From IMG/VR virus record IMGVR_UViG_3300037722_000745, positions 160,001 to 224,000 of that record: 64,000 nt of DNA. The stretch is one strand, 5' to 3'. Numbering within the stretch: position 1 is the first letter of the stretch; every line of letters begins with the position of its first letter. Shown piece after piece: positions 1 through 64,000 of the stretch. Under the pieces are notes generated by a model. That model made no database searches. It had not been told where the DNA came from and saw only the letters and a list, made by a program, of their open reading frames with translations. This DNA comes from a virus. Lineage: Duplodnaviria; Caudoviricetes. A program made the translations under genes and the position numbers.

Positions 1-1
1 G

Positions 2-3000
2 TAGAGCTGAACGGATCAAAGTATCGTTCTGCGTATTCGGATCATGCGTGCGGATCTCATCCACCTCAGACTTGCTGATCTCGTCCCTAACCTTGCGGAT
101 AGCCTTTTCCCGAATTGCGTCCGTCAGATCCGAAACTGCCTTGTCAACCGGGTCCTCCTCCACCTCTGGACTCGATTCAGTCTCTGGTTCGAAGGTGTCT
201 GTGAAATCCTCTTCCTGCCCCAGCGTCCAACGAGCTGCCCTCGACATGTGACTAGGGTCCACTACAGGTGTCGGCATCAAAAACGCCTTGTGGAGCTGCC
301 TTTCCACACCCTCAGGCACGCCATGCGTGATGATGTTCCTGAGAACGGCTCCTTTGAACGCTGGGTTGGCGACCCATGACGCCTCGATGAAACGGACCGA
401 GTTAGGATCCGTATAGTGACCGCAATTGTGCGATGCTAGTCCTTCGACCAAATAGGACTCATCCTGATCTACGGCCAGATTGTACACTTTCCCGTCATAG
501 GTCCGACGACTCAAACCTCTGATGGAGTACAACATGTAACCACGAAACGACCTCCATCTAGGGCCGGTCCCTCTTTCGTGATCAACGTCGAAGCCAAAGA
601 ACTGCGTTGTCTCGTCGGAAGGTTGGAAATGCAGTTCATGCCTAGGTTTAAGACCATCGATTCCTACACAGGCATCCCCATTCACGACTTGAGCTATCTC
701 AACAGACCGTCCTTCGTAGACCACTTGCCTACGTGTCCAAAACCCGCATCGTGCAGACACCAATTGCATTTGAGACACCAACGTCTCAGACACAGACGAC
801 CCGTAATGTCGTGCTACTCGATCAACTGATCCATCCCCATGAACGTAGGCTTTTAGAATTTGCCTTTGAAGCCTAACAGGCCAGTACAATGCTTCTTCTG
901 ATAGTCGTTTGCTATCTGAGTATTCCCCAGCGTGTCGATAGAACCAATCCGCTGCTGACGTATTGTTGTACGCAACAACGAGCTTGAGGCCACCTTCCGT
1001 TCTCTTGTATAGGTGAACCCGCGGTTCACATCGAGCCCGAGCGTTGTACTGAGTCAGTTTGGCGAGATGTTTACGGCCCGAATTGGCTTCATAGTTAGTT
1101 GTCCTCTCCGACAAAGCTTCGTCTTGAAGTGAACACCACACTCGGGCACGGCTTCTTCTACGACCTTTGACATCCAACCTTTCCCCTGGCTCTAGGGGCC
1201 TAGAAGACACAATCCCTTTACGCGCATAACGGCGAAGAATCGCACCTACATACGACGACGGGAAAATCTGTTTTAAATCACACGTCAGTTTGGGCGTTTT
1301 CAAAGCGTTGAGTAACGAATCAGTTGCATTGCCTCTCCCATGCGAACGCCGCTTTGGTGGAGAGGTCAAACGTTGCTCTGGCGTGAAGCATTTCTCCAAC
1401 AAACCAGCCAACCGGTGCACCACTTCATTCTCATCCTCCCCGTTCAGGGTGAACTGCACACCGCGGCGCTGACCCTTATGCTTGATGAAGGACCCTTCCG
1501 CTAGGAACCAGCCCAACAACTCTGCGCGATCCTCATCTACATCAGAAACTGAGACCCTTTGTTCTGTGAGTATGGGCATGCCAAGCACATCCCCAGGACG
1601 TAGATCTTCAGCTTTCTTGAACACGAACTCAGGAGGGGACAAGGACACCACCTGATTAGGGTTGTGCCCTTTCAAATAACGTCTCCAGAATCTAGCCTTA
1701 CCGAAGTCTTTTGGCCTTGGTAATTTACCTCCACACCCGCAAGCACACTCGTCCCGTACAGACAGTACCCAGAATGGATGTTCTGGCGTAACTTGCAATG
1801 TTTGGGGCACCCCCTCTGCCTTCACGGCGATCAAAGGACCCCGATACGATCGCTCAAACACCCGTGTGACCTCTCGGGGCACACCCTTATGAGTCACGAC
1901 CATGTCCCCGACTTGGAGGGTTTCTACCCCCCTACGGCTCCCATCACTCATCACAACCCGGGATCCGGAAACGAAACAAAGCTCAGCTACTTTTCGCTTG
2001 ATCCCCAGACCGTCGATGAACTCACTGCCCTTGAAGTAACGCACACAAGGGCACAAATGGGTTTCATCCTCCGCAACGTTGCCGCACTTGGTGCAGATCG
2101 TGGACGAGGTTGTGCAGCCCATCGAGAGCGTTCCAAGTTTGCCGCTCTTGATCGCCCGAATAAGCGGGGCGTGCTTGAGATCGTTCGCTATCAGAATGTC
2201 GATGTAGACCGAATCCCCCACATCGCGAGCCGCTGCATCGATGATCCTGCCCTTTGACAGCTCAGGGATCTGAACGTGCTCCACATAAGACTGAGCCCCA
2301 ATGAAAGTCTTGAAGCTCGAGAGCAGCAACTTCCGCTCAAAGGAATCGCAGTTATGAACAGAGACGCCGTTAGCCAAATAGGAGTTGTCCCCTGCAACCT
2401 CCAAGTTGTACACAGGCCCTGAGTAAGAGAATCTATCAATCTTCTCTACCATCTGAAGATGATAGCCGTTCAAAAACCGTAACTCAGGTACGCGCTGAAC
2501 TCCGCCGTTGGCCTCTAACGACGCACGGTATCCAGGTTCGTAGTAAGTACCTTCGACAAGATTCTCTAACCACCCTCCACCACAAGCTACCTGCCAACTG
2601 ACACACCTCTTTGAAGGATCGCTCTCAATACGAACTGATCCGTCCTCTGATCGCACCCTAGACCGACCATCGGTCTCACTTCTAGTTAGATGTGACGACA
2701 CCCCCAAACGGTGGAGCATCATCTGCATCTGATTAGCCATAGATCGACTAGCTGTGGACCCAGTGAGACGAAAATCAGTCTTGGATGTAGTGAAACTCCC
2801 GTCTCCCTCAAACCACCCTTGCAACAGTTCACGTTGCACCTCTACAGGCGCCCGAAGAAGATCGGAGTGGAGCCTCTTAGTCTTCGACTCACCTGGGACC
2901 CAATGAGAAAAGAACTGAACGAGATCCCTATTGACCGCCGTGTCTACATGGATCCCGTTGTCATTAGAATGAGGGTGGATCTTAGCCTCGACCCCAAACT

Positions 3001-3910
3001 CCGACTTGAGCAACGCCACTACAGATTTCGCTAGAGACGCAGTCTCATCCCTGTGGAAAGCCCACGTGGGGGCTACCTTCTCATTGCCCTGGTAAGCGTA
3101 AAGCTTGTAGTAACCCTCAGCAGCGAATAAGCCCAGCAGCCTGGCTTGACCTAAGGTCAAACCAGGGTCAACGGTGTCTCGTAGAACTGGTACCGAAGTG
3201 AAGTCGGTCCTGGACAAATTCTTGGCCTCAACAAACTCACCTGACTTCACCGCCAAGAGCTGCTTGTTCGAGACTCGCTTAGCGTAGTAGCACTCCTTTG
3301 AGCAATAATGCTTACCCAGCAAGAAGGAGATACAGTGCAGACTTCGATGTACTGGCTTAGAGCAGACAACACAGTTAGAAACGGCACGGAACACGAAGAA
3401 CGGATGTTCTCCCGTTACCTCCAGACGTTCTGTAGTCCCACGCGGTTTGATTCTGTAGATCTCTTCAGAGACTTGACGAGACATCACCCGGACTACTTCT
3501 TGCGTGTTCCCTAAGTGGGTGACAACAGAATCCCCCACCTGAACTTGTTCGATGGCCTTCATTGAGCCATCAGCCATCGTGACCAACGTGCCCGGCACGA
3601 AGCAGTTGTTGTTGATGTACTGACTCGTCTCGGGAGTCACATAAAAGTCAGAGTACTTTCGGTTGACTTCAAACCCGTCTACTAGATGACGACCCAGCGG
3701 ATCGGGCGAGTCCGAGACATCCACCGACGCAACGATCGTCGCATGGCTCAGCATGTAACGGGACGGATCGTACTCTTGAAGGATTACCCTGGCTGTGCGC
3801 CTCTGAAAATCAGGTGAGGGGATAACAGCTTTGCTACGCAAGGCGTCCCACTCAGAAAACTTGATGCCAGGCTTTTGGAGCGTGGCTTTGGCGTACTTCA
3901 TGAAGGCCAT
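2..3910 (-). CDS. Prohead (capsid maturation) protease precursor with two inteins; partial, runs off the left edge
   Basis: Hand-translated frame from ATG at 3910 stays open to the window edge (so not in the ORF track). Spliced extein reads YINNN|CDSFERKLL..TFIG..YVEH..GRIIDA..LSMGC..CTKCG..VAEL|CGH..FIEASWVANPAF, resembling phage prohead proteases; it sits in the head module downstream of portal and terminase. Confidence 0.75.
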   Translation of the reverse strand, partial: MAFMKYAKATLQKPGIKFSEWDALRSKAVIPSPDFQRRTARVILQEYDPSRYMLSHATIVASVDVSDSPDPLGRHLVDGFEVNRKYSDFYVTPETSQYINNNCFVPGTLVTMADGSMKAIEQVQVGDSVVTHLGNTQEVVRVMSRQVSEEIYRIKPRGTTERLEVTGEHPFFVFRAVSNCVVCSKPVHRSLHCISFLLGKHYCSKECYYAKRVSNKQLLAVKSGEFVEAKNLSRTDFTSVPVLRDTVDPGLTLGQARLLGLFAAEGYYKLYAYQGNEKVAPTWAFHRDETASLAKSVVALLKSEFGVEAKIHPHSNDNGIHVDTAVNRDLVQFFSHWVPGESKTKRLHSDLLRAPVEVQRELLQGWFEGDGSFTTSKTDFRLTGSTASRSMANQMQMMLHRLGVSSHLTRSETDGRSRVRSEDGSVRIESDPSKRCVSWQVACGGGWLENLVEGTYYEPGYRASLEANGGVQRVPELRFLNGYHLQMVEKIDRFSYSGPVYNLEVAGDNSYLANGVSVHNCDSFERKLLLSSFKTFIGAQSYVEHVQIPELSKGRIIDAAARDVGDSVYIDILIANDLKHAPLIRAIKSGKLGTLSMGCTTSSTICTKCGNVAEDETHLCPCVRYFKGSEFIDGLGIKRKVAELCFVSGSRVVMSDGSRRGVETLQVGDMVVTHKGVPREVTRVFERSYRGPLIAVKAEGVPQTLQVTPEHPFWVLSVRDECACGCGGKLPRPKDFGKARFWRRYLKGHNPNQVVSLSPPEFVFKKAEDLRPGDVLGMPILTEQRVSVSDVDEDRAELLGWFLAEGSFIKHKGQRRGVQFTLNGEDENEVVHRLAGLLEKCFTPEQRLTSPPKRRSHGRGNATDSLLNALKTPKLTCDLKQIFPSSYVGAILRRYARKGIVSSRPLEPGERLDVKGRRRSRARVWCSLQDEALSERTTNYEANSGRKHLAKLTQYNARARCEPRVHLYKRTEGGLKLVVAYNNTSAADWFYRHAGEYSDSKRLSEEALYWPVRLQRQILKAYVHGDGSVDRVARHYGSSVSETLVSQMQLVSARCGFWTRRQVVYEGRSVEIAQVVNGDACVGIDGLKPRHELHFQPSDETTQFFGFDVDHERGTGPRWRSFRGYMLYSIRGLSRRTYDGKVYNLAVDQDESYLVEGLASHNCGHYTDPNSVRFIEASWVANPAFKGAVLRNIITHGVPEGVERQLHKAFLMPTPVVDPSHMSRAARWTLGQEEDFTDTFEPETESSPEVEEDPVDKAVSDLTDAIREKAIRKVRDEISKSEVDEIRTHDPNTQNDTLIRSAL
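425..1978 (-). mobile_element. Intein 2 of protease (518 aa, LAGLIDADG homing endonuclease)
   Basis: Starts CFVSGSRVVMSDG, TPEHPF, LLGWFLAEG and AYVHGDG, ends VYNLAV..ASHN followed by Cys+1. Confidence 0.92.
2351..3604 (-). mobile_element. Intein 1 of protease (418 aa, LAGLIDADG homing endonuclease)
   Basis: Starts CFVPGTLVTMADG, block B TGEHPF, LAGLIDADG-type LLGLFAAEG and GWFEGDG, ends VYNLEV..SVHN followed by Cys+1. Confidence 0.92.
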
Positions 3911-4287
3911 CAGGCCCCTCCCGAGGAAGCAGCAATACCCATGTAGTCTTCTGGGTGTCGTGCTTGGTCCTCCAGGACCTCCAAAAGCTCCCCAGCTTCC
4001 ACGACAGCGTCCAACACAAACGTTGTGATGTACTTGTGGATTGCGTGCATCCGATGAGCCAAACCTCTAGCCTCTCGTAAGCGATCCGGAGGCAGTGGAA
4101 GAGGTGCCTTGTCTAAAGACGCAATAACATCCCCGAGAATATCGAAGTCCCTTAAGTAGTTAGCCCGATCCAAATCTTGGAGCACACGTTTCAGCTGCTG
4201 AGCCTGGGGGCCTGGACGTAGCAGCCCTCTAGCACGCACTTCCGCCGCATAACGCCGAACCACCCTCTCTTTGACAGACGCTACCAT
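3910..4287 (-). CDS. Hypothetical protein (head module)
   Basis: 125 aa ORF whose stop overlaps the protease ATG; same strand as neighbours. Confidence 0.7.
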   Translation of the reverse strand: MVASVKERVVRRYAAEVRARGLLRPGPQAQQLKRVLQDLDRANYLRDFDILGDVIASLDKAPLPLPPDRLREARGLAHRMHAIHKYITTFVLDAVVEAGELLEVLEDQARHPEDYMGIAASSGGA

Positions 4288-5012
4288 CCGAGGGGCTCCC
4301 CCTGCGGACCAAGAAGCGCGTCAGATTTCACAAGGAAGAGATCTCTGGGGCATGCAAACAACCGGATCCGATTACCCTCGGCCATCTTGTATGTCGTCCG
4401 ACGCATCGTTGCGCCGCACTTCGGACAGGAAGGCTTACCCAACTTCAGCTCGTTCTGACTAACCCTGTACTGCCGATTCTGGGCTACCCAATAGGCGGCA
4501 CTCTTGTGGGCAAATTGCTGAAGGCGTAGATCTGCCAACCTAGAGGCTACTTGGTAGAACAATCCAACTTCTGACCTGAGATCCTCATCCAAGACTCCCT
4601 GAGCGGCATAGCGATGCCACAACGTATCGTAAGCCGTTACCTCATTCCCACCTTGGCCCCATAGTCGAGCCAACTCGTGGTAGAACCCGACCGGCATCCT
4701 AGCCCCCTTCCAAAAGGGCCGTCCGCGCAGAGATGCCCAGCGCTCTCGATCTCTTCGACTGTCGTAACTGTCATACGACTGATCAAACGTTGGCGAGAAC
4801 CATGAAGTGATCTTGGGATCGACTCTCACCAGTTCGTCTGGAGACAAACGCTCATTGCCATAGGGAAACTGAACGTCGATTTGCCCCAAACCTCGGTGGA
4901 CACACGTGACATAACCCACATAAGGCGAAAGCGAGTCACCCGAGCTAGGGGCGAATCTCTGCACAGCATCGCCTCGCTTGAAGTCCCTGACGAGCTTCCA
5001 AAAGTCAATCAC
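4281..5012 (-). CDS. Hypothetical protein with C-terminal Zn-ribbon
   Basis: 243 aa; CPKCG...FACP motif; overlaps the next gene. Confidence 0.7.
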   Translation of the reverse strand: MIDFWKLVRDFKRGDAVQRFAPSSGDSLSPYVGYVTCVHRGLGQIDVQFPYGNERLSPDELVRVDPKITSWFSPTFDQSYDSYDSRRDRERWASLRGRPFWKGARMPVGFYHELARLWGQGGNEVTAYDTLWHRYAAQGVLDEDLRSEVGLFYQVASRLADLRLQQFAHKSAAYWVAQNRQYRVSQNELKLGKPSCPKCGATMRRTTYKMAEGNRIRLFACPRDLFLVKSDALLGPQGEPLGW

Positions 5013-5052
5013 AGGCTAGGCCCTCTGTCTCCCTAAACGAGGTAACGTCCTA

Positions 5053-7872
5053 TCAAGGAGCGAGCGGACGACCGTTCTCAGCCTTACCCTGATGAACACC
5101 AGAGGAGTCGTCGCTTCGATACGCATCCATGTAGGGCTCGTCCGCATCCGTCTGATGAGGCTGCTGGGGATTTTCAAACGTATCCATGTAGGGCTCGTCC
5201 GTCTCCCGTTGGATCACCTGCGCCTGACGGATCGTCATGGAATTCTCACCGTAGGCCGCCACCTCCAGCTCATCAGCAATTCGGTCAATCTCGTTGACTA
5301 GACCCTTTGCCTGCTCGAACCCCATACCCCACTTCCCATGTTGCTCTTGGACCGTTGAAGCAACGCGATCCAAACGAGCCAACAGGCGATCAGCCATAGT
5401 GGTCTCTAACTCGATCTTCTTGGGCATCTCATTCCTCACTGTTCTCGCGGGTGACCCCGCCGTAACCGTTGTCAGAGTCTCGTCGAGCGACTTACCTGCG
5501 AGTCGAGCGAGCAAGTCGTTGTAGACTTTAGGGTGGATCGCATTGCGGTAGTTATTTGCCTGGATCGCTAAATCAAGGGCTGCCCGCAATTGCGTGTCTC
5601 GAACGATCCCGTCGACCTGCTGAGACAAAACTGGGCTGTTTAGCCATTGTCTGGCCGCGGTGAGGATCCGATCCAAGTCGGCTTCGCCCAGATCCCTGGA
5701 CTGAGGCTGAGACCACCCCGGGTGCGTGACAACCTCGGGCTCGACTCCCCAGTAAACAGCCTGGCGGTTCCGTTCCATCGCAATAGTATCGGAATAAGTA
5801 AAAAACGACCCCACAAGAGACCGAACAGCCACCCTGGCCGCTGTTCGTCTCTGGAACCGCTCCCAAAGATCAAGCGAGGAGGCCGCTAACTCCTCTGGAT
5901 GCTGCCTCCTCAGGTCATAGTGGGGTGGTTTGACCGGCTCCTGAGGTTCTAGGATCCCCTCAGCCGCTAACCTATCCAAGGTCGACAAAGGGGGGTCGCT
6001 ATCATCCACACCATCGCGCAGCCGAGAAGAGTACTCCTGGTAATCGCGTTTGAACGCACGACGAGCGTGCTGTTTCGCTTCCTCGTACGCTCGCTGGGCT
6101 CGCTTGTACTGCTTCAACGCACGGTCGTAATACCGGTTATCCTCTTCGTCCAACAGCTCTTGTACAAGCGGCAGTTTCTCTGGGGCCAAAGTCCCCAAAT
6201 GTCTCATCACGCGGGCTCTGAACGTGGTCCCGGTGTCTTGAGAAAGACCTTCGGGGTACCGTAAAGCGCGGGCCCGAAGAAAATCCATCGCTTTAGCGAT
6301 CCGGGACGCAATCACATCCGGAGACTGCCGCTCAGAGATATGGTCCTCAGACCTGGGATCTAGGAACCGTCTACGAGCCTCATTGTAATCGTGAGCCTGA
6401 AAATACCCGACCGCCAGCCGCTGAGACGCCGGGTCCTTTACGGCCCTCAACACCTTCTTGACCGCCCCCGCGGACACAGGCTTTACAGAGCCAGGAGAGG
6501 CTTCCAGGCCCTTGTAGAACAGCGCCTCGGCCTCATGGGTAGCCCGTTTCTGGCGAGCCTCTGGAGCCTCGCCATGCCCCGTCAGCATGAAAGACGCTAG
6601 ATCGCTAGCTAACTCTCTAGGCGCTCCCGCCTTGTGTTCTAATGTGTCCCCAATCACACGATGAGCCGCAAGACTCATCGCAACCGTCTGGAGCTGGTGC
6701 CTTCTCAACGCTTCGGCTTGCTTCTCACCGTCCAATTCCCCAAATGGAACGTCCCTACCGTCCCTGGAAACCGTTTTCGGAGGTCGAACCTGATTTGGGT
6801 TAGTCGTGTAGAATCTGGAGACTGCAGACCTCAAACCCTCAACATTACTAGGTTTTATGGGGAGAGAGCGAGCTTTGTGGTAGTCGCCGATAAGCGTGGA
6901 CACCTCATCCGGGTGCAACGGGGGCCTGATTAGCAGCAGATCGACAGCTACATCCGCTGGAAACGTCCTGACGATCTGCAGCTTAGCCTCGTCCCGTTCT
7001 CCCCTCGAAACTGGCCTTCCAGGGCTCCCCTTGGGCGGTAGAGGTTCACGAGGACCTTGAGGCTGGGGTCTGCCCCCACCGCCCGATGGAGGCCCTTGTG
7101 GGGGCTCAGGAGAAGGTTTACGGGAGGGTTGACCTGAACTCGGGGCTAAACTCGGCTTGTACAACAAGGATTGCTGAAGGTCGCCTAAAGTGACAATGCC
7201 TTTTGGCGGCGTTCGGCCCCTCAAGAACTGCTCGACGGGGATCTCCGGACGAGCCTTCGCCATCTGAAACATATCAGCGTTCGGGTTCGTGAAATCCTTG
7301 AGGACAGCGGCAAACTCTTCGTCTGCTTTTGCCATCTCTTGCAACGACTGATGCAGCTTCTCGTAGTTCTTAGGCCCCGCTCTAGGCTTGGGCTCCACTT
7401 CGGGTGTGGTTGTTGTCTCCTCGTCGTGCTCTAGCTCCTCATACTTACCTGGCTCCCTACGCAACGTATCCGGAGACACCTGAACAACCTGACGGGGGTT
7501 CGATTTCAGACGGACCGTGATCAGGTCACGCTTCTCTGAGCCCCCTATGGTCTTGTAGTTCTTCGACAGGTCAGGATCGCTCTCAACCGTGTCAGGATCC
7601 TTCAAGTCTGGATCCTGATCAGTCTCAACACGCTCCCGACGGCGGTCGTGACGAGGCGGTTTGACCTTAGGGCTCGTACGAACCAGACGCTCGATCTCCT
7701 CGTCCTCACGTTCCCCCTCAGATTTGGTAGCGAATCTACGCGCCACTTCGTTCCGAGAGGGCCGCAGGGTCTCTTCACCCGTGAGCAAAGGACCACCAGC
7801 GTGAATATCCACCTTCGGCGGTTCCTCCGCCACAAGCTGGCGCAGTCTTTCGTGAGAGATCCCGATCCTCAT
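5053..7872 (-). CDS. Large hypothetical, probably virion-associated, protein
   Basis: 939 aa ORF immediately downstream of portal; Pro-rich linker, acidic tail. Confidence 0.65.
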   Translation of the reverse strand: MRIGISHERLRQLVAEEPPKVDIHAGGPLLTGEETLRPSRNEVARRFATKSEGEREDEEIERLVRTSPKVKPPRHDRRRERVETDQDPDLKDPDTVESDPDLSKNYKTIGGSEKRDLITVRLKSNPRQVVQVSPDTLRREPGKYEELEHDEETTTTPEVEPKPRAGPKNYEKLHQSLQEMAKADEEFAAVLKDFTNPNADMFQMAKARPEIPVEQFLRGRTPPKGIVTLGDLQQSLLYKPSLAPSSGQPSRKPSPEPPQGPPSGGGGRPQPQGPREPLPPKGSPGRPVSRGERDEAKLQIVRTFPADVAVDLLLIRPPLHPDEVSTLIGDYHKARSLPIKPSNVEGLRSAVSRFYTTNPNQVRPPKTVSRDGRDVPFGELDGEKQAEALRRHQLQTVAMSLAAHRVIGDTLEHKAGAPRELASDLASFMLTGHGEAPEARQKRATHEAEALFYKGLEASPGSVKPVSAGAVKKVLRAVKDPASQRLAVGYFQAHDYNEARRRFLDPRSEDHISERQSPDVIASRIAKAMDFLRARALRYPEGLSQDTGTTFRARVMRHLGTLAPEKLPLVQELLDEEDNRYYDRALKQYKRAQRAYEEAKQHARRAFKRDYQEYSSRLRDGVDDSDPPLSTLDRLAAEGILEPQEPVKPPHYDLRRQHPEELAASSLDLWERFQRRTAARVAVRSLVGSFFTYSDTIAMERNRQAVYWGVEPEVVTHPGWSQPQSRDLGEADLDRILTAARQWLNSPVLSQQVDGIVRDTQLRAALDLAIQANNYRNAIHPKVYNDLLARLAGKSLDETLTTVTAGSPARTVRNEMPKKIELETTMADRLLARLDRVASTVQEQHGKWGMGFEQAKGLVNEIDRIADELEVAAYGENSMTIRQAQVIQRETDEPYMDTFENPQQPHQTDADEPYMDAYRSDDSSGVHQGKAENGRPLAP

Positions 7873-7902
7873 ACCTTTTGTAGGACCCCATCCATCGAAA
7901 GA

Positions 7903-10900
7903 CTAGAAACGCGGATCCTGGGCCTCTTCCTCCGGCTTACGCTGCAGCTTGAGGGTCTCAATGATCTTCTCGGCAACGTTCGTCTGCTCCACGATCTCTT
8001 GAGCCACCGTGCTGTAGATAGCCCGTAACACCTCGTTGAACAGAGCATCGTTTACAGTGAACAGATCCTTCTCCAGCTTAACCCGCGTGTCATCTGCATC
8101 GATGTTGAACATCTCCAAAATGAGACTGATGTCGATCGAACCCTTGTTGTAGAGGTTGAACAAGGCATCGTACGTGTCCTGAGAGTCCCTAAGAGGAAGT
8201 CGCGTGAACGACAACCTGGGGTACAGCACAACTTCCTCACCCCACGCGTTCTTCTCGACAAAGCCTTTCCGACGGGAGACCGGTTCAAATAGGTAGCGTT
8301 CAACATACTCTTGAACCATCTCACGAAGGAAGAGGTACCGAGTGTTGATCACCTCCAACTTAAGACGATCACCTGAATAGAGAGTCTCCCCAGACAGCAA
8401 ACTCTCCGTGACCCCCAAGCCAGCGTAGAGTTGTTTATCCGTGATCTCATACTCACTCGACAGATCAAGCAAGCGATCTCTGGCTCCCATTTCCTCCCAT
8501 CGAACCTCATAGTTGGTCACGATAGAGTAGTCTGGGTCGACCAAAGCAAGGTCCACTTGCTCCCTCAAGTCCATAACGTCAACTTCGGAGATCCGATCAC
8601 CCCAGATGATCCGTTTAGGCGTCATCGCCCGGGAAGCAATCTGAGTCTGCGCTTGCCGTAGCTTCTCCCGATACATGAGAGTTCGGAGGACCCGGTCCAA
8701 GATGCTCTGACCCAATGGTTCTCCGGCCCCTCGACGTCCAGCCATGTAGTAGCAAAAAGAGCCCTCGTCCGGATCTGTCCCCAGAGGAATGAGCTTCCCC
8801 TGCTCCATGTAATCACGAACTTCCGCAGGTAATTCCCTGACCACCATCTCCGCGAATTCATCCCCCGACCTAGCCTGCTCAATCAAAGCCCGATCCTTAT
8901 CGGAGGGGATCAGCTCGATCCTCATTTTGTCGGTGAACGAGTGTGCCGTCGTCGCTTTGACTCGATCAATGGGTATGATTATCAGGCGGTCCCAGCCTTT
9001 GTACTCTTTCTGGTAGTGCCCGAGTTCCTGGTTTTCGCGGTCCTCACGCTCTACAAGGCCGATCTCCGGTTCCTCTTTGGCTTCACCGTCCTCCGTGACG
9101 ATGTATTTAACTCCAACCTGCTTCTGGTCGTAGCCAAGCTCCGCAGGGACGTCTACTTCGGAATCCTCTGCGAAGATAAAACAATTGTGTGTGCTAACAA
9201 AACCAGCCCTGAAAGTGTGGTCGCGGTCTACTTGGAAGTTGTATACGGTCTCATCGGGATAACCTTCCACACCCCTAATCAACAAGGCCACTTGGCCTGC
9301 CACGCGTTTGTAGGAAGTGTGACGCGATACCCATTTGGATTGAGCTAGAAGCCGATCCGCTTTGGTCGCGTACTTACACAACCGACGGCTTTCATCCTCG
9401 TCGTTCACAGTCAGAACGTACGACGGCCCATTCGATTGCACCCGCTGACCATCGATATACGAATCTGAGGCGGGCGGGGCTACACGTAAAGACGGAACAC
9501 TCCCAACACGTAGAAACAGATCTCTGATGTGGTAGATGAGCCCTTCGGACACCATACTCAGTTGCACCACAGAGTTAGTTGTCGTCCCAACTGACACGCA
9601 ACCGTCTGAGTCGATCAACCCCGCAACTAAATGCAACTGCTTGTCTGCTGGCAACTGCATGACCCAATTGGGGATACGTTTCGGATTGGGGCCTTTCGAC
9701 GTGCACCCGAATTGAGAAGCCCACCACTCCACAAAAGCAGGATTATGAGTCACAGCCAGAGACACACACTCTCGGTCGGTTCTCTCATAAACTCTCTCTG
9801 AGCCAAACCACTGATCTAGGATCCAACGGACACGTTCCCTGTGCGTGTTCGACTCAGACCCAAAACATACGGACCAGACACCGCGGCCCCACGAGGAGCG
9901 ACTTGTATCACGAGTCAAAGTCCCATCCCCCAGCCAATACCCCAGTAGGTAAAGGAAATCAGCGTCGACAGGAAGTTCTCGCGGAGCTTGGAAACGGTAG
10001 TCTCGGTTGATCTCGTAGTACCAACTATTTTCCTCGCCCGACCAGAGAGGCAGCCAAAGTGTGTGGTCTCCGTGTTTAGGACCGGTCGCAACCCTGCGGC
10101 GGAAGGGGTACGGAAGTTCCTGATCAAGGGTCAAGATGACATTGTGGAGCGTGTAAAGAGGGACCCCGAGTTCTTCCGCTATAGACGCTCGGGATCGCCT
10201 AACCGGTTCTTGTAGAGAGCACAACCACGACAACAAACCCAACCGAGCCCTGGCCGCGTTCTCAGATCGGGGTCTGACCTGAGTTCGAGTTACTCTGTAC
10301 CCACCGTCACAAGGTTCCACGAACGCGGGTAATGGATCCAATAGGGACACCTCGGACACGTCGGCTTCACCTACAGGCCACGTAGCTCGAACGAAATCCC
10401 CTTCTCTAAGGTCTCCAGTTTCAATGAACTCAAACCGATCACCTCGAACCACCTCGATGGGATGTTCTCTTGTCAAGTTCAAGCGACCAGGAAGTCGTGC
10501 GATGTCAAGGCTAAGGATATCCTCGCCCGCTCGTTGTTGGACGGCTTCAACCGTTCGCCAGCGCCCTGTGTGTGTTAAAACCTGATCCCCAAGCCCTATC
10601 TCATCCGCCCTCCGCTCTCCGCTGGGAGTAGAGATCAGCGTCTCACCCGTCACGCACCCGCCGTCCAACCAGTAGTGGTGGACCATGGTGACTAAGCGTT
10701 GGAACAGCTTGATCTTGTCACACATGCGAGTGAAAAACCAAAGGATGTAGTTGGCGTAGTCGTGGGTGTCCTTAAAACGTTCCGGATGCGTTTGAGGCTT
10801 TGGAGTCGCCAACCGGACCTTGGACAATGGCAGTTCTGTGTGGAGGTCGATCGACTGACCTACGATCGGATCTGTGTTGTAGAAGTGGCGATAGATCTCC

Positions 10901-11181
10901 CGCTTCTCGCGAAGGGACTGCGGCAATTCGAGGAAGTCGGTGGAGAGCTGGGGCGAAAAGAACTGCCCGTGACTCGCCATCGTCGTATTGAGACTCCCGC
11001 CAAATCCCCCACCAAGACCGAAGTTAGCCACGCGTTGTTGGCTTTTCAGCGCTCTCGCGGCTCTCTCCTTAGGGGTCAGATTGCTGATCGGCCCCTTTGA
11101 AGTGAACGGTGGTGGTGATGAGGCAGATGACGTGATCACCACGGATTGGGGTCGAACATTCGAGAATTGCCTGGGCATCAC
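7903..11181 (-). CDS. Portal protein with intein
   Basis: Extein motifs YRHFYNTDPIVGQSIDLH, GQSILDRVLRTLMYREKLRQAQ, AGLGVTESLLSGE, YLFEPV; located downstream of terminase. Confidence 0.8.
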   Translation of the reverse strand: MMPRQFSNVRPQSVVITSSASSPPPFTSKGPISNLTPKERAARALKSQQRVANFGLGGGFGGSLNTTMASHGQFFSPQLSTDFLELPQSLREKREIYRHFYNTDPIVGQSIDLHTELPLSKVRLATPKPQTHPERFKDTHDYANYILWFFTRMCDKIKLFQRLVTMVHHYWLDGGCVTGETLISTPSGERRADEIGLGDQVLTHTGRWRTVEAVQQRAGEDILSLDIARLPGRLNLTREHPIEVVRGDRFEFIETGDLREGDFVRATWPVGEADVSEVSLLDPLPAFVEPCDGGYRVTRTQVRPRSENAARARLGLLSWLCSLQEPVRRSRASIAEELGVPLYTLHNVILTLDQELPYPFRRRVATGPKHGDHTLWLPLWSGEENSWYYEINRDYRFQAPRELPVDADFLYLLGYWLGDGTLTRDTSRSSWGRGVWSVCFGSESNTHRERVRWILDQWFGSERVYERTDRECVSLAVTHNPAFVEWWASQFGCTSKGPNPKRIPNWVMQLPADKQLHLVAGLIDSDGCVSVGTTTNSVVQLSMVSEGLIYHIRDLFLRVGSVPSLRVAPPASDSYIDGQRVQSNGPSYVLTVNDEDESRRLCKYATKADRLLAQSKWVSRHTSYKRVAGQVALLIRGVEGYPDETVYNFQVDRDHTFRAGFVSTHNCFIFAEDSEVDVPAELGYDQKQVGVKYIVTEDGEAKEEPEIGLVEREDRENQELGHYQKEYKGWDRLIIIPIDRVKATTAHSFTDKMRIELIPSDKDRALIEQARSGDEFAEMVVRELPAEVRDYMEQGKLIPLGTDPDEGSFCYYMAGRRGAGEPLGQSILDRVLRTLMYREKLRQAQTQIASRAMTPKRIIWGDRISEVDVMDLREQVDLALVDPDYSIVTNYEVRWEEMGARDRLLDLSSEYEITDKQLYAGLGVTESLLSGETLYSGDRLKLEVINTRYLFLREMVQEYVERYLFEPVSRRKGFVEKNAWGEEVVLYPRLSFTRLPLRDSQDTYDALFNLYNKGSIDISLILEMFNIDADDTRVKLEKDLFTVNDALFNEVLRAIYSTVAQEIVEQTNVAEKIIETLKLQRKPEEEAQDPRF
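9184..10656 (-). mobile_element. Intein in portal (491 aa, LAGLIDADG)
   Basis: DGG|CVTGETLISTP ... TREHP ... LLGYWLGDG, AGLIDSDG ... VYNFQV..VSTHN|CFIF. Confidence 0.93.
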
Positions 11182-11654
11182 TCACCTATAGACAGATCCT
11201 GTCCATACAAATCTATCAAGGATTCCATTGGGCTCCGCTGAACTGCCTTGCTCTGAGCCTCTTTTTGAGCCTTCCGCTCACGCCTTTGCCTCATGAGCAT
11301 CTCTCCCTCTTTTTCAGCTTCTATGAGAGAGATGCGCTCCAAAATACGAGACGATCGACTAGCCCGCATTGAGATCTGATCGATCGACCCAGCGAACCTG
11401 GTCATCACGTTAGCGTAGGTTAGATAGATCGCCGTGGTGTCATCTGACGTGGATCTGCGGGTCCTTTGTACTATCCCCGCAGCTAAGAGATGTATCCGCT
11501 TCCCACGGTCGCGGATCTCTTCCTGCAATCGAGAAATCTCCGTGACCGTGCTAGCCACCGGAGTGAGATCGAACGGTCCGTTTTCAGCACTCACAATGTC
11601 GCCTGGATCCCTAGAAAGAACTGATTGACTGTTTGTGGGGTCTGCGTCACCCAC
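11178..11654 (-). CDS. Hypothetical helical protein
   Basis: 158 aa ORF overlapping the portal start. Confidence 0.6.
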   Translation of the reverse strand: MGDADPTNSQSVLSRDPGDIVSAENGPFDLTPVASTVTEISRLQEEIRDRGKRIHLLAAGIVQRTRRSTSDDTTAIYLTYANVMTRFAGSIDQISMRASRSSRILERISLIEAEKEGEMLMRQRRERKAQKEAQSKAVQRSPMESLIDLYGQDLSIGE

Positions 11655-12154
11655 CCTACACTGACCGCAGGCGCTAACCCACTGCCCGACAGAGACAGTT
11701 CATCCTCTTTTGTCCACAGCCCTCGAAGAGAGAAGTAAAGGGGGTCATTCGGGGCGTAGGCCAATGGGATGAATGGCGGACCCCCTAGCCTAGAAGCGTA
11801 TGTGAATTGCTCGTAGGAGGATGTCGACAACAGGGGGCTACCGGCAAACAGCACAGCATCCCCGTAATAGATCGATCCTCTAGTAGAGCTTACGTGTTGA
11901 TCTGCTGACTCATCCGAACCCCACACCAAGAAGCCACCGAACAAACCAGTAGAGTACGTGACCGTAAAGTGGTCTGAACTCACATCCACCCATTGGACAC
12001 CCTGCCCTCCAGGCCAACCGGCTTGTAACATGGCACCATCCACCCGCACCGGGAACGTGTCGTCCTTCACAAAGACAACACAGTCTCGGGACCGCACTAG
12101 ATCGATACCATGCGAATCGAACTGGAAAGTTCCTGCTGGAGGTGGGAATGGCAT
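11591..12154 (-). CDS. Tandem paralogue 3 (putative capsid decoration/minor virion protein)
   Basis: Shares GWPGGQG.W, GGFL.WGSDES.D, YE.(F/Y)T..SR and FSLRG motifs with the two upstream genes. Confidence 0.6.
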   Translation of the reverse strand: MPFPPPAGTFQFDSHGIDLVRSRDCVVFVKDDTFPVRVDGAMLQAGWPGGQGVQWVDVSSDHFTVTYSTGLFGGFLVWGSDESADQHVSSTRGSIYYGDAVLFAGSPLLSTSSYEQFTYASRLGGPPFIPLAYAPNDPLYFSLRGLWTKEDELSLSGSGLAPAVSVGWVTQTPQTVNQFFLGIQATL

Positions 12155-12672
12155 CAGATGAATGTCTGCAGCATGAGGTAGTTGTTGTTGCTTGGGTTCG
12201 GGGCCTGAATCACAGACCCAACGACGTTGTCGTTAGGGGCTCTAGGATCTCCGCTGATCGTCCATTCGTCTTGGGATGTGCACAGCCCGCGTAATGAAAA
12301 CTTCACGTGAGTGCCTGGGATGTACACATTCTCTACTAGCGGTGGCACAAGACGAGACTGCAGGGTGTACTGTTCGAAGGTCCGCGTCGCAATGATCCAC
12401 GTGCCCACACACGCAACCGCATACCCGTACCGCGGTTGACTGCCTGTATACGCAACGAACTGGTCGCTATCCTCATTGGACCCCCACAACAGAAATGCCG
12501 CCGGCAACCCATCGGAGAAGTCCAATAAGAACTCATCCGAACCGGTAGGAGCCCAAACGACCCCCTGGCCTCCAGGCCAACCGGCAGCAGACATAGCCGC
12601 CGTTACTCGACACGGGTAGGTCAAGTCCTTGACCAACACAACTACATCCCGTGTGTAAGCACGTTCCGTCAT
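12154..12672 (-). CDS. Tandem paralogue 2 (putative capsid decoration/minor virion protein)
   Basis: Same motif set: GWPGGQG, WGSNEDSD, FSLRG, GDPRAPN. Confidence 0.6.
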   Translation of the reverse strand: MTERAYTRDVVVLVKDLTYPCRVTAAMSAAGWPGGQGVVWAPTGSDEFLLDFSDGLPAAFLLWGSNEDSDQFVAYTGSQPRYGYAVACVGTWIIATRTFEQYTLQSRLVPPLVENVYIPGTHVKFSLRGLCTSQDEWTISGDPRAPNDNVVGSVIQAPNPSNNNYLMLQTFI

Positions 12673-13190
12673 AGCATGGCCTGAATCGTAAGGTAGTCAC
12701 TCCTCGAAGGAGTGGGCCTTTGAACTACCGCGCCGACATAATTGAGATTCGGAGCCCTAGGGTCTCCTGACAAATCCCACTCGTCCTCCACCGTGAAGTA
12801 CCCACGGAGAGAGAACCTGAGGCGATCACTAGCGTTGTACACAAGAGGTACTAACGGTCCTCCACCCGTACGGGATACATAGGTGTACCGCTCATACGTC
12901 GAAGTTGAGAAGATCCAACCCCCCGCGGCTAAGACCACAAAACGGTATGTGGGTTGGTTTCTTGTTGAGGCTGTGAAATCGTCCGACGACTCGTCCGATC
13001 CCCACAAAGCGAACCCACCAAACAACCCATCTGAAACGGTGGCTAGAAGACGATCCCCAACGGGATCCGTCCACACAAACCCCGAACCACCCAACCAACC
13101 AGAGGTAGCTGTGCTCTGTGAGACCTCTACAGTGAAACTGGGGCCTTTGTGGAACACAACCACATCCCGTGTACGAAAAATCTCTGGCAT
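12669..13190 (-). CDS. Tandem paralogue 1 (putative capsid decoration/minor virion protein)
   Basis: Same motif set: GWLGGSG, WGSDESSD, FSLRG, GDPRAPN. Confidence 0.6.
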   Translation of the reverse strand: MPEIFRTRDVVVFHKGPSFTVEVSQSTATSGWLGGSGFVWTDPVGDRLLATVSDGLFGGFALWGSDESSDDFTASTRNQPTYRFVVLAAGGWIFSTSTYERYTYVSRTGGGPLVPLVYNASDRLRFSLRGYFTVEDEWDLSGDPRAPNLNYVGAVVQRPTPSRSDYLTIQAML

Positions 13191-13438
13191 CAGATCATCT
13201 GGTCCGAACGTCGCTTACGTTCTGGCATCGATCCCCAACCTTTGAGGATCGCCTTCAACAACTCAATAGGGACCTGATCCCCCAAAGCGAACTGCTCCCA
13301 TCGACCTCCACACCGTCTGAACACTATCCGAATCGCCAAATAGTCCTGAGGATCAAGGATGACGTCGTCCGACACCAATTGATCAACCATCAACCTAATG
13401 ATCTTGTTGGAAAAAACCTTTGGAGCGTCATCGTCCAT
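13190..13438 (-). CDS. Small hypothetical protein
   Basis: 82 aa ORF filling the gap between terL and the paralogues; stop overlaps the next start. Confidence 0.6.
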   Translation of the reverse strand: MDDDAPKVFSNKIIRLMVDQLVSDDVILDPQDYLAIRIVFRRCGGRWEQFALGDQVPIELLKAILKGWGSMPERKRRSDQMI

Positions 13439-13462
13439 AGAGGCGTACTCCCAAGAGGATCC

Positions 13463-15475
13463 TTACCGGAGCCGACTCCGTAGCCCCAAACTACGAGGGA
13501 CAGTGCGTTCCGAATACCCGCCATGCTTCAGAGCCCTCATCCTCTGATAGCGGCTTACCGTCATATGCTGACCAGTACCCCTGATACCCGCACTCGCGCC
13601 AAACACATGCTTCTCGTCACGCATACGCTCAGAGGTCAGCCAGACCGAACGGACGAACGCATCACTGCGGTCATCGTGATAGCCAGCTGTCTTAGGGGCT
13701 TCTACGAGGACAATGTGTCGAGACACTTGCTCGGCTTGGAGATGGAGCAGCTCATCAATGAAATCGGAGTGCTTCTTGTTCTGTGGGATTGGCGTGTCGT
13801 ACAGAGTCAAAGACCGATCGAACATGAGCATCTTGGTGTTCTGGTACATACGAGAAGTCATCTCCCGTTGAAACAACTCGCACTTGAATTGAGTTAGGCC
13901 CTTCTTGCGCAATCGTTGCTCCAACGGGATCCCATTCCATCGGTCAAAGAGACCCTCCGAAATATAGAACCTCTTCGTCAGTGCCCAAATCCAGTCCGCG
14001 ATCTCGTCAAAGTCCAAACGCGTTACATCACCAATCGTCTTGCTATAGGGTGTTGAGAACCGACCTCCTAAATGGGGGTTAGACTCACGCCAATCTACCC
14101 CCGCCTGCCAATACTCGTGGTACACCAACACAATCTGACCGCCGACATTCGTCGTGATTGCCACGCACGTACCGTCCTTAACCAAACCCACGTCGATTCC
14201 CATCTGATGGGGTGTTCTAGGGCCTCCGACAATCTGCGGTCTTAACTCAGGATTGATGCAGTCGAGCAAATCCTGCTCGCGTTCAATCCACCCACGAACA
14301 CGATCACTAAACTGGGCCCCGTGCTCCGTCATAAACGAAGCCGGATCCGCATGGTAGTGCTGCTTGTAGTAGGAAGCCGGAACCGTCGGGTTAACCTCCC
14401 AAGTCGGGGCTTGGATCGCAAGAATGTTGTTCGACCCAGGGCCCTTTCTCATTGCCAAGTCAAACTGATCGAAGAACTTGCCGTTCCGGTTGAGCGGGGA
14501 CGAGATCATAATGATCCTCGCCTCAACGTCTCCAATCGGCTTATCAGGGCGATTGGGATCCTTGGGAGAAAAGGCCGCGGTTGAGGGTGTGACCGCCTTG
14601 TAGATATCTTCCGCCGACGCCTGACCCTTGTCCTGGAAGTGAGCCACCTCGTCCAGGATCACAACACAATTGCCAGAACCACGAAGGCCCTTCGCGATAC
14701 AGCTCTTGAAAGTAACACGGAGCGTTGCCTTCCCGTTCAAGCTTTGAAAGCGACCGTCCTGACGATAGACCGTTCCATACTTCTCGATGTCGTACGGGGT
14801 CCTAAACTGAACGTGAGACAGAGTGTTGTTGGCGACGTACGGTTTGAAGTACTCGCACCGAACGAGGTGAGAGGTCACCTCATTGAAAAGGATCCCGGCC
14901 TGCTCTTTGTCCGTAGCAACCGAGATGATCTGGATTCGGTTGCCGTTGGGGAGGCCGTAGTACTCCTGAGGATTGTAGAGATTGAGCAGCCGGTAGACTT
15001 CGTAGCTCGCAAAGATTCCAGAAAGCGTTGTTTTTCCGCCGCGCCTACCGATAGCCAAGACTAACTCACGTCGCTCGTGATCCTGCTCCCCAATATTGCA
15101 GCGACCTTCATTGTAGAGGTACTCCAGGTACTCCTTCTCGGTGAAGGTGTGGAGAACCTTGGTCCCAAGCATGTCAGGGATCTCAATTCTCTTCTCCTTG
15201 TCGTCTAGTTCCAGGTGGTAGTACAGCTTGACGATGAAGCGCTGTGCCGGGAACAACCGCATCCCGAGGCCCCACTGGCTCTCGATGTACTCCAGGATGT
15301 TAAAGATCCGTGGCTTGAAAGGCTTGGGCGTCCCATCGATGACGAGTTCTCCCTCATCATCAACCCCGCCCTGAGCAAGCTCCAGCTCTTTCTGTCCGAC
15401 AGCGAGCTTAGCTTTACTACCCGCATCACGGATGAGAGCGGCAACCCCTTCCCCCGCTCGCCTACGCCCTGCCAT
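13463..15475 (-). CDS. terL: Terminase large subunit
   Basis: Walker A GRRGGKTT, Walker B VILDEVAHF, ISSP coupling motif, RNase H-like nuclease GIDVG...HDDRSDA. Confidence 0.9.
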   Translation of the reverse strand: MAGRRRAGEGVAALIRDAGSKAKLAVGQKELELAQGGVDDEGELVIDGTPKPFKPRIFNILEYIESQWGLGMRLFPAQRFIVKLYYHLELDDKEKRIEIPDMLGTKVLHTFTEKEYLEYLYNEGRCNIGEQDHERRELVLAIGRRGGKTTLSGIFASYEVYRLLNLYNPQEYYGLPNGNRIQIISVATDKEQAGILFNEVTSHLVRCEYFKPYVANNTLSHVQFRTPYDIEKYGTVYRQDGRFQSLNGKATLRVTFKSCIAKGLRGSGNCVVILDEVAHFQDKGQASAEDIYKAVTPSTAAFSPKDPNRPDKPIGDVEARIIMISSPLNRNGKFFDQFDLAMRKGPGSNNILAIQAPTWEVNPTVPASYYKQHYHADPASFMTEHGAQFSDRVRGWIEREQDLLDCINPELRPQIVGGPRTPHQMGIDVGLVKDGTCVAITTNVGGQIVLVYHEYWQAGVDWRESNPHLGGRFSTPYSKTIGDVTRLDFDEIADWIWALTKRFYISEGLFDRWNGIPLEQRLRKKGLTQFKCELFQREMTSRMYQNTKMLMFDRSLTLYDTPIPQNKKHSDFIDELLHLQAEQVSRHIVLVEAPKTAGYHDDRSDAFVRSVWLTSERMRDEKHVFGASAGIRGTGQHMTVSRYQRMRALKHGGYSERTVPRSLGLRSRLR

Positions 15476-15478
15476 GCA

Positions 15479-16096
15479 TCACCGCACCAATTCTTCGGCC
15501 CTGTCCTCCCAACCGTCCATCGCAGAGGTAAGTCGATTGAAAAACAAGTCGAGAGATTCTGGTTCTAGGGTCTCTTCCGCCACCTCTCGAATAGTGGTAA
15601 CCCAGAGGGCAAAGATCCTCTGGAACTTCTCGCTGTGAACATCGACCTGATCGAACCCGATCTTCCTCATCTCCATCTCGATATCAGCGATCTTCTTGAG
15701 AGCGTCGATACGGCGGGCTGAGATGGTTGTGATGTCCTTCCCCATCTTGGTGTTGATCGTACGTTGGTATGCCAACGTTGCTGCTTCGCGAGCAACCTCC
15801 CCCTTGAGGGTGCTCAGCAGGGCTAACGAATCCTTCCCCTTCGAAGAGCGGACGACTGGATCATTGTCGATGGCCGCATTCCGCTCCGCCGCAGTCTGCT
15901 CGTAGTACGCTTCATCCTCTTCCGTAGGTCGGTTAAAGCGACTACCGGGGGGTTTGTCCTTGCTGCGCTTACCCGCCGCACGGCCCCCCGCCGGTACTGC
16001 AGGCGGCATAAACATCACTTTGGCCTTAGGGCCCATTACAGGTTTCTCCTCCACCCTCTCTAGTAGGTCATTGTCTGGATCGCTCGCGTTACTCAT
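15479..16096 (-). CDS. Putative terminase small subunit
   Basis: Helical 205 aa protein directly upstream of terL; positional inference only. Confidence 0.4.
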   Translation of the reverse strand: MSNASDPDNDLLERVEEKPVMGPKAKVMFMPPAVPAGGRAAGKRSKDKPPGSRFNRPTEEDEAYYEQTAAERNAAIDNDPVVRSSKGKDSLALLSTLKGEVAREAATLAYQRTINTKMGKDITTISARRIDALKKIADIEMEMRKIGFDQVDVHSEKFQRIFALWVTTIREVAEETLEPESLDLFFNRLTSAMDGWEDRAEELVR

Positions 16097-16512
16097 ACGC
16101 CACCCACCGGGGAGGTCCCCCCACCGCCGCCTGTCTCAATGAGGTATTGACTCAGGTTGTTGACCGTGGCGTACCCCTTATCCCTAGGCACCTGGACCCT
16201 CAACGTGCGGTCCATATCAACGTAGGTGTTGCTATCACCTGGCCAGCCCTTCTCCACGTAGTTAAGAACACCTACGCTGCGAGGCACGGGTTGGAACAAA
16301 TCCTTAGGTCTTAGGTCCCTACGATCAGGCTTGGTACCGTCCTCTCGAGTAGTGTCCGTTTGAGCAAAATCTCGGACAACCTCTCTTGAGATCCCCTTAG
16401 GCTTGTTCACCAGTCGAACAGAATCCCGGGTCTCCTTGCGACCACCGGGAGCCTGGTCCGCAACCCTCCGTTGGAAACGAGCCACGACACGAACTGTCAG
16501 CACAGAACTCAA
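16093..16512 (-). CDS. Hypothetical protein
   Basis: 139 aa; N-terminal RVVARFQRRVA motif shared with other late proteins. Confidence 0.6.
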   Translation of the reverse strand: MSSVLTVRVVARFQRRVADQAPGGRKETRDSVRLVNKPKGISREVVRDFAQTDTTREDGTKPDRRDLRPKDLFQPVPRSVGVLNYVEKGWPGDSNTYVDMDRTLRVQVPRDKGYATVNNLSQYLIETGGGGGTSPVGGV

Positions 16513-18470
16513 AGTCTGACCTTCCCTGTACCAAACTGAATGGTGACCAAGTCAGGATCTGCAGCCTCCCTCACTGAAACATCCAGCTCGTGCTGCATCT
16601 GAAACTCCGCTACAGTGTTCGTGGCATTGTTTACTAGAGACTCGTACGTGACCTCCATCGATCTCCCAGACGCTAACACCTCACGCTGCTGAGCAGCCTT
16701 GTTGGTGTAAGGTGGTTCAACCACTAGACGCTTGTGGATCTTGGAGCAAAATCCGAGCCTGGTTTGATGCACACAACTATCGCATTTGGACCCTTGTTTG
16801 ACGTAACCCAATCCACGAGACCTGTGTAAACGGGCAGCCTCGTCACAGCCACGACCGTAGTCGTCATAGACTGAAGGGTCTACGTAGAAGATCCCCTGAA
16901 GCCCTTGCTCCGCGAGTATGGGCCTCAACTCTTCTTTTGCCGCTACGAGGTCACGAACTTCGTAACGTGTTTTGAGAGCCATCACGAGATCCTCGCCGTA
17001 AAGACCCTCGTTCATGTAACGACTAGCCTGCCGGGCAATATCCCGACGAGTTATCCCACCAGTACTGTGCTCCAAACGCTGCCCATAGAAGCCCTCCATG
17101 AAGCCCATACGAGCAGGCGCCACCTGAGGCAAGGCAGCTTCCCGTGTGGCATCGTGGATAGCCTTGAGGGCCTTCGCCGGGGTCTCACCCCAGCTCGACG
17201 CGGTCTTCACATCCCACGGGTTGAGACGACCCGAGAGCTTGTGCTCCTGAAGAACCGCTTCGACCGTCTCTTCAGTCAATACGTCAGACGCCGCTTGAAC
17301 TAGGCGTTTACCGTACAACATGCAGCGCGTCTTATTGTAGATGCAAGATCCGCACTTCTCACCCGCTACGACAGCACGGACACCCGGGTTGTGCTTCGCC
17401 AGAAAGTCGGCCCCCTTGTGGCAGGACTCGAAGCTAGCCTGCTTCGTGTAGATCACCCCATAGAGTCCCGCCTCACGGAAGATTGGCTGCCACTGATCAC
17501 GTGTGCGAACTAGCAGGTCCGAACTAAAGGCGAGCTTGAGAGACCGAACGAGTTCTTCACGCGTGAGACCCTTCACCATCTCACGGTGCAAGAAAGCCAC
17601 GACAGGCTTGCCATCAACTTCCGCCTGCTTTTTGCGAGTCAAAGCGGAGACAGAAACGAGCTGTTCCTTAACTAGAGCAGGATCAACCGTAGCCACCCGT
17701 GTCCGGGAAATTCCTTGACCTTCATACGTCTCAGAAGGTCGAGTCCTTCGAGGGGCCAAGAAAGCCCCTCGAATTCGTTCACGCGGGTCTACCCCCTCAA
17801 CAGCCTGAACAGCACGACCCTTACCCTGCTCCGCCCGCTCAATAGCGTCCGCCAGAGAGTTCGAGTAGGGGACCTCCAGCTCGAGCTGCTTGTGGAAAAT
17901 CCCGCAATGGTTTGTTGAACCTGCCGTTGAGCTGACATGCCGGCATCCTTGACAGGCATCCTTGGCGATCACATAGCGGGCATCTCGTGCGTACCGTTTG
18001 ACAAACTCCGCAGCTCGGCCTCCTCTAGCACACGTAGGGAAGTCCTCAGCCATCACGTAGAGCGGCCCCAAAAGGCCACGTTCGGTCAACACCTCTGCTA
18101 ACACCTGTCGGTGTTCACGGAGGATCTCAACACTTCCAATACGCTTGATCAGTTCACTCCTCAATCGAGAGGGATCACTTGACTGCATGAGCGCTAGGCG
18201 TGAAATCCTACGGATGGTCTCTGCTTGAGGGCGCAAAGGACCGTGCACCTGAGATAGGTCTCCCATGGTGTTCGGACCTGTGTTAGGAACCAGGTAGCTA
18301 GTAGGATCCTCATCGTTGCGGGCCCACAAGGCTTCAAGATCGGGTTGGACATCCAAGTTCTGCTTGGGCAGATCTTCAGATTCCCGATACGCCTCTTCAT
18401 CAATGTCCAACCAATCCAGGTCGGCCACTGAGGAATCCTTCAAGAAGTTGCTGAGATCAAACTCCGCCAT
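16509..18470 (-). CDS. Protein with three 4-Cys metal-binding repeats
   Basis: Three copies of GL.G..Y...(F/Y)..C..(G/A)A.........V....C..C.....C....K.L. Confidence 0.65.
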   Translation of the reverse strand: MAEFDLSNFLKDSSVADLDWLDIDEEAYRESEDLPKQNLDVQPDLEALWARNDEDPTSYLVPNTGPNTMGDLSQVHGPLRPQAETIRRISRLALMQSSDPSRLRSELIKRIGSVEILREHRQVLAEVLTERGLLGPLYVMAEDFPTCARGGRAAEFVKRYARDARYVIAKDACQGCRHVSSTAGSTNHCGIFHKQLELEVPYSNSLADAIERAEQGKGRAVQAVEGVDPRERIRGAFLAPRRTRPSETYEGQGISRTRVATVDPALVKEQLVSVSALTRKKQAEVDGKPVVAFLHREMVKGLTREELVRSLKLAFSSDLLVRTRDQWQPIFREAGLYGVIYTKQASFESCHKGADFLAKHNPGVRAVVAGEKCGSCIYNKTRCMLYGKRLVQAASDVLTEETVEAVLQEHKLSGRLNPWDVKTASSWGETPAKALKAIHDATREAALPQVAPARMGFMEGFYGQRLEHSTGGITRRDIARQASRYMNEGLYGEDLVMALKTRYEVRDLVAAKEELRPILAEQGLQGIFYVDPSVYDDYGRGCDEAARLHRSRGLGYVKQGSKCDSCVHQTRLGFCSKIHKRLVVEPPYTNKAAQQREVLASGRSMEVTYESLVNNATNTVAEFQMQHELDVSVREAADPDLVTIQFGTGKVRL

Positions 18471-18485
18471 GGATCAATCGTCTCC

Positions 18486-19871
18486 CTATCCTTGAATGTG
18501 GTCGTCTTGGGCCACATAAGGACCTTGGACTTCGCGCTGGTATGTGTAATCCGGACGCATACTACGAGTCGTGTAATCCCATTTGATATACGGTTGACTC
18601 TGCTCTAGACGCTCCCCCACTCCTGGCACATCTAAATCATGGTCATACCTAGTGTCAGGGACCTCTGGGATCCCCGACGAAGCCGATTGTTGAGGGTAGT
18701 AGTCAGACCTAGCCACCGGAGGCAACACGTCTTGAGGGAGCAATGTAGCCGCCTTCCATCGGGACTGACCCACAGCCAATTCCACAACAGGAGTCGTGTC
18801 ACTCACTCCAAGAGAAGCAGCTCCGCCCGGGAGTTCAGAATGAGGTCCGTAAACCCCTTTCCCAGTCGAAGTTGGGTTCGGTACCTCCAAACCACCCCCA
18901 TGCCCATCACCTAACCCAAAGGAATCAGCATCTGTCGGAGTGCGGTCAACCGGCAAGCCAGAGCCTGCAACCGTCGCAGAGGGGCTCTCCAAACGATTCT
19001 CCCACTCCATGTTGTAGTCATATTCGCGGGGGCCAGCGTCGTTCAAACTCCACAGATCCTCATCATTGGTGCGATCCAAATCTTCGACCCGAGGTCCAGG
19101 CAAAGTCGAAGGCGGAATTGACGAGTTGGCAGTTCTAGCCAAGACTCTCGCTTGCAACGACGCTTGCTTTAGGCTCTGTTCTACCGGGTCCGCCGGAGAC
19201 TTGGGATCCACGTAGTTATCCGCCAAGTCCTTACCATCAGGTGTTCTAGACGCCCTTCCCTCTCCGTCTCCATCTAGATCAACCCTGTCCCCCTCCTGCT
19301 CGACCTCCTCCATATCGTCCTTGGTCTCTCTATCAGGGTCATCCATATTCCGTTCCGCCTCACCCACAAGGCGCTCTACGGTCTCGACATCACTGCTCTC
19401 GAGTTCCGCCAATTTGGGTTTCCAATGAGAGGCATTCAGTTCGTCATGAACCGTATCCGAGATCGCGGAAAGGCTCTCGCACGCATCGTAGAGAGCCTTC
19501 CTGACATCCTTGATAGACATCACATACCCACGCCCACCGATCAAACCATCCGGAGAAATGGTAGAAGACTTGACCTTAGCGAACTGCCGATGTGCGGTCA
19601 TCGCATGCCCCAAAGCTACGGACATCGCCCACAGCATTCTAGCTAGCGGCTTGAGAGCCTTGGGGTTGTAGTCGTAGTCCTTTGGGATCGCACGCTTGAG
19701 ATGATCGACCATCTCGTTGTCAGGGCCAGAAGCTGTCTTAGGTACCTGCCCCACAACATGCACACCTCCCCCTCGATACCCAGCTAGCTTCATCTGAAGT
19801 TGAAGCTGTGTCCTCTCCAGCTCTTGAACATGCCGATTGAGAGCGGCTAGTGTGTTCTCGCGTGCACTCAC
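18486..19871 (-). CDS. Hypothetical protein, low-complexity C-terminal half
   Basis: 461 aa; repeated xA-S-(S/G)-(I/L)-P motifs. Confidence 0.65.
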   Translation of the reverse strand: MSARENTLAALNRHVQELERTQLQLQMKLAGYRGGGVHVVGQVPKTASGPDNEMVDHLKRAIPKDYDYNPKALKPLARMLWAMSVALGHAMTAHRQFAKVKSSTISPDGLIGGRGYVMSIKDVRKALYDACESLSAISDTVHDELNASHWKPKLAELESSDVETVERLVGEAERNMDDPDRETKDDMEEVEQEGDRVDLDGDGEGRASRTPDGKDLADNYVDPKSPADPVEQSLKQASLQARVLARTANSSIPPSTLPGPRVEDLDRTNDEDLWSLNDAGPREYDYNMEWENRLESPSATVAGSGLPVDRTPTDADSFGLGDGHGGGLEVPNPTSTGKGVYGPHSELPGGAASLGVSDTTPVVELAVGQSRWKAATLLPQDVLPPVARSDYYPQQSASSGIPEVPDTRYDHDLDVPGVGERLEQSQPYIKWDYTTRSMRPDYTYQREVQGPYVAQDDHIQG

Positions 19872-19876
19872 GGTAT

Positions 19877-20143
19877 TCAGCCCTTGAGGGGCTCCCCCTT
19901 GTCATCAAATAGCCTCTCAATGTAGTAGCCGTCCCCCTCTTTCTTAAGGGTCCAGAGTTCCCTCTCGCTCCGATGGATCAACGTGTCAGAAGACAGTCGG
20001 ATGAACGGACGAATGTCCGCCATGGACGCCACCTTGGTACGTCCTGTCTGGTGTGGTTTGAGGATATGGGCCTCCCTCTCGAACAAGGCATCTAAGCCTG
20101 TCTCACCGGCCATTCTCATCGCACTCAGATCGAAGTCGTCCAT
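19877..20143 (-). CDS. Small hypothetical protein
   Basis: 88 aa ORF in operon-like spacing. Confidence 0.65.
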   Translation of the reverse strand: MDDFDLSAMRMAGETGLDALFEREAHILKPHQTGRTKVASMADIRPFIRLSSDTLIHRSERELWTLKKEGDGYYIERLFDDKGEPLKG

Positions 20144-20150
20144 CCTACCC

Positions 20151-21047
20151 TCACGTAATGTTCAAGGTCACAGTCACATCCACGCTCAGGTTCGAGCTGT
20201 AACCAGTGATCCTCAATGTCTCCGTGTATGTTCCAACAAGCATGCCATCCGAAGGTGCCACCAACACAGTGATCGGTTGTGAGGCCCCGCCGTTGAGTGA
20301 CCCGTAGGTCGGAGAGAAGCTGGCCAGCCAAGTGACCCCTTGCAGTCTCTTCACCTGGAAATCCAACACAGAGGCCGCCGGACCCGAGTTGGTCAACAAG
20401 ATCTGTTGGGACGGAATCGCTGGGAAGGACCCAGTTAGAGGGGCCGCCACATTGAAGGTCAGACTTGTAGGTGCAGGCGAGATCTCCGCCTTTGGTCGCA
20501 CTTCAACCGTCACCGGGATCGTCTGCGGGCTGTTCGGCGCATCCGAAGCTTGCACCGTCAGCTGAGCTGAGTACGGGCTCCCTGTCTCGAGCAAGTTGGT
20601 GCTGTCAACCTGCACATCAAAACTACCCGAGGCGTTCGCCACCAACGCCTCCACAGTGGCCGGTAACGGGTACACGTACGAAACGGATGACGTAACCGTC
20701 GCCGACAACAACGACCCCAGAATCCCATTGTTGGTCAGAAGAACGGACTTAGCGATTGACACCCCCCGACCCTCATCGACGACAAAAACCAAGGTCGTAG
20801 GAGACAAGAGGATGCTTGGCGTGTACGCCTGACGCACCTCATCGATCGAATCCGACATCGCCTTCGCCACATCACCGGGTATCGGCACCATGTCGCGCAG
20901 GAACCCGTACGGGGTGATCACGTCCCGGATCTCGGTCCTCACGACCGCTTGCGACACATCCACACGCGTCGTCCACCTCCAAGGCCCGTCAAGCAAAGTG
21001 ACCTGGAAGTGGTAATCCTGGTGTCGGAGTAGCGATTGACTAGACAA
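20151..21047 (-). CDS. Ig-like (BACON/ASH-type) domain protein
   Basis: Two beta-rich repeats (SP.(T/S)L.F....LTN.G....L....W....P..G.L..G.S..(F/I).V.V), typical of virion Ig-like domains. Confidence 0.6.
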   Translation of the reverse strand: MSSQSLLRHQDYHFQVTLLDGPWRWTTRVDVSQAVVRTEIRDVITPYGFLRDMVPIPGDVAKAMSDSIDEVRQAYTPSILLSPTTLVFVVDEGRGVSIAKSVLLTNNGILGSLLSATVTSSVSYVYPLPATVEALVANASGSFDVQVDSTNLLETGSPYSAQLTVQASDAPNSPQTIPVTVEVRPKAEISPAPTSLTFNVAAPLTGSFPAIPSQQILLTNSGPAASVLDFQVKRLQGVTWLASFSPTYGSLNGGASQPITVLVAPSDGMLVGTYTETLRITGYSSNLSVDVTVTLNIT

Positions 21048-21112
21048 GGATAGCCTCGTCTGATCGCACTATATAAAAGAAAACCCTGGATTTAGGACCT
21101 CACAGGGAAAGG

Positions 21113-21757
21113 TCAGAGGCAGCGATCCACACCACGATTCGCCCATTGAGGCAACTGCACCGCTCTCAGGATGTTGAACTTCTTGCTGCTGATCGACGAG
21201 AATATCTTGTGGTATGGGGTGTAGACCGAAATCTCGTCTCTGACTCCCGCCTGCTCGACTTCCCTCTTAAGGGTGTCAACAGCCTTGAAAAACCGGTGGC
21301 GCACACGACCCTGGGTCAACTGCAACTCCTTGGCGACCTCAGACTGGCAAGTCGTTTTCCACATACCGACCAAGATATTGATATCGATCTGCTCAAACAA
21401 ACCCTTCAAATCTTCCCGCATGTCCTCTTCCAGGACATCCGGTATAGACAAGAGGAACTTGATCCTCTGGATGCCGCGGTCCAAACGGTACGAGATGGCT
21501 GCCTGGGTCACGCCAAAAATAGTGGCAATATCCGCCTGCCTCTTCTTGCAGACGTAGTAGAGGTCGATCAGATCTGCCTCTCGCTTCGGTATTCGGTCAA
21601 GTAACGGCAGAATTCTAGTCTCGTAGTCATCGCCGGAGAACAACGCCTCCACCTCCTCAGCGTCCTCTCGCTCACACTCATCAAGGAGACTGTCAGGATC
21701 GGCGAAACGATTTGCCAGTTCGGCTGGGTCTACCGGAATCACGTATCCGCTTGACAT
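21113..21757 (-). CDS. Sigma-70 region-4-like transcription factor with two HTH domains
   Basis: LDRIPKREADLIDLYY...QADIATIFGVTQAAISYR and CQSEVAKELQLTQGRVRHRF; probable start ATG 21757 with AGGAGG about 9 nt upstream. Confidence 0.7.
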   Translation of the reverse strand: MSSGYVIPVDPAELANRFADPDSLLDECEREDAEEVEALFSGDDYETRILPLLDRIPKREADLIDLYYVCKKRQADIATIFGVTQAAISYRLDRGIQRIKFLLSIPDVLEEDMREDLKGLFEQIDINILVGMWKTTCQSEVAKELQLTQGRVRHRFFKAVDTLKREVEQAGVRDEISVYTPYHKIFSSISSKKFNILRAVQLPQWANRGVDRCL

Positions 21758-21794
21758 AGATCGCATCCTCCTGCGGCATAGCCGCTTTTCAAAC

Positions 21795-23591
21795 TCACGA
21801 CTCTGGGATCGTGAGCTGACGATCAAAGAACGCAGACACAATAGGACCGGGTTTGATCCCTAAGCCCTCTAACCTGCCCACGACTGTTGTTTGATCTGGA
21901 TTTGATTCGATCTTGGAAAAGGACACGTCCCGCAGCTTCAGCAAGTCCACGTTCTTTCGAACCTGATCTGCATGGGCCCGAAGATTCGAGACCTGAGCTT
22001 TTCCCAACCCTGCAAGGTTAGACCCCAACAGAGCCGACACAGTTCCGTACAGTTTGACTACCTTACCGGAGGTCTTCAACCCAAATCCAGGCACTCCCTG
22101 GATATTGTCCGAGCTGTCTCCGCTCAGAGCACGGAGTTGGACCATGCTCCCGGGTGGAACTCCGTACTCCTTCTCCACCAAGACTGGATCATAGAGCTTC
22201 TCTTTGCCAGCACCCACAGCAGGACAGAGCTGCTGCGTAAACTCCGACACCACTTGCAGAAGATCCCGATCCGTGGTGACCAGGACGTTAGGAGCGCCCG
22301 CAAGGTCGCCTCGAACCAAAGACGCCATCACATCATCAGCTTCTTCTTCGGGGTTGAAGGCTTGATGGACCCCTAATGATGGAAGAGTCTCTTGAAGCCA
22401 CTGCAACCCAAAAGGACGCTCCTCAGAACGAGATGACCGATTGGCTTTGTACGCAGGGTCCATCCTCTTACGGCGTTGGGATGACCCGTCCCAACACACA
22501 TACACAACAGCTCCAGGGAACCTCTTCTTATACGAGCCGAGACTCCTGAGAAAACCGACGATACCACCCGTAGGGCGTCCCTGGTCATCAGTGAGAGAGC
22601 TTAGACCAGGAGCCTCTGAGCACCTGATGTAAAGTTGGGTACCGTCAACGATCAAATTCACGGGTCTGGTCTCTGTCATGCGACTCACGTCTGAGTAGAT
22701 AGTTAGGATTCGTTCAAGAACTGACGTGAGAAAGATCAACTCACGTTGCTTTCTCTCCACCAGATGCACATCAGGAAGGGGGTTCGACAAGGCTACGACC
22801 TGACCTTGCAGCATTAGCCCAGAACACAACCGTTGGAACTCGGTCCATTTCAGATACACGAGACTCAAATCGACTTGAGTGTGGTAGGCCGCAACAAACC
22901 GATAGATCGTAGAGATGCGATTCAACCAGGACTCACAACAAACATACGAGCTAACCGCATTGTAGAATATCTCGATAGGGACCCTAGGCCATTGGAGCAA
23001 GCACTGTGCCGCCCGTATCCAAGATTGAACTGATTCCAGACGAGGTCGATACACGATCAGAGGCGACTTGTGGAGCAGGCGAAGAAACGCCCTGGGCATC
23101 GTGACCAACCGATCAGTCGATCTCAGTTGGATATGCACCGTCACGGCGTCCTGCTCTCTGATTTCCTCTTTGACCACCGCTGAGATGCTTTTGTAGGGTC
23201 CGGAGGTAATTAGAACAGTGTCGCCAATCTCAATCCCCTGATCGACCTCAGCCTTGATCTGTCTCCTCAACTGATCAATCTGAGACTGAGGAACGGTGGC
23301 TATCTTTCTCTCACGCTTAGGCCCCTTCGAGATGTACAAAGGACTCTGTACGTACTTGGTGTCTTCCAACCGGGCATACTGCCCGGGAGAGTGCCGATCG
23401 AGGATAAAGGCGTAACCCTCCATCAGGTAGTGGTAGACACGTTGCTCCCCCCTCTGCACAATCGACGCAGGCACAAAAACCTCAGCATCCCGGATGTGAT
23501 GCCGGATAGAAGCTCGAACCAAATCGGGGTCCTCGCTCTCCGCCTTGGCTGACAACTCAAGTACCACCCACTGTGCGCCTGGCGATTGCAT
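21795..23591 (-). CDS. NusG-like (NGN+KOW) fused to 5'-3' exonuclease (FEN/PolI-type)
   Basis: N-terminal WVVLEL..VFVP..MEGYAFI and KOW GDTVLITSGPYK; C-terminal IVDG, WDG, YKANR, EADD, DRDLLQ, GDSSDNIQGVPGFG. Confidence 0.8.
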   Translation of the reverse strand: MQSPGAQWVVLELSAKAESEDPDLVRASIRHHIRDAEVFVPASIVQRGEQRVYHYLMEGYAFILDRHSPGQYARLEDTKYVQSPLYISKGPKRERKIATVPQSQIDQLRRQIKAEVDQGIEIGDTVLITSGPYKSISAVVKEEIREQDAVTVHIQLRSTDRLVTMPRAFLRLLHKSPLIVYRPRLESVQSWIRAAQCLLQWPRVPIEIFYNAVSSYVCCESWLNRISTIYRFVAAYHTQVDLSLVYLKWTEFQRLCSGLMLQGQVVALSNPLPDVHLVERKQRELIFLTSVLERILTIYSDVSRMTETRPVNLIVDGTQLYIRCSEAPGLSSLTDDQGRPTGGIVGFLRSLGSYKKRFPGAVVYVCWDGSSQRRKRMDPAYKANRSSRSEERPFGLQWLQETLPSLGVHQAFNPEEEADDVMASLVRGDLAGAPNVLVTTDRDLLQVVSEFTQQLCPAVGAGKEKLYDPVLVEKEYGVPPGSMVQLRALSGDSSDNIQGVPGFGLKTSGKVVKLYGTVSALLGSNLAGLGKAQVSNLRAHADQVRKNVDLLKLRDVSFSKIESNPDQTTVVGRLEGLGIKPGPIVSAFFDRQLTIPES

Positions 23592-23626
23592 TCCTCTATT
23601 CTCGTGTGCCTACACTGTAACTTAGC

Positions 23627-24925
23627 TTACGGCAACCTCACCGGCGTTCTTTTCCGAAGGGTGTGCTCAAAAAGCTGTCTCCACTCTCTCGGAGACATGT
23701 TTCTCGGCTTCGAGCGTTCCGTTGAGAAGGAACTCACTGACCTTCGTTGGCGCGGCATGGGGACGTTAACGACCTGCCTCTCCAAGTCCGTGTAGTCGTC
23801 CACAGGCTCGACTGGCGCCTTAGGACCAACGCTAGTCGCCTCAACCGAAACGCTCGTCTCTGACGTCGGAGGGGGCACTGCTGTCGGCAAGTGATCCCGA
23901 GTGTGGCTAAAAACAACTATATCTCTCGTCAAACTCAATTTACTCGGGTACTTGGAACTCAGAAACCAATGCGCAAACCTCACAACCTGGTCCCCATACA
24001 GCTTGTACACAGACTCAGCTAACTCAGCATCCACAAACGCAAAGTCTGTGTGCATCCGATGAGCCAGCCGATACGAGTTCATGGCTGCTTCAGCTAGACC
24101 TGCTGCCACATCTTCCGGAGCAACCTGCTCACAGACCCGATCCAAGAACTCAATCGACTTGGACGGCTCCGACAAGCTCAACAGGATTTGGTAGTACAAC
24201 GTGATTGACGACAGATTGAGGTACTCGCGGACATTGTCGACCGTCACCGGCCCCAACTGCGAGATCATCTCCAACTTGTTGACGACATCGCGAACATGAC
24301 CACCCGAATGGTCGATCACGATCAGCACCGCATCATCCTGAGATTCGACCCCCTCCTTCTCCAAGATCATCCTCATCCGCGTGAGAATATCCTCCCTCGA
24401 GACCTTACGGATTGTGTACTCCTCACAACGAGATCGGATTGGACCCCGCACCTTCCCCGCCTCAGTGGTGCAGAACATACCGACCATCTTCTTCTCCTCG
24501 AGAGGCTTAAGGAGAACATCCTGAGCAGCGATGCTCATTCGATGCGCCTCATCGAAGAGATAGATTCTCTTCTTGGCATTAGGTAGGACGTACGCCAACT
24601 CCTCAACGATTGCCCGAATATGGTCAACCGTTCCCTGGCTCGCTGCGTCGCGCTCTACAAACGCTCCAGGACCATCGCTCAAAAACGATTTGCAGTTGTC
24701 GCACTCGTTGCAGGGCTCCGGATCACTGCTGTCAAGACTCTGGCACAGCATCGCCCGAGCGTAGATACGACTCAACGTTGTCTTCCCACGCCCGAAGGCA
24801 CCCGAGAAGATATACGACGTGTCGAATGCCGTCCCGTTCCTCAATCGAGACTTGAGAAGCTGAACAGTGCCTTCTTGCCCTAAGACATCACTGAACCGGA
24901 AGGGTCTATACCTCGTGTCCCACAC
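23627..24925 (-). CDS. dnaX: DNA polymerase III subunit gamma/tau (clamp loader)
   Basis: YRP..FSDVLGQ, G..GRGKTTLSR, PCNECDNC, DEAHRM, LLKPLEE, IRSRC. Confidence 0.92.
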   Translation of the reverse strand: MWDTRYRPFRFSDVLGQEGTVQLLKSRLRNGTAFDTSYIFSGAFGRGKTTLSRIYARAMLCQSLDSSDPEPCNECDNCKSFLSDGPGAFVERDAASQGTVDHIRAIVEELAYVLPNAKKRIYLFDEAHRMSIAAQDVLLKPLEEKKMVGMFCTTEAGKVRGPIRSRCEEYTIRKVSREDILTRMRMILEKEGVESQDDAVLIVIDHSGGHVRDVVNKLEMISQLGPVTVDNVREYLNLSSITLYYQILLSLSEPSKSIEFLDRVCEQVAPEDVAAGLAEAAMNSYRLAHRMHTDFAFVDAELAESVYKLYGDQVVRFAHWFLSSKYPSKLSLTRDIVVFSHTRDHLPTAVPPPTSETSVSVEATSVGPKAPVEPVDDYTDLERQVVNVPMPRQRRSVSSFSTERSKPRNMSPREWRQLFEHTLRKRTPVRLP

Positions 24926-24927
24926 GA

Positions 24928-25413
24928 CTAGTCTTCGCTCTGCCGGACCTCAGCATCCGTGACTTCCTGCACACGGGCCTGGATATTCAGCCTCTGTGCC
25001 ACCTCCACCATTCCCACCAACCTGTCGTTCCACGCTCCATGGCGATGCAGCACTGACGTGAACTCTTGAATGTCCGGTGTCCGCATGGACCATCGCATTT
25101 CACCAGTGTCCTCGTCCTCTACGCCGGTGCAGAGTTCCAACAAGTGGTCCACCAGCGCTTCACGTTGGCTCATACCCGCTTCGTTCCATTGATCAAGCGC
25201 CACGGTGATGAGGAAGTCCTTCCCGAGCAAGAACTCCATCTCTCCGGTTAGACGCCTAGCCTTCCCCAATACCGGTTGCCCGTTCTTTTGACTAGCCCGA
25301 TCGACGAAGACGTACTCAATCTTCGCAGTAGCCAACTCTGAATGGTAAGTAGGGATGATCTTCCCTGCGATCTCCTCTACTTCCTCTGCCGATCCGTACA
25401 GTTTCTGGGCCAT
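24928..25413 (-). CDS. Putative phage metallopeptidase-like protein (degenerate HExxH)
   Basis: VLGKAR, DFLITV, W...QREALVDHLLELC, PDIQEF..V..RHGAW. Confidence 0.6.
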   Translation of the reverse strand: MAQKLYGSAEEVEEIAGKIIPTYHSELATAKIEYVFVDRASQKNGQPVLGKARRLTGEMEFLLGKDFLITVALDQWNEAGMSQREALVDHLLELCTGVEDEDTGEMRWSMRTPDIQEFTSVLHRHGAWNDRLVGMVEVAQRLNIQARVQEVTDAEVRQSED

Positions 25414-25422
25414 CCATGTCTC

Positions 25423-26136
25423 CTATTCTTGCAAGGTAAAAAGGTCTGCTTGAGCCAGCACCGAGTGTACAAACGGAATCACCTGGGCATCGCCCAAGGC
25501 TTCCCATAAGTCACCAGGATCTTTGATCTGCGCACCGTTTACCCTTGGATAGTCGACCGTATACACCTGAAACTCATGACCGTGATCTTTTTGGAACTTC
25601 GAGCAGCCCGACCTCCCAGGTGAGTCCATATCGTACCCCAACCACACTCTACGAACGATCCGCCGAAACACCCTCACCGCAGACTGACTAGCGTGGGCAG
25701 TCAAGGTCGCTACCACGGCTGGCATCGCACGCTGAATAGGGAACAGGTCGAACGCTCCCTCAACCAAATACACGGATCGTGTTGCCCACATCGCCTCGAC
25801 TGCCTGATGGAGCCCAAACAAACACGCCTCTCCTCTGCGGTCCAAGAAGTAGTCCATGTACCTCGAACGACCGCGGTCTACATGTCGGAACTGGAAACCG
25901 CGAACCTCCCCAAGGGTCGTTGTCAGCGGTAAGACGAACACATCATCGAGCTTCTTCCCACCCTTGGCCCAGTTCAGGAAATGCTTCGGTAGACCGGGGA
26001 TCAGCTCCCGATCCAAGTACCCCACCCGATAGAGTCGGGCCTGCTCATCTGATACCCCTCGAGCTAACAGCGACTCCCGAACACGGTCCGAAAGCTGAGA
26101 CTCTGCAAACGCTGTGAGGTCTTCAGGCCACCCCAT
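25423..26136 (-). CDS. DNA primase (TOPRIM, no Zn-binding domain visible)
   Basis: FVLPL..GEVRGFQFR, YLVEGAFD, GYDMDSPG, KDPGD. Confidence 0.8.
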   Translation of the reverse strand: MGWPEDLTAFAESQLSDRVRESLLARGVSDEQARLYRVGYLDRELIPGLPKHFLNWAKGGKKLDDVFVLPLTTTLGEVRGFQFRHVDRGRSRYMDYFLDRRGEACLFGLHQAVEAMWATRSVYLVEGAFDLFPIQRAMPAVVATLTAHASQSAVRVFRRIVRRVWLGYDMDSPGRSGCSKFQKDHGHEFQVYTVDYPRVNGAQIKDPGDLWEALGDAQVIPFVHSVLAQADLFTLQE

Positions 26137-26145
26137 AAAATCGCC

Positions 26146-26153
26146 CTACACCA
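26146..26153 (-). promoter_or_regulatory. GGTGTAG motif 9 nt upstream of primase ATG
   Basis: TGGTGTAG-GGCGATTTT-ATG(26136). Confidence 0.55.
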
Positions 26154-26155
26154 CT

Positions 26156-26707
26156 TCATGGGACCACCACCACGAACACTTTGTCCACGCGATAAGCCAG
26201 GATGCCCACGTAGTTGCCTATACGAGTGTACACCCCTGAAGCCACAGGACCTGCGGATACAAGAGCCGCTCCCGGAGGTAGCTCCGAAACGAGGCATCGC
26301 AGTCCTGTCTCCAGGGCCTCAGGCGCCACTACGACCGCTGGACGGACTCCCCTTAGGGTCATCAGCTCACAAGCCTCAGAGACGGTCCTAACCGTCCCCC
26401 AGCCCTCGCGTTCAGCCTCTCGCACCAACGTTTGGTAGAACACCCGAAACAGCGCCGGCTCTTGGTCCAAGGCGCACTCAGAATAACCGTACCGGGCTGT
26501 TCCCGCTCGAGACACCCGAGTCCGCAGGAACCCTCCTCGCATATTCGTCGCTAGTAGAGGTTCGATGTCTCCATCAGCCACATCGATCTCAGTAATTGCC
26601 GGCACCGAGAAGCCCACCTCTCCGGCCCGAGGACGATGGCGCTCGACTGTGAAGAGCTGCGACAGCGCAGAAAACACCGGTTCAGATGTCATCCGCCCAC
26701 TGATCAT
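26156..26707 (-). CDS. Hypothetical protein
   Basis: 183 aa ORF preceded by the TGTA-N-N9 motif. Confidence 0.65.
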   Translation of the reverse strand: MISGRMTSEPVFSALSQLFTVERHRPRAGEVGFSVPAITEIDVADGDIEPLLATNMRGGFLRTRVSRAGTARYGYSECALDQEPALFRVFYQTLVREAEREGWGTVRTVSEACELMTLRGVRPAVVVAPEALETGLRCLVSELPPGAALVSAGPVASGVYTRIGNYVGILAYRVDKVFVVVVP

Positions 26708-26762
26708 AGTGCTGCCATACAGGGTGAGCCGTTTTGAAGTCCGGGTGCGTACTGCAACTGTC

Positions 26763-27320
26763 TCATGGACTTAGTTTTGGAGTCTCCACCCGAACCAAAG
26801 GATCCGGACGAACCCTGAGAAGACGGTACCACAACGCCACCCACCACGGTAGAGGTGGAGCCACTTGTGACCCGAGAGCCCAGAGCAAACCATAGACTTC
26901 TGGTAGCTCCGAAACGAGCCACTTCAAGTCCTTGATTTGAGTCTGGAACTCCTCTTTGATGCCTTCCTTCGTCAGACCAGAGTCAAAGTAAGGACATCGT
27001 TGAGCATCGATGGGATCCTCACATATTGCCCCTCGCCACTCTGTCGGGTCTTCGGCACCCAACATACATAACCCAATGACCGGAAGTCGTTCGCCCCCCA
27101 CGCGGTTGTAGGTTTCGTTCACTTCCCCATCGACTTGCTTCCGCAGGTCCAAAGGTTGAATGTGGTTGTGCACACAACGCCTAGGAAGTCGAACCCCCGC
27201 TTCCTGGATTCTCCGCTCCAACTCTTGGGTCAACAGATACCGGATCCGGTTTTGGACTTCATCTTCAGAGCGCATGGCCTGCCTCCCGTCGAAGCTGCAA
27301 GTAGCGTACCCCGTCGGCAT
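26763..27320 (-). CDS. Cys-containing hypothetical protein (probable start 27275)
   Basis: ATG at 27275 overlaps the stop of the upstream gene. Confidence 0.6.
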   Translation of the reverse strand: MPTGYATCSFDGRQAMRSEDEVQNRIRYLLTQELERRIQEAGVRLPRRCVHNHIQPLDLRKQVDGEVNETYNRVGGERLPVIGLCMLGAEDPTEWRGAICEDPIDAQRCPYFDSGLTKEGIKEEFQTQIKDLKWLVSELPEVYGLLWALGSQVAPPLPWWVALWYRLLRVRPDPLVRVETPKLSP

Positions 27321-27942
27321 CAGTTTCCGCGGACCCTGTATACCCGATCACAGCATGATCGAGAAACGCTCGATTGTGAGTCACGAGCAAAATTGTGATA
27401 CCAGTCTTACGTGCCAAACCCCGTAGGAAAAGACCAGTCTGATCCACATAGTCCACCGAGACCGCAGCCAAGGTCTCATCCATCACCAACAGTGGCCACT
27501 TCTTTAGCCGCCGGAGAGCCAGAACTTTCAGAATGAGCGAGGCGATACTCGCCGGACCTCCGCCGAAGGCTTCCAGCGGATGGGCTCGAACCGAAACCCG
27601 CTGATTGTCCTCTCGGATGAAGAAGTCGATCGCCAACTTGTTGTAGCGTTGGCTGACTTCCGCTTCAAATGTCAAGTCTTGATCAACGAAGATGGTTTGC
27701 AGGCCCTCTGTGATCACATTCTCGATGGATTGGACATGATCTAGCACTAGGAGATCCATGAGAGCCCGAAACAACTCTCCAACCTTCGTCAATCGATCCA
27801 GTTTCTCTGAAAGGCCATCCACCTCCTTCAGCCGCGAAGACAGATCCCGTTGGAGCTGCCCTCGCAGAGCTTGGAGGCCAGAAGATTTCTCCCTGAGCGA
27901 CTTCAGCCGGATCTGCCCGGCGCGTATCTCGTCACTGCGCAC
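27265..27942 (-). CDS. SbcC/Rad50-like ABC ATPase, C-terminal half
   Basis: Coiled coil, then signature-like FGGG, Walker B LLVMDE, H-loop LLVTHN; no Walker A. Confidence 0.8.
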   Translation of the reverse strand: MRSDEIRAGQIRLKSLREKSSGLQALRGQLQRDLSSRLKEVDGLSEKLDRLTKVGELFRALMDLLVLDHVQSIENVITEGLQTIFVDQDLTFEAEVSQRYNKLAIDFFIREDNQRVSVRAHPLEAFGGGPASIASLILKVLALRRLKKWPLLVMDETLAAVSVDYVDQTGLFLRGLARKTGITILLVTHNRAFLDHAVIGYTGSAETDADGVRYLQLRREAGHAL

Positions 27943-29168
27943 TGGTGTGTCCCTTCCGGCACCTGTTCAACCCCGCTTCCTCCGACCACCGCCCCGGTAG
28001 CCTCATCTAGAAGAAACACGTCAATCGTCCGGAACAAATAGGTGGTCTTACCGTGATCTGGAGTGGCCCGAATACGGAACTCTACTCGGGCCCCCTTTGT
28101 GCCACGAAACAGGTCCAGAAGATACGAGACGTTGACGTTCGCCGTAATCGGGTCTTCGACCTTACAGGTGTCGATCGAATCGATCGCGACTGGCAGGCTA
28201 GTGGCCTGAACCGCCTCGTCTACGCTAGAGAACCAGAAGACTTTCCTTGCCGGGTCAAAGTGCAAACGAACCTTGGTTTGATCCTTCGGGATCGCCGCAC
28301 GCATGAACTGAAGTTGTTCGCGCATAGCTTCAGTGTCCACTTGCGTTATGATGTCATCGTCCAAGTTGAAATAGACGAACCCCTTGTGCACCTCCGCCGT
28401 ACGAGGCCACCCCAGCACATCCCCCTGCGCGTTCTCCGCATAGTAGATATCGGGCAGGGTGTAGACCTTCAGCAACCCCGTCGTCTTACCTAGGAACTTC
28501 TCCAACAGCCCCCCGCCAGGGATCACCAGGCTCTTGTCCTTGAACGCTTCGGTCTTGAAAAAGAACTGACACTTACTATTCATCGCGTAGAGAGTGCCAT
28601 TGACCTTGGCCGCCTGAGAAGGATCGTCCCCAGAGTCAAAGATCTGAATGACTTTGTGCACCTCTGGGGCAACCTTATCGTTATCAGGGGTCGCTATCTC
28701 CCTCGCATGGGGAACTGCTTCCTGAAGCAGTGCAATTGGATACACCTTAGGCTCCTGGTCCCTCACTGCATCAGCGATCTTGCGCTCGAACATCGCCATT
28801 GTTCCAGGGTTGAAAGACACTCGATCGACCTCTCCAGAGGCTCCGAAGCGGTACACGACCTTGTAACTATCCCCTTCCATCCCAACACTGAACTGGATAG
28901 GGCCCTTGATGAAGTTGAACTCGTCGGAGTTCTCCGCCGGGTACATGAAAGCGCCTTCCCCACTCACCTCAGTGATCGGGAAGGACGACCGAGCTTGAAA
29001 TGCAGCTCCAGACCCAGACCCTCGTGAGTAGACCCTGCACACCTCGCCTTGGACCACCATCAGGTACCCACGACTTTGAGTCGCATCCGTCCCTTGTGGT
29101 TGGACAATCGAGACCGTTTTGAGGGCTCTCTTCAGAGCACTCGCATCCACTGTGAATTTGATGTCCAT
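27903..29168 (-). CDS. Sliding clamp (DNA pol III beta-like)
   Basis: N-terminal KFTVDASALKRALKTV, three-domain length, NVSYLLDLF motif; clamp-loader genes nearby. Confidence 0.6.
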   Translation of the reverse strand: MDIKFTVDASALKRALKTVSIVQPQGTDATQSRGYLMVVQGEVCRVYSRGSGSGAAFQARSSFPITEVSGEGAFMYPAENSDEFNFIKGPIQFSVGMEGDSYKVVYRFGASGEVDRVSFNPGTMAMFERKIADAVRDQEPKVYPIALLQEAVPHAREIATPDNDKVAPEVHKVIQIFDSGDDPSQAAKVNGTLYAMNSKCQFFFKTEAFKDKSLVIPGGGLLEKFLGKTTGLLKVYTLPDIYYAENAQGDVLGWPRTAEVHKGFVYFNLDDDIITQVDTEAMREQLQFMRAAIPKDQTKVRLHFDPARKVFWFSSVDEAVQATSLPVAIDSIDTCKVEDPITANVNVSYLLDLFRGTKGARVEFRIRATPDHGKTTYLFRTIDVFLLDEATGAVVGGSGVEQVPEGTHQCAVTRYAPGRSG

Positions 29169-29172
29169 CTAG

Positions 29173-29466
29173 TTAGTTTTCCTTTTGGTTGAAGGATGAC
29201 AACGCCGTCTCCACCTCTGTCAACTCCGCATCAAGCTTAGAGATGATTCTCTTCAGCTCCTCTCGAGCTTGATCCCTCTCTCTAGAGATGTGTTTAGGAT
29301 CGTACCCTGCATCACGGATCTCCTGCACCACCGTAGCGAGTTCTTCTTTCTTAGCCTTGAGTTCCCCACTCAGCTCAGCTTTCGCTTTGGACGCCTTGTT
29401 CCACCGTTTTTGAAGATCCTCGATCTGCTGTTTGATGATGTCATCGTCGTCGGGCATTCCACACAC
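29173..29466 (-). CDS. Small coiled-coil protein
   Basis: 97 aa with heptad pattern, lying between the split SbcC halves. Confidence 0.6.
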   Translation of the reverse strand: MCGMPDDDDIIKQQIEDLQKRWNKASKAKAELSGELKAKKEELATVVQEIRDAGYDPKHISRERDQAREELKRIISKLDAELTEVETALSSFNQKEN

Positions 29467-29481
29467 CTCGTTAGAGCCAGT

Positions 29482-30414
29482 TCAGAAACTAACCCCGCCG
29501 TCCTCTACACCACGAATTCGGTCCTTAGCGATCTTTGTCTTGGTGCTTTTGGACATTGCCTTAGCACCCTCCGGACACAAAGAGAGATACCGACAGAGCT
29601 TGCAATGTGAGCCTGTGTTAGCCCAAAAAACTCTCTCCGGATTGACACTAGAATCGGACTCTTTCTGGAGCCTAAGCTCCACCCATTCTTCCTTATCTCG
29701 CTCGATCTCTTTCAGAGTTGAGAGAACCGCTCTCAAGAGATCCTCCAACTCCGACTCTGTGGTCTCAAACCAATCCATACTCTCCGCAGGATCGTACCGC
29801 CAGTACAGGAAGCCAAGACGATCCGGAATGACCCCATACCTGAGCCAATACAGCATGGCGTACCACCGGAGCTGGCGTTCATTTACATACTGGCCTCTCC
29901 ACCTAGACCCCTTACCGTCGACAATGACCAAGTCCTTATGAGGAGGGATCCGGGTCATCACAAAATCAGCCCTCCCGCCGATCTTGAACCCATCCACCAC
30001 AGTATCGAGCACCACCTCAGCCTCAGCATCCAGAGAAATTAGGCTGTGGTGCCTGATGCTTCTGAGCCCACGCGGAATGGTTTCCTTTACCTCAACCTCC
30101 ACCTCATCCACCGATCGATTGCCCGGTTTGAGACCAGACTCCCCCCAATCAAAGACCCCTCCCTTCTCGGACTCTTTGATCATCACCCGTGTGAGAGTCG
30201 AACGAACCATCTGCAGCAGATTGAGCCCTACAACCTTACTGTCCCACATTTGATCTGCGTAGAACCTCTCAAAGAGCTTCCCTACAGTCTCTCCATAGAG
30301 CATGTGGGCTCGATTGTCTGGCTTAGGCGCAGGGGTTTTAGCTATGTACTGATGGTAGTGCTCTCGAGGACACTCATCCCTGACCTTGTACCCTGAGTAG
30401 GAGATGTACATCAC
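29482..30414 (-). CDS. PD-(D/E)XK (RecB/Cas4-like) exonuclease
   Basis: ISYS..CP, GRAD, IVDGK, QL.WY, C-terminal CKLCRYLSLCP (4-Cys cluster). Confidence 0.8.
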   Translation of the reverse strand: MMYISYSGYKVRDECPREHYHQYIAKTPAPKPDNRAHMLYGETVGKLFERFYADQMWDSKVVGLNLLQMVRSTLTRVMIKESEKGGVFDWGESGLKPGNRSVDEVEVEVKETIPRGLRSIRHHSLISLDAEAEVVLDTVVDGFKIGGRADFVMTRIPPHKDLVIVDGKGSRWRGQYVNERQLRWYAMLYWLRYGVIPDRLGFLYWRYDPAESMDWFETTESELEDLLRAVLSTLKEIERDKEEWVELRLQKESDSSVNPERVFWANTGSHCKLCRYLSLCPEGAKAMSKSTKTKIAKDRIRGVEDGGVSF

Positions 30415-31442
30415 GACTCCCGAGCCTTGCTTAGGTACTCCATAGCCAGATCTCGAACGTCAGCAGCGAAATCTAGCTTCTGAATGTTCGTCTCGATCGT
30501 CGACTCAGGGTCTAGCAGCACGTCTTGCTGGAGATGTTCTATGAAAGCGTCGATGCTTCTACTCTCATGTTCCACTCGCTCTTTTCGTTCAAGATCGAAC
30601 ACCTCCTCAGGTGGCGCCACAACCAAGGGCAACACAGTGCAAGTGATCGAGTCCGGCTCAAACTCCAAAAGAGATACCTGAGGGGTTCGCGTGATGTTCT
30701 CGTGGATCAGCGCGCCACGAGACACTGCTCCCTGGTTGACGAAATGCTTACCCCCCACTTGGACAATCCCTTGATCCCGGTGCCAGTGCCCGAACAACCA
30801 CACGTCCGGACCCTCCCGCGTTACCAAGTCGTCGTACTTGAAGACAGGTTCTCCGAAGAAATCCTCAACCTTAGAGGGCGGGTTCTCTGATGCCAACGCG
30901 TGAACAACCGCCACGAGATGATCATCCCCTGGTTGCTTTTGAATGGCGAGCAGCTCGTCTAGCGTACGCCGCGGGTGGTACGGGACCCCAACAACACGAA
31001 CCTGCATACCTCCATCAGTGAAGACGGAGTCCCTCAAGTGTTGGAAGATCCCTGCCGCATACAACACCCCCAAGGGCTGACGCTCCAGACTGTCTAAGTT
31101 GTTGTATGTGATGTCATGGTTCCCCTCGACACAATAGGTGTCACACGGGTATCTCCGATGGATCTCAGCCGTCCGGTAAATCAACCCGTGGCTATTACGA
31201 GATGCAGCCTTCACGTGGAAGTAGTCCCCACCGTCAAGCACGGCAGCGGCCCTATACCGTGCCGCCATCTGACCGATTTGCTCCAAGCTAGACCAAATCT
31301 CAGCAGGGTAATCGCCTTTCCAGGACGCCGGACCTCGATCCGCCACATGGGTGTCCGTTCGAAAGATGAAAGCAACCCTAGACATGTTCATGTGCCTCGT
31401 AGAGAGCCCTGTTACACGTGGGGCATACCCCAAGGACCCCAA
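30411..31442 (-). CDS. sbcD: SbcD/Mre11 metallophosphoesterase nuclease
   Basis: DTH, DGGDYFH, GNHD, FGHWH; probable start near 31391. Confidence 0.85.
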   Translation of the reverse strand: MGSLGYAPRVTGLSTRHMNMSRVAFIFRTDTHVADRGPASWKGDYPAEIWSSLEQIGQMAARYRAAAVLDGGDYFHVKAASRNSHGLIYRTAEIHRRYPCDTYCVEGNHDITYNNLDSLERQPLGVLYAAGIFQHLRDSVFTDGGMQVRVVGVPYHPRRTLDELLAIQKQPGDDHLVAVVHALASENPPSKVEDFFGEPVFKYDDLVTREGPDVWLFGHWHRDQGIVQVGGKHFVNQGAVSRGALIHENITRTPQVSLLEFEPDSITCTVLPLVVAPPEEVFDLERKERVEHESRSIDAFIEHLQQDVLLDPESTIETNIQKLDFAADVRDLAMEYLSKARES

Positions 31443-32592
31443 ACTCCCTCAAAGCCTCGTCTGCATCCCGTTCAGCCGCAGACAATTCACCCTCCAATCG
31501 ATTCACAATTTGAAGCATTCTCAGTAAGCACTGCTCCCAAGCCGAAAGACGGCCGTACTTACTTTCAGCTGCTCCCAACGGATCCAACGCTGGAGCTTCA
31601 ACGTCCTGAGACTTCTGCATCCGTTCAAAAAATGCCTTCAGGAATCTCAGTCTCATGGACCATGCCGCCAAGGTCCGGTACTTCTCTTCCAACAGCGTAG
31701 AGCTAGCTGGAGAAGGAACGGCTATCTCCTCCACCTTAGACAGGGCTTCCACACCTCGGGTTTTCCCTGCCAACGCCTCAGCAAAAGACCTAAGAGACAG
31801 GTATGTCTCCCCACTGCTCTGTAGAGCGGAGATCTCTGGGACCTCTACACTCTCAACCGAAGACAGGTCTTTCACACACTTAGCGACGCTCAACAGAATC
31901 CCTAAGTACCGATCCAGACGTTCTACTTCTACCTCTGCTTCATAAGCTTGGCGCCCCAAATCTTCAACGCTACCAACCCTGGACACAACCTCGTCAAGTC
32001 CTTCATACGTCTCCAATGAGATCCTAAGATCCCGAACGTCCTGCTCTCTGACTTTCCGTAGAGAAGCGGTGCTCTTTCGGTCCTTCTCGACCAAACGCAT
32101 GGCGGTGTTGATTTGGTCCAGCTTAGCCACATCGGACAGGACGTCCGCTACCACAGTACCCGATTGATCCAAGATGAAAATTGGATGGAACTGGTCAGAT
32201 ACTTGAAGGACCTCCTTGTTGGTGCCCAACTTAACCGGACCGAAGGCGCTCTCTAGGAACTCCGGAGTACCTCTACCGGCCACTGTGTACTCGGAGCCAT
32301 TGAACACGTACCGATTGACAGAGTCCCCCTTCTCCCAAAGCAGATCAAAATCCTTGGCCTGGATGTGCACCGAACAGAAGCACTGACACGACTTGTTACC
32401 CTTCAACGCTCGTGGGCAATCCTGCTTGTGTCTAACACAGGGATCCGCAGGAGGACCTGTCAACGCCGCCTTGATGGCCCTAACCACCGCACTCTTACCG
32501 ATATTGGACTTCCCAACGACGGTAGAAAAACCATCGATCTCCACGACCTGATGGTCGATGGACTGGAAGTCTTTGATCTCTACACGGACCAT
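31378..32592 (-). CDS. SbcC/Rad50-like ABC ATPase, N-terminal half ending at the Zn hook
   Basis: IKDFQSI, Walker A GKSNIGKS, Q-loop, coiled coil, terminal CPTC. Confidence 0.82.
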   Translation of the reverse strand: MVRVEIKDFQSIDHQVVEIDGFSTVVGKSNIGKSAVVRAIKAALTGPPADPCVRHKQDCPRALKGNKSCQCFCSVHIQAKDFDLLWEKGDSVNRYVFNGSEYTVAGRGTPEFLESAFGPVKLGTNKEVLQVSDQFHPIFILDQSGTVVADVLSDVAKLDQINTAMRLVEKDRKSTASLRKVREQDVRDLRISLETYEGLDEVVSRVGSVEDLGRQAYEAEVEVERLDRYLGILLSVAKCVKDLSSVESVEVPEISALQSSGETYLSLRSFAEALAGKTRGVEALSKVEEIAVPSPASSTLLEEKYRTLAAWSMRLRFLKAFFERMQKSQDVEAPALDPLGAAESKYGRLSAWEQCLLRMLQIVNRLEGELSAAERDADEALREFGVLGVCPTCNRALYEAHEHV

Positions 32593-33887
32593 CAGGCTTC
32601 CGAAGCGGCCTCACCACTGGAAGAAGCCTCATCTTCTCCCTCACTGAGGGCCTCCGTCACTTCATCTTCGAGTCCTTCTAGGTCATCATCCACACTGTCG
32701 CCCTCGAGATCATATCCCTCCAACAACTCATCTTCCTCTTCCAACTCAATGGGCCCATCCACTGCGGAGGCGTTCACGGCTTGGACCAACTTGTCCCTCA
32801 GAGCCGTGTAGATCTTGTGGTTCTCCACTAGAAAGGCACGAAATTTTTCCTTGCCTTGAAAGCGGTGTTCCCCGATAGAGTAATAAGCCCCCTCTTTCTT
32901 GATCAACTTCTGGGCCACCCCTGTTTCAATCAGAGAGAAATGGTCGTCTATACCAGCTCCGTAGCGGATGAACACCTGCGCCGAATGCCCTTGCTTGGCA
33001 TCGATCTTAGACTTGACGACCTTGACGTCCGTCACATTCCCGTAAGGGAAGCGGCGCTTCCTGCCCGTCATCGGATCCTTGCGCTCGATGAACTCGGACT
33101 TGATGCGCTGCATCCGCAGCCGCAGGTAGGCGTAGAACTTCAGCGCCTTGCCGCCACTCGTGGTTTCGTTGTCACGCCCCGAACCTCCGATAAGCGCTCG
33201 AGTCTGGTTGACGAACACTAAGGTCGTACCTGGATGCGTAGGGTCTGGCTTCTCCTTGTTGTTGGGGTCCTTCGGGAACTTGAGAAGCCACATGGCGAAC
33301 TTGGGCAGCGCTCTCGAAAATTGACGAGCGACACCGCCAATAGCCGCCTCATCATCGAAGCCCTTGTCCAGCTCCTTTTTGGGCACCATAGCCGCAACTG
33401 AGTCGACTCCTATGATGTCAAAGCCAGCTGCCACGCCAACGAACATCATCTTGAAACCCTCCTCCATAGAGTCAGGTTGGTAGACAAGGAGCTTGTCCTC
33501 CTCGTAAGAAAGACCCAACGCCTTAGCGTAGGAATGGTCCAACGCGTGTTCATAGTCGATGAACATCGCTGCACCGCCGGCCTTCTGAGCTTGCACCATG
33601 GCTGAGATCAGCATGGTTGTCTTACCACTCGACTCGGGCCCATAGACTTCGATGATGCGACGACGAGGGAAACCTGGACAGATAGGGTTCTTACCGTCTC
33701 TCGACAAACTACCCCCGATCAGCATGTCCGTAGAAAACGATCCCGTCGACACAAAGGGAATCGTTGTAGCAGTAGGCTCCAGAGGCTTCTGTTTTGTGGA
33801 TTTCTGGATCGCAGATCGTGCCTTGGCGACCATTGCAGCTCGCGCTTCAGCTACGGGATTAACCGGTTCCTTCTTACGTGGTGGCAT
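32592..33887 (-). CDS. recA: RecA recombinase
   Basis: GPESSGKTT, FIDYEHALD, DSVAAMVP, FVNQTR, TSGGKALKFYA; acidic tail. Confidence 0.95.
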   Translation of the reverse strand: MPPRKKEPVNPVAEARAAMVAKARSAIQKSTKQKPLEPTATTIPFVSTGSFSTDMLIGGSLSRDGKNPICPGFPRRRIIEVYGPESSGKTTMLISAMVQAQKAGGAAMFIDYEHALDHSYAKALGLSYEEDKLLVYQPDSMEEGFKMMFVGVAAGFDIIGVDSVAAMVPKKELDKGFDDEAAIGGVARQFSRALPKFAMWLLKFPKDPNNKEKPDPTHPGTTLVFVNQTRALIGGSGRDNETTSGGKALKFYAYLRLRMQRIKSEFIERKDPMTGRKRRFPYGNVTDVKVVKSKIDAKQGHSAQVFIRYGAGIDDHFSLIETGVAQKLIKKEGAYYSIGEHRFQGKEKFRAFLVENHKIYTALRDKLVQAVNASAVDGPIELEEEDELLEGYDLEGDSVDDDLEGLEDEVTEALSEGEDEASSSGEAASEA

Positions 33888-34545
33888 GTCTCAACGCCTC
33901 ATGTCTGGGGAGAATTGAAAAGCGGAAGAACCGCTGGTTTTCCTTGAAAATAGCTCCTCTGTAGACGGTCTGACCCGACCTCTTGCCTTTCGTGAAGGTG
34001 TGGATCTTGGCGAAAGCTCGAAGCTCCGCAGGAGTCAAATCTGCTTCAGTCAGCTCCCCACGAAGGAACATCCAAAAACGAGCGGTGAACTTAGCGACGT
34101 GGTACCCATCAGCCTCGTCAGAACTCCACTTAGCGATCCCGGTCTCCGCCTTGGCTGCGGAAATCATGTCCGACTTGAACATCTTGCCTTTGCGGAGCTT
34201 GGGATCCTCTTTGACCATCATCTTGACCGTGCTCGGATCGAAGTACACCACGTCCTTGCGGCGGCTCCAGAGAGCTTCGTTGACCACCAGAAACAAGGCG
34301 TAGAGTCCTTCACTGAACAGTTCTCCATACGGCGGGGATTCGACCCCCACAGCCTCGATGAGCGGGTAGTGGTCCAACAACTCCACGAGCCACTGTCGGA
34401 GCAAAACGTAGCGCTCCACCCAAATCGTCTTGGAGGTCGTGGACCACCGCCCTCGAGCAACAACACGAGCGTGGTCCACGACCGACGAATTGTGAATCAG
34501 CCAGCCAAAACCTGTGAGAGAAGGATCCAGTCCTAGCGTGAACAC
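33874..34545 (-). CDS. ruvC: RuvC-like Holliday junction resolvase
   Basis: (M)FTLGLDPSLTGFG, GVESP, SDEADG. Probable GTG start at 34545; the ORF-track extension to 34572 lies inside a CRISPR repeat. Confidence 0.8.
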   Translation of the reverse strand: MFTLGLDPSLTGFGWLIHNSSVVDHARVVARGRWSTTSKTIWVERYVLLRQWLVELLDHYPLIEAVGVESPPYGELFSEGLYALFLVVNEALWSRRKDVVYFDPSTVKMMVKEDPKLRKGKMFKSDMISAAKAETGIAKWSSDEADGYHVAKFTARFWMFLRGELTEADLTPAELRAFAKIHTFTKGKRSGQTVYRGAIFKENQRFFRFSILPRHEALRHATT

Positions 34546-34553
34546 AGTTGAGC

Positions 34554-34659
34554 GTCTCGCCGCAGCGAGCAATCAGGATCGATTCCCAGAGGGCGTCAGC
34601 GAGACGCAACTCGGGTCTTCTGGGTCTCGCCTCAGCGAGCAATCAGGATCGGTTGCCAA
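34554..34659 (-). CRISPR. Orphan Cas12j-type mini-array (repeat-34 nt spacer-repeat)
   Basis: 36-bp repeats at 34624-34659 (32/36 identical) and 34554-34589 (34/36 identical) to the main array repeat; hairpin CTCGC/GCGAG intact in both. Confidence 0.93.
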
Positions 34660-34670
34660 CACTGTTTGGC

Positions 34671-35559
34671 TCACACCTGATCCAGCAGGTCGTGCAAGTT
34701 GTCCGCCGAGACGTCCTCTGCCGCAGATCCGCCAAGACCCAATTTGGCCTTGAGTTGGTCGGTGGTCACCTCCCGGAACGGAATCAGCTTGTCGTACAGG
34801 TTGATAGCCTGTCGGAGGACGGCTTGCCTGAGCTGGTCGTTCTTGAGCCAGACCGCAGGCCCGGTAAAACTCACGCTGATGTTCTGGTATTGAGGCTCTT
34901 TGCACTCCAGCTTGATGTCTTGAGAAGCCAGAGCCATGCCGTTTTCACGAAGACTGTCGTTGACCTTCCAGATGTCTTCGTAAATCCGGTTGCTGAAGCG
35001 CCACGGAAGTATGTCGAGCTTGCCCTTTTTGATCTGATCAGCGAGGGCTTCCTTGTTGATGATCTTGCCCTCGCTATCCGTCGGATAGATCAGCAACAAC
35101 GTGGTGAAGTAGGTCTTCACCTCAGGCAGCCTCTTCCAGACAGCGTCGGCCTCCGCCCCGTCTTTCCCCAACCGAGACAGCACAAACCCTAGCCCCTCCT
35201 GGTAGTGCGCCTTCATGACCTTGAAATGCGCCGTGCCGATATCGAGCTTCTCAATGCCAGTCAGCTCGTCAACGCTCTTGTCCAGGCTCTCCGCCTGCTT
35301 CTTAAGAGCGGTCGAGGCCACCTGCTTGATCTCCTCTCGGCTCAGCTTCTGATCTTTCTTCTTCGCTTCTTTGACAGCTTGGCGAACGGTATTCGCGTCT
35401 ACCGTGTGGAAATAGACAAACGCGCACCGAATCGTCTGGCCTTTTTTCGTCAGCTTAAGCCAATCGTTCGACTGTCCTCCGACGTTCTTCTCGTCGGGGG
35501 CAAGAGAAACTTCACCCTCAAAGTCATACTCTTCTGGAATATCGATATTATCACTCATC
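34671..35559 (-). CDS. Putative single-stranded DNA-binding protein (T4 gp32-like)
   Basis: WLKL..G..R, aromatic-rich OB-like core, acidic C-terminal tail ending DLLDQV; upstream of ruvC/recA. Probable start ATG 35559. Confidence 0.55.
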
Positions 35560-35632
35560 TTATGCCTCAATGTTTGGTCGCCCCAACCACTGAGTCCGTT
35601 AGACAAGGAGGTTGAGATACGACGTATCAGGT

Positions 35633-35740
35633 GACAGGCTCAGGCCGACATTGCCAGGTGGTTGTCCCACTCTTAATGGAGGTGGGCTTCCGTTGCGACT
35701 CGTTGAGGAAAGCCAAAGGGCGGGTCTCCCCAAGCCTGTC
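35633..35740 (-). ncRNA. Candidate structured RNA / ssb leader
   Basis: 5' GACAGGCT pairs with 3' AGCCTGTC, closing several internal hairpins; begins at the position predicted for +1 of the upstream GGTGTAG motif. Confidence 0.4.
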
Positions 35741-35749
35741 AAAGACCCG

Positions 35750-35757
35750 CTACACCA
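35750..35757 (-). promoter_or_regulatory. GGTGTAG motif (putative phage promoter) upstream of the ssb operon
   Basis: TGGTGTAG in intergenic DNA; overlapped by the inverted repeat GCGGGTCT/AGACCCGC (35720-35750). Confidence 0.5.
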
Positions 35758-35774
35758 GCGCAACAAGAAAATAG

Positions 35775-36623
35775 TCAGATGTCGTCCAATATCGAGAGAT
35801 CTAGATCCTCCAATATGGCGGCGTTTGACTCACCCACTACCCCTTGTGGTGGAACACCCTCAAACTCGTCCGTAGACTCTAGAAAACGTCGAACATCAGC
35901 TTCGGTCAACTTCGCCCTTTCTCTCTCGGTACCAGAAGATTTAGGGGTCTCTTTCTCGTCCGCACCTTTCTCGTCCCCAACATCAGATTCCTCAGATCCT
36001 GGTTGTTCAGACGTAGTCTCAACAGGTTCGGGCAGCTCATCATCCAACATCGACGCAAGGTCATCCGCGTTGAAATCATCGTCCAAACCCAAACCACCAC
36101 CGGGATCTCTGGGAGAACGCTGGCTCCTAGGAACGCGCTCATCACCGTAGAAAGCACCGGTTGAGATTTCAGTCTGCATGAGACGCCGCTGGTCCTTAAT
36201 CGAGGTCATCGTAGAATGCAGCTCTCGATTTCTATAGGTCACAGCTTTGAGTACAGCGTCGAGCATGTGCATCTGATCTTTGAGTTCGTTGATCCGAAGT
36301 CTCTGATCACGTAGAAAGAAACCCGCAGTTGACTTGCGATCCTCGATATTGGAAAGCGCTCGAACACGGTCGTCATTCGCCAACAGGTTGTCGTACTCAA
36401 GGGCGTATACCGCCTCCAACCGCCGCAGCTCCCCGCCAACCTTCATCTTGTCGCGATTCAATTCGGAAAGGACGAAACCGACCTTGTTGAGATAGTTCCG
36501 ACAGGTTGCAATGATGTCCTGGAAGTAGTTGGGACCCAGGCTGCCAGGGTCATTCGCTAGCTCCAGCGTGTAGGTGTCCATCTCAGCGAAGATGGCGTCC
36601 GCCCGTTCCTCGGTCAGGTCCAT
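35775..36623 (-). CDS. Coiled-coil protein, possibly UvsY-like recombination mediator
   Basis: Helical N-terminal part, acidic tail, position next to ssb/recA. Confidence 0.4.
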   Translation of the reverse strand: MDLTEERADAIFAEMDTYTLELANDPGSLGPNYFQDIIATCRNYLNKVGFVLSELNRDKMKVGGELRRLEAVYALEYDNLLANDDRVRALSNIEDRKSTAGFFLRDQRLRINELKDQMHMLDAVLKAVTYRNRELHSTMTSIKDQRRLMQTEISTGAFYGDERVPRSQRSPRDPGGGLGLDDDFNADDLASMLDDELPEPVETTSEQPGSEESDVGDEKGADEKETPKSSGTERERAKLTEADVRRFLESTDEFEGVPPQGVVGESNAAILEDLDLSILDDI

Positions 36624-36632
36624 AGCTGTCGC

Positions 36633-36640
36633 CTACACCG
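36633..36640 (-). promoter_or_regulatory. GGTGTAG motif 9 nt upstream of ATG
   Basis: CGGTGTAG-GCGACAGCT-ATG(36623). Confidence 0.55.
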
Positions 36641-36681
36641 CGGCCCGGGTGTGGTAAAGCTTCCATGCCACCTCTCTGGAT

Positions 36682-37305
36682 GTGGAGCTATCTGCCGAGA
36701 GGGTCGCAGCCCGTTACCAGCGTGCGAGCACCGACGTCGTACTGGACCGTTGGGTCGACCTATTCCTCACGGAGTTCGGGCAGGGGACGAAAATCACGGA
36801 GAAGTCCGTAGAAAGGCTCCTCCAGACCCAAGGCATATCAGCAGACGATCTAGAGCTGCTCGATGGCAACAAACAAGCCGGCGAACGTCTGCGTGCTCTT
36901 GGAGGTTGGGTTAGACGCGGCCTTTGGTACCTACTCGTTAGGCCGTTTCTGCTGATCAACAAACTCGTCCGGTCCTCAGCCTTCCGGAACGAGGTCAAAG
37001 CCGCCTTCCACCGGGAGCTGAACCGAGAAGCTCGTTCCACTCGGCACCTGATCAATGTCGCCGGGCGCCTTGCTCGGGGAGAGGCTGTCAGCCCTCATGA
37101 ACGCAAAGCCGCGTTGAAACAACTAGGCAGCCTCATGAGCAAAGCCATCCTCATCACGCTGATCAGTTCCAGCGGGGGTCCTCTCTCGAGTGGGGTGTGG
37201 GCCCCGCTTCGAGCGCTTATGGGGCCGCTGGAGGAGATCTACCTCATCCTGCTTAACCGTCCGCTCCAAGCTACCGTCAAGAAACTGCTAACGGTCCCGA
37301 TCTGA
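36682..37305 (+). CDS. Hypothetical protein (lone plus-strand gene)
   Basis: 207 aa filling an otherwise empty gap; starts with the RVAARY motif seen in late proteins. Confidence 0.65.
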   Translation: MELSAERVAARYQRASTDVVLDRWVDLFLTEFGQGTKITEKSVERLLQTQGISADDLELLDGNKQAGERLRALGGWVRRGLWYLLVRPFLLINKLVRSSAFRNEVKAAFHRELNREARSTRHLINVAGRLARGEAVSPHERKAALKQLGSLMSKAILITLISSSGGPLSSGVWAPLRALMGPLEEIYLILLNRPLQATVKKLLTVPI

Positions 37306-37860
37306 CTTCGCTAGCAAATCCTCCGTGGAAGGCCGCTGAGCTGTTGGGTCCACACCGCACACTGCAGCCAACGACCGAATCCAACGGCTAGCCCGATCTT
37401 GGTCGGAAACGGAGAGCGACTCGAACTTAGGTTCAGGTTGGACTCCCTCCACGTAGTCAAGGTATGCCAAACGAAATTCGTCCAACGTCACCAGAATCCC
37501 CAAATGCCTAAACAGAGCCGTATTGTACTCACGGAATGAACAGTGCGGTTTCAACAGGACTGCAGGATAGACCCAGTCGACCGCAGCCCCTTCCATTGGC
37601 CGAGGTGTCCCCTCGTACTCCGCCACCTGGAAAGTCACCACTTCCCGGCCAGCGAGACATGGATGGCAGAACACGCGATGCATCTTGAGGGCTTCTACAC
37701 CGATCTCCTCACGAGTCTCCCGGAGAGCCGCTTCCACGAAAGTCTCCCCAGGCTCCACGCTGCCGCCCGGCAAGCCGAAATCTAAGTGATCATCTTTGCG
37801 TGAGACCGACAAGACTTTCCCAGAATGGTAGAAAAGAATGGCTACGCCCCTGCTCGGCAT
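37288..37860 (-). CDS. NUDIX hydrolase
   Basis: Nudix box GGSVEPGETFVEAALRETREEIG. Confidence 0.9.
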   Translation of the reverse strand: MPSRGVAILFYHSGKVLSVSRKDDHLDFGLPGGSVEPGETFVEAALRETREEIGVEALKMHRVFCHPCLAGREVVTFQVAEYEGTPRPMEGAAVDWVYPAVLLKPHCSFREYNTALFRHLGILVTLDEFRLAYLDYVEGVQPEPKFESLSVSDQDRASRWIRSLAAVCGVDPTAQRPSTEDLLAKSDRDR

Positions 37861-40031
37861 GAGACTAGATCCCTGAGAATAGAATTGCGATGTACAACCT
37901 TGTCATTTGACACGGCCTTGAATACTGCCTCAACCTCACCCAGGATCCAAACCTTTCGGCGGGCCCGTGTGATAGCTGTGTAGAACAAATTCCGTTGTAA
38001 CATACTTCTCTGAGTCTTCACCAGTGGCATGATCACAGTGTCGAACTCTTCCCCCTGACACCGGTGAACTGTCACTGCGTAAGCCAGCTTGAGCATGTGC
38101 TCAGCGTCTGTCTTAGGGATCTCCACCTCCATATCAGGGACCCCCCCAACGCCATGAATCCGCAAAATCAGGTTCTCCGCCGTGATCCCAACAAGCTTCC
38201 CGATATCTCCGTTGTAGACGTTCAAATTGTAGTTGTTCTTGATCACCATCAGGCGATCGCCAATCCTCGTCACAAACTCCGGCAAGGCCCATGTGGGCTG
38301 CCCCAGATCTGGATTGAGTTCGTCTCGCAGCCTGGCATTTAGGTAGTTGACTCCTACAACCCCCTCGTATTTCGGCGACACGACCTGAAAGTTCTCGTCA
38401 CGGCTTTTGAGTTTGGCAGCCAACTGAACGACGAAATCCACAATCAGATCCTCGTCCGACGTAGCCAAGAAACGGAATTCGGAATCCTCTTTCTCCGGTA
38501 TGTCCAAAGGGGACATACCACGTCGCACCCGATGAGCTGCCAGCACGATGTCACTCGTCTCAGCTTGACGAAACACGTGCTCCAATCGTATGTGTGGGAC
38601 CGCTTCACAGGCCAGCAGTTCTCGAAGCACGTTACCAGGACCAACCGAGGGCAGCTGCGCATCGTCTCCGACCATGATCACGATGGTAGTCGGTGGTGTG
38701 GCATCGAGAAGCCGGTAGAACAACTCCTGGTCGACCATCGAAAACTCGTCAATGATGAGTGCCTGTGTCTCCAGTAGACAGTCCCGATTGTGTCCCCAAG
38801 CGAACCCATCGTACCGCAGTGCTCGGTGAATGGTTTGCGCTCCAACTCCAGTCACCGAAGTGAGCCGCTTTGCCGCAATCCCAGTCGGGGCCATCAGCAT
38901 ATGTTGGACATTCAACTGCCTAAAGAGCTGCACAAAAGAACGAACCAACGTCGTCTTACCCGTCCCCGGGGCCCCGGTAACTACCAACACTCGAGTCATA
39001 AGGATCTGCTCGACCGCTCTTCGCTGCTCCTTCGACAACTCGATGTTGTTGAACATTTCGTAATTGGACAGGAAAGCACCGAGATCTACTTGCAGCTCAG
39101 AAGGTGCCAAGAGTTGAGATAGCTTCTCGGCCGCCCCACGTTCGTACAGATACGTGCTAGGGAAGTACACCCCGACGCCAGCGTCCACCTTGACTGATCC
39201 CGCATCAGCCAGTGATGCCAGAACTTTGGAGACTTCCGAATCCAGATCAGGGCACGAGAAAGGAGCGACGTGTGAATACGACGCCACTTTCAACATCAGC
39301 CCGCTCACAGCTCCACGCTGGACATAGAGATGTCCCTGCTGAATCTGTTCCCGGAGAGTCCACAGCACACCCCCAACAACTCGACGGGGGTCATCAGGAC
39401 CGATTCCTTTCGCCACCGCTATCTTGTCCGCTCGATAGAACGAGAACCCTTCGATCTCCATCAAACGGTAAGGGTTCTCTGCAAGGACCTCGACAGCCTT
39501 CGCCCCAAAGCACTGGTAGACACTCGCTACCATTGAAGCCCCCAGCTCATACTCCTGCAGGAAATCCGAAAGAGTAGCCACCCCTCGGAGATCCAACCAC
39601 TCCTTCGAAACCCTCCGCAGCTCCCTACGCTCATCCTCGCTAGCAGCAACCTCTACGAGCCGATCAACCTCCCCGAGAGCGTCATACGATTGGGTGCCGA
39701 ACTCCCTCACAACGCGACGAAGAAGCCCGAAGTCGCCTCCAAAGATCGAAACACAGTTTGTCAGGAAGTACCTGACGTCACTCGCATTGCGACCCCACGG
39801 ACGCCACAACGTAGATCTGAATTGCAAACCGTATTTAGGGTGCCTAACCCACCCCCCTTCAAACTCAAGGACCGCCCCTGACACGAGCGTGGACACGCCA
39901 AAAAAGTGGCCTGTTACCTTCGTCTCCCTGACATTAGAGCGATCCTCGCATTCGTACACCCTGACCACGAGGATGTGAAACGTCTCGCTGGTGTGGACTA
40001 CCCGCTCGACCCGTCCGCGGAGACAACTCAC
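37842..40031 (-). CDS. recD2: RecD2-like SF1B helicase
   Basis: N-terminal OB/HHH region (ENPYRL..IEGFSF..AD), GAPGTGKTT, IIDEFSM, GDDAQLPSVGPG, AYAVTVHRCQGEE, RNLFYTAITRA. Confidence 0.92.
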   Translation of the reverse strand: MSCLRGRVERVVHTSETFHILVVRVYECEDRSNVRETKVTGHFFGVSTLVSGAVLEFEGGWVRHPKYGLQFRSTLWRPWGRNASDVRYFLTNCVSIFGGDFGLLRRVVREFGTQSYDALGEVDRLVEVAASEDERRELRRVSKEWLDLRGVATLSDFLQEYELGASMVASVYQCFGAKAVEVLAENPYRLMEIEGFSFYRADKIAVAKGIGPDDPRRVVGGVLWTLREQIQQGHLYVQRGAVSGLMLKVASYSHVAPFSCPDLDSEVSKVLASLADAGSVKVDAGVGVYFPSTYLYERGAAEKLSQLLAPSELQVDLGAFLSNYEMFNNIELSKEQRRAVEQILMTRVLVVTGAPGTGKTTLVRSFVQLFRQLNVQHMLMAPTGIAAKRLTSVTGVGAQTIHRALRYDGFAWGHNRDCLLETQALIIDEFSMVDQELFYRLLDATPPTTIVIMVGDDAQLPSVGPGNVLRELLACEAVPHIRLEHVFRQAETSDIVLAAHRVRRGMSPLDIPEKEDSEFRFLATSDEDLIVDFVVQLAAKLKSRDENFQVVSPKYEGVVGVNYLNARLRDELNPDLGQPTWALPEFVTRIGDRLMVIKNNYNLNVYNGDIGKLVGITAENLILRIHGVGGVPDMEVEIPKTDAEHMLKLAYAVTVHRCQGEEFDTVIMPLVKTQRSMLQRNLFYTAITRARRKVWILGEVEAVFKAVSNDKVVHRNSILRDLVSCRAGA

Positions 40032-41959
40032 TGGGAGCCGACGAGCGTTAGGAACGAATCTTCAGACAAGCACGTAGTGCCGTTCTTGCGTGCCGCTTTG
40101 GCTTTTGTGCTGCTCGAATTAGGATCAGCCATGACCAAGTAGGTAAGCGTCCGAGTCACCGACTTCTTCACTTCGCCCCCAGCCTGCACGACTAAAGCCT
40201 CCAGATCCTTCCGAGATTGGCTAAGCGACCCCGTGAAGCAGACACTCTTGCCCGAAAGACTGCCATAGACCTTGGGCTCGATCTCAACGCCCGACTCTAG
40301 CAGTCGATCCACCAAGCCCCGATGGGCTTGGAGCCACCTCCAAAGGGCGCTTGCCTTAACCGGTCCTAAACCACCCACCGCGGAGAGCTGCTCAACATCA
40401 GCCCCACACAACCGATCCAAAGTATCGAATCCAGCACAAGTGGCCATCTTGATGGTGCTCTCGCCACACAATGGGATGGACAGCGATCCCAACAGCGTCT
40501 CCAAGGGCACCCTGCATCGGCCCCAGAGGGTCTCCAGGACTTTCTTTGCGGACCTGGCTCCCATCCGGTCAACCTGGGCAAGCTGCCCCTCTGTGAGCCC
40601 GTAGAGGTCCGCCACGTCCTTGATGAGCCCCAAGGACACCAAACGCTCGATGAGAGTCTCACCCCATTCTTTCAGACCCATACCCGAGACGTAACGCTTG
40701 ATCCGGCCTACGGCCTGCGCCGGACAATCCGACGTGTTAGGGCAAACTAGGTACTCCCCCTCCATCTGAGTCGGTTCCTTGCACGTAGGGCACAACGCCG
40801 GAGGTTCAGCGACGGTCCCAGTCCCCCTCAATACCGAAGCAACCCGAGGAATCACATCCTGCGCACGAGCGATCAGAACCGTAGCCCCCACATCTACCCC
40901 AAGCGTCCGAATGTAAGCCACGTTGTAGAGGCTCGCATTTGTAATCTCTGCGCCTACAAGACGCACAGGATTGAAAACTGCGACAGGCGTGATCCGCCCC
41001 GAACCACCTACCTGCCAATCTATTCGCTGCAGGATCGACTCTCGCGTCATCGGCGCGAATTTGAACGCCACCGCACCCTTAGGGCGGCCATCAACCTCGC
41101 CGAGGGACAACTGCGTAGCAAGGTCGTTGATCCGAACGACCAAACCATCGATCTCGTAGTCCAATTCCTCCCGCTTGAACTGTTGGTACTCCAACCACAG
41201 ATCCTGTGGGGTTCGAACACCCGGCACCATCGCTGTCACGTACCAATTAGGCACCAACAAGCCTTGGCTTTCGAGCCAGGCGAATTGCTCCCCCTCGGTC
41301 CCAAAGTCCGGCCCCTCCGCAACCTGGTAGAACATGATGGTTAGCAGCTCACAACCGGTTCCGTCATACCGCTTGGCAATTCCGCTGGCGGCATTCCGAG
41401 GATTTGCGTATCCCGGGAAATGCGTGGCATGGTCACTCTTTTTGAGTATCACTTCCCCGCGCAACGTGATCGTGGACCGGACGGAGAGCCGCCCTGGAAC
41501 TCCCTTCATCTTGGCCACGTTCACTGAGATGTCTTCGCCCGTAGTCCCGTCCCCTCGGGTCAAAGCTCGGGAGAAAACCCCCTTCACATACTCAACCGCA
41601 ATCGAAATCCCATCAAGCTTCTCGGTCACTAAGAGGGGTGCAGACTTAGCCTCTCCCGTCCCCATAATCCACGCCGTCAACTCCTCGAGAGTGTTGACCT
41701 TACTTAGGGACCCCATGGGAATGCTGTGTTCAGACTTCGTCCACGCCGACACTGGAGGGGCACCAATCGCTGTCACCGCAGGGTTATCCCCTTGAAGCGC
41801 CGACAACTCGTCTACCCACGCATCGTAGACTTCGTCTGAAACCGCGTTGGCACCGTTACCGCCGTTGTTGTAGTAATCGTGACGAGCCCGCTTGATCCGA
41901 TCTTCCAGATCTAGCCGGCGCAATACAGTGTTCGGATCGGGGTCGGTATCCATGGCCAT
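40028..41959 (-). CDS. ligA: NAD-dependent DNA ligase
   Basis: EKLDG, TRGDG..GED, RGE, NPRN, EIDGLV, Zn-finger CPTC..C, BRCT VCFTGSL. Confidence 0.95.
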   Translation of the reverse strand: MAMDTDPDPNTVLRRLDLEDRIKRARHDYYNNGGNGANAVSDEVYDAWVDELSALQGDNPAVTAIGAPPVSAWTKSEHSIPMGSLSKVNTLEELTAWIMGTGEAKSAPLLVTEKLDGISIAVEYVKGVFSRALTRGDGTTGEDISVNVAKMKGVPGRLSVRSTITLRGEVILKKSDHATHFPGYANPRNAASGIAKRYDGTGCELLTIMFYQVAEGPDFGTEGEQFAWLESQGLLVPNWYVTAMVPGVRTPQDLWLEYQQFKREELDYEIDGLVVRINDLATQLSLGEVDGRPKGAVAFKFAPMTRESILQRIDWQVGGSGRITPVAVFNPVRLVGAEITNASLYNVAYIRTLGVDVGATVLIARAQDVIPRVASVLRGTGTVAEPPALCPTCKEPTQMEGEYLVCPNTSDCPAQAVGRIKRYVSGMGLKEWGETLIERLVSLGLIKDVADLYGLTEGQLAQVDRMGARSAKKVLETLWGRCRVPLETLLGSLSIPLCGESTIKMATCAGFDTLDRLCGADVEQLSAVGGLGPVKASALWRWLQAHRGLVDRLLESGVEIEPKVYGSLSGKSVCFTGSLSQSRKDLEALVVQAGGEVKKSVTRTLTYLVMADPNSSSTKAKAARKNGTTCLSEDSFLTLVGSQ

Positions 41960-42288
41960 GGATTACACCAAGTCTCACCGTAAATCACATCACGGAAGTG
42001 AGCACCAGGGTGGACGCTACCACTGGCAGAGCGCACACCTATCTGCTGGCCGAGGCAGGGACGAGACACATCATCTTGCCGGTAGTTCCCCGCGTAGTAC
42101 TCCATGGGGGCGACGGCCTTGAACAATTCCTCGTGCCACTTCCTCGGTGCCTGCGAGTCCGGAATGGCGACTCTTGCGTCGTGGAATGCGGCGGCTGTAA
42201 CCCGTCGTGCAACACTCTCGAAGGCAGATGATTTTCGCTCCGTGAAGTCGTCAGCCCACTCCGGACACTGAAGCGCTGGGGAAGGCAT
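41911..42288 (-). pseudogene. Possible truncated Fic-family N-terminal fragment
   Basis: WHEELF..YYAGNYR resembles the Fic N-terminus; no HPFxxGNGR motif and the frame runs into the ligA start. Confidence 0.35.
41963..41970 (-). promoter_or_regulatory. GGTGTAA motif 9 nt upstream of ligA ATG (41953)
   Basis: TGGTGTAA-TCCATGGCC-ATG. Confidence 0.45.
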
Positions 42289-42290
42289 TC

Positions 42291-42551
42291 TTATCCTTCG
42301 TCTTCAAAATCCTCATCCGACAGGTCACCGCGCCACGGATTCTGCCGCCAAGCATCGAGGTTCTCACCGGCCCGCTTTATCACCTCGGCAGGGTCATCCC
42401 CTTGTTCGCGGATCAGGGCTAGGGCGTCTTCCCATCCCTGTTCTGCCGCAGCATCGAAATCAAAGTGGTCCGTACTAGGGGCCCTCTCCGAAGAGCCAGG
42501 CGAGAAGTCCTGAGGGGGAATCTGGACGATAGCGAGCACCCGGTGATCCAT
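42291..42551 (-). CDS. Small acidic hypothetical protein
   Basis: 86 aa ORF in operon-like spacing. Confidence 0.55.
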   Translation of the reverse strand: MDHRVLAIVQIPPQDFSPGSSERAPSTDHFDFDAAAEQGWEDALALIREQGDDPAEVIKRAGENLDAWRQNPWRGDLSDEDFEDEG

Positions 42552-42630
42552 TGTCTCGCTCTTTAATAGGTGGCAAGCTACCCTTGAAAGCCTTTAATAG
42601 ACCGCAAACCCTTCGTTGTCAACGATCCAT

Positions 42631-42951
42631 TCAATGGGTTGTTTTCGTGGCTTTCAGCCGCGGGACATCCTCAGGATCAAGCTGCCCAGACTCTACAAGG
42701 CGAGCCAAGATCTCAACCGATTTCAAAGGGGTCACGATAAAACGGACTTCCTCCCCCTGATACTGCTCGAGGATGGTCTGAACGTCCAAAAAATCGAAAG
42801 ACCCATCGGCCTGCTGGATCCGTAGGACCATGCGACCATTCATCGGATCCAGCTCTACAACACCCTCGATAAGGGCTCCCAGATCCAAACCCTCAACGGA
42901 CGGGACAGACGCCATTTGCACACTCTTCAATCTCGACATCTCCACCGTCAT
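42631..42951 (-). CDS. Hypothetical protein
   Basis: 106 aa ORF downstream of RNR. Confidence 0.55.
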   Translation of the reverse strand: MTVEMSRLKSVQMASVPSVEGLDLGALIEGVVELDPMNGRMVLRIQQADGSFDFLDVQTILEQYQGEEVRFIVTPLKSVEILARLVESGQLDPEDVPRLKATKTTH

Positions 42952-45900
42952 TCACTAGCGGATGGTCGTGTTTGATCCCAGAGAACATCTCCTGAAACTG
43001 CGATTCCGAGATCTCTTCGTACGGAGCTTGAGCATAGCCGTGGGCTTTCGCCAACAAGCTCGTGGATTTAAACCGAGGCACGTACTTCGCCAGCAGCTCC
43101 GCCGTGCGCTCCCTTTCGGTCTCGGGATTGAACGAGAGCGTAGCGGAGACAGAATTGTCCGCCCACCACTCCTGGATCAACGCCTGCCGCTCGAATTGGT
43201 CGTCAATCGTCTCAGTCTGCACAGTCACCCGCGTGTGGACCGCCTTGGTCGGGAACGAGAACACAAGCGTGTGCCCGGTCTGGTCGTAAACATCGTACTC
43301 CCACGCAACCCCAGCCTCTTGTAGCGCTCTAGTCATAGGCTCATTGACGGCCAACCGAGCCCGACGGATGTAGTACGGGGCGAAAGGTGCGTGAATGCCA
43401 GGGCTGCTGGAGTTGAGCAGGCTGATCGTCCCAGAAGGCTTGGTCGTCGTGACCGCGTTCGGGCGGGCTACCCCCAGCTCATCGGCGTAGGAGTTGGCCT
43501 CCAGCCGGCACACCTCGAACCAACGAGCGAGCTGAGGTCCGACCCAGTCGAAATCACAGATGCCACCGAGTCCGACGCCCAAACGCATGTTCTTGCGACG
43601 CACCTCGTCCGACTCCTCATCCAGCAACGGAGTCAGACGCTGGCGCAGACAATAACGGGTGAGCAGGCGGAACACAGTGCCTGGATCGGTCGAACCGTCG
43701 AATTGCGCCGGAAATGCTTCTGCTAGGTTACAAGCTTCTCGATTGTGCAAGGGAATTTCGCCGCATTGTCGCACACTTACGCCTGAAAACCAGAATTTGT
43801 CTAGATTTTTGTGCTCCTTCGTTATTACAGACACAGTGTGGTTTTCGTCCACCGTGAGGTTGTAGACCGTGTGCTCTCCTTCCAGCTCCTCCACACGCGC
43901 AACCTTGTGGTTGTAATCGGACGCAGCTTCCAAGACCTCCGAGAACTTCTTGAAGCCGTGCTTGAGTGTCGGCCCGATACGGGAAGGCACCCCTTCCCCT
44001 TTGCAAGCCAAGGACCATTCCTTGCGATTCGGGTGGCGTCCTAGCCTGAAAGCCAGATCAGAACAAACACGAGCCTGCTCCACTTTGGTCGCGACCTGCT
44101 TGGACCCGTAGTGCGTGTCCATCGCCTGAAGCCGTTTCGCTTTGACCTTCGCGTCACTGTTGATATAGGCGTTGCCACAAGCTTCTGAGCAAAAGGATCG
44201 CTCACGATAGGAATGCTCCACCTCAAACGAGGCCGAACACCCTTCACAAGACTTGACCACAAAGACCTTGGAGTCTTTGATGAAAGCTTCGTACCCTTGT
44301 TCCAACATGGAGCAGAGCGTTTTGATGACACGTGGATCGGTGTCGACGTGCTCCAAGCCAAGCTCCGAAGCACATTGCTTGGCTAGCTCCACAACAGACT
44401 TCCAGGATCGATAGCCAGAGAAGGCTTGCGGGATACCCTGTGCCGAGGCGTACTCCAGCCAATCCTTCTTGCTGAATCGGCGTCCCAATTTACGAGTCAA
44501 CGTCAGACCATGATCCTTCAACTCACCACAGGTCAAACCTGACCAACGACCATTCGCCTCGCCAGAGTTGTCTTTCTCTCCGTGCAACTTGGCGTGATCA
44601 CGAAAAGTCATGATCTGGAGGTTATCAGGAGCGTTGTTCAGCTGATCGTAGTCCTTATGGTGGACTACAAGGCCGCCAGTGTTCGCGAACCCGTTCTCCG
44701 CACATACCGAATAGACCCGATCCCAGCCATCCGGGTCCTGGAAACAAGCAATCAAGCGATGCTCAAATATCTTGTCTCGATCCGGGTGACGCGTGTTGCA
44801 GTAAATACGATAATAGTCCTTACCTCCCTTCTTAACCTTCTCCAGAGCCTTCTTGAAACGCGGCAAACTGTCCCCAGGTTGGAGATCTTTCGCCTCTACT
44901 GGAGTACCATCACGTAGCAAGAAACCGTGGTTCGGCGTGGTGTCTAGGTGACTACCATCATCCAACCACACCCGGACAAGCTTTTGGTTGTAGCCTGTGA
45001 TCCGGGGGTTACGACCCATCTTGATCTCGATCTTGCCGGTCTCCTTGTTCAGGGAGTAAACCGGCACGTCCTCGCCCTCCTCCGCGAGCTGGCGGATCGA
45101 GACAGAATTGCGACCGTCTGCCACGGCGATCTTCGTGTCTCCAGAAAAACACGGATTGATGACGGTGGCCCCAGGATCGGTCTTGCGGATGAGCGCCAGG
45201 TTCAGCAGACCGGGCTCCCCGTAGAGGATGTTGTCCTCGACCATCCCATGCCAATCGAACTCGGCAATCTGCTTGTCTGTGTAAAACAGCAGCGAGTTGT
45301 TGCTGGTGTGCCGATGAGACTTCACAGCTTCGAAGTCCTTCTTCGCGTCCCGGAAAGGCCGATCCTCCGCGTCGCCCAAAACGATCAAGGCTGACCGGCG
45401 GACATTACCGGACTTCACACAGAACCCGATCAAGTTGGTGATATCGAGGCACTCAACGCTCGTCAAGCCGCGTCCCACCGCTCCACGCACGATGTCCCAC
45501 GAAAACCTCAGCAGCATCGACAGCGGGCCCGGACCGCACGCAACACCTCCAAACGTACGAATAGGCTCGCCCCGAGGGCGGATGTCCGAAAGGTCTACGA
45601 TGATATCCCGACCTTCGAAAGCCGCCTGGAGAACGAGACGCAAGGACTCTACCCACCCCTCACGTGAGTCAGGGATCTGGTGGACCGGGGTCTGACCGTT
45701 CAGGAACTCTTTGTCATTGGGCCCCACATCCTCAACGTTAGGATGATCATGGCGGCACCACACCGCCATGCGTGAGGAACCTGATCCTGCACTGACCTTT
45801 CCCAGCAAGCCGAGGGATCCCAATCCCACCCCGACGCCTCCGCCCAACATCAACTGGTTCATCACCCAACACCAGTCGTCGATCGAGCGGAGCGTGACTC

Positions 45901-47125
45901 CCCAGCAATTGCCAGTGAGGACACCGCCTTCCAACGTAAAGGAGCGTGTCTTCGGCTCGACTACGCAAAAGACCTCCTCCTCGCGACCCTCGTCTACAAC
46001 TCTGAACACTTGGTACTCAACAGGTTCCGGGCGCAGCGTGATCGTAACCAAAGGCGCAGATCGAGGACCGTAGTTCGTGTCTCCGGTCTCCACGGAGTAT
46101 CCCGTCACGCAGTAACCCAGCAAGGGTGCACGTTCGGTTGCCCATTGGATCGCCTGTGCGTTCTGAGATCCCAACCGAGGGCCCTGCTTACTTGGATCCT
46201 TACGGTCACTACCATCCATCGCTTTCCAACCTTCCAAGAACCCAGCTTGGTAGGTCAACGATGTGGCTCTATCCGGGAGGGCTTTCAGGTTGGCTTGTGA
46301 TCGCAGGAACACCACAGAGTCGCCCTGATATGAAGGAGGGGAGCATGTGTTGTGGTGCAAAGGACTCGACTCTAACACCGTCAGATACCGCGCTTTGGCC
46401 CCACAAAGCCGAACCTGGTATTGCCCCTCTCGGCCCGTAGACTGCGACCCGTCCCCGAACACGAGACCATGCACAAACCCTGCACGGTAGAAGCTCGACT
46501 CCACATCATGTTGGGTGGGCGTGACGACAACACGATCGCCAACGGAGAGGTCAGTCACTTCACCGCGGTTTGACGTGAACCACCGATGGTCCCGCGTCGC
46601 GCAGAATTCCATAACGTACTTGGAGGCCCCAGGGAGCTTGAACCCGTAGGTCAAAAGCTTCTGCTTACCGAAGGACCGAACCTCAGCCGGAGACCACCCA
46701 CCGTCCTTGGTCAACACCTCCACCTGCTGGCCTACCAAGTCCCGAAGAGACGCAAGCTCCCCGTTCGCCCAAAAGCGAGTCTCCCCTGCAAAGCAATTGT
46801 ACCTAGCGTCCGCTGGGATCCCTTCAACACCTCCGACCCATAGCCCACGCCCAGGGGGTAGCGCCTGACCCGTCCAAAAAAGATGAAAGAGCTTCTCTGC
46901 CTCGCGTTGGGATGGCTGCTGATGAGCCAGGGCCATATTACCTTCCACTACGCGACGAATCGTATCGGTCCACGTCTCACCATTGCGGCAGTACTTTGAC
47001 AGGTATGTTGACCGAGCTAAGAGCGTGCGGAATGGATCGCCCATCTGCCGGTACAGGGCCAAGAAAGATTCCTGGAGCTTGAAAGGCTGTGCTGTCTCCG
47101 TCGAAGTGTGGCGGACGATCTCCAT
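42893..47125 (-). CDS. nrdJ: Class II (B12-dependent, monomeric-type) ribonucleotide reductase with two inteins
   Basis: PPGRGLW, YN|CWG, LMLGGGVG, SGNVRRSA, INP|CGEIPL..CNLAE, KPSGTISLL, C-terminal CANGVCP; no ATP cone. Confidence 0.92.
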   Translation of the reverse strand: MEIVRHTSTETAQPFKLQESFLALYRQMGDPFRTLLARSTYLSKYCRNGETWTDTIRRVVEGNMALAHQQPSQREAEKLFHLFWTGQALPPGRGLWVGGVEGIPADARYNCFAGETRFWANGELASLRDLVGQQVEVLTKDGGWSPAEVRSFGKQKLLTYGFKLPGASKYVMEFCATRDHRWFTSNRGEVTDLSVGDRVVVTPTQHDVESSFYRAGFVHGLVFGDGSQSTGREGQYQVRLCGAKARYLTVLESSPLHHNTCSPPSYQGDSVVFLRSQANLKALPDRATSLTYQAGFLEGWKAMDGSDRKDPSKQGPRLGSQNAQAIQWATERAPLLGYCVTGYSVETGDTNYGPRSAPLVTITLRPEPVEYQVFRVVDEGREEEVFCVVEPKTRSFTLEGGVLTGNCWGVTLRSIDDWCWVMNQLMLGGGVGVGLGSLGLLGKVSAGSGSSRMAVWCRHDHPNVEDVGPNDKEFLNGQTPVHQIPDSREGWVESLRLVLQAAFEGRDIIVDLSDIRPRGEPIRTFGGVACGPGPLSMLLRFSWDIVRGAVGRGLTSVECLDITNLIGFCVKSGNVRRSALIVLGDAEDRPFRDAKKDFEAVKSHRHTSNNSLLFYTDKQIAEFDWHGMVEDNILYGEPGLLNLALIRKTDPGATVINPCFSGDTKIAVADGRNSVSIRQLAEEGEDVPVYSLNKETGKIEIKMGRNPRITGYNQKLVRVWLDDGSHLDTTPNHGFLLRDGTPVEAKDLQPGDSLPRFKKALEKVKKGGKDYYRIYCNTRHPDRDKIFEHRLIACFQDPDGWDRVYSVCAENGFANTGGLVVHHKDYDQLNNAPDNLQIMTFRDHAKLHGEKDNSGEANGRWSGLTCGELKDHGLTLTRKLGRRFSKKDWLEYASAQGIPQAFSGYRSWKSVVELAKQCASELGLEHVDTDPRVIKTLCSMLEQGYEAFIKDSKVFVVKSCEGCSASFEVEHSYRERSFCSEACGNAYINSDAKVKAKRLQAMDTHYGSKQVATKVEQARVCSDLAFRLGRHPNRKEWSLACKGEGVPSRIGPTLKHGFKKFSEVLEAASDYNHKVARVEELEGEHTVYNLTVDENHTVSVITKEHKNLDKFWFSGVSVRQCGEIPLHNREACNLAEAFPAQFDGSTDPGTVFRLLTRYCLRQRLTPLLDEESDEVRRKNMRLGVGLGGICDFDWVGPQLARWFEVCRLEANSYADELGVARPNAVTTTKPSGTISLLNSSSPGIHAPFAPYYIRRARLAVNEPMTRALQEAGVAWEYDVYDQTGHTLVFSFPTKAVHTRVTVQTETIDDQFERQALIQEWWADNSVSATLSFNPETERERTAELLAKYVPRFKSTSLLAKAHGYAQAPYEEISESQFQEMFSGIKHDHPLVNDGGDVEIEECANGVCPVR
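43766..45151 (-). mobile_element. RNR intein 2 (462 aa, HNH-type endonuclease; ends Arg-Gln)
   Basis: CFSGDTKIA ... TPNHGF ... EHRLIA..VVHHKDYDQLNNAPDNL ... VYNLTVDENH..SVRQ|C. Confidence 0.88.
45908..46795 (-). mobile_element. RNR intein 1 (296 aa, LAGLIDADG; ends Gly-Asn)
   Basis: CFAGETRF ... TRDHRW ... GLVFGDG, GWKAMDG ... VFCVV..LTGN|C. Confidence 0.9.
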
Positions 47126-47144
47126 GTTTGAATCCTCGTCTTGT

Positions 47145-48101
47145 CTACTGGGCGATAGTTAGCATTGTCGTCTCCACAAGAGTCCTCTTGGACCGAGACG
47201 AACCCTTTACATCTACATCTATCTGGCACAACCGTCCCATATACCCCGCCAAGGATTTGAAGCTGTGCTTACGAGCCACAGGAGCCAACAAATTCTTGTA
47301 TGGCCAGAGCTTCGTTCCCGTGAGGACTGCAATCTCTTCAGGCTCTACACCTCTATCCTGCAAAGCTCGGATAGAGGCTGTCTTCTCAACTTGCCTCATC
47401 AACGATGACACCACGGGGACAAGACAGGTGTCCCCTTCCCCGGCGTACAAGTACGAGAAGAGGCGCATAGCCTTTTTGAGGTCCTTCGCCATTACGGCTT
47501 CCGCCACCGCATAAGGCGTGGCGTCAGGTGTCGGGCTGACCACCTCCGCCACATGCTTTTTTTGGATCGAACAATCCTGCCCTACATACAACGAGAGCTT
47601 CTTCAGCTCGTTCGACAACCGATAGAGGTCCGAACCAACGTATTGGTACAGCAAGGACGCCACGTCCTTCCCCAAGGAGACCTTAAGTCGCGTAGCCTCC
47701 CCTCTAATGAAGTCAAGATACTTACCGTCTTCCCACGGCTTGTACTTACGTCGCTCGACTTTCTTACCCCTCTTCGCCGCCTCAGCCCAAACGTCAGGCA
47801 ACTTCGCACTACGGACAACCGCGATCACCACAACAGACTTATCCGACGCATCACGCTCTGAAATAAACTGACGAAGAGCTTCCTCTCCCTTCACCTTCTG
47901 AGCGTTCTCAACAACGACCGTATGAGGCTCCTGGAAGCCCTCACACATGTCCACCAAGACCGTGTCCTTTAGCCCATCCTCGGCATCAACCTTGATGACG
48001 ATTCGATCCTTTTTGAGCACAGACTCGACGTCCCGATCTAGAAAGAAGTCATCCTCTCCAAACAAGACGATAAAGGGCCTGAATATTGACTTTGCCGCCA
48101 T
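47145..48101 (-). CDS. holA: DNA polymerase III delta subunit
   Basis: VLFGEDDFF, YVGSDLYRLSNELKKLSLY, C-terminal collar region. Confidence 0.8.
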   Translation of the reverse strand: MAAKSIFRPFIVLFGEDDFFLDRDVESVLKKDRIVIKVDAEDGLKDTVLVDMCEGFQEPHTVVVENAQKVKGEEALRQFISERDASDKSVVVIAVVRSAKLPDVWAEAAKRGKKVERRKYKPWEDGKYLDFIRGEATRLKVSLGKDVASLLYQYVGSDLYRLSNELKKLSLYVGQDCSIQKKHVAEVVSPTPDATPYAVAEAVMAKDLKKAMRLFSYLYAGEGDTCLVPVVSSLMRQVEKTASIRALQDRGVEPEEIAVLTGTKLWPYKNLLAPVARKHSFKSLAGYMGRLCQIDVDVKGSSRSKRTLVETTMLTIAQ

Positions 48102-48110
48102 CCGAGCACA

Positions 48111-49136
48111 CTACAGGAGGAAAGACTCCACGAGGCGAGTCTTGAAATGGAAGGAGAGGTTAAGCGGTGTGGAACGTCTCTGTTGGAGAAGCTCACGTGT
48201 CTTCTGAGAGACTGTAAACCAGGACCTGACGCTTGCCTTGAGTCCGAGATCTTTCAGCTCGTCAAGGCAGTCAGCGTTCAGTGCTCGCATGGGATCTACA
48301 CGAACCATAAGGACATCATGAGAGATCTGCTCCAGAAATTTCAGTGCTAGAGGTAAGTCCCGATCCATCGCGTCTACTGCCGAAAAAAGTGCGGACCAGT
48401 CCCTTTGAACAGCTAGCTGTAGCACTCGTAGGACTTGGTCCCTAAGGGCTATCTTCCCTGAGTTCCAATATCCAACCGCTCGACCAACTGAACCTTCTCC
48501 CAATCGCGCACAGATTAGAGCTTTAGCGGTCTCCTCACCCTCCCCCACGGATTCAACAACTACTGATGAAACGAAGTCGTCAGGTAGGGGTCCGTACCGC
48601 ACGAGACCGCAACGTGATCGAAGAGTGGGAAGAACACGTTCCCGCTCTTCCGCTATCAAAAAAAACCTTGCACTCTCTGGCGGCTCTTCCAACGTCTTCA
48701 AAAAGGCGTCCGCCGCCGGGACCGTGAAAAGATCCGCACCGTCCACAATGAAACATCGTACGCTACCGAGACCGGGCCTGACCTGAGCGTCCGCAATGAG
48801 CTTGCGTACGCGATCTACTCCGATGTCCTTTTCGTCAGCTGATACGACGATGAGATCCGGATGCTGACCTCGCATGAGGTCATAGCAAGAAGGGCACGGG
48901 CACCCTACCTCACGGCTCCCAACGCAGAACAACTCCTGGACAGCCTTCTGAACGGAAAACCGTCGACCAACACCAGAGGGCCCCACCAGAAGTAGAGGTG
49001 TCTCAAGACTCCCTTCTACGAACCTCCGAAGGAACTTCGTCCCCTCCTCTTGGTGTTTCACTTCCGCTAGCATCAGACTCGAGGAAACCAACGGATCGCT
49101 GGGGAGGATCCACTGGGACGAACTGAAGGACAGCAT
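48111..49136 (-). CDS. holB: DNA polymerase III delta-prime subunit
   Basis: LLVGPSGVG, CPCPSC..GQHPDL, AFLKTLEEPP, LPTLRSRC; probable start near 49073. Confidence 0.88.
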   Translation of the reverse strand: MLSFSSSQWILPSDPLVSSSLMLAEVKHQEEGTKFLRRFVEGSLETPLLLVGPSGVGRRFSVQKAVQELFCVGSREVGCPCPSCYDLMRGQHPDLIVVSADEKDIGVDRVRKLIADAQVRPGLGSVRCFIVDGADLFTVPAADAFLKTLEEPPESARFFLIAEERERVLPTLRSRCGLVRYGPLPDDFVSSVVVESVGEGEETAKALICARLGEGSVGRAVGYWNSGKIALRDQVLRVLQLAVQRDWSALFSAVDAMDRDLPLALKFLEQISHDVLMVRVDPMRALNADCLDELKDLGLKASVRSWFTVSQKTRELLQQRRSTPLNLSFHFKTRLVESFLL

Positions 49137-49287
49137 GGTAGTGCTGTCCGCAACGCTGACAGGCGTACCGATGGACCTCTACACCAGTAGATTCCAACCT
49201 GCCCTCACACTTCATGCAACGGGTTACGATCATAGAGAGATTGGACCGCCAACAGAAACGACCTGTGTTCGGTGGCACTTGACACAC
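49003..49287 (-). CDS. Small Zn-ribbon protein (probable start about 49233)
   Basis: CMKC...CQRC. Confidence 0.55.
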   Translation of the reverse strand: MCQVPPNTGRFCWRSNLSMIVTRCMKCEGRLESTGVEVHRYACQRCGQHYHAVLQFVPVDPPQRSVGFLESDASGSETPRGGDEVPSEVRRRES

Positions 49288-49436
49288 TGATAGACTCGAG
49301 ATCCGCTTCCTGCCGAAGTGATCTCAATCGAGGTTATGGAGTCACAGTCTTCATTCTTGCACCGCATGTTCACTTCCACGGAAGGCTTAGAGTCCTTGCC
49401 AAGTCCGGGGTTCAAAGAAGTCGGGTCAATGGTCAT
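49230..49436 (-). CDS. Small Zn-ribbon protein
   Basis: CKNEDC...CVKC. Confidence 0.6.
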   Translation of the reverse strand: MTIDPTSLNPGLGKDSKPSVEVNMRCKNEDCDSITSIEITSAGSGSRVYQCVKCHRTQVVSVGGPISL

Positions 49437-49438
49437 CG

Positions 49439-50023
49439 TTAGAACCTCGTAGGGTAGTCAACAGGGAACAACTCTTGCAACACAAGCACAAGGCGATTGA
49501 AGAACATATCCTCCTGGGTGAGCGTACCCTCTCGCTTCTCCGAAGGGATGAGATGTGAGGCGTCCGGGATCCCCCGAGAAGGTTTGAAAGGGAGAGACGG
49601 GCTCTCTCCCGCAGATAACATCGTCAGCAATCCTTGGATCTTCTGGTACTCGTCATACCGCAACCTATCGAGGAAGGACCTCAACCCGGCCGAAGGCTTT
49701 TCTGGAGGAGGCTGCATCACCCGATTGGGTTGAGGGGATACCACTGCCGATGGAGGGTTGCCTGGTGGAATGACGGGCTGAAAAACCGTCGTGCTGTACC
49801 GAAAGAACGGAAAGATCTTTCTCCAATCGTCCCCTCGAACTACCACGGTGTAGGACCTTGGCCGGACAAACTCCACGAATGAAGTGTCTCGTAGCTTACC
49901 TGACCGGACCTGAGCCCGACCCTTCGCAGCGTCTACGATGGCTTGTGCCAAACGGGGCACATCCGACCTTCGAACATGGGTAGGCCGGCTCCCCCCTATT
50001 CGCTGAAGTCGCGAATCCATCAC
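49439..50023 (-). CDS. Hypothetical protein
   Basis: 194 aa ORF downstream of groEL. Confidence 0.55.
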   Translation of the reverse strand: MMDSRLQRIGGSRPTHVRRSDVPRLAQAIVDAAKGRAQVRSGKLRDTSFVEFVRPRSYTVVVRGDDWRKIFPFFRYSTTVFQPVIPPGNPPSAVVSPQPNRVMQPPPEKPSAGLRSFLDRLRYDEYQKIQGLLTMLSAGESPSLPFKPSRGIPDASHLIPSEKREGTLTQEDMFFNRLVLVLQELFPVDYPTRF

Positions 50024-50045
50024 CTAGTGACGGCTCACAAAGACC

Positions 50046-52038
<1,993 letters not shown>

Positions 52039-52045
<7 letters not shown>

Positions 52046-52148
52046 TCCCCACCGGCTACACATGGGCGACCAGCACGCCCGCGGAAGAGACGAACTCCGG
52101 GTGTGATGGTAGCACTGTGGCGAGTCATGTCCAGCACTCCCCACGCCC
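52039..52148 (-). CRISPR. Left part of degenerate type I-E-like repeat cluster
   Basis: Half repeat 52131-52148 (interrupted by the insertion), a 7-bp-deleted repeat 52070-52092 and a partial repeat 52039-52052. Confidence 0.6.
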
Positions 52149-52213
52149 GGGTAGTGGGGTGAATCGGATTCCGCCCACCCGGCCGGCCCCCTCCGGCCCT
52201 ACGCTGTGGTCCG

Positions 52214-52558
52214 ATGGGCATTCTACGCGAACGCGTGGTCCGCGGCAGGACCCGCCAAGACCGCGAGCCGCGCGGCTTCCAGCTCACCTCAACCGAGGCC
52301 GCCAACGTCAAGGTTGCCCTGCTCCATTTGCGGGCCCAGCACGGGTGCTGGCGCGAGGTGGCCCGCGTCATGGGTTGCACGAAGAGGGCCCTGGAGAAGG
52401 CCGCAGAGACCCGGCGGCGACCGTCCCCGGGCTTGGCGCTCCACGTGGCCCGAGCGCTGGGCTTGCCCGTGGAGGCGATGCTCACCGGGGCGCGGTCGGA
52501 GCCAGGGAGCTGCCCGATGTGTGGGCGGGCGAGTAGCAGGGCTCAACTGTCTAGGTAG
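52214..52558 (+). CDS. XRE-type HTH protein with C-terminal CPMC
   Basis: WREVARVMGCTKRALEKA...PSPGLALHVARALGLPVEAML. Confidence 0.7.
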   Translation: MGILRERVVRGRTRQDREPRGFQLTSTEAANVKVALLHLRAQHGCWREVARVMGCTKRALEKAAETRRRPSPGLALHVARALGLPVEAMLTGARSEPGSCPMCGRASSRAQLSR

Positions 52559-52819
52559 CGATGGAAGTTGCTCGGATGAATGTAGAGCCTAGCCAGCCAT
52601 GACCTGAGCACGCTCGGCATGATTCTCGTGTCGTCGTCCTCTTCGATCGGCAACACGAGTTTGATCTCCTCGTACTGTCTGTCTGTGGAGATCTCTCACA
52701 ACGCACTCCTCGCCGTTGATCATGCGCGTTGCAGACGTGACGGTCACGCCGTGCTCACGGCACACTTTCTCGACGAACTCCCGGACCGTAATCGACGGCC
52801 CGAATGGGAATGCAGGCAT
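52543..52819 (-). pseudogene. Frameshifted HicA-like toxin
   Basis: (ACAG)3 tract at 52675-52686; removing one unit joins MPAF..DLHRQ to YEEIKLVLP..PSVLRSWLARLYI, giving a 90 aa protein downstream of the HicB-like gene. Confidence 0.55.
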
Positions 52820-52830
52820 GACGGCCTATT

Positions 52831-53178
52831 CTAGGCCGATAGTCTCAATTTGCTAGCCGTTGCGTGGATGATCCACGGCGGCGGAACATCGGGTGCCACG
52901 GTTGGCCCCAGCAAATCCACGGCGCCGCCCAATGGGCGAGCCTCCCTGAACTTCTCAAAATAGTGGCTGGGTGCTCTCGGGACGTCTTGCATTGGGTCCT
53001 TGCCCAGCTCGATATTGGCAGCCGCTTGGTTGACAAATGCGCGCTGCCAAGATGCAAGCACGGCGTCCAAAGAAGTTCCCTGTGCCGCGACATCAAACTC
53101 TAGACACTGAGCAACCCACGTGCCTTCTTCAAGAAGGATGACAATGCTCAAGTCCTCAAACTTCCAGCTCTTTTGCAT
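52831..53178 (-). CDS. HicB-like antitoxin
   Basis: IVILLEEGTWVAQCLEFDVAAQGTSLDAV, the HicB N-terminal partial RNase H pattern. Confidence 0.7.
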   Translation of the reverse strand: MQKSWKFEDLSIVILLEEGTWVAQCLEFDVAAQGTSLDAVLASWQRAFVNQAAANIELGKDPMQDVPRAPSHYFEKFREARPLGGAVDLLGPTVAPDVPPPWIIHATASKLRLSA

Positions 53179-53356
53179 AGTCGCGCGGTTTTCTTGACAA
53201 GAGCGAGAGCGTTCGCCCTAGTGCGTCTGTAATAGTAGGGGCCACGGCGCTCAGCGGCAAGCGCCGCTAGCATGCCGAGACCGTATGCGCAAACCATGCA
53301 CAGCCGCAAAATAAGCGAAAAAGCGCGTGCCCCTGAACATTCTGCGAGTTCTAAGG

Positions 53357-53551
53357 CTAGCTTGTCGCTCGCTCCAAAAGCACCGATCTCGCCCACTGGG
53401 TTACGGGCTGTCCCGCCCTCGCGGCGGCTTCCGTGATAGCCGCCCGCTCTCCGTCGCTCAGCCTGATCGCGAAGACCGACTTCGCAGCGCCCTTCGGCAA
53501 CGGCGGCCTGCCGATCCTCGCCTTGGGCGGTGACCCAGAGTCAACATTTGT
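53357..53551 (-). CDS. Small ribbon-helix-helix protein (not in ORF track)
   Basis: Hand translation GRPPLPKGAAKSVFAIRLSDGERAAITEAAARAGQPVTQWARSVLLERATS*; start uncertain (in-frame TTG at 53500). Confidence 0.6.
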   Translation of the reverse strand, partial: TNVDSGSPPKARIGRPPLPKGAAKSVFAIRLSDGERAAITEAAARAGQPVTQWARSVLLERATS

Positions 53552-53597
53552 TTAGAGTGTTGTCTAAATTTAGCCCTCGTGGTAATCGACTCTTGGT

Positions 53598-54827
53598 ATG
53601 ACGCCTCCCGGGTTTTCTAATCCTTTCCGTCCTGGGGCAGGTCACCAGCCTCCTTACCTGGCTGGTCGGTCGCGGGAAACTAATGAATTCAAAATCTTAC
53701 TGGATCAGGACGTGATTCTGAACAGTCTGGTCCTGACGGGGCTTCGGGGGACCGGAAAGACAGTCCTGCTAGATACCTTCAAGCCTATCGCGATCTCCTC
53801 AAAGTGGGTGTGGGTGGGAGCGGACCTCTCTGAGTCGACTAGCATCAGTGAAGAACGGATTGTGAAGAGGCTTCTAGCTGACCTCGCGATCGTCACCGCT
53901 AGCATCCAGATCAGCGAACACCAGCGCAAGCAGATCGGCTTCGGTGCTGGCACGACAACGGTCCCAATCTGTCTCGACTATTCCGCGCTTGATGCGGTGT
54001 ACAAGGCCACTCCAGGATTGCCTGCCGATAAGCTGAAAGCCGTACTGCAGCTGGCGTGGTCAGCTCTCAAGCCGCTAGGACACCGAGGGATCGTCTTCGC
54101 CTACGATGAGGCGCAGAACCTCTCAGACCATGCTGCGAAAGAGGAGTTTCCACTGTCGCTCCTCCTCGACGTATTCCAGTCGCTTCAGAAGCATCAGCTC
54201 CCATTCCTGCTTACCCTGGTTGGGCTACCAACCTTGTTTCCGAAGTTGGTGGAGGCGCGCACTTTCGCCGAGCGCATGTTCCGGGTTGTCTTTCTCGACA
54301 GGCTTGGGCGCCAGGATTGTAGGGACGCCATCCTGAAACCAGTCCAAGACGCTCAATGCCCCATCCAACTCGACGACCCGTCCGCCGAACACATCATAGA
54401 CATTTCCGGCTGCTACCCGTACTTCATCCAGTTCATCTGCCGAGAAGTCTATGACGCGTTCCTGCAAGGGCAGACACGGGTACCTGTTGACGAGATAACG
54501 CGAAAGCTCGACAGCGACTTCTTCGCCGGTAGGTGGTCGCGCGTCACCGACAGACAACGCGAGCTTCTCAAAGTAGTAGCCTCTCTGGAAAGCTCCGACG
54601 GCGAATTCATGGTGCAGGAGATCGCAGAGAAATCGAAAGAGCTGACTAAACCATTCAGTCCAAGCCACATCAACCAGATGCTAGTCACTCTCGCGAACAA
54701 CGGCATGATCAACAAGAACAGGCACGGGAAGTACTCCTTCGCAGTGCCTCTTCTTGGCCGCTTCATTCTGCGGCAGGCAACCGCTGACAGAGAGGAGGAC
54801 CCTGGAGGGCAACAGCTGCTCTTCTAG
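53598..54827 (+). CDS. AAA+/STAND-like ATPase with C-terminal winged helix
   Basis: NPFRPGAG..PPYLAGR, GLRGTGKT, Walker B YDEAQ, GYP-like CYPYFIQ, wHTH tail. Confidence 0.82.
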   Translation: MTPPGFSNPFRPGAGHQPPYLAGRSRETNEFKILLDQDVILNSLVLTGLRGTGKTVLLDTFKPIAISSKWVWVGADLSESTSISEERIVKRLLADLAIVTASIQISEHQRKQIGFGAGTTTVPICLDYSALDAVYKATPGLPADKLKAVLQLAWSALKPLGHRGIVFAYDEAQNLSDHAAKEEFPLSLLLDVFQSLQKHQLPFLLTLVGLPTLFPKLVEARTFAERMFRVVFLDRLGRQDCRDAILKPVQDAQCPIQLDDPSAEHIIDISGCYPYFIQFICREVYDAFLQGQTRVPVDEITRKLDSDFFAGRWSRVTDRQRELLKVVASLESSDGEFMVQEIAEKSKELTKPFSPSHINQMLVTLANNGMINKNRHGKYSFAVPLLGRFILRQATADREEDPGGQQLLF

Positions 54828-54852
54828 CCAGGAGCTACGGAATTGAAAGACT

Positions 54853-54949
54853 GGAGGGTGACCCGCGGTTGGACCGCTCAAGGGCTCTACATCCTGATCG
54901 GGCCCGGTGTTGCAGCTCCGGTGGGGTTCGAATCCCTCACCCTCCGCCA
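54853..54949 (+). tRNA. Non-canonical (9/3 or 8/4, allo-tRNA-like) tRNA, anticodon CUA, long variable arm
   Basis: GGAGGGTGA/TCACCCTCC acceptor helix, G discriminator plus CCA, T-loop TTCGAAT, D hairpin GCGG..CCGC, anticodon loop CT-CTA-CA (54885-54891). Confidence 0.7.
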
Positions 54950-55257
54950 CCATGATGCGTCTTGCTGCTGGCGTCCGCAAGGATGCTCGCCCGGACCGCC
55001 TCCGCAGCCCCCGTGACGGGCCCCAGCCCCAGCACCGCGAAGAACCGGCGCTTGGTGCCCGTGGTGGCCTCGCTCCACGCGTAGGCCCGGCGCGCCTTGG
55101 GGTGCCCGTCCAGCTCGAACACCTCGACGTCTCCCTCCCAGGCTGTCTCCCCCGTGGGGGCGCGCTCGACTACATGCACAGTCTCGACGTGGCGCGCGGC
55201 GCAGCCGTGAAGGTGCTTGATGGCTTCGAGCAAGGCGTCGGTTCCGGCGGGGTCCAT
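54937..55257 (-). CDS. Conserved-looking hypothetical protein, convergent with the tRNA
   Basis: HGC.A.HVETV..WEGDVEVFELDGHP.A.RAYAWS..RFFAVL; TAGGCT -10 lies 6 nt before the ATG (leaderless). Confidence 0.7.
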   Translation of the reverse strand: MDPAGTDALLEAIKHLHGCAARHVETVHVVERAPTGETAWEGDVEVFELDGHPKARRAYAWSEATTGTKRRFFAVLGLGPVTGAAEAVRASILADASSKTHHGGGG

Positions 55258-55324
55258 GCCGGAAGCCTAACCCGCCCGGCGGCCGTGCCAAGATCGGGGC
55301 GCCGATCAAATCACCCCACTACCC

Positions 55325-55403
55325 ACGCCCGCGGAAGAGACGCCTGAGAGCCCAGTTCCTTCACCTGCGCGGTCCAGCACTCCCCACGCCCGCGGAAGAG
55401 ACG
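55325..55403 (-). CRISPR. Right part of type I-E-like repeat cluster (intact repeat, spacer, half repeat; 61-bp period)
   Basis: Minus-strand repeat GTCTCTTCCGCGGGCGTGGGGAGTGCTGG (29 nt; stem-loop followed by an 8-nt handle); repeat ends at 55342 and 55403 are 61 bp apart. Confidence 0.7.
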
Positions 55404-55849
55404 TTGTCTTGCAGCCTCGCCTCGCAGGCTGCTCTGTACACAGCCACGTCTGCTTCCAGCCTATCGAAGCCTGCGTCCGCAACTTTCGCGAGCCATGGAT
55501 ACGTTCGTAGCAGGCGAAGAAACGCGAGCGCCGCACCCGACTCCTCTCCGCGCTTCCACCTTGCGATGGTGCGTGACGGAAGTTGAAACACGCGCTCAAT
55601 ATAGGCGTTGCTGAGCCCACAGGCATCAAGGTAGACCAGCATCGTTGGTATCGATGCCTTCTTTGAGCTATCCAGCGCTTCTTCAATCCTCGAATCGTTT
55701 ACGTCGGCGAAATCACCGCTTTCTCCGCACATTCGGCACCTCAGCTGCTGCATCTTCCACGAAACGGAAGGGCCATATGGGACAGCGATGTTCTCGCATC
55801 GATCGATCGGTTCGAGTTGGGTAGAACCGCATGCTGGGCACTGAGTCAT
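55361..55849 (-). CDS. MqsA-like antitoxin (Zn-finger + HTH), no cognate toxin seen
   Basis: CPACG...CRMCGE, then AYIERVFQLPSRTIARWKRG..AALAFLRLL; the last codons read through the I-E-like repeat. Confidence 0.75.
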   Translation of the reverse strand: MTQCPACGSTQLEPIDRCENIAVPYGPSVSWKMQQLRCRMCGESGDFADVNDSRIEEALDSSKKASIPTMLVYLDACGLSNAYIERVFQLPSRTIARWKRGEESGAALAFLRLLRTYPWLAKVADAGFDRLEADVAVYRAACEARLQDNVSSAGVGSAGPRR

Positions 55850-55859
55850 AGCTTCTTCC

Positions 55860-55913
55860 CTCCTGCTCAGGCGTCGGGTAGAGCCGGTATTTGTAATTCC
55901 GCCGGAGGTCCAC
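55860..55913 (-). pseudogene. tnpB: TnpB N-terminal stub (IS200/IS605 OrfB)
   Basis: MDLRRNYKYRLYPTPEQE matches the YKYRLYPT.EQ start of TnpB; the rest is absent. Confidence 0.65.
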
Positions 55914-55922
55914 TCCGAGGCC

Positions 55923-55930
55923 CTACACCA
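55923..55930 (-). promoter_or_regulatory. GGTGTAG motif 9 nt upstream of tnpB-stub GTG
   Basis: TGACTGGTGTAGGGCCTCGGAGTG; 21/24 identical to the sequence before cas12j. Confidence 0.55.
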
Positions 55931-55971
55931 GTCAAGCGCGAGCTTTGCCCTTTAGCCGTGGAATTGTGGCA

Positions 55972-57375
55972 TCAATCCGCGCCCTTGAGGTTCGAGACCG
56001 GGTAAAGCCGGTGTTCAACTCTCGCAATCCCCTCCGCCTCTAGAACGGCGAGAACCGCGTCGAGATCCTTGTAGACGTGCCCGCACTCATCAAGCGGCGT
56101 CTTCTTGTGATTGCCCACGATCCCCTCGATCTGGACGCCGCCGAAGGTTCGCTTGACGCTCGCCATCTCGTTGTCGATTCGAGCCTGCTTGTGCCCCAGC
56201 CGGCGCTTCGCTTCTGAGCGGCCTAAGATCCGACCCGAACCGTGGTTCACCGAGCAGGCGGACTTGTAGGCCCCATCTCCCGGGAACAGGATCGCAGCAC
56301 CTTCGTACATCGAGCCCGGAATGAGGCACGGGTGACCCGTAGTCTCCCACGCCGTCCCTACCAGGTCAGGATGCCCTGCCGGAAAGGCTCGGGTTGCTCC
56401 CTTCCGATGCACGAAGCCCCGCTTGTGGGTCCCGTCGGGCAGCACAAGGGTCTCTTCCTGCACCAGGTTGTGGCTGATCTCGTAGTAGACTTCGAGGTCA
56501 GCGTTGAACACTTCCTGCGTCGCCTCTTGAACCCCCACCACGATCTGATGACGGTTCGCGACCGCGAAGTTGGCCGCCGAGTTGTGGTAAGCCCAGTACT
56601 CTCGACCAAGAGGCTCATCTATTCGAAGCCAGGAATCCTCTCGACGGTTCTTCGGTAACCCCCGGAGAGCGGCCCCTTCGTAGAAGAAGTGGTTCGCCGT
56701 CTGCCAACCGTAGCCCCGCGACCCACAGTGGACCATCACCCAAACCGACCCGTCATCTCGATCGACTTGCATCTCGATGAAGTGGTTGCCGCCACCCACG
56801 CTACCGAGCTGGTCGGACACCTTCGAGTAGGCTTTCTCGATGTGACTTAGATCCAACGTCTCCGGGATCGGGATGTACCGCCGCTCACAGAGCGCCTCGT
56901 TGATCCCCAAAGACTTGGCCCCATATCGAAGCACCTCGTCGACCTGACGAGAGCCCAGCCGCCTCATGAGGGCAGGCCGCTCGGACCCTACGCCGGTCGC
57001 CACCCGCTTCTCGACTTCCTCGACCCACTGCTGACGCTTGTGCCGACTCCGAACCGCCTTGGCTCCAAGGTTCACTTTCATGCAAAGAGCCCCGCACGAG
57101 ATGTCGTAGCCCGAGCCGCCCTGGATGATCGTGTCTTCAGTCACGATGACCGAGCCGACCGGCACGCCGTATCCCCTGTGGCAATCCGGCATCAGGTACG
57201 CCCCAATGACCCCCTCGTAGGACGCCCCGTTCGCGATCTGCTGCCAGACCGACTCTTCCGACGCCGCATAAAGGTCATCCGACAAAAAGGCATGAGCCTC
57301 CACCCGCATCTGCCCAACGCGGGGCAGCACGTAGTGATTGTCGCTGACCTTCTGAGCCTGGTACTTGAAAGACAT
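55972..57375 (-). CDS. rtcB: RNA-splicing ligase RtcB
   Basis: MPDCH.GYG.PVG, GYDISCG, GGGNHFIE, HCGSRG, SHN, HRKGAT, IPGSM, HGSGR, YKD. Confidence 0.95.
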   Translation of the reverse strand: MSFKYQAQKVSDNHYVLPRVGQMRVEAHAFLSDDLYAASEESVWQQIANGASYEGVIGAYLMPDCHRGYGVPVGSVIVTEDTIIQGGSGYDISCGALCMKVNLGAKAVRSRHKRQQWVEEVEKRVATGVGSERPALMRRLGSRQVDEVLRYGAKSLGINEALCERRYIPIPETLDLSHIEKAYSKVSDQLGSVGGGNHFIEMQVDRDDGSVWVMVHCGSRGYGWQTANHFFYEGAALRGLPKNRREDSWLRIDEPLGREYWAYHNSAANFAVANRHQIVVGVQEATQEVFNADLEVYYEISHNLVQEETLVLPDGTHKRGFVHRKGATRAFPAGHPDLVGTAWETTGHPCLIPGSMYEGAAILFPGDGAYKSACSVNHGSGRILGRSEAKRRLGHKQARIDNEMASVKRTFGGVQIEGIVGNHKKTPLDECGHVYKDLDAVLAVLEAEGIARVEHRLYPVSNLKGAD

Positions 57376-57379
57376 GAGA

Positions 57380-57598
57380 CTACTTCACGTAGGAGAAGGT
57401 GCCGTCCGAAGCCGCCTCCAACCCGAGCTGCTCGCCGGGAATTCGGCTTAGCACGCCCAAGGGCTTGCCGCCCTTCGTGATGATAAAGGTCCGACCTAGC
57501 TCCACCATACGCATCACCTCTCCCGGCCGACCGCGGAGTTCAGTCATCGTGATGGTCTCTAGATCGTTCAACTGGACGGCTTCCTGAATCCTCTGCAT
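57380..57598 (-). CDS. Phd/YefM-family antitoxin, orphan
   Basis: ITMTELRGRPGEVMRMVELGRTFIITKGGKPLGVL. Confidence 0.8.
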   Translation of the reverse strand: MQRIQEAVQLNDLETITMTELRGRPGEVMRMVELGRTFIITKGGKPLGVLSRIPGEQLGLEAASDGTFSYVK

Positions 57599-57614
57599 GG
57601 GGCTCCAATTAGGA

Positions 57615-57644
57615 ATGGGGCGACAGCCGAAGCCGCCGCCCCAT
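57615..57644 (-). terminator. 13-bp hairpin with C(UUCG)G loop downstream of the CRISPR array
   Basis: ATGGGGCGGCGGC-TTCG-GCTGTCGCCCCAT; the G-U wobbles work only on the minus strand; the U-tract is weak. Confidence 0.6.
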
Positions 57645-57704
57645 ACCGTCTCAGATTGACAGGGTCGGGTGGCCGTCTTCGAGCCACACTGGTTACGTTA
57701 CCGC

Positions 57705-58179
57705 GTCTCGCCGCAGCGAGCAATCAGGATCGGTCCCCAGCGGCTGATTCCTGCCGGAGGCAGTCACGCCTACTCCGCGTCTCGCCGCAGCGAGCAATCA
57801 GGATCGGTCCCCAGCTGATCATCACGATTCAGCTGCCGGCATCCGCTTCAAGTCTCGCCGCAGCGAGCAATCAGGATCGGTCCCCAGGACGTCCTCGAGA
57901 TCAACGGCAACGAGTACGACGCGAGGTCTCGCCGCAGCGAGCAATCAGGATCGGTCCCCAGCTACGGCGTCCGACGTGATGAGCGTGGCCGCGAGAACGT
58001 CTCGCCGCAGCGAGCAATCAGGATCGGTCCCCAGCAGCGTGCGAGCTGCGGATCGGTGGCTGCAGCCTTGTGTCTCGCCGCAGCGAGCAATCAGGATCGG
58101 TCCCCAGCTGCAAAAACTGGACTTCGCGTTATATGCCGTCCTCGTCTCGCCGCAGCGAGCAATCAGGATCGGTCCCCAG
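57705..58179 (-). CRISPR. Cas12j CRISPR array: 7 identical 36-bp repeats, 6 spacers (36-38 bp)
   Basis: Repeat CTGGGGACCGATCCTGATTGCTCGCTGCGGCGAGAC at + starts 57705, 57779, 57852, 57926, 57999, 58072, 58144; the ATTG-hairpin-AC 3' end is typical of CasPhi repeats. Confidence 0.98.
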
Positions 58180-58210
58180 GGCTCCAGTGGAAGCCCAGAC
58201 ATTCCAATCG

Positions 58211-58239
58211 GTTATAAGCCGCATTGCGAGCGGTCCCAA
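58211..58239 (-). promoter_or_regulatory. Possible sigma70-type array promoter in the leader
   Basis: TTGGGA-N17-TATAAC about 30 nt upstream of the first repeat. Confidence 0.35.
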
Positions 58240-58307
58240 GTACCACAGATTCAGATGTCAAAGAACACGGGCGGAAAGTGCCCAGGGTGTGGGCTAAACG
58301 ACCGAAT

Positions 58308-60464
58308 TCACTCAGCCGCGAGAGACTCCAGGGGGGTAGACGCCACTGAGGCTCTCGCGGCTTTCCGGAGGGATACACCAGTGATGGCTACCATCGCGAT
58401 ATTATAGGCAGCCACATCGATGTCCGCGTTCCCACGGTACCCGCAACAAACACATATGAAAGCTTCACGATTGACTCGGTCTCGATTGGCCTTGTCACAG
58501 TGCCCGCACTCGGGGCACGTCCGTGATGTATTATACGGATCCACTTTGATCACCCGATAGCCTCGGTGCACAGCCAAGTCGCAGAACGCTCCGAAGAGAG
58601 CGTCCATGAGCCACCGCCCTTCCTGTTTGGCTGCGAAGAAACCACCCCACCCTGACTTACGGCTCCCCTTCCCGCCTCTACGGAAGCTGTGATGAAGGTC
58701 CTCGACCGCTACGATGACCTTTCCGCACTGAGCCCGCTTCTCGGCTGTCCTAATGACGTAGTTGACGCAGTGTCGCGACAACTCCTTCTTGCGGATGGAT
58801 AGCTGGTGGTACTTCGAGCTGTTCCTTTCAGCCTCCCATTTGGCTTCGTTCAGTGCCTTGCGGGTCTCGGATGTCAGTTGAGGCCGAAAATGCTGAGCCC
58901 AGTTCACGTCCCATCTCTTGCGAATCTCGGTCTTCCGCTTTTTCCCTTTACCCTTGAAGAAGGGGAACATGTAGAGCGTGTCGTCCACACCACGTTCCTT
59001 CGCCAAGTCAGATAGAATAGAGCTTCGACTGTTCACCTTGTCCCAGGGTACTTCATCCACCGATAGCCCGAGATGGCCACACACCTGCATCTTGGCTTGC
59101 TCTGGTCCGAAGGTATCCAACGCCAACACCTCCGCTTGTTGTTCGGCGGTCAGAGAGCGTACGGCTGCTAACCGCAAATTCTCTTGGTGCTTGTCATACG
59201 CCTTACGAAACCGGAAGAAGTCCTCTACAGTCTGCTCCGGTAACGTAAAAGCCTGCAACCGTTCTACGCACTTCCCTGGACGAATCCGTAGCGCATTCGC
59301 AGCGATCAAGTTGTTGACGCCTAGATCGACACCTACGAGGCTAAACGTCTCCGTGGTGTCATCTAGCATCTTCGACACATAGGATCCCTTCACAACCTTG
59401 GCCTTGACGACCGGCACGACCCCTTGCTTATAGATCAACGTGGCGGTGTAACGTACCGGCTTGCCCGGCTTCTTCACTACACTCAACGTGGGGTCATTCG
59501 TCACCAGATTCAGAAGACTCTCAATCGTCACCGGCACCGATCGGTCTAACAATTTGCGGTACTGTGTGTTGCGGAGAAGCCCTCGGAGATCGAGAAGTGC
59601 CCAGTCATCAGCTACCCTAACGACCGCCAACAACATGTTGTCGTCGATCGCCCCACCACGTGAGCGTGCCCAAGAAGCCCGTTTCCGACGGTGCTTCTTA
59701 ACGGAAAGATTTTCTCGATCCCATGGGGGTACATACCCCGGTTGACCTTCAGGTATCTCTAGCCGATCTACACCACAAGCGGCGATGGGTGTTGACGGAT
59801 CTCGGCTATAACCCGTCACCCCAGGAATGGACCCAGGCACATAGGGCTTCAACTTCATATGCTGGTACCCAAACACGCTACAGTTGATCCCCGGGCGGTG
59901 CCGCAGATGACCTGTCTCATCGAGGGCCGTTTCAGGTTCGTCGAGTGTTAGAAGAGGTAGGCCACGTTCTGCCCGATGCTCGTTCCGCTGTTCAATCTTT
60001 GCTACCTTTTTGCTGTTGCGATTCTCAACCTTCTTGAGAACCCCCTCGTAGGTGGCCCGAGCGTTTTGGAAAATCAGGTTGAGACCTTGGACATTGAAGT
60101 ACCCGTCCGTGTCCACCCGCGTAGCCTTAAGCCAGGCCCTAAGCCCTGCTTCAGACTTCCCAGGATCCGTAGCCTTGAACTCCTCGTAACTCTGAGCATA
60201 GACGTACTTCTGGATCACCACCGACGCTTTGTAGATCGGCCACTCCTCCAAAGGCCGACTCATCGCCACGATGTTACACTTCACCGGAGGTTTGAAATTA
60301 GGCTGTGTTGTGCCCCCCTTTCCTTCAAGAAAGGCCACAGCAGCGCCTTCGCCTTTCGACTTGAGGATCCTACCAGCCTGCCTCGAGTCATGTTTTTTGA
60401 ACCGCAGCCCAGGGAAGGACTTCTTACAGAGGGCGACGAGTGGGGTTTCCTTTTTGTCTGGCAC
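58308..60464 (-). CDS. cas12j: Cas12j (CasPhi) type V effector, 718 aa
   Basis: CasPhi-like N-terminus (FKPPVKCNIV..SRPLEEWP, VQGLNLIF.NA..YEGVL, DRLEIPEGQPGYVP), RuvC VGVDLG, VAVEDL, TSRTCPECG..CVCCG..ADIDVAA; adjacent array; no cas1/cas2. Confidence 0.95.
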   Translation of the reverse strand: MPDKKETPLVALCKKSFPGLRFKKHDSRQAGRILKSKGEGAAVAFLEGKGGTTQPNFKPPVKCNIVAMSRPLEEWPIYKASVVIQKYVYAQSYEEFKATDPGKSEAGLRAWLKATRVDTDGYFNVQGLNLIFQNARATYEGVLKKVENRNSKKVAKIEQRNEHRAERGLPLLTLDEPETALDETGHLRHRPGINCSVFGYQHMKLKPYVPGSIPGVTGYSRDPSTPIAACGVDRLEIPEGQPGYVPPWDRENLSVKKHRRKRASWARSRGGAIDDNMLLAVVRVADDWALLDLRGLLRNTQYRKLLDRSVPVTIESLLNLVTNDPTLSVVKKPGKPVRYTATLIYKQGVVPVVKAKVVKGSYVSKMLDDTTETFSLVGVDLGVNNLIAANALRIRPGKCVERLQAFTLPEQTVEDFFRFRKAYDKHQENLRLAAVRSLTAEQQAEVLALDTFGPEQAKMQVCGHLGLSVDEVPWDKVNSRSSILSDLAKERGVDDTLYMFPFFKGKGKKRKTEIRKRWDVNWAQHFRPQLTSETRKALNEAKWEAERNSSKYHQLSIRKKELSRHCVNYVIRTAEKRAQCGKVIVAVEDLHHSFRRGGKGSRKSGWGGFFAAKQEGRWLMDALFGAFCDLAVHRGYRVIKVDPYNTSRTCPECGHCDKANRDRVNREAFICVCCGYRGNADIDVAAYNIAMVAITGVSLRKAARASVASTPLESLAAE

Positions 60465-60473
60465 CCGGAGGCC

Positions 60474-60481
60474 CTACACCA
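60474..60481 (-). promoter_or_regulatory. GGTGTAG motif 9 nt upstream of cas12j GTG
   Basis: TGATTGGTGTAGGGCCTCCGGGTG; no Shine-Dalgarno. Confidence 0.55.
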
Positions 60482-60482
60482 A

Positions 60483-60821
60483 TCAGATGCGAGTCTTGCC
60501 CTTTGGCCGCGGAATCGTGGCGTCATGCAGCCGAAAGCCCAGCTTTGCCTGACCCAACCACGCAAGGACCTGAAGCGTCGGATGGGCCACCAGGTTGTGG
60601 AAGGCCCACGCATGCCTGGCAACCCTGAAGCGCTTGCCTTCGATCATCGCCGGCCGAAGATCCATCACAAGGTCGAGCGCTTGCTGTCCTTCAACCACGT
60701 ACAAGCCGCTGTCTCGCGTGTAGACTTTGACCCTCAAGTGTCTCTCCAACTCTGCACAATCCACCTGGAGAATCGCCTCCCGAAGGATGAGCTGGTCGAG
60801 CACTTTCACGTGAAACGACAC
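60483..60821 (-). CDS. Hypothetical phage protein (probable GTG start 60821)
   Basis: WAFHNLVAHP.LQVL.W.G....RLHDATIP; the start overlaps the upstream TAG (TAGTG). Confidence 0.6.
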   Translation of the reverse strand: MSFHVKVLDQLILREAILQVDCAELERHLRVKVYTRDSGLYVVEGQQALDLVMDLRPAMIEGKRFRVARHAWAFHNLVAHPTLQVLAWLGQAKLGFRLHDATIPRPKGKTRI

Positions 60822-61003
60822 TACTCTGCCCCGAGGAACTGCATCACGATCCGATGTGCATGCTCCGATTCCTGTTGAAACTGCCGCCGCCAGAAAGCGC
60901 TGTCGCGCTCGTGCATTTTCCGCCGCTGACACTCCGACAGCCAGAGATAGCCAAACAGAACGGTTCCGATCCCCATCAACGCACAGAAAGCCATACTGCT
61001 CAC
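60821..61003 (-). CDS. Small membrane protein
   Basis: Hydrophobic N-terminal helix, 60 aa. Confidence 0.5.
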   Translation of the reverse strand: MSSMAFCALMGIGTVLFGYLWLSECQRRKMHERDSAFWRRQFQQESEHAHRIVMQFLGAE

Positions 61004-61213
61004 CTACACCGGATCGTCGGAATCCTTGAAGCCGGGTAGAAACTGCACCCCAGTCGTGAATTCGATCGCCGGCCGCCAAGTCATGCCACAGTGCTGACAC
61101 GAATGCGTATGATGGAATTTTGTAGCGAACTCGCCTTGGTCGATATGACGCTTACCGCACTCTGGACACCACAAGAGCAGCGGTATAACCAGGGGTTCAG
61201 ATTCAGGGGTCAC
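61004..61213 (-). CDS. Small Cys/His metal-binding phage protein
   Basis: CPECGKRHID..HHTHSCQHCGMTWRP. Confidence 0.65.
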   Translation of the reverse strand: MTPESEPLVIPLLLWCPECGKRHIDQGEFATKFHHTHSCQHCGMTWRPAIEFTTGVQFLPGFKDSDDPV

Positions 61214-61278
61214 TCAATCCTCTTCACCTTCGCGGGCTTTGTTACACCCAGCACTCTATACACCGAACACCGACCGTC

Positions 61279-61285
61279 GGTGTAC
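61279..61285 (+). promoter_or_regulatory. GGTGTAC motif 9 nt upstream of GTG 61295
   Basis: GGTGTAC-TAACACAAC-GTG; divergent region also carries minus-strand GGTGTA copies. Confidence 0.45.
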
Positions 61286-61294
61286 TAACACAAC

Positions 61295-61720
61295 GTGGCA
61301 GTGTCGCGAGAAGAAAGCCGGCGGCGTTATAACCAATCCCCAAAAGGGCGAGCTAACGCCAGCCGCCACGCAAAGAGCCCCAAGGCAAAAGCGAGGCGCC
61401 AGAAATGGATGCGGACGCCCAAGGGCAAGGCAGTTCAACGTCAGTACAAGGAACGTCGCCGGGCCTGGATGCAGGCAGAAAAACTTCGCCGTGGTTGTAT
61501 TGACTGCGGCTACAACAAGCATCCCGCAGCACTCGACTTCGATCACATTGTCGGGGAGAAAAAATTCGCCCTATCGAAGGTGTCGCGAAGCCTAGAGGCC
61601 CTCAAAGATGAGATTGCCAAGTGTGTAGTTCGCTGCTCGAACTGCCACCGCATCCGAACTTTCGAGATCCGGCAGTCCGCAGTGGACAAACGCACCCTAC
61701 GCATGGAGAAGGACGCAGCT
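61295..61720 (+). CDS. HNH endonuclease, in frame with the downstream vWA gene
   Basis: CIDCG..ALDFDH...CVVRCSNCHRIRT; no stop before vWA ATG 61721. Confidence 0.75.
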
Positions 61721-62708
61721 ATGTCAAGTACCGCCTACACACTCAGCAGAGATCTATTTCTAATCAAGCAGGTTCTGAGCCAGAACACCCCACCAACCGC
61801 TGCCGTCGAAACGGCAATCAATCATCTCGTTGTGATTGATTGCAGCGGCAGCATGTCCTGGGATCTGCCGAAGATCCGCGAGCAACTCAAACGCAAAGTT
61901 CCGAAACTACTGAAGGAGCAGGACACCATCTCGATCATCTGGTTCAGCGGCCGGCGGCAATTCGGGACGCTGTTGGAAGCCGAGCCCGTCGCAACGCTGG
62001 TCGACCTCCAGGATGTTGAGAGAGCCATCGATCGCTGGCTCAAGCCCGTGGGGCTCACCGGATTCAGGGAACCCCTCGAAGAGGCCGCCAAGGTCGTCGA
62101 GCGCGTGTCCAAGGCTCGCAAGGGTTCGGTCGCCTCTTTGTTCTTCATGTCCGACGGCTGTGACAACCAGTGGGACCGGGCCGAGATCCTCAAGGCCACC
62201 GAGACAGCCGCTGGAGGGTTCGCTTCCACAACTTTCGTCGAGTACGGCTACTACGCCGACCGGCCCCTGCTCACCGCCATGGCCGAGAAGTCGGGCCACG
62301 GACTTCTACATGGGCAAGGAACTGAAGGTCAACCTCAAAGGGTTGTCTTCGCTGCCGAGCCTCAACGATGTCCGCAAGCAACGCGACAAGGGTAAGTTCA
62401 ACGCAGGCGGCGAACTCATGAAGCCCGTGTTGGAATTGGTCGAGAGCTTCCTCGACAGCGATGCTTACAAGCAGGCCGCGGACAAGGACGCCGTCCTGAA
62501 GGCGTGGCTCGAAGGGCAGACCAAAGCCGCCAAAGCCAAGACCCGCGAGCACCTCTACAAGATGGCCGAAGTCTCGTTCGCCCTCATCGTCGGTCAGACG
62601 TGGTTCAGCGAGTTTAACTCTCTCGATGAGAACTCGCTTACCATCACGGTCGATGGTAAGGACATCCCATGCAAGGCCGAGATGCGTGAGATCGAGGTCA
62701 AGATCTAG
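61721..62708 (+). pseudogene. vWA-domain gene with internal deletion/frameshift
   Basis: MIDAS DCSGSMS, SDG; frame switches near 62293-62297 to a coherent C-terminus (TDFYMGKEL...WFSEFNSLDE...EIEVKI). Confidence 0.6.
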
Positions 62709-62734
62709 AGCGGTCCAACTACGGAGCGGACACG

Positions 62735-63034
62735 TTAATCACCGAGACGAGACAACACCTCAGCAAGCATGTCCTTGATGACTGGGATGTGCCGGGTATT
62801 CGTAGCTAGCTCTCGCACATCATCTCGCAAAAACTGAACTTCCTTCTGGAGTATTCGTGTTTGCGCCCCTAGAGCGGTCACATCCAGCCCTGAAGCAACC
62901 AAATCTTGACGCAACAATTGCAGTTCAGAACAAACTGCCTTCAGCGCTTCTAGCGAAGGGTTCAGCGGATCGCGTTGTTCCAAACGACGAATCTCCATAC
63001 CGACCCGGTCCGTTTCGTCACCGCTGCCGCCCAT
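62735..63034 (-). CDS. Small coiled-coil hypothetical protein
   Basis: 99 aa, heptad-like. Confidence 0.45.
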   Translation of the reverse strand: MGGSGDETDRVGMEIRRLEQRDPLNPSLEALKAVCSELQLLRQDLVASGLDVTALGAQTRILQKEVQFLRDDVRELATNTRHIPVIKDMLAEVLSRLGD

Positions 63035-63071
63035 ACTTGGTGTGGGTCAACACAAAGAATATGGTAACGAG

Positions 63072-63100
63072 AGGCGTCACCCCTCAGGGTGACGCCTTTA
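63072..63100 (+). terminator. 11-bp hairpin followed by TTTA
   Basis: AGGCGTCACCC-CTCA-GGGTGACGCCT-TTA. Confidence 0.5.
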
Positions 63101-63412
63101 TAAGAACAACCTGAATAGGAACTCGGTGTGAGGGGAGATGCCACCTGTTTTGTCCGGTAGCCCGCCAAAGCCTAACCGAAACCAACTAGACTTTCCGTGG
63201 CGCCGCCTAGGTAGAACACCCACTCTTGCGGGCTTGCCAGCTCGGTTCGCCACGGAATACCGCCTTGGCTGCCCCCTTCGGAGCGAGGAAGGCGCCCGCA
63301 AAGCCGCGGATGGGTCTACCGCATTTGGAGGGGGTTTGGCTTTTAGGTTTTCGCTAGTTGTTCAGTGTATGAGGAGGAGAAAGCCATGATCTGAGCGAAG
63401 CAGAAGGACATC

Positions 63413-63727
63413 ATGGATGTGATGCAACGAAGAACTCAGCCGAGGTGTGCCATGGGTCAGGCGCATATTAAACAGTACAAAACACTACTCGTGGAGTTAC
63501 TACTAGAGCGTGAGATAAACGGTGGTGAGCTAGGGCAAGAGGCTGAAAGTAGCTACACCGAGCGTCTGTGGGACATTTGGCGGGAACTCACCGATGAAGA
63601 ACAAGATGAAGTCGAAGAATGGGCTGCATCGTTGAACGAGCCGCTCGATGCTCCTGAGGATTTGGGATTGGTCGACACTGTGCCGGCAAGTGGACAAATG
63701 CCCAGACGACGTAAGGACGAGACCTAA
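63413..63727 (+). CDS. Hypothetical acidic protein
   Basis: 104 aa, AAGGA SD upstream. Confidence 0.55.
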   Translation: MDVMQRRTQPRCAMGQAHIKQYKTLLVELLLEREINGGELGQEAESSYTERLWDIWRELTDEEQDEVEEWAASLNEPLDAPEDLGLVDTVPASGQMPRRRKDET

Positions 63728-63850
63728 AACAACCGTAGTTGCAGAATTCACACGGTTTCTCAGAATCCACCCCTGAGGGAGGTGAAAGCCTCCCTCGTAA
63801 TTGAAACACCACTGAATAGGAATCCGGTGTCAGGTTGTGACGTGGATCGA

Positions 63851-64000
63851 CTAACCTATCGAGATCAGTCGATCCTCACCGCCGAGGTAAAAAGCCCACT
63901 CTGCAGGAGCCTTGGCGATCGGGATCGCCGGCACCGACAGAGGAAGCTCCTTGGGCCTGTACGGGCGTCTAAGCAACTTCATCTTGGCTTGCTCCGGCGT
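63851..64000 (-). CDS. 3' end of a hypothetical gene (partial)
   Basis: Open frame TPEQAKMKLL...PAEWAFYLGGEDRLISIG* from the right edge. Confidence 0.5.
   Translation of the reverse strand, partial: TPEQAKMKLLRRPYRPKELPLSVPAIPIAKAPAEWAFYLGGEDRLISIG

What the first reader, a model, noticed from the sequence alone, without database searches (positions are those of the whole stretch)
52131..55342. Transposase-less 3.2 kb cargo element inserted precisely into a CRISPR-type repeat
Seen: perfect 14-bp TIRs and a 6-bp target-site duplication (ACGCCC, the hairpin loop region of the repeat). Removing the element regenerates a repeat 30/30 identical to the one at 55374-55403. The cargo is an XRE HTH, a HicAB-like pair, an RHH protein, an AAA ATPase, a tRNA-like gene and a hypothetical protein, with no transposase or integrase. 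The TIR core (CCCCACTACCC) itself resembles the repeat (CCCCACGCCC). Inference: a non-autonomous element mobilised in trans, possibly using CRISPR repeat hairpins as target sites, delivering a defence/TA cassette to a phage.
Basis: partly seen in the sequence, partly recalled or inferred. Interest (0 to 1): 0.78.

Follow-up and report, generated by a model that had tools for sequence, protein, structure and literature searches.

The report
Transposase-less IS1-type cargo transposon in phage
A 3.2 kb piece of foreign DNA in a huge soil and sediment phage is a stripped-down member of an IS1-related transposon family that carries passenger genes. It has lost its own transposase, and its landing inside a CRISPR-like repeat looks incidental, not targeted.

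Summary
Window 52150-55323 (3,174 bp) is bounded by perfect inverted ends and a direct duplication, and cutting it out restores a 32-nt repeat identical (32/32) to the copy at 55372-55403. Independent assemblies bridge both junctions, so it is not a misassembly.

Relatives change the reading. At least 13 other copies (mostly in Polyangia MAGs; also an alphaproteobacterial plasmid, viral contigs and unbinned metagenome contigs) have homologous ends (GGTAGTGG...ATTTGA). Each full-length copy has the same two small inward-reading end genes; most also encode a roughly 280-aa IS1-family DDE transposase, usually with an RHH gene. Eleven have both flanks, and each has an 8-bp duplication. The ends here are therefore better read as a 13-bp TIR plus an 8-bp duplication (CACGCCCG), not 14 + 6.

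In this copy the transposase gene is replaced by a STAND-like ATPase and a 9/3 allo-tRNA-like gene with a CUA anticodon. A 32-bp two-end mini-element with its own duplication shows the family can be moved in trans.

Targeting of CRISPR repeats is not supported: none of the other insertion sites is such a repeat. The 32-nt repeat is unique to this phage, with no cognate cas gene found. A weak excess of insertions in short direct repeats remains unexplained.

First readers noted this same stretch twice more, but not on other DNA.

Verdict: new member of a known kind, of moderate interest.

The parts
52037..52052 (.). Partial copy of the left half of the 32-nt repeat (15/15 identical at 52038-52052). 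It lies in the start region of the conserved phage gene upstream of groEL.
   Evidence: Comparison with the related phage L070 shows that part of this stretch is conserved phage sequence.
52068..52092 (.). Degenerate 25-nt repeat copy that lacks TCCCCAC. Its start lies 61 nt before the next repeat.
52093..52128 (.). Unique 36-nt spacer-like stretch.
   Evidence: A 23-nt core has no exact match in IMG/VR.
52129..52149 (.). Left part of the interrupted 32-nt repeat. Its last 8 nt (52142-52149, CACGCCCG) are the left copy of the target-site duplication.
52150..52162 (+). Left terminal inverted repeat, GGTAGTGGGGTGA.
   Evidence: Homologous to the family ends GGTAGTGGCCGGATTTGA and GGCACTGGGGTGATTTGA.
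52214..52558 (+). 114-aa HTH protein. It is the conserved inward-reading end gene of the transposon family, not cargo.
   Evidence: Weak HTH matches (PHROG transcriptional repressor, E 0.001). Homologues at 33-46% identity lie next to one end in L091, L093-L097, L164, L245, L246 and L263.
52589..52819 (-). 76-aa protein, the downstream partner of the HicB-like gene. Function unknown; possibly a toxin.
   Evidence: No family match. 32% identity over 44 aa (pairwise E 3e-5) to the gene that follows a HicB-like homologue in L264.
52831..53178 (-). 115-aa protein with a HicB-N-terminal-like fold (passenger gene).
   Evidence: 869 relatives. AlphaFold model pLDDT 90. Best PDB matches are HicB antitoxin N-domains: Foldseek probability 1.0, E 0.014, TM 0.46/0.60. 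No Pfam match for the protein itself.
53357..53500 (-). 47-aa ribbon-helix-helix protein. It is the remnant of the transposase-RHH operon of the family.
   Evidence: Pfam NikA-like E 2.6e-5 and DUF6290. 51-65% identical to the RHH gene that follows or is fused to the transposase in L093, L097, L177 and L263.
53598..54827 (+). 409-aa AAA_16 / STAND-like ATPase with a C-terminal winged-helix-like region. This passenger gene occupies the place of the transposase gene.
   Evidence: Pfam AAA_16 37.6 bits. PHROG 6841 E 2e-58. More than 7,000 homologues at 60-72% identity. Also a passenger of the related element in L091.
54853..54949 (+). tRNA-like gene of 97 nt: 9-bp acceptor stem, 3-bp T stem, long variable arm, anticodon loop CU-CUA-CA, G73 and an encoded CCA. 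It is an allo-tRNA-like candidate amber suppressor.
   Evidence: Rfam tRNA-Sec 32.9 bits, E 0.0015, below the gathering score of 47. ARAGORN finds nothing. The cloverleaf is feasible at -34.7 to -39 kcal/mol. Its 3' part matches phage and bacterial tRNA-Ser genes.
54937..55257 (-). 106-aa conserved protein of unknown function. It is the second inward-reading end gene of the family.
   Evidence: 572 homologues at 60-79% identity. It lies next to one end in most full-length copies.
55311..55323 (-). Right terminal inverted repeat (TCACCCCACTACC on the + strand).
   Evidence: DNA homology to L263 runs from within 6 nt of the terminus through the end gene (75% over 360 nt).
55324..55342 (.). Right part of the interrupted repeat. 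Its first 8 nt (55324-55331) are the right copy of the duplication CACGCCCG.
55343..55371 (.). Unique 29-nt spacer-like stretch.
   Evidence: A 22-nt core has no exact match in IMG/VR.
55372..55403 (.). Intact 32-nt repeat. It overlaps the last codons of a weakly MqsA-like ORF (55361-55849, minus strand).

Best explanation
Window 52150-55323 is a transposase-less member of a family of IS1-related transposons that carry passenger genes.

Full-length copies of the family have:
- ends of the type GGTAGTGG(4 nt)GATTTGA;
- a roughly 100-aa gene reading inward from one end;
- a roughly 110-aa HTH gene reading inward from the other end;
- a roughly 280-aa IS1-family DDE transposase, in most copies followed by or fused to a small RHH protein;
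- a variable block of passenger genes.

A DDE transposase of this kind binds the two ends and joins them to target DNA cut with an 8-bp stagger. Repair of the stagger gives the 8-bp duplication seen here (CACGCCCG).

In this copy both ends, both end genes and the RHH gene are kept. The transposase gene is replaced by an oppositely oriented block holding a STAND-like ATPase and an allo-tRNA-like gene. The element can therefore move only if a related transposase is supplied by another copy, most likely in the host chromosome (the family is found mainly in Polyangia, Myxococcota).

It landed in the second unit of a small CRISPR-like cluster of 32-nt repeats, which lies in a variable spot between rtcB and groEL. 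The site looks like a tolerated place, not a recognised target.

Shown: the anatomy, family membership, the 8-bp rule, the absence of a transposase, and the real junctions.
Inferred: supply of the transposase in trans, the host, and any function of the passenger genes.
For: 1. Precise insertion. Excision restores the repeat 32/32, with a perfect 13-bp TIR and 8-bp duplication.

2. Family.
- The end gene at 54937-55257 has 572 homologues.
- In L093-L097, L164, L177, L245, L259-L263 it is linked with a 279-280-aa protein (346 aa in L097, where it is fused to the RHH). This protein matches Pfam DDE_Tnp_IS1 above the gathering score (27-36 bits against 24.1) and NCBIfam transpos_IS1 at E 3e-15.
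- Its plasmid homologues (43-47% identity) are labelled IS1 family transposase in RefSeq.

3. Homologous ends. GGTAGTGGCCGGATTTGA occurs in L091, L097, L164, L245, L246 and L262. GGCACTGGGGTGATTTGA occurs in L263, whose DNA matches this element from the terminus inward at 75% over 360 nt. GGTAGTGTCTCAGTTTGA occurs in a Hoeflea plasmid.

4. An 8-bp duplication in all eleven other copies with both flanks:
- CGTTTCTC (L091)
- CCTGTTTG (L164)
- CGCCCGGT (L246)
- TCCAGGGA (G004)
- AAACGCTT (G005, an unpublished genome)
- CGTCTCCC (L245)
- GGGCGGGG (L262)
- CCCGCGGG (L093)
- ACCCGCGG (L259)
- AGAGCCGT (L179)
- GATGATTG (Hoeflea plasmid)

5. Trans-mobilisation in the family. L179 holds a 32-bp element made only of two ends, with its own duplication.

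6. No transposase here. tblastn with three family transposases finds nothing in the element or in the 323 kb contig. Only the RHH part of the fused L097 protein matches.

7. Foreign origin. The element's arms are 68-71% G+C against 56% for the phage. Eleven related huge phages keep rtcB followed within 6 kb by groEL, and none of the 32 fetched loci has the element's genes.

8. Real junctions, confirmed in independent assemblies.
Against: - The nearest autonomous relative (L263) differs at three of the first five TIR bases, and no transposase-bearing copy with exactly these ends was found. A working partner for this copy is therefore not shown.
- No second copy of this element and no empty-site allele was seen. 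It is fixed and identical in every sample that holds the phage, so movement of this particular copy is unproven.
- The IS1 assignment rests on Pfam (just above threshold), NCBIfam (below its cut-off) and RefSeq labels of homologues. ISfinder could not be consulted.
- Three of eight fully flanked sites (this one included) lie in short direct repeats, against 1.2% of control positions. 'Incidental' landing may therefore be too strong.
Confidence: 0.82

Rival explanations
1. Repeat-targeting element. The element recognises CRISPR-type repeats or their hairpins and inserts into them on purpose, helped by the likeness between its own ends and the repeat.
For: The insertion is inside a repeat unit. 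The repeat contains CCCGCGG, and two other copies have duplications CCCGCGGG and ACCCGCGG. Transposons that target CRISPR arrays do exist: Tn7-like elements of cyanobacteria (PMC11837452).
Against: None of the eleven other fully flanked insertions is in a CRISPR repeat, and their duplications share no motif. The CCCCAC shared by end and repeat comes from positions that vary within the family. The repeat occurs nowhere else in the 323 kb contig, and two core strings of it give no array-like match in IMG/VR or the JGI metagenome contigs. There is therefore no population of such targets.
Confidence: 0.06
2. Loss after landing. The element arrived as an autonomous transposon and lost its transposase in the phage when the ATPase and tRNA block replaced it. 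It would then be an immobile relic, not a cassette moved in trans.
For: The gene order end gene - [gap] - RHH matches autonomous copies in which the transposase fills the gap. The RHH gene is truncated at its 5' side, exactly where it would overlap the transposase gene. The tRNA-like gene's 3' end overlaps and rewrites the last codons of the end gene. A relative in another phage-like contig (L091) carries both the transposase and the same ATPase family.
Against: No transposase remnant is left. The family demonstrably produces non-autonomous derivatives that transpose (the 32-bp element). The ends and the duplication are still perfect. The data do not order the two events.
Confidence: 0.4
3. 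Direct-repeat preference. The family's transposase favours short phased direct repeats (periods of about 21 or 61-63 nt), perhaps through DNA shape. The repeat cluster attracted the element because it is a repeat array, not because it is CRISPR-like.
For: Direct-repeat runs of 18 nt or more overlap the insertion point at 3 of 8 fully flanked sites: this window; L246, with a perfect 21-nt unit x 4.3 that starts with the duplication; and L179. Only 1.2% of 3,000 control positions in the same loci reach this. A fourth, one-sided site (L177) abuts a 21-nt x 2 repeat and a 63-nt x 2.1 repeat.
Against: The sample is small, most of it comes from MAGs, and the window itself is the case that prompted the test. 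Without it the count is 2 of 7. Insertions survive better in dispensable repetitive or mobile DNA (the L177 flank is an IS21 istB gene), which gives the same pattern without any targeting. The five other sites of that test lack such repeats, and the four further flanked sites were not put through it.
Confidence: 0.15
4. Artefact or chance: a misassembled junction, or an inverted repeat that arose by chance.
For: One run's contigs (X2) break 5-27 nt inside the left end.
Against: Independent assemblies from several studies bridge both junctions with no differences. The chance expectation is about 4e-6. The ends are homologous with a whole family.
Confidence: 0.01

Closest known systems
IS1 family insertion sequences and 'transporter IS' (tIS) that carry passenger genes (Siguier, Gagnevin and Chandler 2009, cited in PMC7986276)
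   Same: Relatives encode a DDE transposase that matches Pfam DDE_Tnp_IS1 and NCBIfam transpos_IS1. The ends start with GGT. The target duplication is 8 bp, within the IS1 range of 8-9 bp (the range is from my own knowledge). Passenger genes lie between the ends, as in tIS.
   Different: The transposase is a single ORF of about 280 aa with an N-terminal HTH, not the InsA/InsAB' frameshift pair of IS1 itself. The family has two extra conserved end genes and an RHH gene. This copy has no transposase at all.
Mobile insertion cassettes (MIC231 of Bacillus cereus, De Palmenaer et al. 2004, cited in PMC4133298) and MITEs
   Same: Ends of an IS family flank genes unrelated to transposition, with no transposase, and are thought to be moved in trans by a resident IS. 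The family also has a true miniature element of 32 bp.
   Different: MICs derive from IS231 (IS4 family) in Firmicutes. Here the parent is IS1-like, the carrier is a huge phage, and the passengers include a tRNA-like gene. Trans-mobilisation of this copy is not shown.
Tn7-like transposons that target CRISPR arrays (Chacon Machado and Peters 2025, PMC11837452)
   Same: A transposon sitting inside a CRISPR-type array.
   Different: Those elements encode TnsABC and a TnsD-type target selector, and they integrate at a fixed position in spacers of many arrays. Here there are no Tns genes, the insertion is inside a repeat, and other family copies are not in arrays.
Allo-tRNAs with 8/4 or 9/3 acceptor branches (Mukai et al. 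2017, PMC5389517)
   Same: The passenger tRNA-like gene has a 9-bp acceptor stem plus a 3-bp T stem, a long variable arm and G73. It sits beside toxin-antitoxin-like and transposon genes, as that paper describes for many allo-tRNAs of soil and sediment metagenomes.
   Different: That paper lists natural 9/3 anticodons for AGA/AGG, Leu codons and UAA; CUA was introduced by the authors. Here CUA is natural, position 37 is C, and the gene is phage-borne.
HicAB type II toxin-antitoxin modules
   Same: The 115-aa passenger has a fold closest to the HicB N-terminal domain and is followed by a small partner gene; the pairing is also seen next to its closest relative.
   Different: There is no HicB C-terminal DNA-binding domain and no Pfam HicA or HicB match. 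The partner has no recognised family.

Membership tests
IS1 family (as the parent family of the element) | DDE transposase homologous to IS1 InsB | tested here: met
   Met in the relatives, not in this copy. Pfam DDE_Tnp_IS1 27-36 bits against a cut-off of 24.1. NCBIfam transpos_IS1 E 3e-15, 56 bits, below its cut-off of 100. Plasmid homologues are labelled IS1 family transposase. This copy encodes none.
IS1 family (as the parent family of the element) | Terminal inverted repeats and an 8-9 bp target duplication | tested here: met
   Perfect 13-bp TIR and 8-bp duplication here. An 8-bp duplication in all eleven other copies with both flanks.
IS1 family (as the parent family of the element) | InsA / InsAB' arrangement with programmed frameshift | tested here: not met
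   The relatives have one uninterrupted ORF of 279-280 aa with an N-terminal HTH. From my own knowledge, single-ORF IS1 members are accepted in ISfinder; this was not checked here.
Mobile insertion cassette / non-autonomous transposon | IS-type ends and a target duplication around passenger genes, with no transposase | tested here: met
Mobile insertion cassette / non-autonomous transposon | Mobilised in trans by a cognate transposase | not testable with these tools
   Only indirect evidence: a 32-bp two-end element with its own duplication in L179, and autonomous relatives with similar but not identical ends.
CRISPR array (for the interrupted 32-nt repeat) | Three or more near-identical repeats separated by unique spacers of similar length | tested here: inconclusive
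   One intact copy, one restorable copy, one 25-nt degenerate copy and one 16-nt partial copy. The period is 61 nt twice, but the spacers are 36 and 29 nt.
CRISPR array (for the interrupted 32-nt repeat) | Cognate cas genes, or the same repeat in arrays elsewhere | tested here: not met
   The repeat occurs only at this locus in the 323 kb contig. A 20-nt core has no match in IMG/VR. A 21-nt core matches only three coding-sequence coincidences in the JGI metagenome contigs. The neighbouring Cas12j array uses a different 37-nt repeat. The contig is estimated to be 68% complete, so a cas gene could lie in the missing part.
CRISPR array (for the interrupted 32-nt repeat) | Spacers that match foreign DNA | tested here: not met
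   Exact cores of both spacers give no match in IMG/VR. Only exact matches could be sought.
Allo-tRNA (9/3) | 12-bp acceptor branch split 9/3, long variable arm, G73 or U73 | tested here: met
   Nine Watson-Crick pairs 1-9/85-93, a T stem GGG/CCC around UUCGAAU, an 18-nt variable arm stem-loop, and G73-CCA. An 8/4 reading with a G-U pair is equally possible.
Allo-tRNA (9/3) | Recognisable as a tRNA by curated models; anticodon loop fit for decoding | tested here: inconclusive
   Rfam tRNA-Sec scores 32.9 bits, below the gathering score of 47. ARAGORN finds nothing. The anticodon stem has only 4 good pairs and position 37 is C. Expression and charging could not be tested.
HicAB toxin-antitoxin | HicB antitoxin fold next to a HicA toxin | tested here: inconclusive
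   HicB N-domain structures are the best PDB matches: Foldseek probability 1.0 but E 0.014, TM 0.46/0.60. There are no Pfam HicA or HicB matches at E up to 0.1. The partner gene was not folded.
Tn7-like CRISPR-array-targeting transposons | TnsA/B/C and a TnsD-type selector; fixed insertion point in arrays | tested here: not met
   No such genes lie in the element. Other family copies are not in arrays.

The most novel reading that the evidence does not exclude
This IS1-like family may select short phased direct-repeat arrays as landing sites, so that CRISPR-like arrays in phages and hosts are natural targets. In addition, this copy may have turned into a transposase-free shuttle that brings a working amber-suppressor allo-tRNA and a STAND-type ATPase into a huge phage. 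That would be a transposon-borne tool for reprogramming translation during infection.
Probability: 0.1. Interest if true: 0.7.

Novelty: new member of a known kind. Interest (0 to 1): 0.4.

Why it matters
The case shows how a huge phage picks up host-type genes: an IS1-related transposon family with a fixed frame and an exchangeable passenger block. Passengers seen in other copies include restriction-modification genes, GmrSD, HEPN and PIN genes, toxin-antitoxin-like pairs and STAND-like ATPases. The family is found mainly in Polyangia and has entered at least three viral or phage-like contigs. This copy adds a rare passenger, a natural 9/3 allo-tRNA-like gene with an amber anticodon.

The more exciting idea, a transposon that homes to CRISPR repeats, is not borne out. 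Such homing is in any case already known for Tn7-like elements. The family's frame and its possible liking for direct repeats are small but testable additions to transposon biology.

Tried and rejected
- **Exact scans for the element's left end.** 19 nt in IMG/VR gave no match.
- **Scan for the 3' part of the tRNA-like gene.** It gave 34 matches, 32 of them ordinary tRNA-Ser genes and two other tRNAs sharing the 3' end.
- **Repeat cores.** A 20-nt core found nothing in IMG/VR. A 21-nt core gave three chance matches inside a coding sequence in the JGI metagenome contigs.
- **Spacer cores in IMG/VR.** Nothing found. Only exact matches were possible.
- **Near-matches to the TIR inside the phage** (window 5918-5938 and contig position 147369). 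Both lie in unrelated sequence and were set aside as chance.
- **ATPase homologues in 18 viral contigs.** They share only the ATPase gene, with no tRNA-like gene downstream. The ATPase is often a solitary gene, for example inside a mevalonate operon in L092.
- **Rfam scan of eight related loci.** No allo-tRNA-like gene in other family copies.
- **DNA search for the tRNA-like gene in five genomes that carry the family.** No match, which shows little.
- **TIR pattern in 301 genomes of the class of G003.** Matches in only 3, so the family is sparse in that sample.
- **Empty-site alleles.** No contig of four runs joins across the element. Contigs drop rare variants, so this does not show absence.
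- **RNA evidence.** No RNA holder was listed among the sequencing runs.
- **Alternative genetic code.** The phage reads well in code 11, uses TAG as a stop in 64 of 236 long ORFs, and has 42 tRNAs with no canonical suppressor. The amber anticodon is therefore not explained by recoding.
- **Single-sequence fold of the 115-aa protein.** Too poor to use (pLDDT 50); it was replaced by the alignment-based model.
- **PADLOC.** No defence-system match for any gene of the element.

Full report
**Setting.** The window is bases 160001-224000 of a 323 kb IMG/VR virus record, estimated 68% complete. It is 56% G+C. It reads well in the standard code and carries 42 tRNA genes and a tmRNA. It also carries several CRISPR arrays with three other repeat types; one of them is a Cas12j array and gene 2-5 kb to the right of the finding. 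All neighbouring phage genes (groEL-like 50046-51650, a conserved small gene ending at 51671, a weakly MqsA-like ORF 55361-55849, rtcB 55972-57375) lie on the minus strand.

**The observation.**
- At 52129-52149 stands the first part of a 32-nt repeat. It is followed by GGTAGTGGGGTGA.
- At 55311-55323 stands the reverse complement of that string. It is followed by the rest of the repeat.
- Joining 52129-52149 to 55332-55342 gives a string identical, 32 of 32, to the intact repeat at 55372-55403.
Relatives decide for the second reading (see below).
- A 13-nt inverted repeat with an adjoining 8-nt direct repeat is expected about 4e-6 times in 6 kb.
- The same 13 kb, element included, is 100% identical in an assembly from another JGI sample.
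- Contigs of further public runs bridge the left junction (X4 51994-53839, X5 51828-52410, X7 52107-52456) and the right junction (X4 54890-55900, X7 55230-55459) without differences.

The insertion is real.

**Content.**

| Window position | Strand | Feature | Evidence |
|---|---|---|---|
| 52214-52558 | + | 114-aa protein with weak HTH matches | |
| 52831-53178 | - | 115-aa protein | see below |
| 52589-52819 | - | 76-aa partner of the 115-aa protein | see below |
| 53357-53500 | - | 47-aa ribbon-helix-helix protein (NikA-like, E 2.6e-5) | |
| 53598-54827 | + | 409-aa AAA_16 ATPase | |
| 54853-54949 | + | tRNA-like gene | see below |
| 54937-55257 | - | 106-aa protein with no family match | |

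- The 115-aa protein has 869 relatives. An alignment-based model has pLDDT 90. Its best PDB matches are HicB antitoxin N-terminal domains (probability 1.0, E 0.014, TM 0.46/0.60).
- Its closest relative is followed by a small gene weakly similar to the 76-aa partner. 'HicAB-like pair' is therefore plausible but not established.
- There is no transposase or integrase. tblastn with the family's transposases finds nothing in the element or in the whole contig.

**The family.** The 106-aa protein has 572 homologues at 60-79% identity, some labelled Polyangiaceae, mostly on short contigs. Their surroundings show one frame again and again:
- this gene reading inward from one end;
- a protein of about 280 aa, followed in most copies by a small RHH gene (fused to it in L097);
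- a variable block of passenger genes;
- a homologue of the 114-aa HTH gene reading inward from the other end.

The 280-aa protein matches Pfam DDE_Tnp_IS1 above the gathering score and NCBIfam transpos_IS1 at E 3e-15. Its plasmid homologues are labelled IS1 family transposase in RefSeq.

The ends are homologous to those of this element:

| Copy | End sequence |
|---|---|
| L091, L097, L164, L245, L246, L262 | GGTAGTGGCCGGATTTGA |
| L263 | GGCACTGGGGTGATTTGA |
| L093, L259 | GGCACTGTCCTAATTTGA |
| Hoeflea plasmid | GGTAGTGTCTCAGTTTGA |
| This element, right end | GGTAGTGGGGTGATTTGA |

L263 is a 3,732-nt contig that begins and ends exactly at the two ends. It matches this element from the terminus through the end gene at 75%. 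It is the nearest autonomous relative found.

**The 8-bp rule.** Every other copy with both flanks has an 8-bp duplication:

| Copy | Duplication | Note |
|---|---|---|
| L091 | CGTTTCTC | |
| L164 | CCTGTTTG | |
| L246 | CGCCCGGT | |
| G004 | TCCAGGGA | two contigs |
| G005 | AAACGCTT | rests on a genome marked unpublished |
| L245 | CGTCTCCC | in the stem of a terminator-like hairpin |
| L262 | GGGCGGGG | |
| L093 | CCCGCGGG | |
| L259 | ACCCGCGG | |
| L179 | AGAGCCGT | 32-bp mini-element |
| Hoeflea plasmid | GATGATTG | |

An 8-bp duplication and ends beginning GGT fit the IS1 family (the IS1 range of 8-9 bp is from my own knowledge). The L179 element consists only of two abutting ends. It carries its own duplication, so the family's transposase acts in trans.

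**What happened in this copy.**
- The frame is intact: both ends, both end genes and the RHH.
- Between the 106-aa gene and the RHH, where L093, L097, L259, L262 and L263 hold the transposase (some with extra passenger genes), lies an oppositely oriented block with the ATPase and the tRNA-like gene.
- The RHH gene lacks the first 16 or so codons that overlap the transposase gene in relatives.
- The 3' end of the tRNA-like gene overlaps the end of the 106-aa gene.
- The same ATPase family (72% identity, the best match in the database) is a passenger of a complete, transposase-bearing relative in the phage-like contig L091.
- The data do not say whether the transposase was lost before or after the element entered the phage. 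I put the two at roughly 60:40.
- The element's arms are 68-71% G+C against 56% for the phage. The family is found mostly in Polyangia MAGs. A host-derived origin is therefore likely.

**The target.** Eleven related huge phages keep rtcB followed within 6 kb by groEL (six with the small gene between them). None of the 32 fetched loci has the element's genes or the MqsA-like ORF, and none has a 25-nt core of the repeat. The spot is variable.

The repeat cluster has one intact unit, one restorable unit, a 25-nt degenerate unit and a 16-nt partial unit. The start-to-start distance is 61 nt twice, but the spacers are 36 and 29 nt. The repeat occurs nowhere else in the contig. Neither core string of it found an array in IMG/VR or the JGI metagenome contigs. 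Exact cores of the spacers match nothing in IMG/VR.

In a phage so rich in arrays, an orphan mini-array is believable, but it is not shown. I rate it at about one half.

**Is the repeat targeted?** The other insertion sites are not CRISPR repeats and share no motif. The likeness between end and repeat rests on positions that vary within the family.

One thing remains unexplained. In three of eight fully flanked sites (this one, L246 and L179), a direct repeat of 18 nt or more overlaps the insertion point. Only 1.2% of 3,000 control positions reach this. In L246 a perfect 21-nt unit x 4.3 starts exactly with the duplication. A fourth, one-sided site abuts 21-nt and 63-nt repeats inside an IS21 istB gene. 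Survival of insertions in dispensable repetitive DNA can explain this, and so could a shape-based preference. The sample is too small to tell.

**The tRNA-like gene.**
- It has nine Watson-Crick pairs in the acceptor stem, a 3-bp T stem around UUCGAAU, a long variable arm, G73 and an encoded CCA. The anticodon loop is CU-CUA-CA.
- These are the features that define 9/3 allo-tRNAs. G73 plus the long arm point to charging with serine (PMC5389517).
- That paper also reports allo-tRNA genes beside toxin-antitoxin and transposon genes, and doubts that all of them decode.
- Here the Rfam score is below threshold, the anticodon stem is weak and position 37 is C. Function as an amber suppressor is therefore a hypothesis.
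- The phage shows no sign of amber recoding.
- No other family copy examined has such a gene.

**Comparison with what is known.** The element works like a mobile insertion cassette: IS ends around passengers, moved in trans (PMC4133298). Its parents are like transporter IS of the IS1 family (PMC7986276). Transposons that home to CRISPR arrays are known (Tn7-like, PMC11837452), but they share none of the defining genes or behaviour with this element.

I file it as a new member of a known kind. The family's frame (two conserved end genes and an RHH) may be undescribed, but ISfinder could not be checked.

**Verdict.** Interest is moderate.

Noticed in passing
window 54825-55016: The ATPase gene ends with TAG. 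The frame stays open through the tRNA-like gene to a TGA at 55014-55016, so amber read-through would add 63 residues. This is probably coincidence.
   Followed up: no
whole contig; for example window 63770-63808, and contig positions 61334-61813, 64596-65586, 120212-121203: There are many arrays and lone copies of a 36-nt repeat ending GTAATTGAAAC, in two hairpin-loop variants. A third repeat type lies at contig 243755-244005. The phage is unusually rich in CRISPR-type repeats.
   Followed up: partly
window 55361-55403: The weakly MqsA-like ORF (TIGR03830, E 1.3e-5) reads through the intact 32-nt repeat, which supplies about ten of its last fourteen codons. The ORF is absent from the related phages.
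   Followed up: partly
window 52037-52063: The partial repeat copy overlaps the start codon region of the conserved small gene upstream of groEL. Part of it (TGTAGCCGG.GGGG on the minus strand) is conserved in the related phage L070, which has no repeats.
   Followed up: partly
L179:109-140: A 32-bp miniature element made of two abutting family ends, with an 8-bp duplication AGAGCCGT. It is inserted in a long degenerate repeat region with a 21-nt period.
   Followed up: yes
L251 and L254 (G306:C3 and G306:C26): A lone family end lies in the same flank on two contigs. The 8 nt before it (GGCCGCCT) recur 30 nt inside it. It may be a deletion derivative.
   Followed up: no
L093:4816-5784 and L094:195-1163: An IS110-family transposase gene lies about 150 nt outside the left end of a family copy.
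   Followed up: no
L092:5001-6233: A 69% identical homologue of the ATPase sits alone between a polyprenyl synthase gene and a GHMP kinase gene of a mevalonate operon. The ATPase family (more than 7,000 members at 60-72% identity across phyla) behaves like a gene that moves on its own.
   Followed up: partly
L115, L126, L138, L184 (flank next to the family end): Four one-sided copies share a flank ending in (A/T)(A/T)TCG, preceded in two by AGTCCGA. Either a sub-lineage has longer ends or there is a shared target.
   Followed up: no
window 52154-52176 in run X2: Two Logan contigs of run X2 end and begin within 5-27 nt of the element's left end, overlapping by 23 nt. This could mean another copy of the same end in that sample, or only a break in the assembly graph.
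   Followed up: no
L266 (NZ_CP011481.1, Hoeflea sp. plasmid) 1561-5784: A complete 4.2 kb family member in an isolate's plasmid, outside Myxococcota, with an 8-bp duplication GATGATTG. It carries an XRE-family gene and four hypothetical genes around the IS1-family transposase.
   Followed up: yes

Follow-up and report, generated by a model that had tools for sequence, protein, structure and literature searches.

Introduction

Allo-tRNAs first surfaced as curated-out false positives of tRNA-Sec and have been described from soil and sediment bacteria (Mukai et al., 2017, NAR; PMC5389517). Their natural 9/3 forms, with a 9-bp acceptor helix and a 3-bp T-stem, include species with the anticodon UUA; when given a CUA anticodon, 9/3 allo-tRNAs suppress amber codons in Escherichia coli, and a variant with G73 inserted serine (PMC5389517). 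Most of the allo-tRNA(UAU) species associated with transposons or TA systems were inactive in translation, and two were toxic (PMC5389517). A 9/3 allo-tRNA has also been seen on the ribosome by cryo-EM (PMC9561287). Allo-tRNAs have served as starting material for several genetic-code-expansion tools.

The RNA gene described here lies in a 64-kb stretch of DNA (the window), which comprises bases 160001–224000 of a 323-kb IMG/VR virus record (56% GC, approximately 68% complete). It shares with the allo-tRNAs a 12-bp branch composed of a longer acceptor helix and a shorter T-stem, a long variable arm (V-arm), G73, a compact D-arm like that of tRNA-Sec, a stop-reading anticodon, a sub-threshold match to the tRNA-Sec model and proximity to TA-like genes and transposable elements (PMC5389517), a likeness of structure and setting. 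It differs from them in its natural CUA anticodon, the 9/3 set of that study being UAA-reading only and its CUA versions laboratory-made, and in belonging to a family with a conserved C37 and an irregular anticodon stem in place of a clean 6-bp helix (PMC5389517). The family also differs in its distribution, in Myxococcota and phage contigs rather than in Clostridia, Proteobacteria and Acidobacteria, and in its fixed partner of approximately 100 aa at the end of an IS1-like element (PMC5389517).

With supD of E. coli the RNA shares serine identity (G73, long V-arm, G1-C72/G2-C71/A3-U70) and the anticodon CUA, and insertion of serine at UAG is predicted. supD is the classical serine-inserting amber suppressor, a tRNA-Ser whose CGA anticodon was mutated to CUA. 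It is of canonical 7/5 form, with A37 and a regular anticodon stem, and arose as a laboratory mutation of a chromosomal gene that is neither mobile nor conserved as a suppressor. The suppressor tRNAs of recoded phages (Lak, crAss-like and jumbo phages; PMC13037316) resemble the RNA in being phage-borne CUA tRNAs of large, tRNA-rich genomes. Unlike them, the RNA in the window has a non-canonical shape, lies outside the tRNA array, was delivered by a transposon and belongs to a phage in which TAG is a normal stop codon.

Results

Sequence and predicted fold of the RNA gene

The 97-nt tRNA-like fold of the original prediction, with 9/3 or 8/4 geometry, G73-CCA, a long V-arm and a CU-CUA-CA anticodon loop, reads as claimed at positions 54853–54949 of the plus strand (Table 1). 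All five helices are intact. The acceptor helix comprises 9 bp, G1–A9 being perfectly paired with U85–C93, and the 3-bp T-stem (G72–G74 with C82–C84, GGG/CCC) closes a canonical loop, UUCGAAU; the discriminator, G94 (equivalent to G73), is followed by an encoded CCA. The D-arm is formed by a GCGGU/ACCGC stem around UGG, and the V-arm of approximately 25 nt has a six-position stem (CCGGUG/CUCCGG) with one U.U mismatch. Four regular pairs, a bulge and two more pairs make up the anticodon stem, and the 7-nt loop (C-U-CUA-C-A) presents the anticodon CUA followed by C37 and A38.

Table 1. Features of the cassette and its insertion site (positions in the window)
Feature	Position	Strand	Remarks
Left target-site duplication, CACGCCCG	52142–52149	.	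8 bp
Left terminal inverted repeat, GGTAGTGGGGTGA	52150–52162	+	13 bp
HTH-like gene, 114 aa	52214–52558	+	Weak HTH matches; just inside left terminal repeat
Two small ORFs, 76 aa and 115 aa	52589–53178	-	No family assigned; both end in TAG
Small RHH protein, NikA/MbpA-like	53357–53500	-	55–60% identity to the RHH proteins of loci L074 and L077
AAA_16 ATPase (phrog_6841), variable cargo	53598–54827	+	Pfam and PHROGs matches; TAG 26 nt before RNA gene
Allo-tRNA-like gene	54853–54949	+	Sequence; Rfam tRNA-Sec 32.9 bits, full length; compensatory changes in relatives
106-aa conserved gene, function unassigned	54937–55257	-	572 homologs; intact against alignment
Right terminal inverted repeat, TCACCCCACTACC	55311–55323	+	Perfect complement of left, 13/13
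Right target-site duplication, CACGCCCG	55324–55331	.	8/8 identical

An 8/4 reading, in which G71.U85 replaces A9-U85, is as possible as the 9/3 reading, and covariation does not separate the two. A 7/5 cloverleaf is excluded because position 49, which is U or A opposite C65 in every family member, never pairs with it. The assignment to the allo-tRNA type was thus supported, with a 12-bp acceptor branch in 9/3 or 8/4 form, a long V-arm and G73 all present. Many canonical tRNA-Ser genes with GGAGGGU at their 5' end have a T-arm and acceptor end identical to the 3'-terminal 26 nt of the RNA, which is accordingly of serine-tRNA descent. Compared with those genes it has undergone a coordinated change, in which U8 has been replaced by a G that pairs with C65 and the G at position 49 has been lost, the 7/5 form having become 8/4 or 9/3.

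Detection by standard tRNA models

The check by tRNA-finding programs and covariance models that accompanied the original prediction gave a divided answer. ARAGORN at default settings made no call at 54853–54949 and the Rfam tRNA model (RF00005) gave no match even at E <= 10, but the Rfam tRNA-Sec model (RF01852) aligned with the RNA from end to end at 32.9 bits, below its gathering score of 47, with an E-value of 5.6e-5 locally and 1.4e-5 over the whole 323-kb genome. The phage's own tRNA-Ser(CGA) scores 35.4 bits with the tRNA-Sec model and 14.8 bits with the tRNA model, and also fails RF00005; ARAGORN draws this tRNA and the tRNA-Ser(GGA) of the phage as 8/4. Rfam is without an allo-tRNA family. 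When the threshold of ARAGORN was set to 80% (-ps80) the gene was called with anticodon cta, a call that carries no weight because at an unrelated 6-kb locus the same setting returned 18 false calls, or approximately 3 per kb.

Known tRNA classes that might have accounted for the gene were rejected. The branch of 12 bp instead of the 13 bp (8/5) of tRNA-Sec (selC), the anticodon CUA instead of UCA and the score below the Rfam gathering score are not those of a tRNA-Sec. A V-arm of approximately 25 nt, as against a 3-nt loop, is not that of a tRNA-Pyl, the 'Pyl' label given by ARAGORN reflecting the anticodon only. A canonical bacterial tRNA is excluded by the lack of a match with default ARAGORN and RF00005, by the paired G8 and by the C at position 37.

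Relatives and conservation of the fold

A cluster of homologs of the neighbouring 106-aa protein, which share its odd C-terminal tail encoded by the complement of the acceptor strand, led to a 98-nt homolog of the RNA at L108/L109, arranged tail-to-tail with a 106-aa homolog as in the window. DNA homology between the two loci (73.6% over 405 nt) ends exactly at the 5' end of the RNA. A covariance model (R1) built from these copies recovered four further copies, namely L204 (66 bits), L206, which is 5'-truncated, and the divergent pair L175 and L176 (38 bits); in addition, L112 holds the 3' half of another such gene at a contig end. The relatives are found in soil metagenome contigs, two other viral contigs (L204 and L206) and two Myxococcales MAGs (L175 and L176), and the family amounts to four full sequences in one subfamily and two in another. 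Only the window copy encodes CCA.

Among 151 sampled Myxococcota genomes the sole scorer was G026, all other matches being ordinary tRNA-Ser and tRNA-Sec genes, and the family is therefore rare. Searches of viral, metagenome and genome contigs with the exact acceptor/T-arm pattern returned nothing, a V-arm/T-arm pattern recovered the L108 contig alone, and an anticodon-loop/T-loop pattern found only L204 and L206 in viral contigs, among 30 mostly unrelated tRNAs. Comparison with curated phages and plasmids by blastn gave a generic tRNA-Ser 3' end at most, or nothing. Neither 18 neighbourhoods of AAA-ATPase homologs nor 32 of RtcB homologs contained a related RNA, and Cas12j yielded no relatives by this approach. 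No copy beyond those named was present at 62 genomic loci or at 10 loci with closer homologs of the 106-aa protein.

The window and L108/L109 RNAs are 79% identical, with 21 differing positions. Nine of the differences fall in paired columns and comprise four double compensatory changes (acceptor pair 4, D-stem pairs 14:24 and 17:21 and anticodon-stem pair 30:42) and one mismatch repair, with no pair broken; when 21 substitutions were placed at random in 200,000 simulations, the fraction that broke no pair was 1e-5. Across four sequences (window, L108, L204 and L206), in an alignment partly fitted to the model and hence somewhat favourable to the structure, standard pairs occupy 97.1% of cells and compensatory changes affect 9 of the 28 cloverleaf pairs, a degree of pairing reached by none of 500 shuffles, while structures slid by 1–3 columns give 0–1 such pairs. 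Covariation extends over several arms: in the acceptor helix it affects pairs 4 and 7, with pairs 8 and 9 unvaried and formed in every member; the D-arm has a 5-bp stem, three of whose five pairs covary, and a loop of 3–5 nt with GG; and the V-stem, of 6–7 bp in all members, has one compensatory pair. Between L175 and L176, the long anticodon helix shows five differences, none of which prevents pairing. G73, acceptor pairs 8 and 9, the GGG/CCC T-stem and U35-A36-C37-A38 are invariant across the family. The fold is under purifying selection, and the element is a real, conserved tRNA-like gene, well beyond a chance resemblance.

In the window copy the cloverleaf lies approximately 10 kcal/mol above the minimum-free-energy fold, against a median of 2.2 for the 42 tRNAs of the phage, and this gap is the largest among those compared. 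We attach little weight to this thermodynamic case against the cloverleaf because conservation does not extend to the rod-like competitor, and because L108 and L204 keep most of the arms in their minimum-energy folds.

Anticodon loop and stem

The anticodon loop is YU-UUA-CA in L108, L204, L206 and the partial L112, CC-UUA-CA in L175 and L176, and CU-CUA-CA in the window. The RNA family is ancestrally ochre (UUA), and the window copy is a U34-to-C derivative predicted to read only UAG; it is regarded as the amber-specific derivative because every relative has UUA and the window alone has CUA. Decoding tRNAs almost universally have a purine at position 37. In every member the anticodon stem is weaker than the other helices and consists of just 3–4 regular pairs with a bulge or internal loop, to which the relatives add an irregular extension. 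Both the C at position 37 and the bulged anticodon stem, which had been pointed out as atypical, are thus real, but they cannot be taken as signs of decay because they are conserved across the family and so are features of it. The divergent L175 and L176 have C33, a UUGGACU T-loop and an anticodon helix of approximately 8 pairs, features that fit poorly with ribosomal decoding.

The partner gene

Convergent with the RNA gene, whose last 13 nt it overlaps, the 106-aa gene is the first to follow the right terminal repeat. The RNA is tail-to-tail with a homolog of this gene at each of the seven loci, six of them outside the window, and two of these loci (L175 and L176) came from a whole-genome model search that was blind to position. 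The RNA overlaps or abuts the stop codon of its partner in the window, L108/L109, L175 and L176, and is separated from it by 26 nt in L112, approximately 90 nt in L204 and approximately 720 nt in L206. It always lies between the partner's stop codon and the end of a cargo gene on its own strand, and the cargo gene is variously an AAA ATPase (window, 26 nt upstream), a 265-aa protein (L175) or an HTH-M78 protein (L176). Since the cargo gene differs each time, it is to the partner gene that the RNA is linked, not to the cargo. The majority of the 572 partner homologs have no such RNA nearby.

The AF2 model of the partner is a confident one (pLDDT 79.5) and has an alpha-beta4-alpha fold, which in comparison with the PDB and AFDB clusters matched its own family only; a feature search led to unnamed clusters. 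Its closest homologs are from Myxococcales and Polyangiales MAGs, and on this ground the sequences hint at Myxococcota as a likely host of the phage.

The carrier cassette

The RNA had been placed within mobile cargo, and it does lie inside a 3.17-kb transposase-less cassette (52150–55323) bounded by terminal repeats and a target-site duplication. When the element and one duplicate are removed, the joined flanks form a 32-nt repeat that is present intact at 55372–55403, and from this rebuilt repeat we conclude that the cassette entered a CRISPR-like repeat by clean transposition. The insertion of the cassette into the phage was a transposition event. Its scars are perfect (13/13 and 8/8), so the insertion is taken to be recent, leaving the RNA gene no time to decay. 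Neither an IS1-family transposase nor a remnant of one was detected in the cassette or the phage contig, and the cassette is accordingly non-autonomous; no integrase is present.

The end motif of the cassette, GGTAGTGG..GGATTTGA, also precedes a 106-aa homolog at at least 12 bacterial and metagenomic loci. In the related elements the order is the end repeat, the 106-aa gene, variable cargo on the opposite strand, a 280-aa DDE protein and a small RHH gene, and the cargo consists of a PIN toxin and its partner, a P63C protein or nothing. The best match of the DDE protein is to the IS1 transposase (transpos_IS1; E 3e-16, 56–60 bits against a cut-off of 100), and homologs of the RHH protein of the cassette sit after this IS1-like transposase. 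The HTH-like protein is 44% identical to an ORF of L108 that stands behind the same repeat motif. For the 76-aa and 115-aa ORFs no family match was obtained, and the labels 'HicB-like' and 'toxin' given to ORFs of the cassette in the original prediction found no support in Pfam, NCBIfam or PADLOC. Homologs of the AAA ATPase in 18 viral contigs have no tRNA-like gene nearby. No promoter was recognised upstream of the RNA, and the AAA gene and the RNA gene are probably co-transcribed.

With mobile insertion cassettes and IS1 the cassette shares short perfect repeats starting with GGT, an 8-bp duplication, passengers and the lack of a transposase. The elements of the relatives are unlike classical IS1 in their conserved gene of approximately 100 aa, RHH gene, variable cargo and below-cut-off transposase match.

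The phage genome and its use of TAG

The cassette resides in a huge phage, described as Cas12j-bearing, with 42 tRNAs (ARAGORN) and a tmRNA. The tRNA array lies just past the window end, 10 kb from the allo-tRNA-like gene and on the opposite strand. Close to the gene the phage encodes an RtcB ligase, a Cpn60 chaperonin and a protein of 718 aa that has a Cas12f1-like TNB domain. In the nearest related phages (RtcB 81% identical) RtcB, o157 and Cpn60 are contiguous, where the window has approximately 3.8 kb extra, and the cassette was missing from all related phages examined. Searches of the phage contig revealed neither a SerRS gene nor a release-factor gene.

In a crude set of 371 ORFs, TGA ends 192, TAG 100 (approximately 27%) and TAA 79. 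Coding density under code 11 is 0.91, and reading through TAG brings no gain, either overall or regionally. Extensions past TAG are not longer than those past TGA or TAA (p = 0.82), the long ones being adjacent genes with their own starts. Coding density, ORF stops and readthrough lengths thus show no sign of phage stop-codon recoding (code 15).

The five cassette ORFs said to end in TAG (HTH, 'HicB-like', 'toxin', RHH and AAA) do so. The further suggestion that TAG is commoner in the cassette held in part: TAG ends 5 of 6 cassette ORFs against 95 of 365 elsewhere (Fisher p = 0.006, in a post hoc comparison resting on six ORFs of a crude set), but at least two of these stops are common to relatives that lack a CUA tRNA, the HTH-like homolog of L108 and the closest AAA homolog being TAG-ended with no CUA tRNA nearby.

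Discussion

We are on firm ground in regarding the RNA as a member of a small family of allo-tRNA type, with a stop-reading anticodon and serine identity, that is carried by an IS1-like element. Because the phage does not recode TAG, the RNA is a transposon hitch-hiker and not a translation device of the phage. As to its role, the RNA most likely either suppresses amber codons weakly by inserting serine or mimics a tRNA without decoding, and to the former we assign a probability of roughly 0.5.

An IS1-like transposon family of Myxococcota carries the RNA gene as a fixed passenger, and a transposase-less derivative of that transposon has jumped into a CRISPR-like repeat of the phage, bringing with it the RNA, its partner, the AAA ATPase and small regulators. 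Our current working hypothesis is that the RNA would be transcribed together with the upstream AAA gene and processed in the manner of a tRNA; the SerRS of the host would serylate it by virtue of G73, the long V-arm and G1-C72/G2-C71/A3-U70, with no G3:U70, and EF-Tu would deliver the product to a ribosome on which weak decoding of UAG could be expected to give a low level of readthrough with serine. Such decoding is feasible in that 9/3 allo-tRNAs with CUA suppress amber codons (PMC5389517) and one has been visualized on the ribosome (PMC9561287), and it would be only weak given a conserved C37 and an anticodon stem that is both short and irregular.

The same features, with the odd L175/L176 subfamily, favour a role that is weak or non-decoding, and a possible but lesser candidate is a tRNA mimic that keeps the L-shape and in which the YUACA loop with C37 serves for recognition instead of as an anticodon. 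In concert with either the protein of approximately 100 aa or the transposon, such a mimic may act as a regulator, as an antitoxin or decoy RNA, or as an antisense to the 3' end of the partner mRNA. C37 and A38 are invariant, U33 has given way to C in L175 and L176, anticodon stems are weak or irregular in all members, the tail-to-tail arrangement with the 106-aa gene is strict at seven loci, elements without the RNA carry PIN-toxin pairs or a P63C gene in the same slot, and published allo-tRNA(UAU) species near TA systems or transposons are translationally inactive, two of them being toxic (PMC5389517). A bare binding site would, however, have no use for G73, the V-arm, the 12-bp branch, the T-loop and the GG of the D-loop, all of which answer to the needs of SerRS, EF-Tu or the ribosome; moreover, the sole anticodon change seen, U34 to C, leaves the anticodon stop-reading, most of the 572 partner homologs have no RNA nearby and the partner's fold gives no hint of RNA binding. 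It is also conceivable, although we consider it doubtful, that the RNA and the protein of approximately 100 aa form a dedicated two-part module of the IS1-like transposon family, in which the protein may bind, charge or use the stop-reading C37 mimic to control the element or the host, either through readthrough-gated expression or as an RNA–protein toxin/antidote pair.

Weak suppression has also to be weighed against explanations in which the gene does nothing in its present place or is something other than an RNA gene. The RNA may have come with a dead cassette, be unexpressed or unused in the phage and be destined to decay, even if the family works in bacteria. The absence of the cassette from all related phages examined, the lack of a transposase and of a recognised upstream promoter, a V-stem with a U.U mismatch, a cloverleaf that lies furthest from its minimum-free-energy fold, and the consideration that an efficient suppressor would lengthen approximately 27% of the phage ORFs are all consistent with such a functionless passenger, but the five helices are intact, CCA is encoded and the perfect insertion scars speak of a recent event; this explanation, which we judge unlikely, bears in any case on the usefulness of the RNA to the phage and not on its identity. 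A recombination site of att type, or a scar of integration into a tRNA-Ser gene, would account for the 26 nt at the 3' end that are identical to many tRNA-Ser 3' ends and for the position at the junction of a conserved partner gene and variable cargo. It is very improbable, since both halves of every helix are present and covary, whereas a 3' remnant would lack the 5' strand, like the truncated L206 copy, and since there is no integrase and the conservation of the anticodon loop would be left unexplained. Hardly credible, finally, is a suppressor tRNA of the phage itself, serving TAG recoding in late genes in the style of Lak or crAss-like phages. That a huge phage encoding 42 tRNAs and a tmRNA has a gene with the anticodon CUA would suit this idea, and Sup-CUA tRNAs are usual in recoded jumbo phages (PMC13037316), yet the density of 0.91 under code 11, the 100 of 371 ORFs ending in TAG and the readthrough comparison (p = 0.82) all oppose it, a release-factor gene was not found in the contig, and the gene was imported on a transposon and is separated by 10 kb from the tRNA array, which is on the other strand.

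The locus adds to the allo-tRNAs a naturally occurring amber (CUA) version and a small family with clear compensatory evolution, an invariant and unusual C37 and a fixed genomic partner, a protein of approximately 100 aa at the end of an IS1-like transposon. That the element jumped into a huge phage suggests that RNAs of the allo-tRNA type can spread by phage. Together, the RNA and its partner gene offer a concrete pair with which the role of allo-tRNAs in nature can be probed. If the two do form a module, it would be a new kind of transposon accessory system, and one that can be delivered into phage genomes.

Insertion sites in and around the cassette

The cassette, a transposase-less IS1-like element, interrupts one copy of a 32-nt repeat, GTCCAGCACTCCCCACGCCCGCGGAAGAGACG, and the seemingly 'degenerate' left copy is therefore the left half of a repeat split by the insertion. 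The neighbouring 162-aa ORF lies beyond the limits of the cassette, yet is likewise missing from related phages, which makes it a second insertion beside RtcB, separate from the cassette. The order of the genes RtcB, o157, Cpn60, o194, o341 and o318 (window 47145-51650 and 55972-57375) is kept in no fewer than nine contigs of related huge phages; several of these have tRNA arrays and a tmRNA upstream of RtcB.

In a relative, a second element has inserted next to the gene for the allo-tRNA-like RNA. Two contigs with a homologue of this RNA (L108 and L109) are identical across the 106-aa partner gene and the RNA and for a further 60 nt upstream of it, and their divergence starts exactly at an additional transposon end motif in L108 (L108:3438), followed by an HTH-like gene; the pair shows the filled and the empty site of that element. 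Among the cargo genes, the AAA_16 ATPase shares 56-67% identity among viral contigs that span 37%-63% GC, conservation that is unusually high for a solitary gene without an assigned role.

Features discussed in this section, with coordinates and strand
Feature	Location	Strand	Remarks
162-aa ORF	window 55361-55849	-	weak hit to the MqsA antitoxin family (CxxCG_CxxCG_HTH, E 1e-5)
32-nt repeat	window 55311-55403 and 52037-52149		61-bp period
AAA_16 ATPase (phrog_6841)	window 53598-54827	+	homologues at loci L018-L035
Divergent RNA copy	L175:1501-1603	+	
Divergent RNA copy	L176:947-1049	-	
Different tRNA-like element	L139: about 2780-2885	+	Mesorhizobium MAG
tRNA-Ser(GGA)	C1:241937-242028	-	phage contig, outside window; ARAGORN
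tRNA-Ser(CGA)	C1:239512-239595	-	phage contig, outside window; ARAGORN

Other tRNA-like structures

The divergent RNA subfamily of Myxococcales MAGs has the T-loop UUGGACU, with G at position 56, and a D-loop that contains C's and lacks GG, a pattern that may reflect a swapped G19:C56 tertiary pair. The element in L139 is of a different kind: it is located downstream of a homologue of the 106-aa gene and on the same strand. Its acceptor is 7 bp long and its T-arm is GGAGG/CCUCC; a long D-like hairpin is also present, and a large hairpin occupies the centre. The phage also carries 8/4 serine tRNAs of its own, since ARAGORN gives both tRNA-Ser(GGA) and tRNA-Ser(CGA) an 8-bp acceptor stem and a T stem of 4 bp, and both are rejected, or all but rejected, by the Rfam tRNA model; they are of the same kind as the 8/4 serine tRNAs reported in phages by Mukai et al. 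(PMC5389517).
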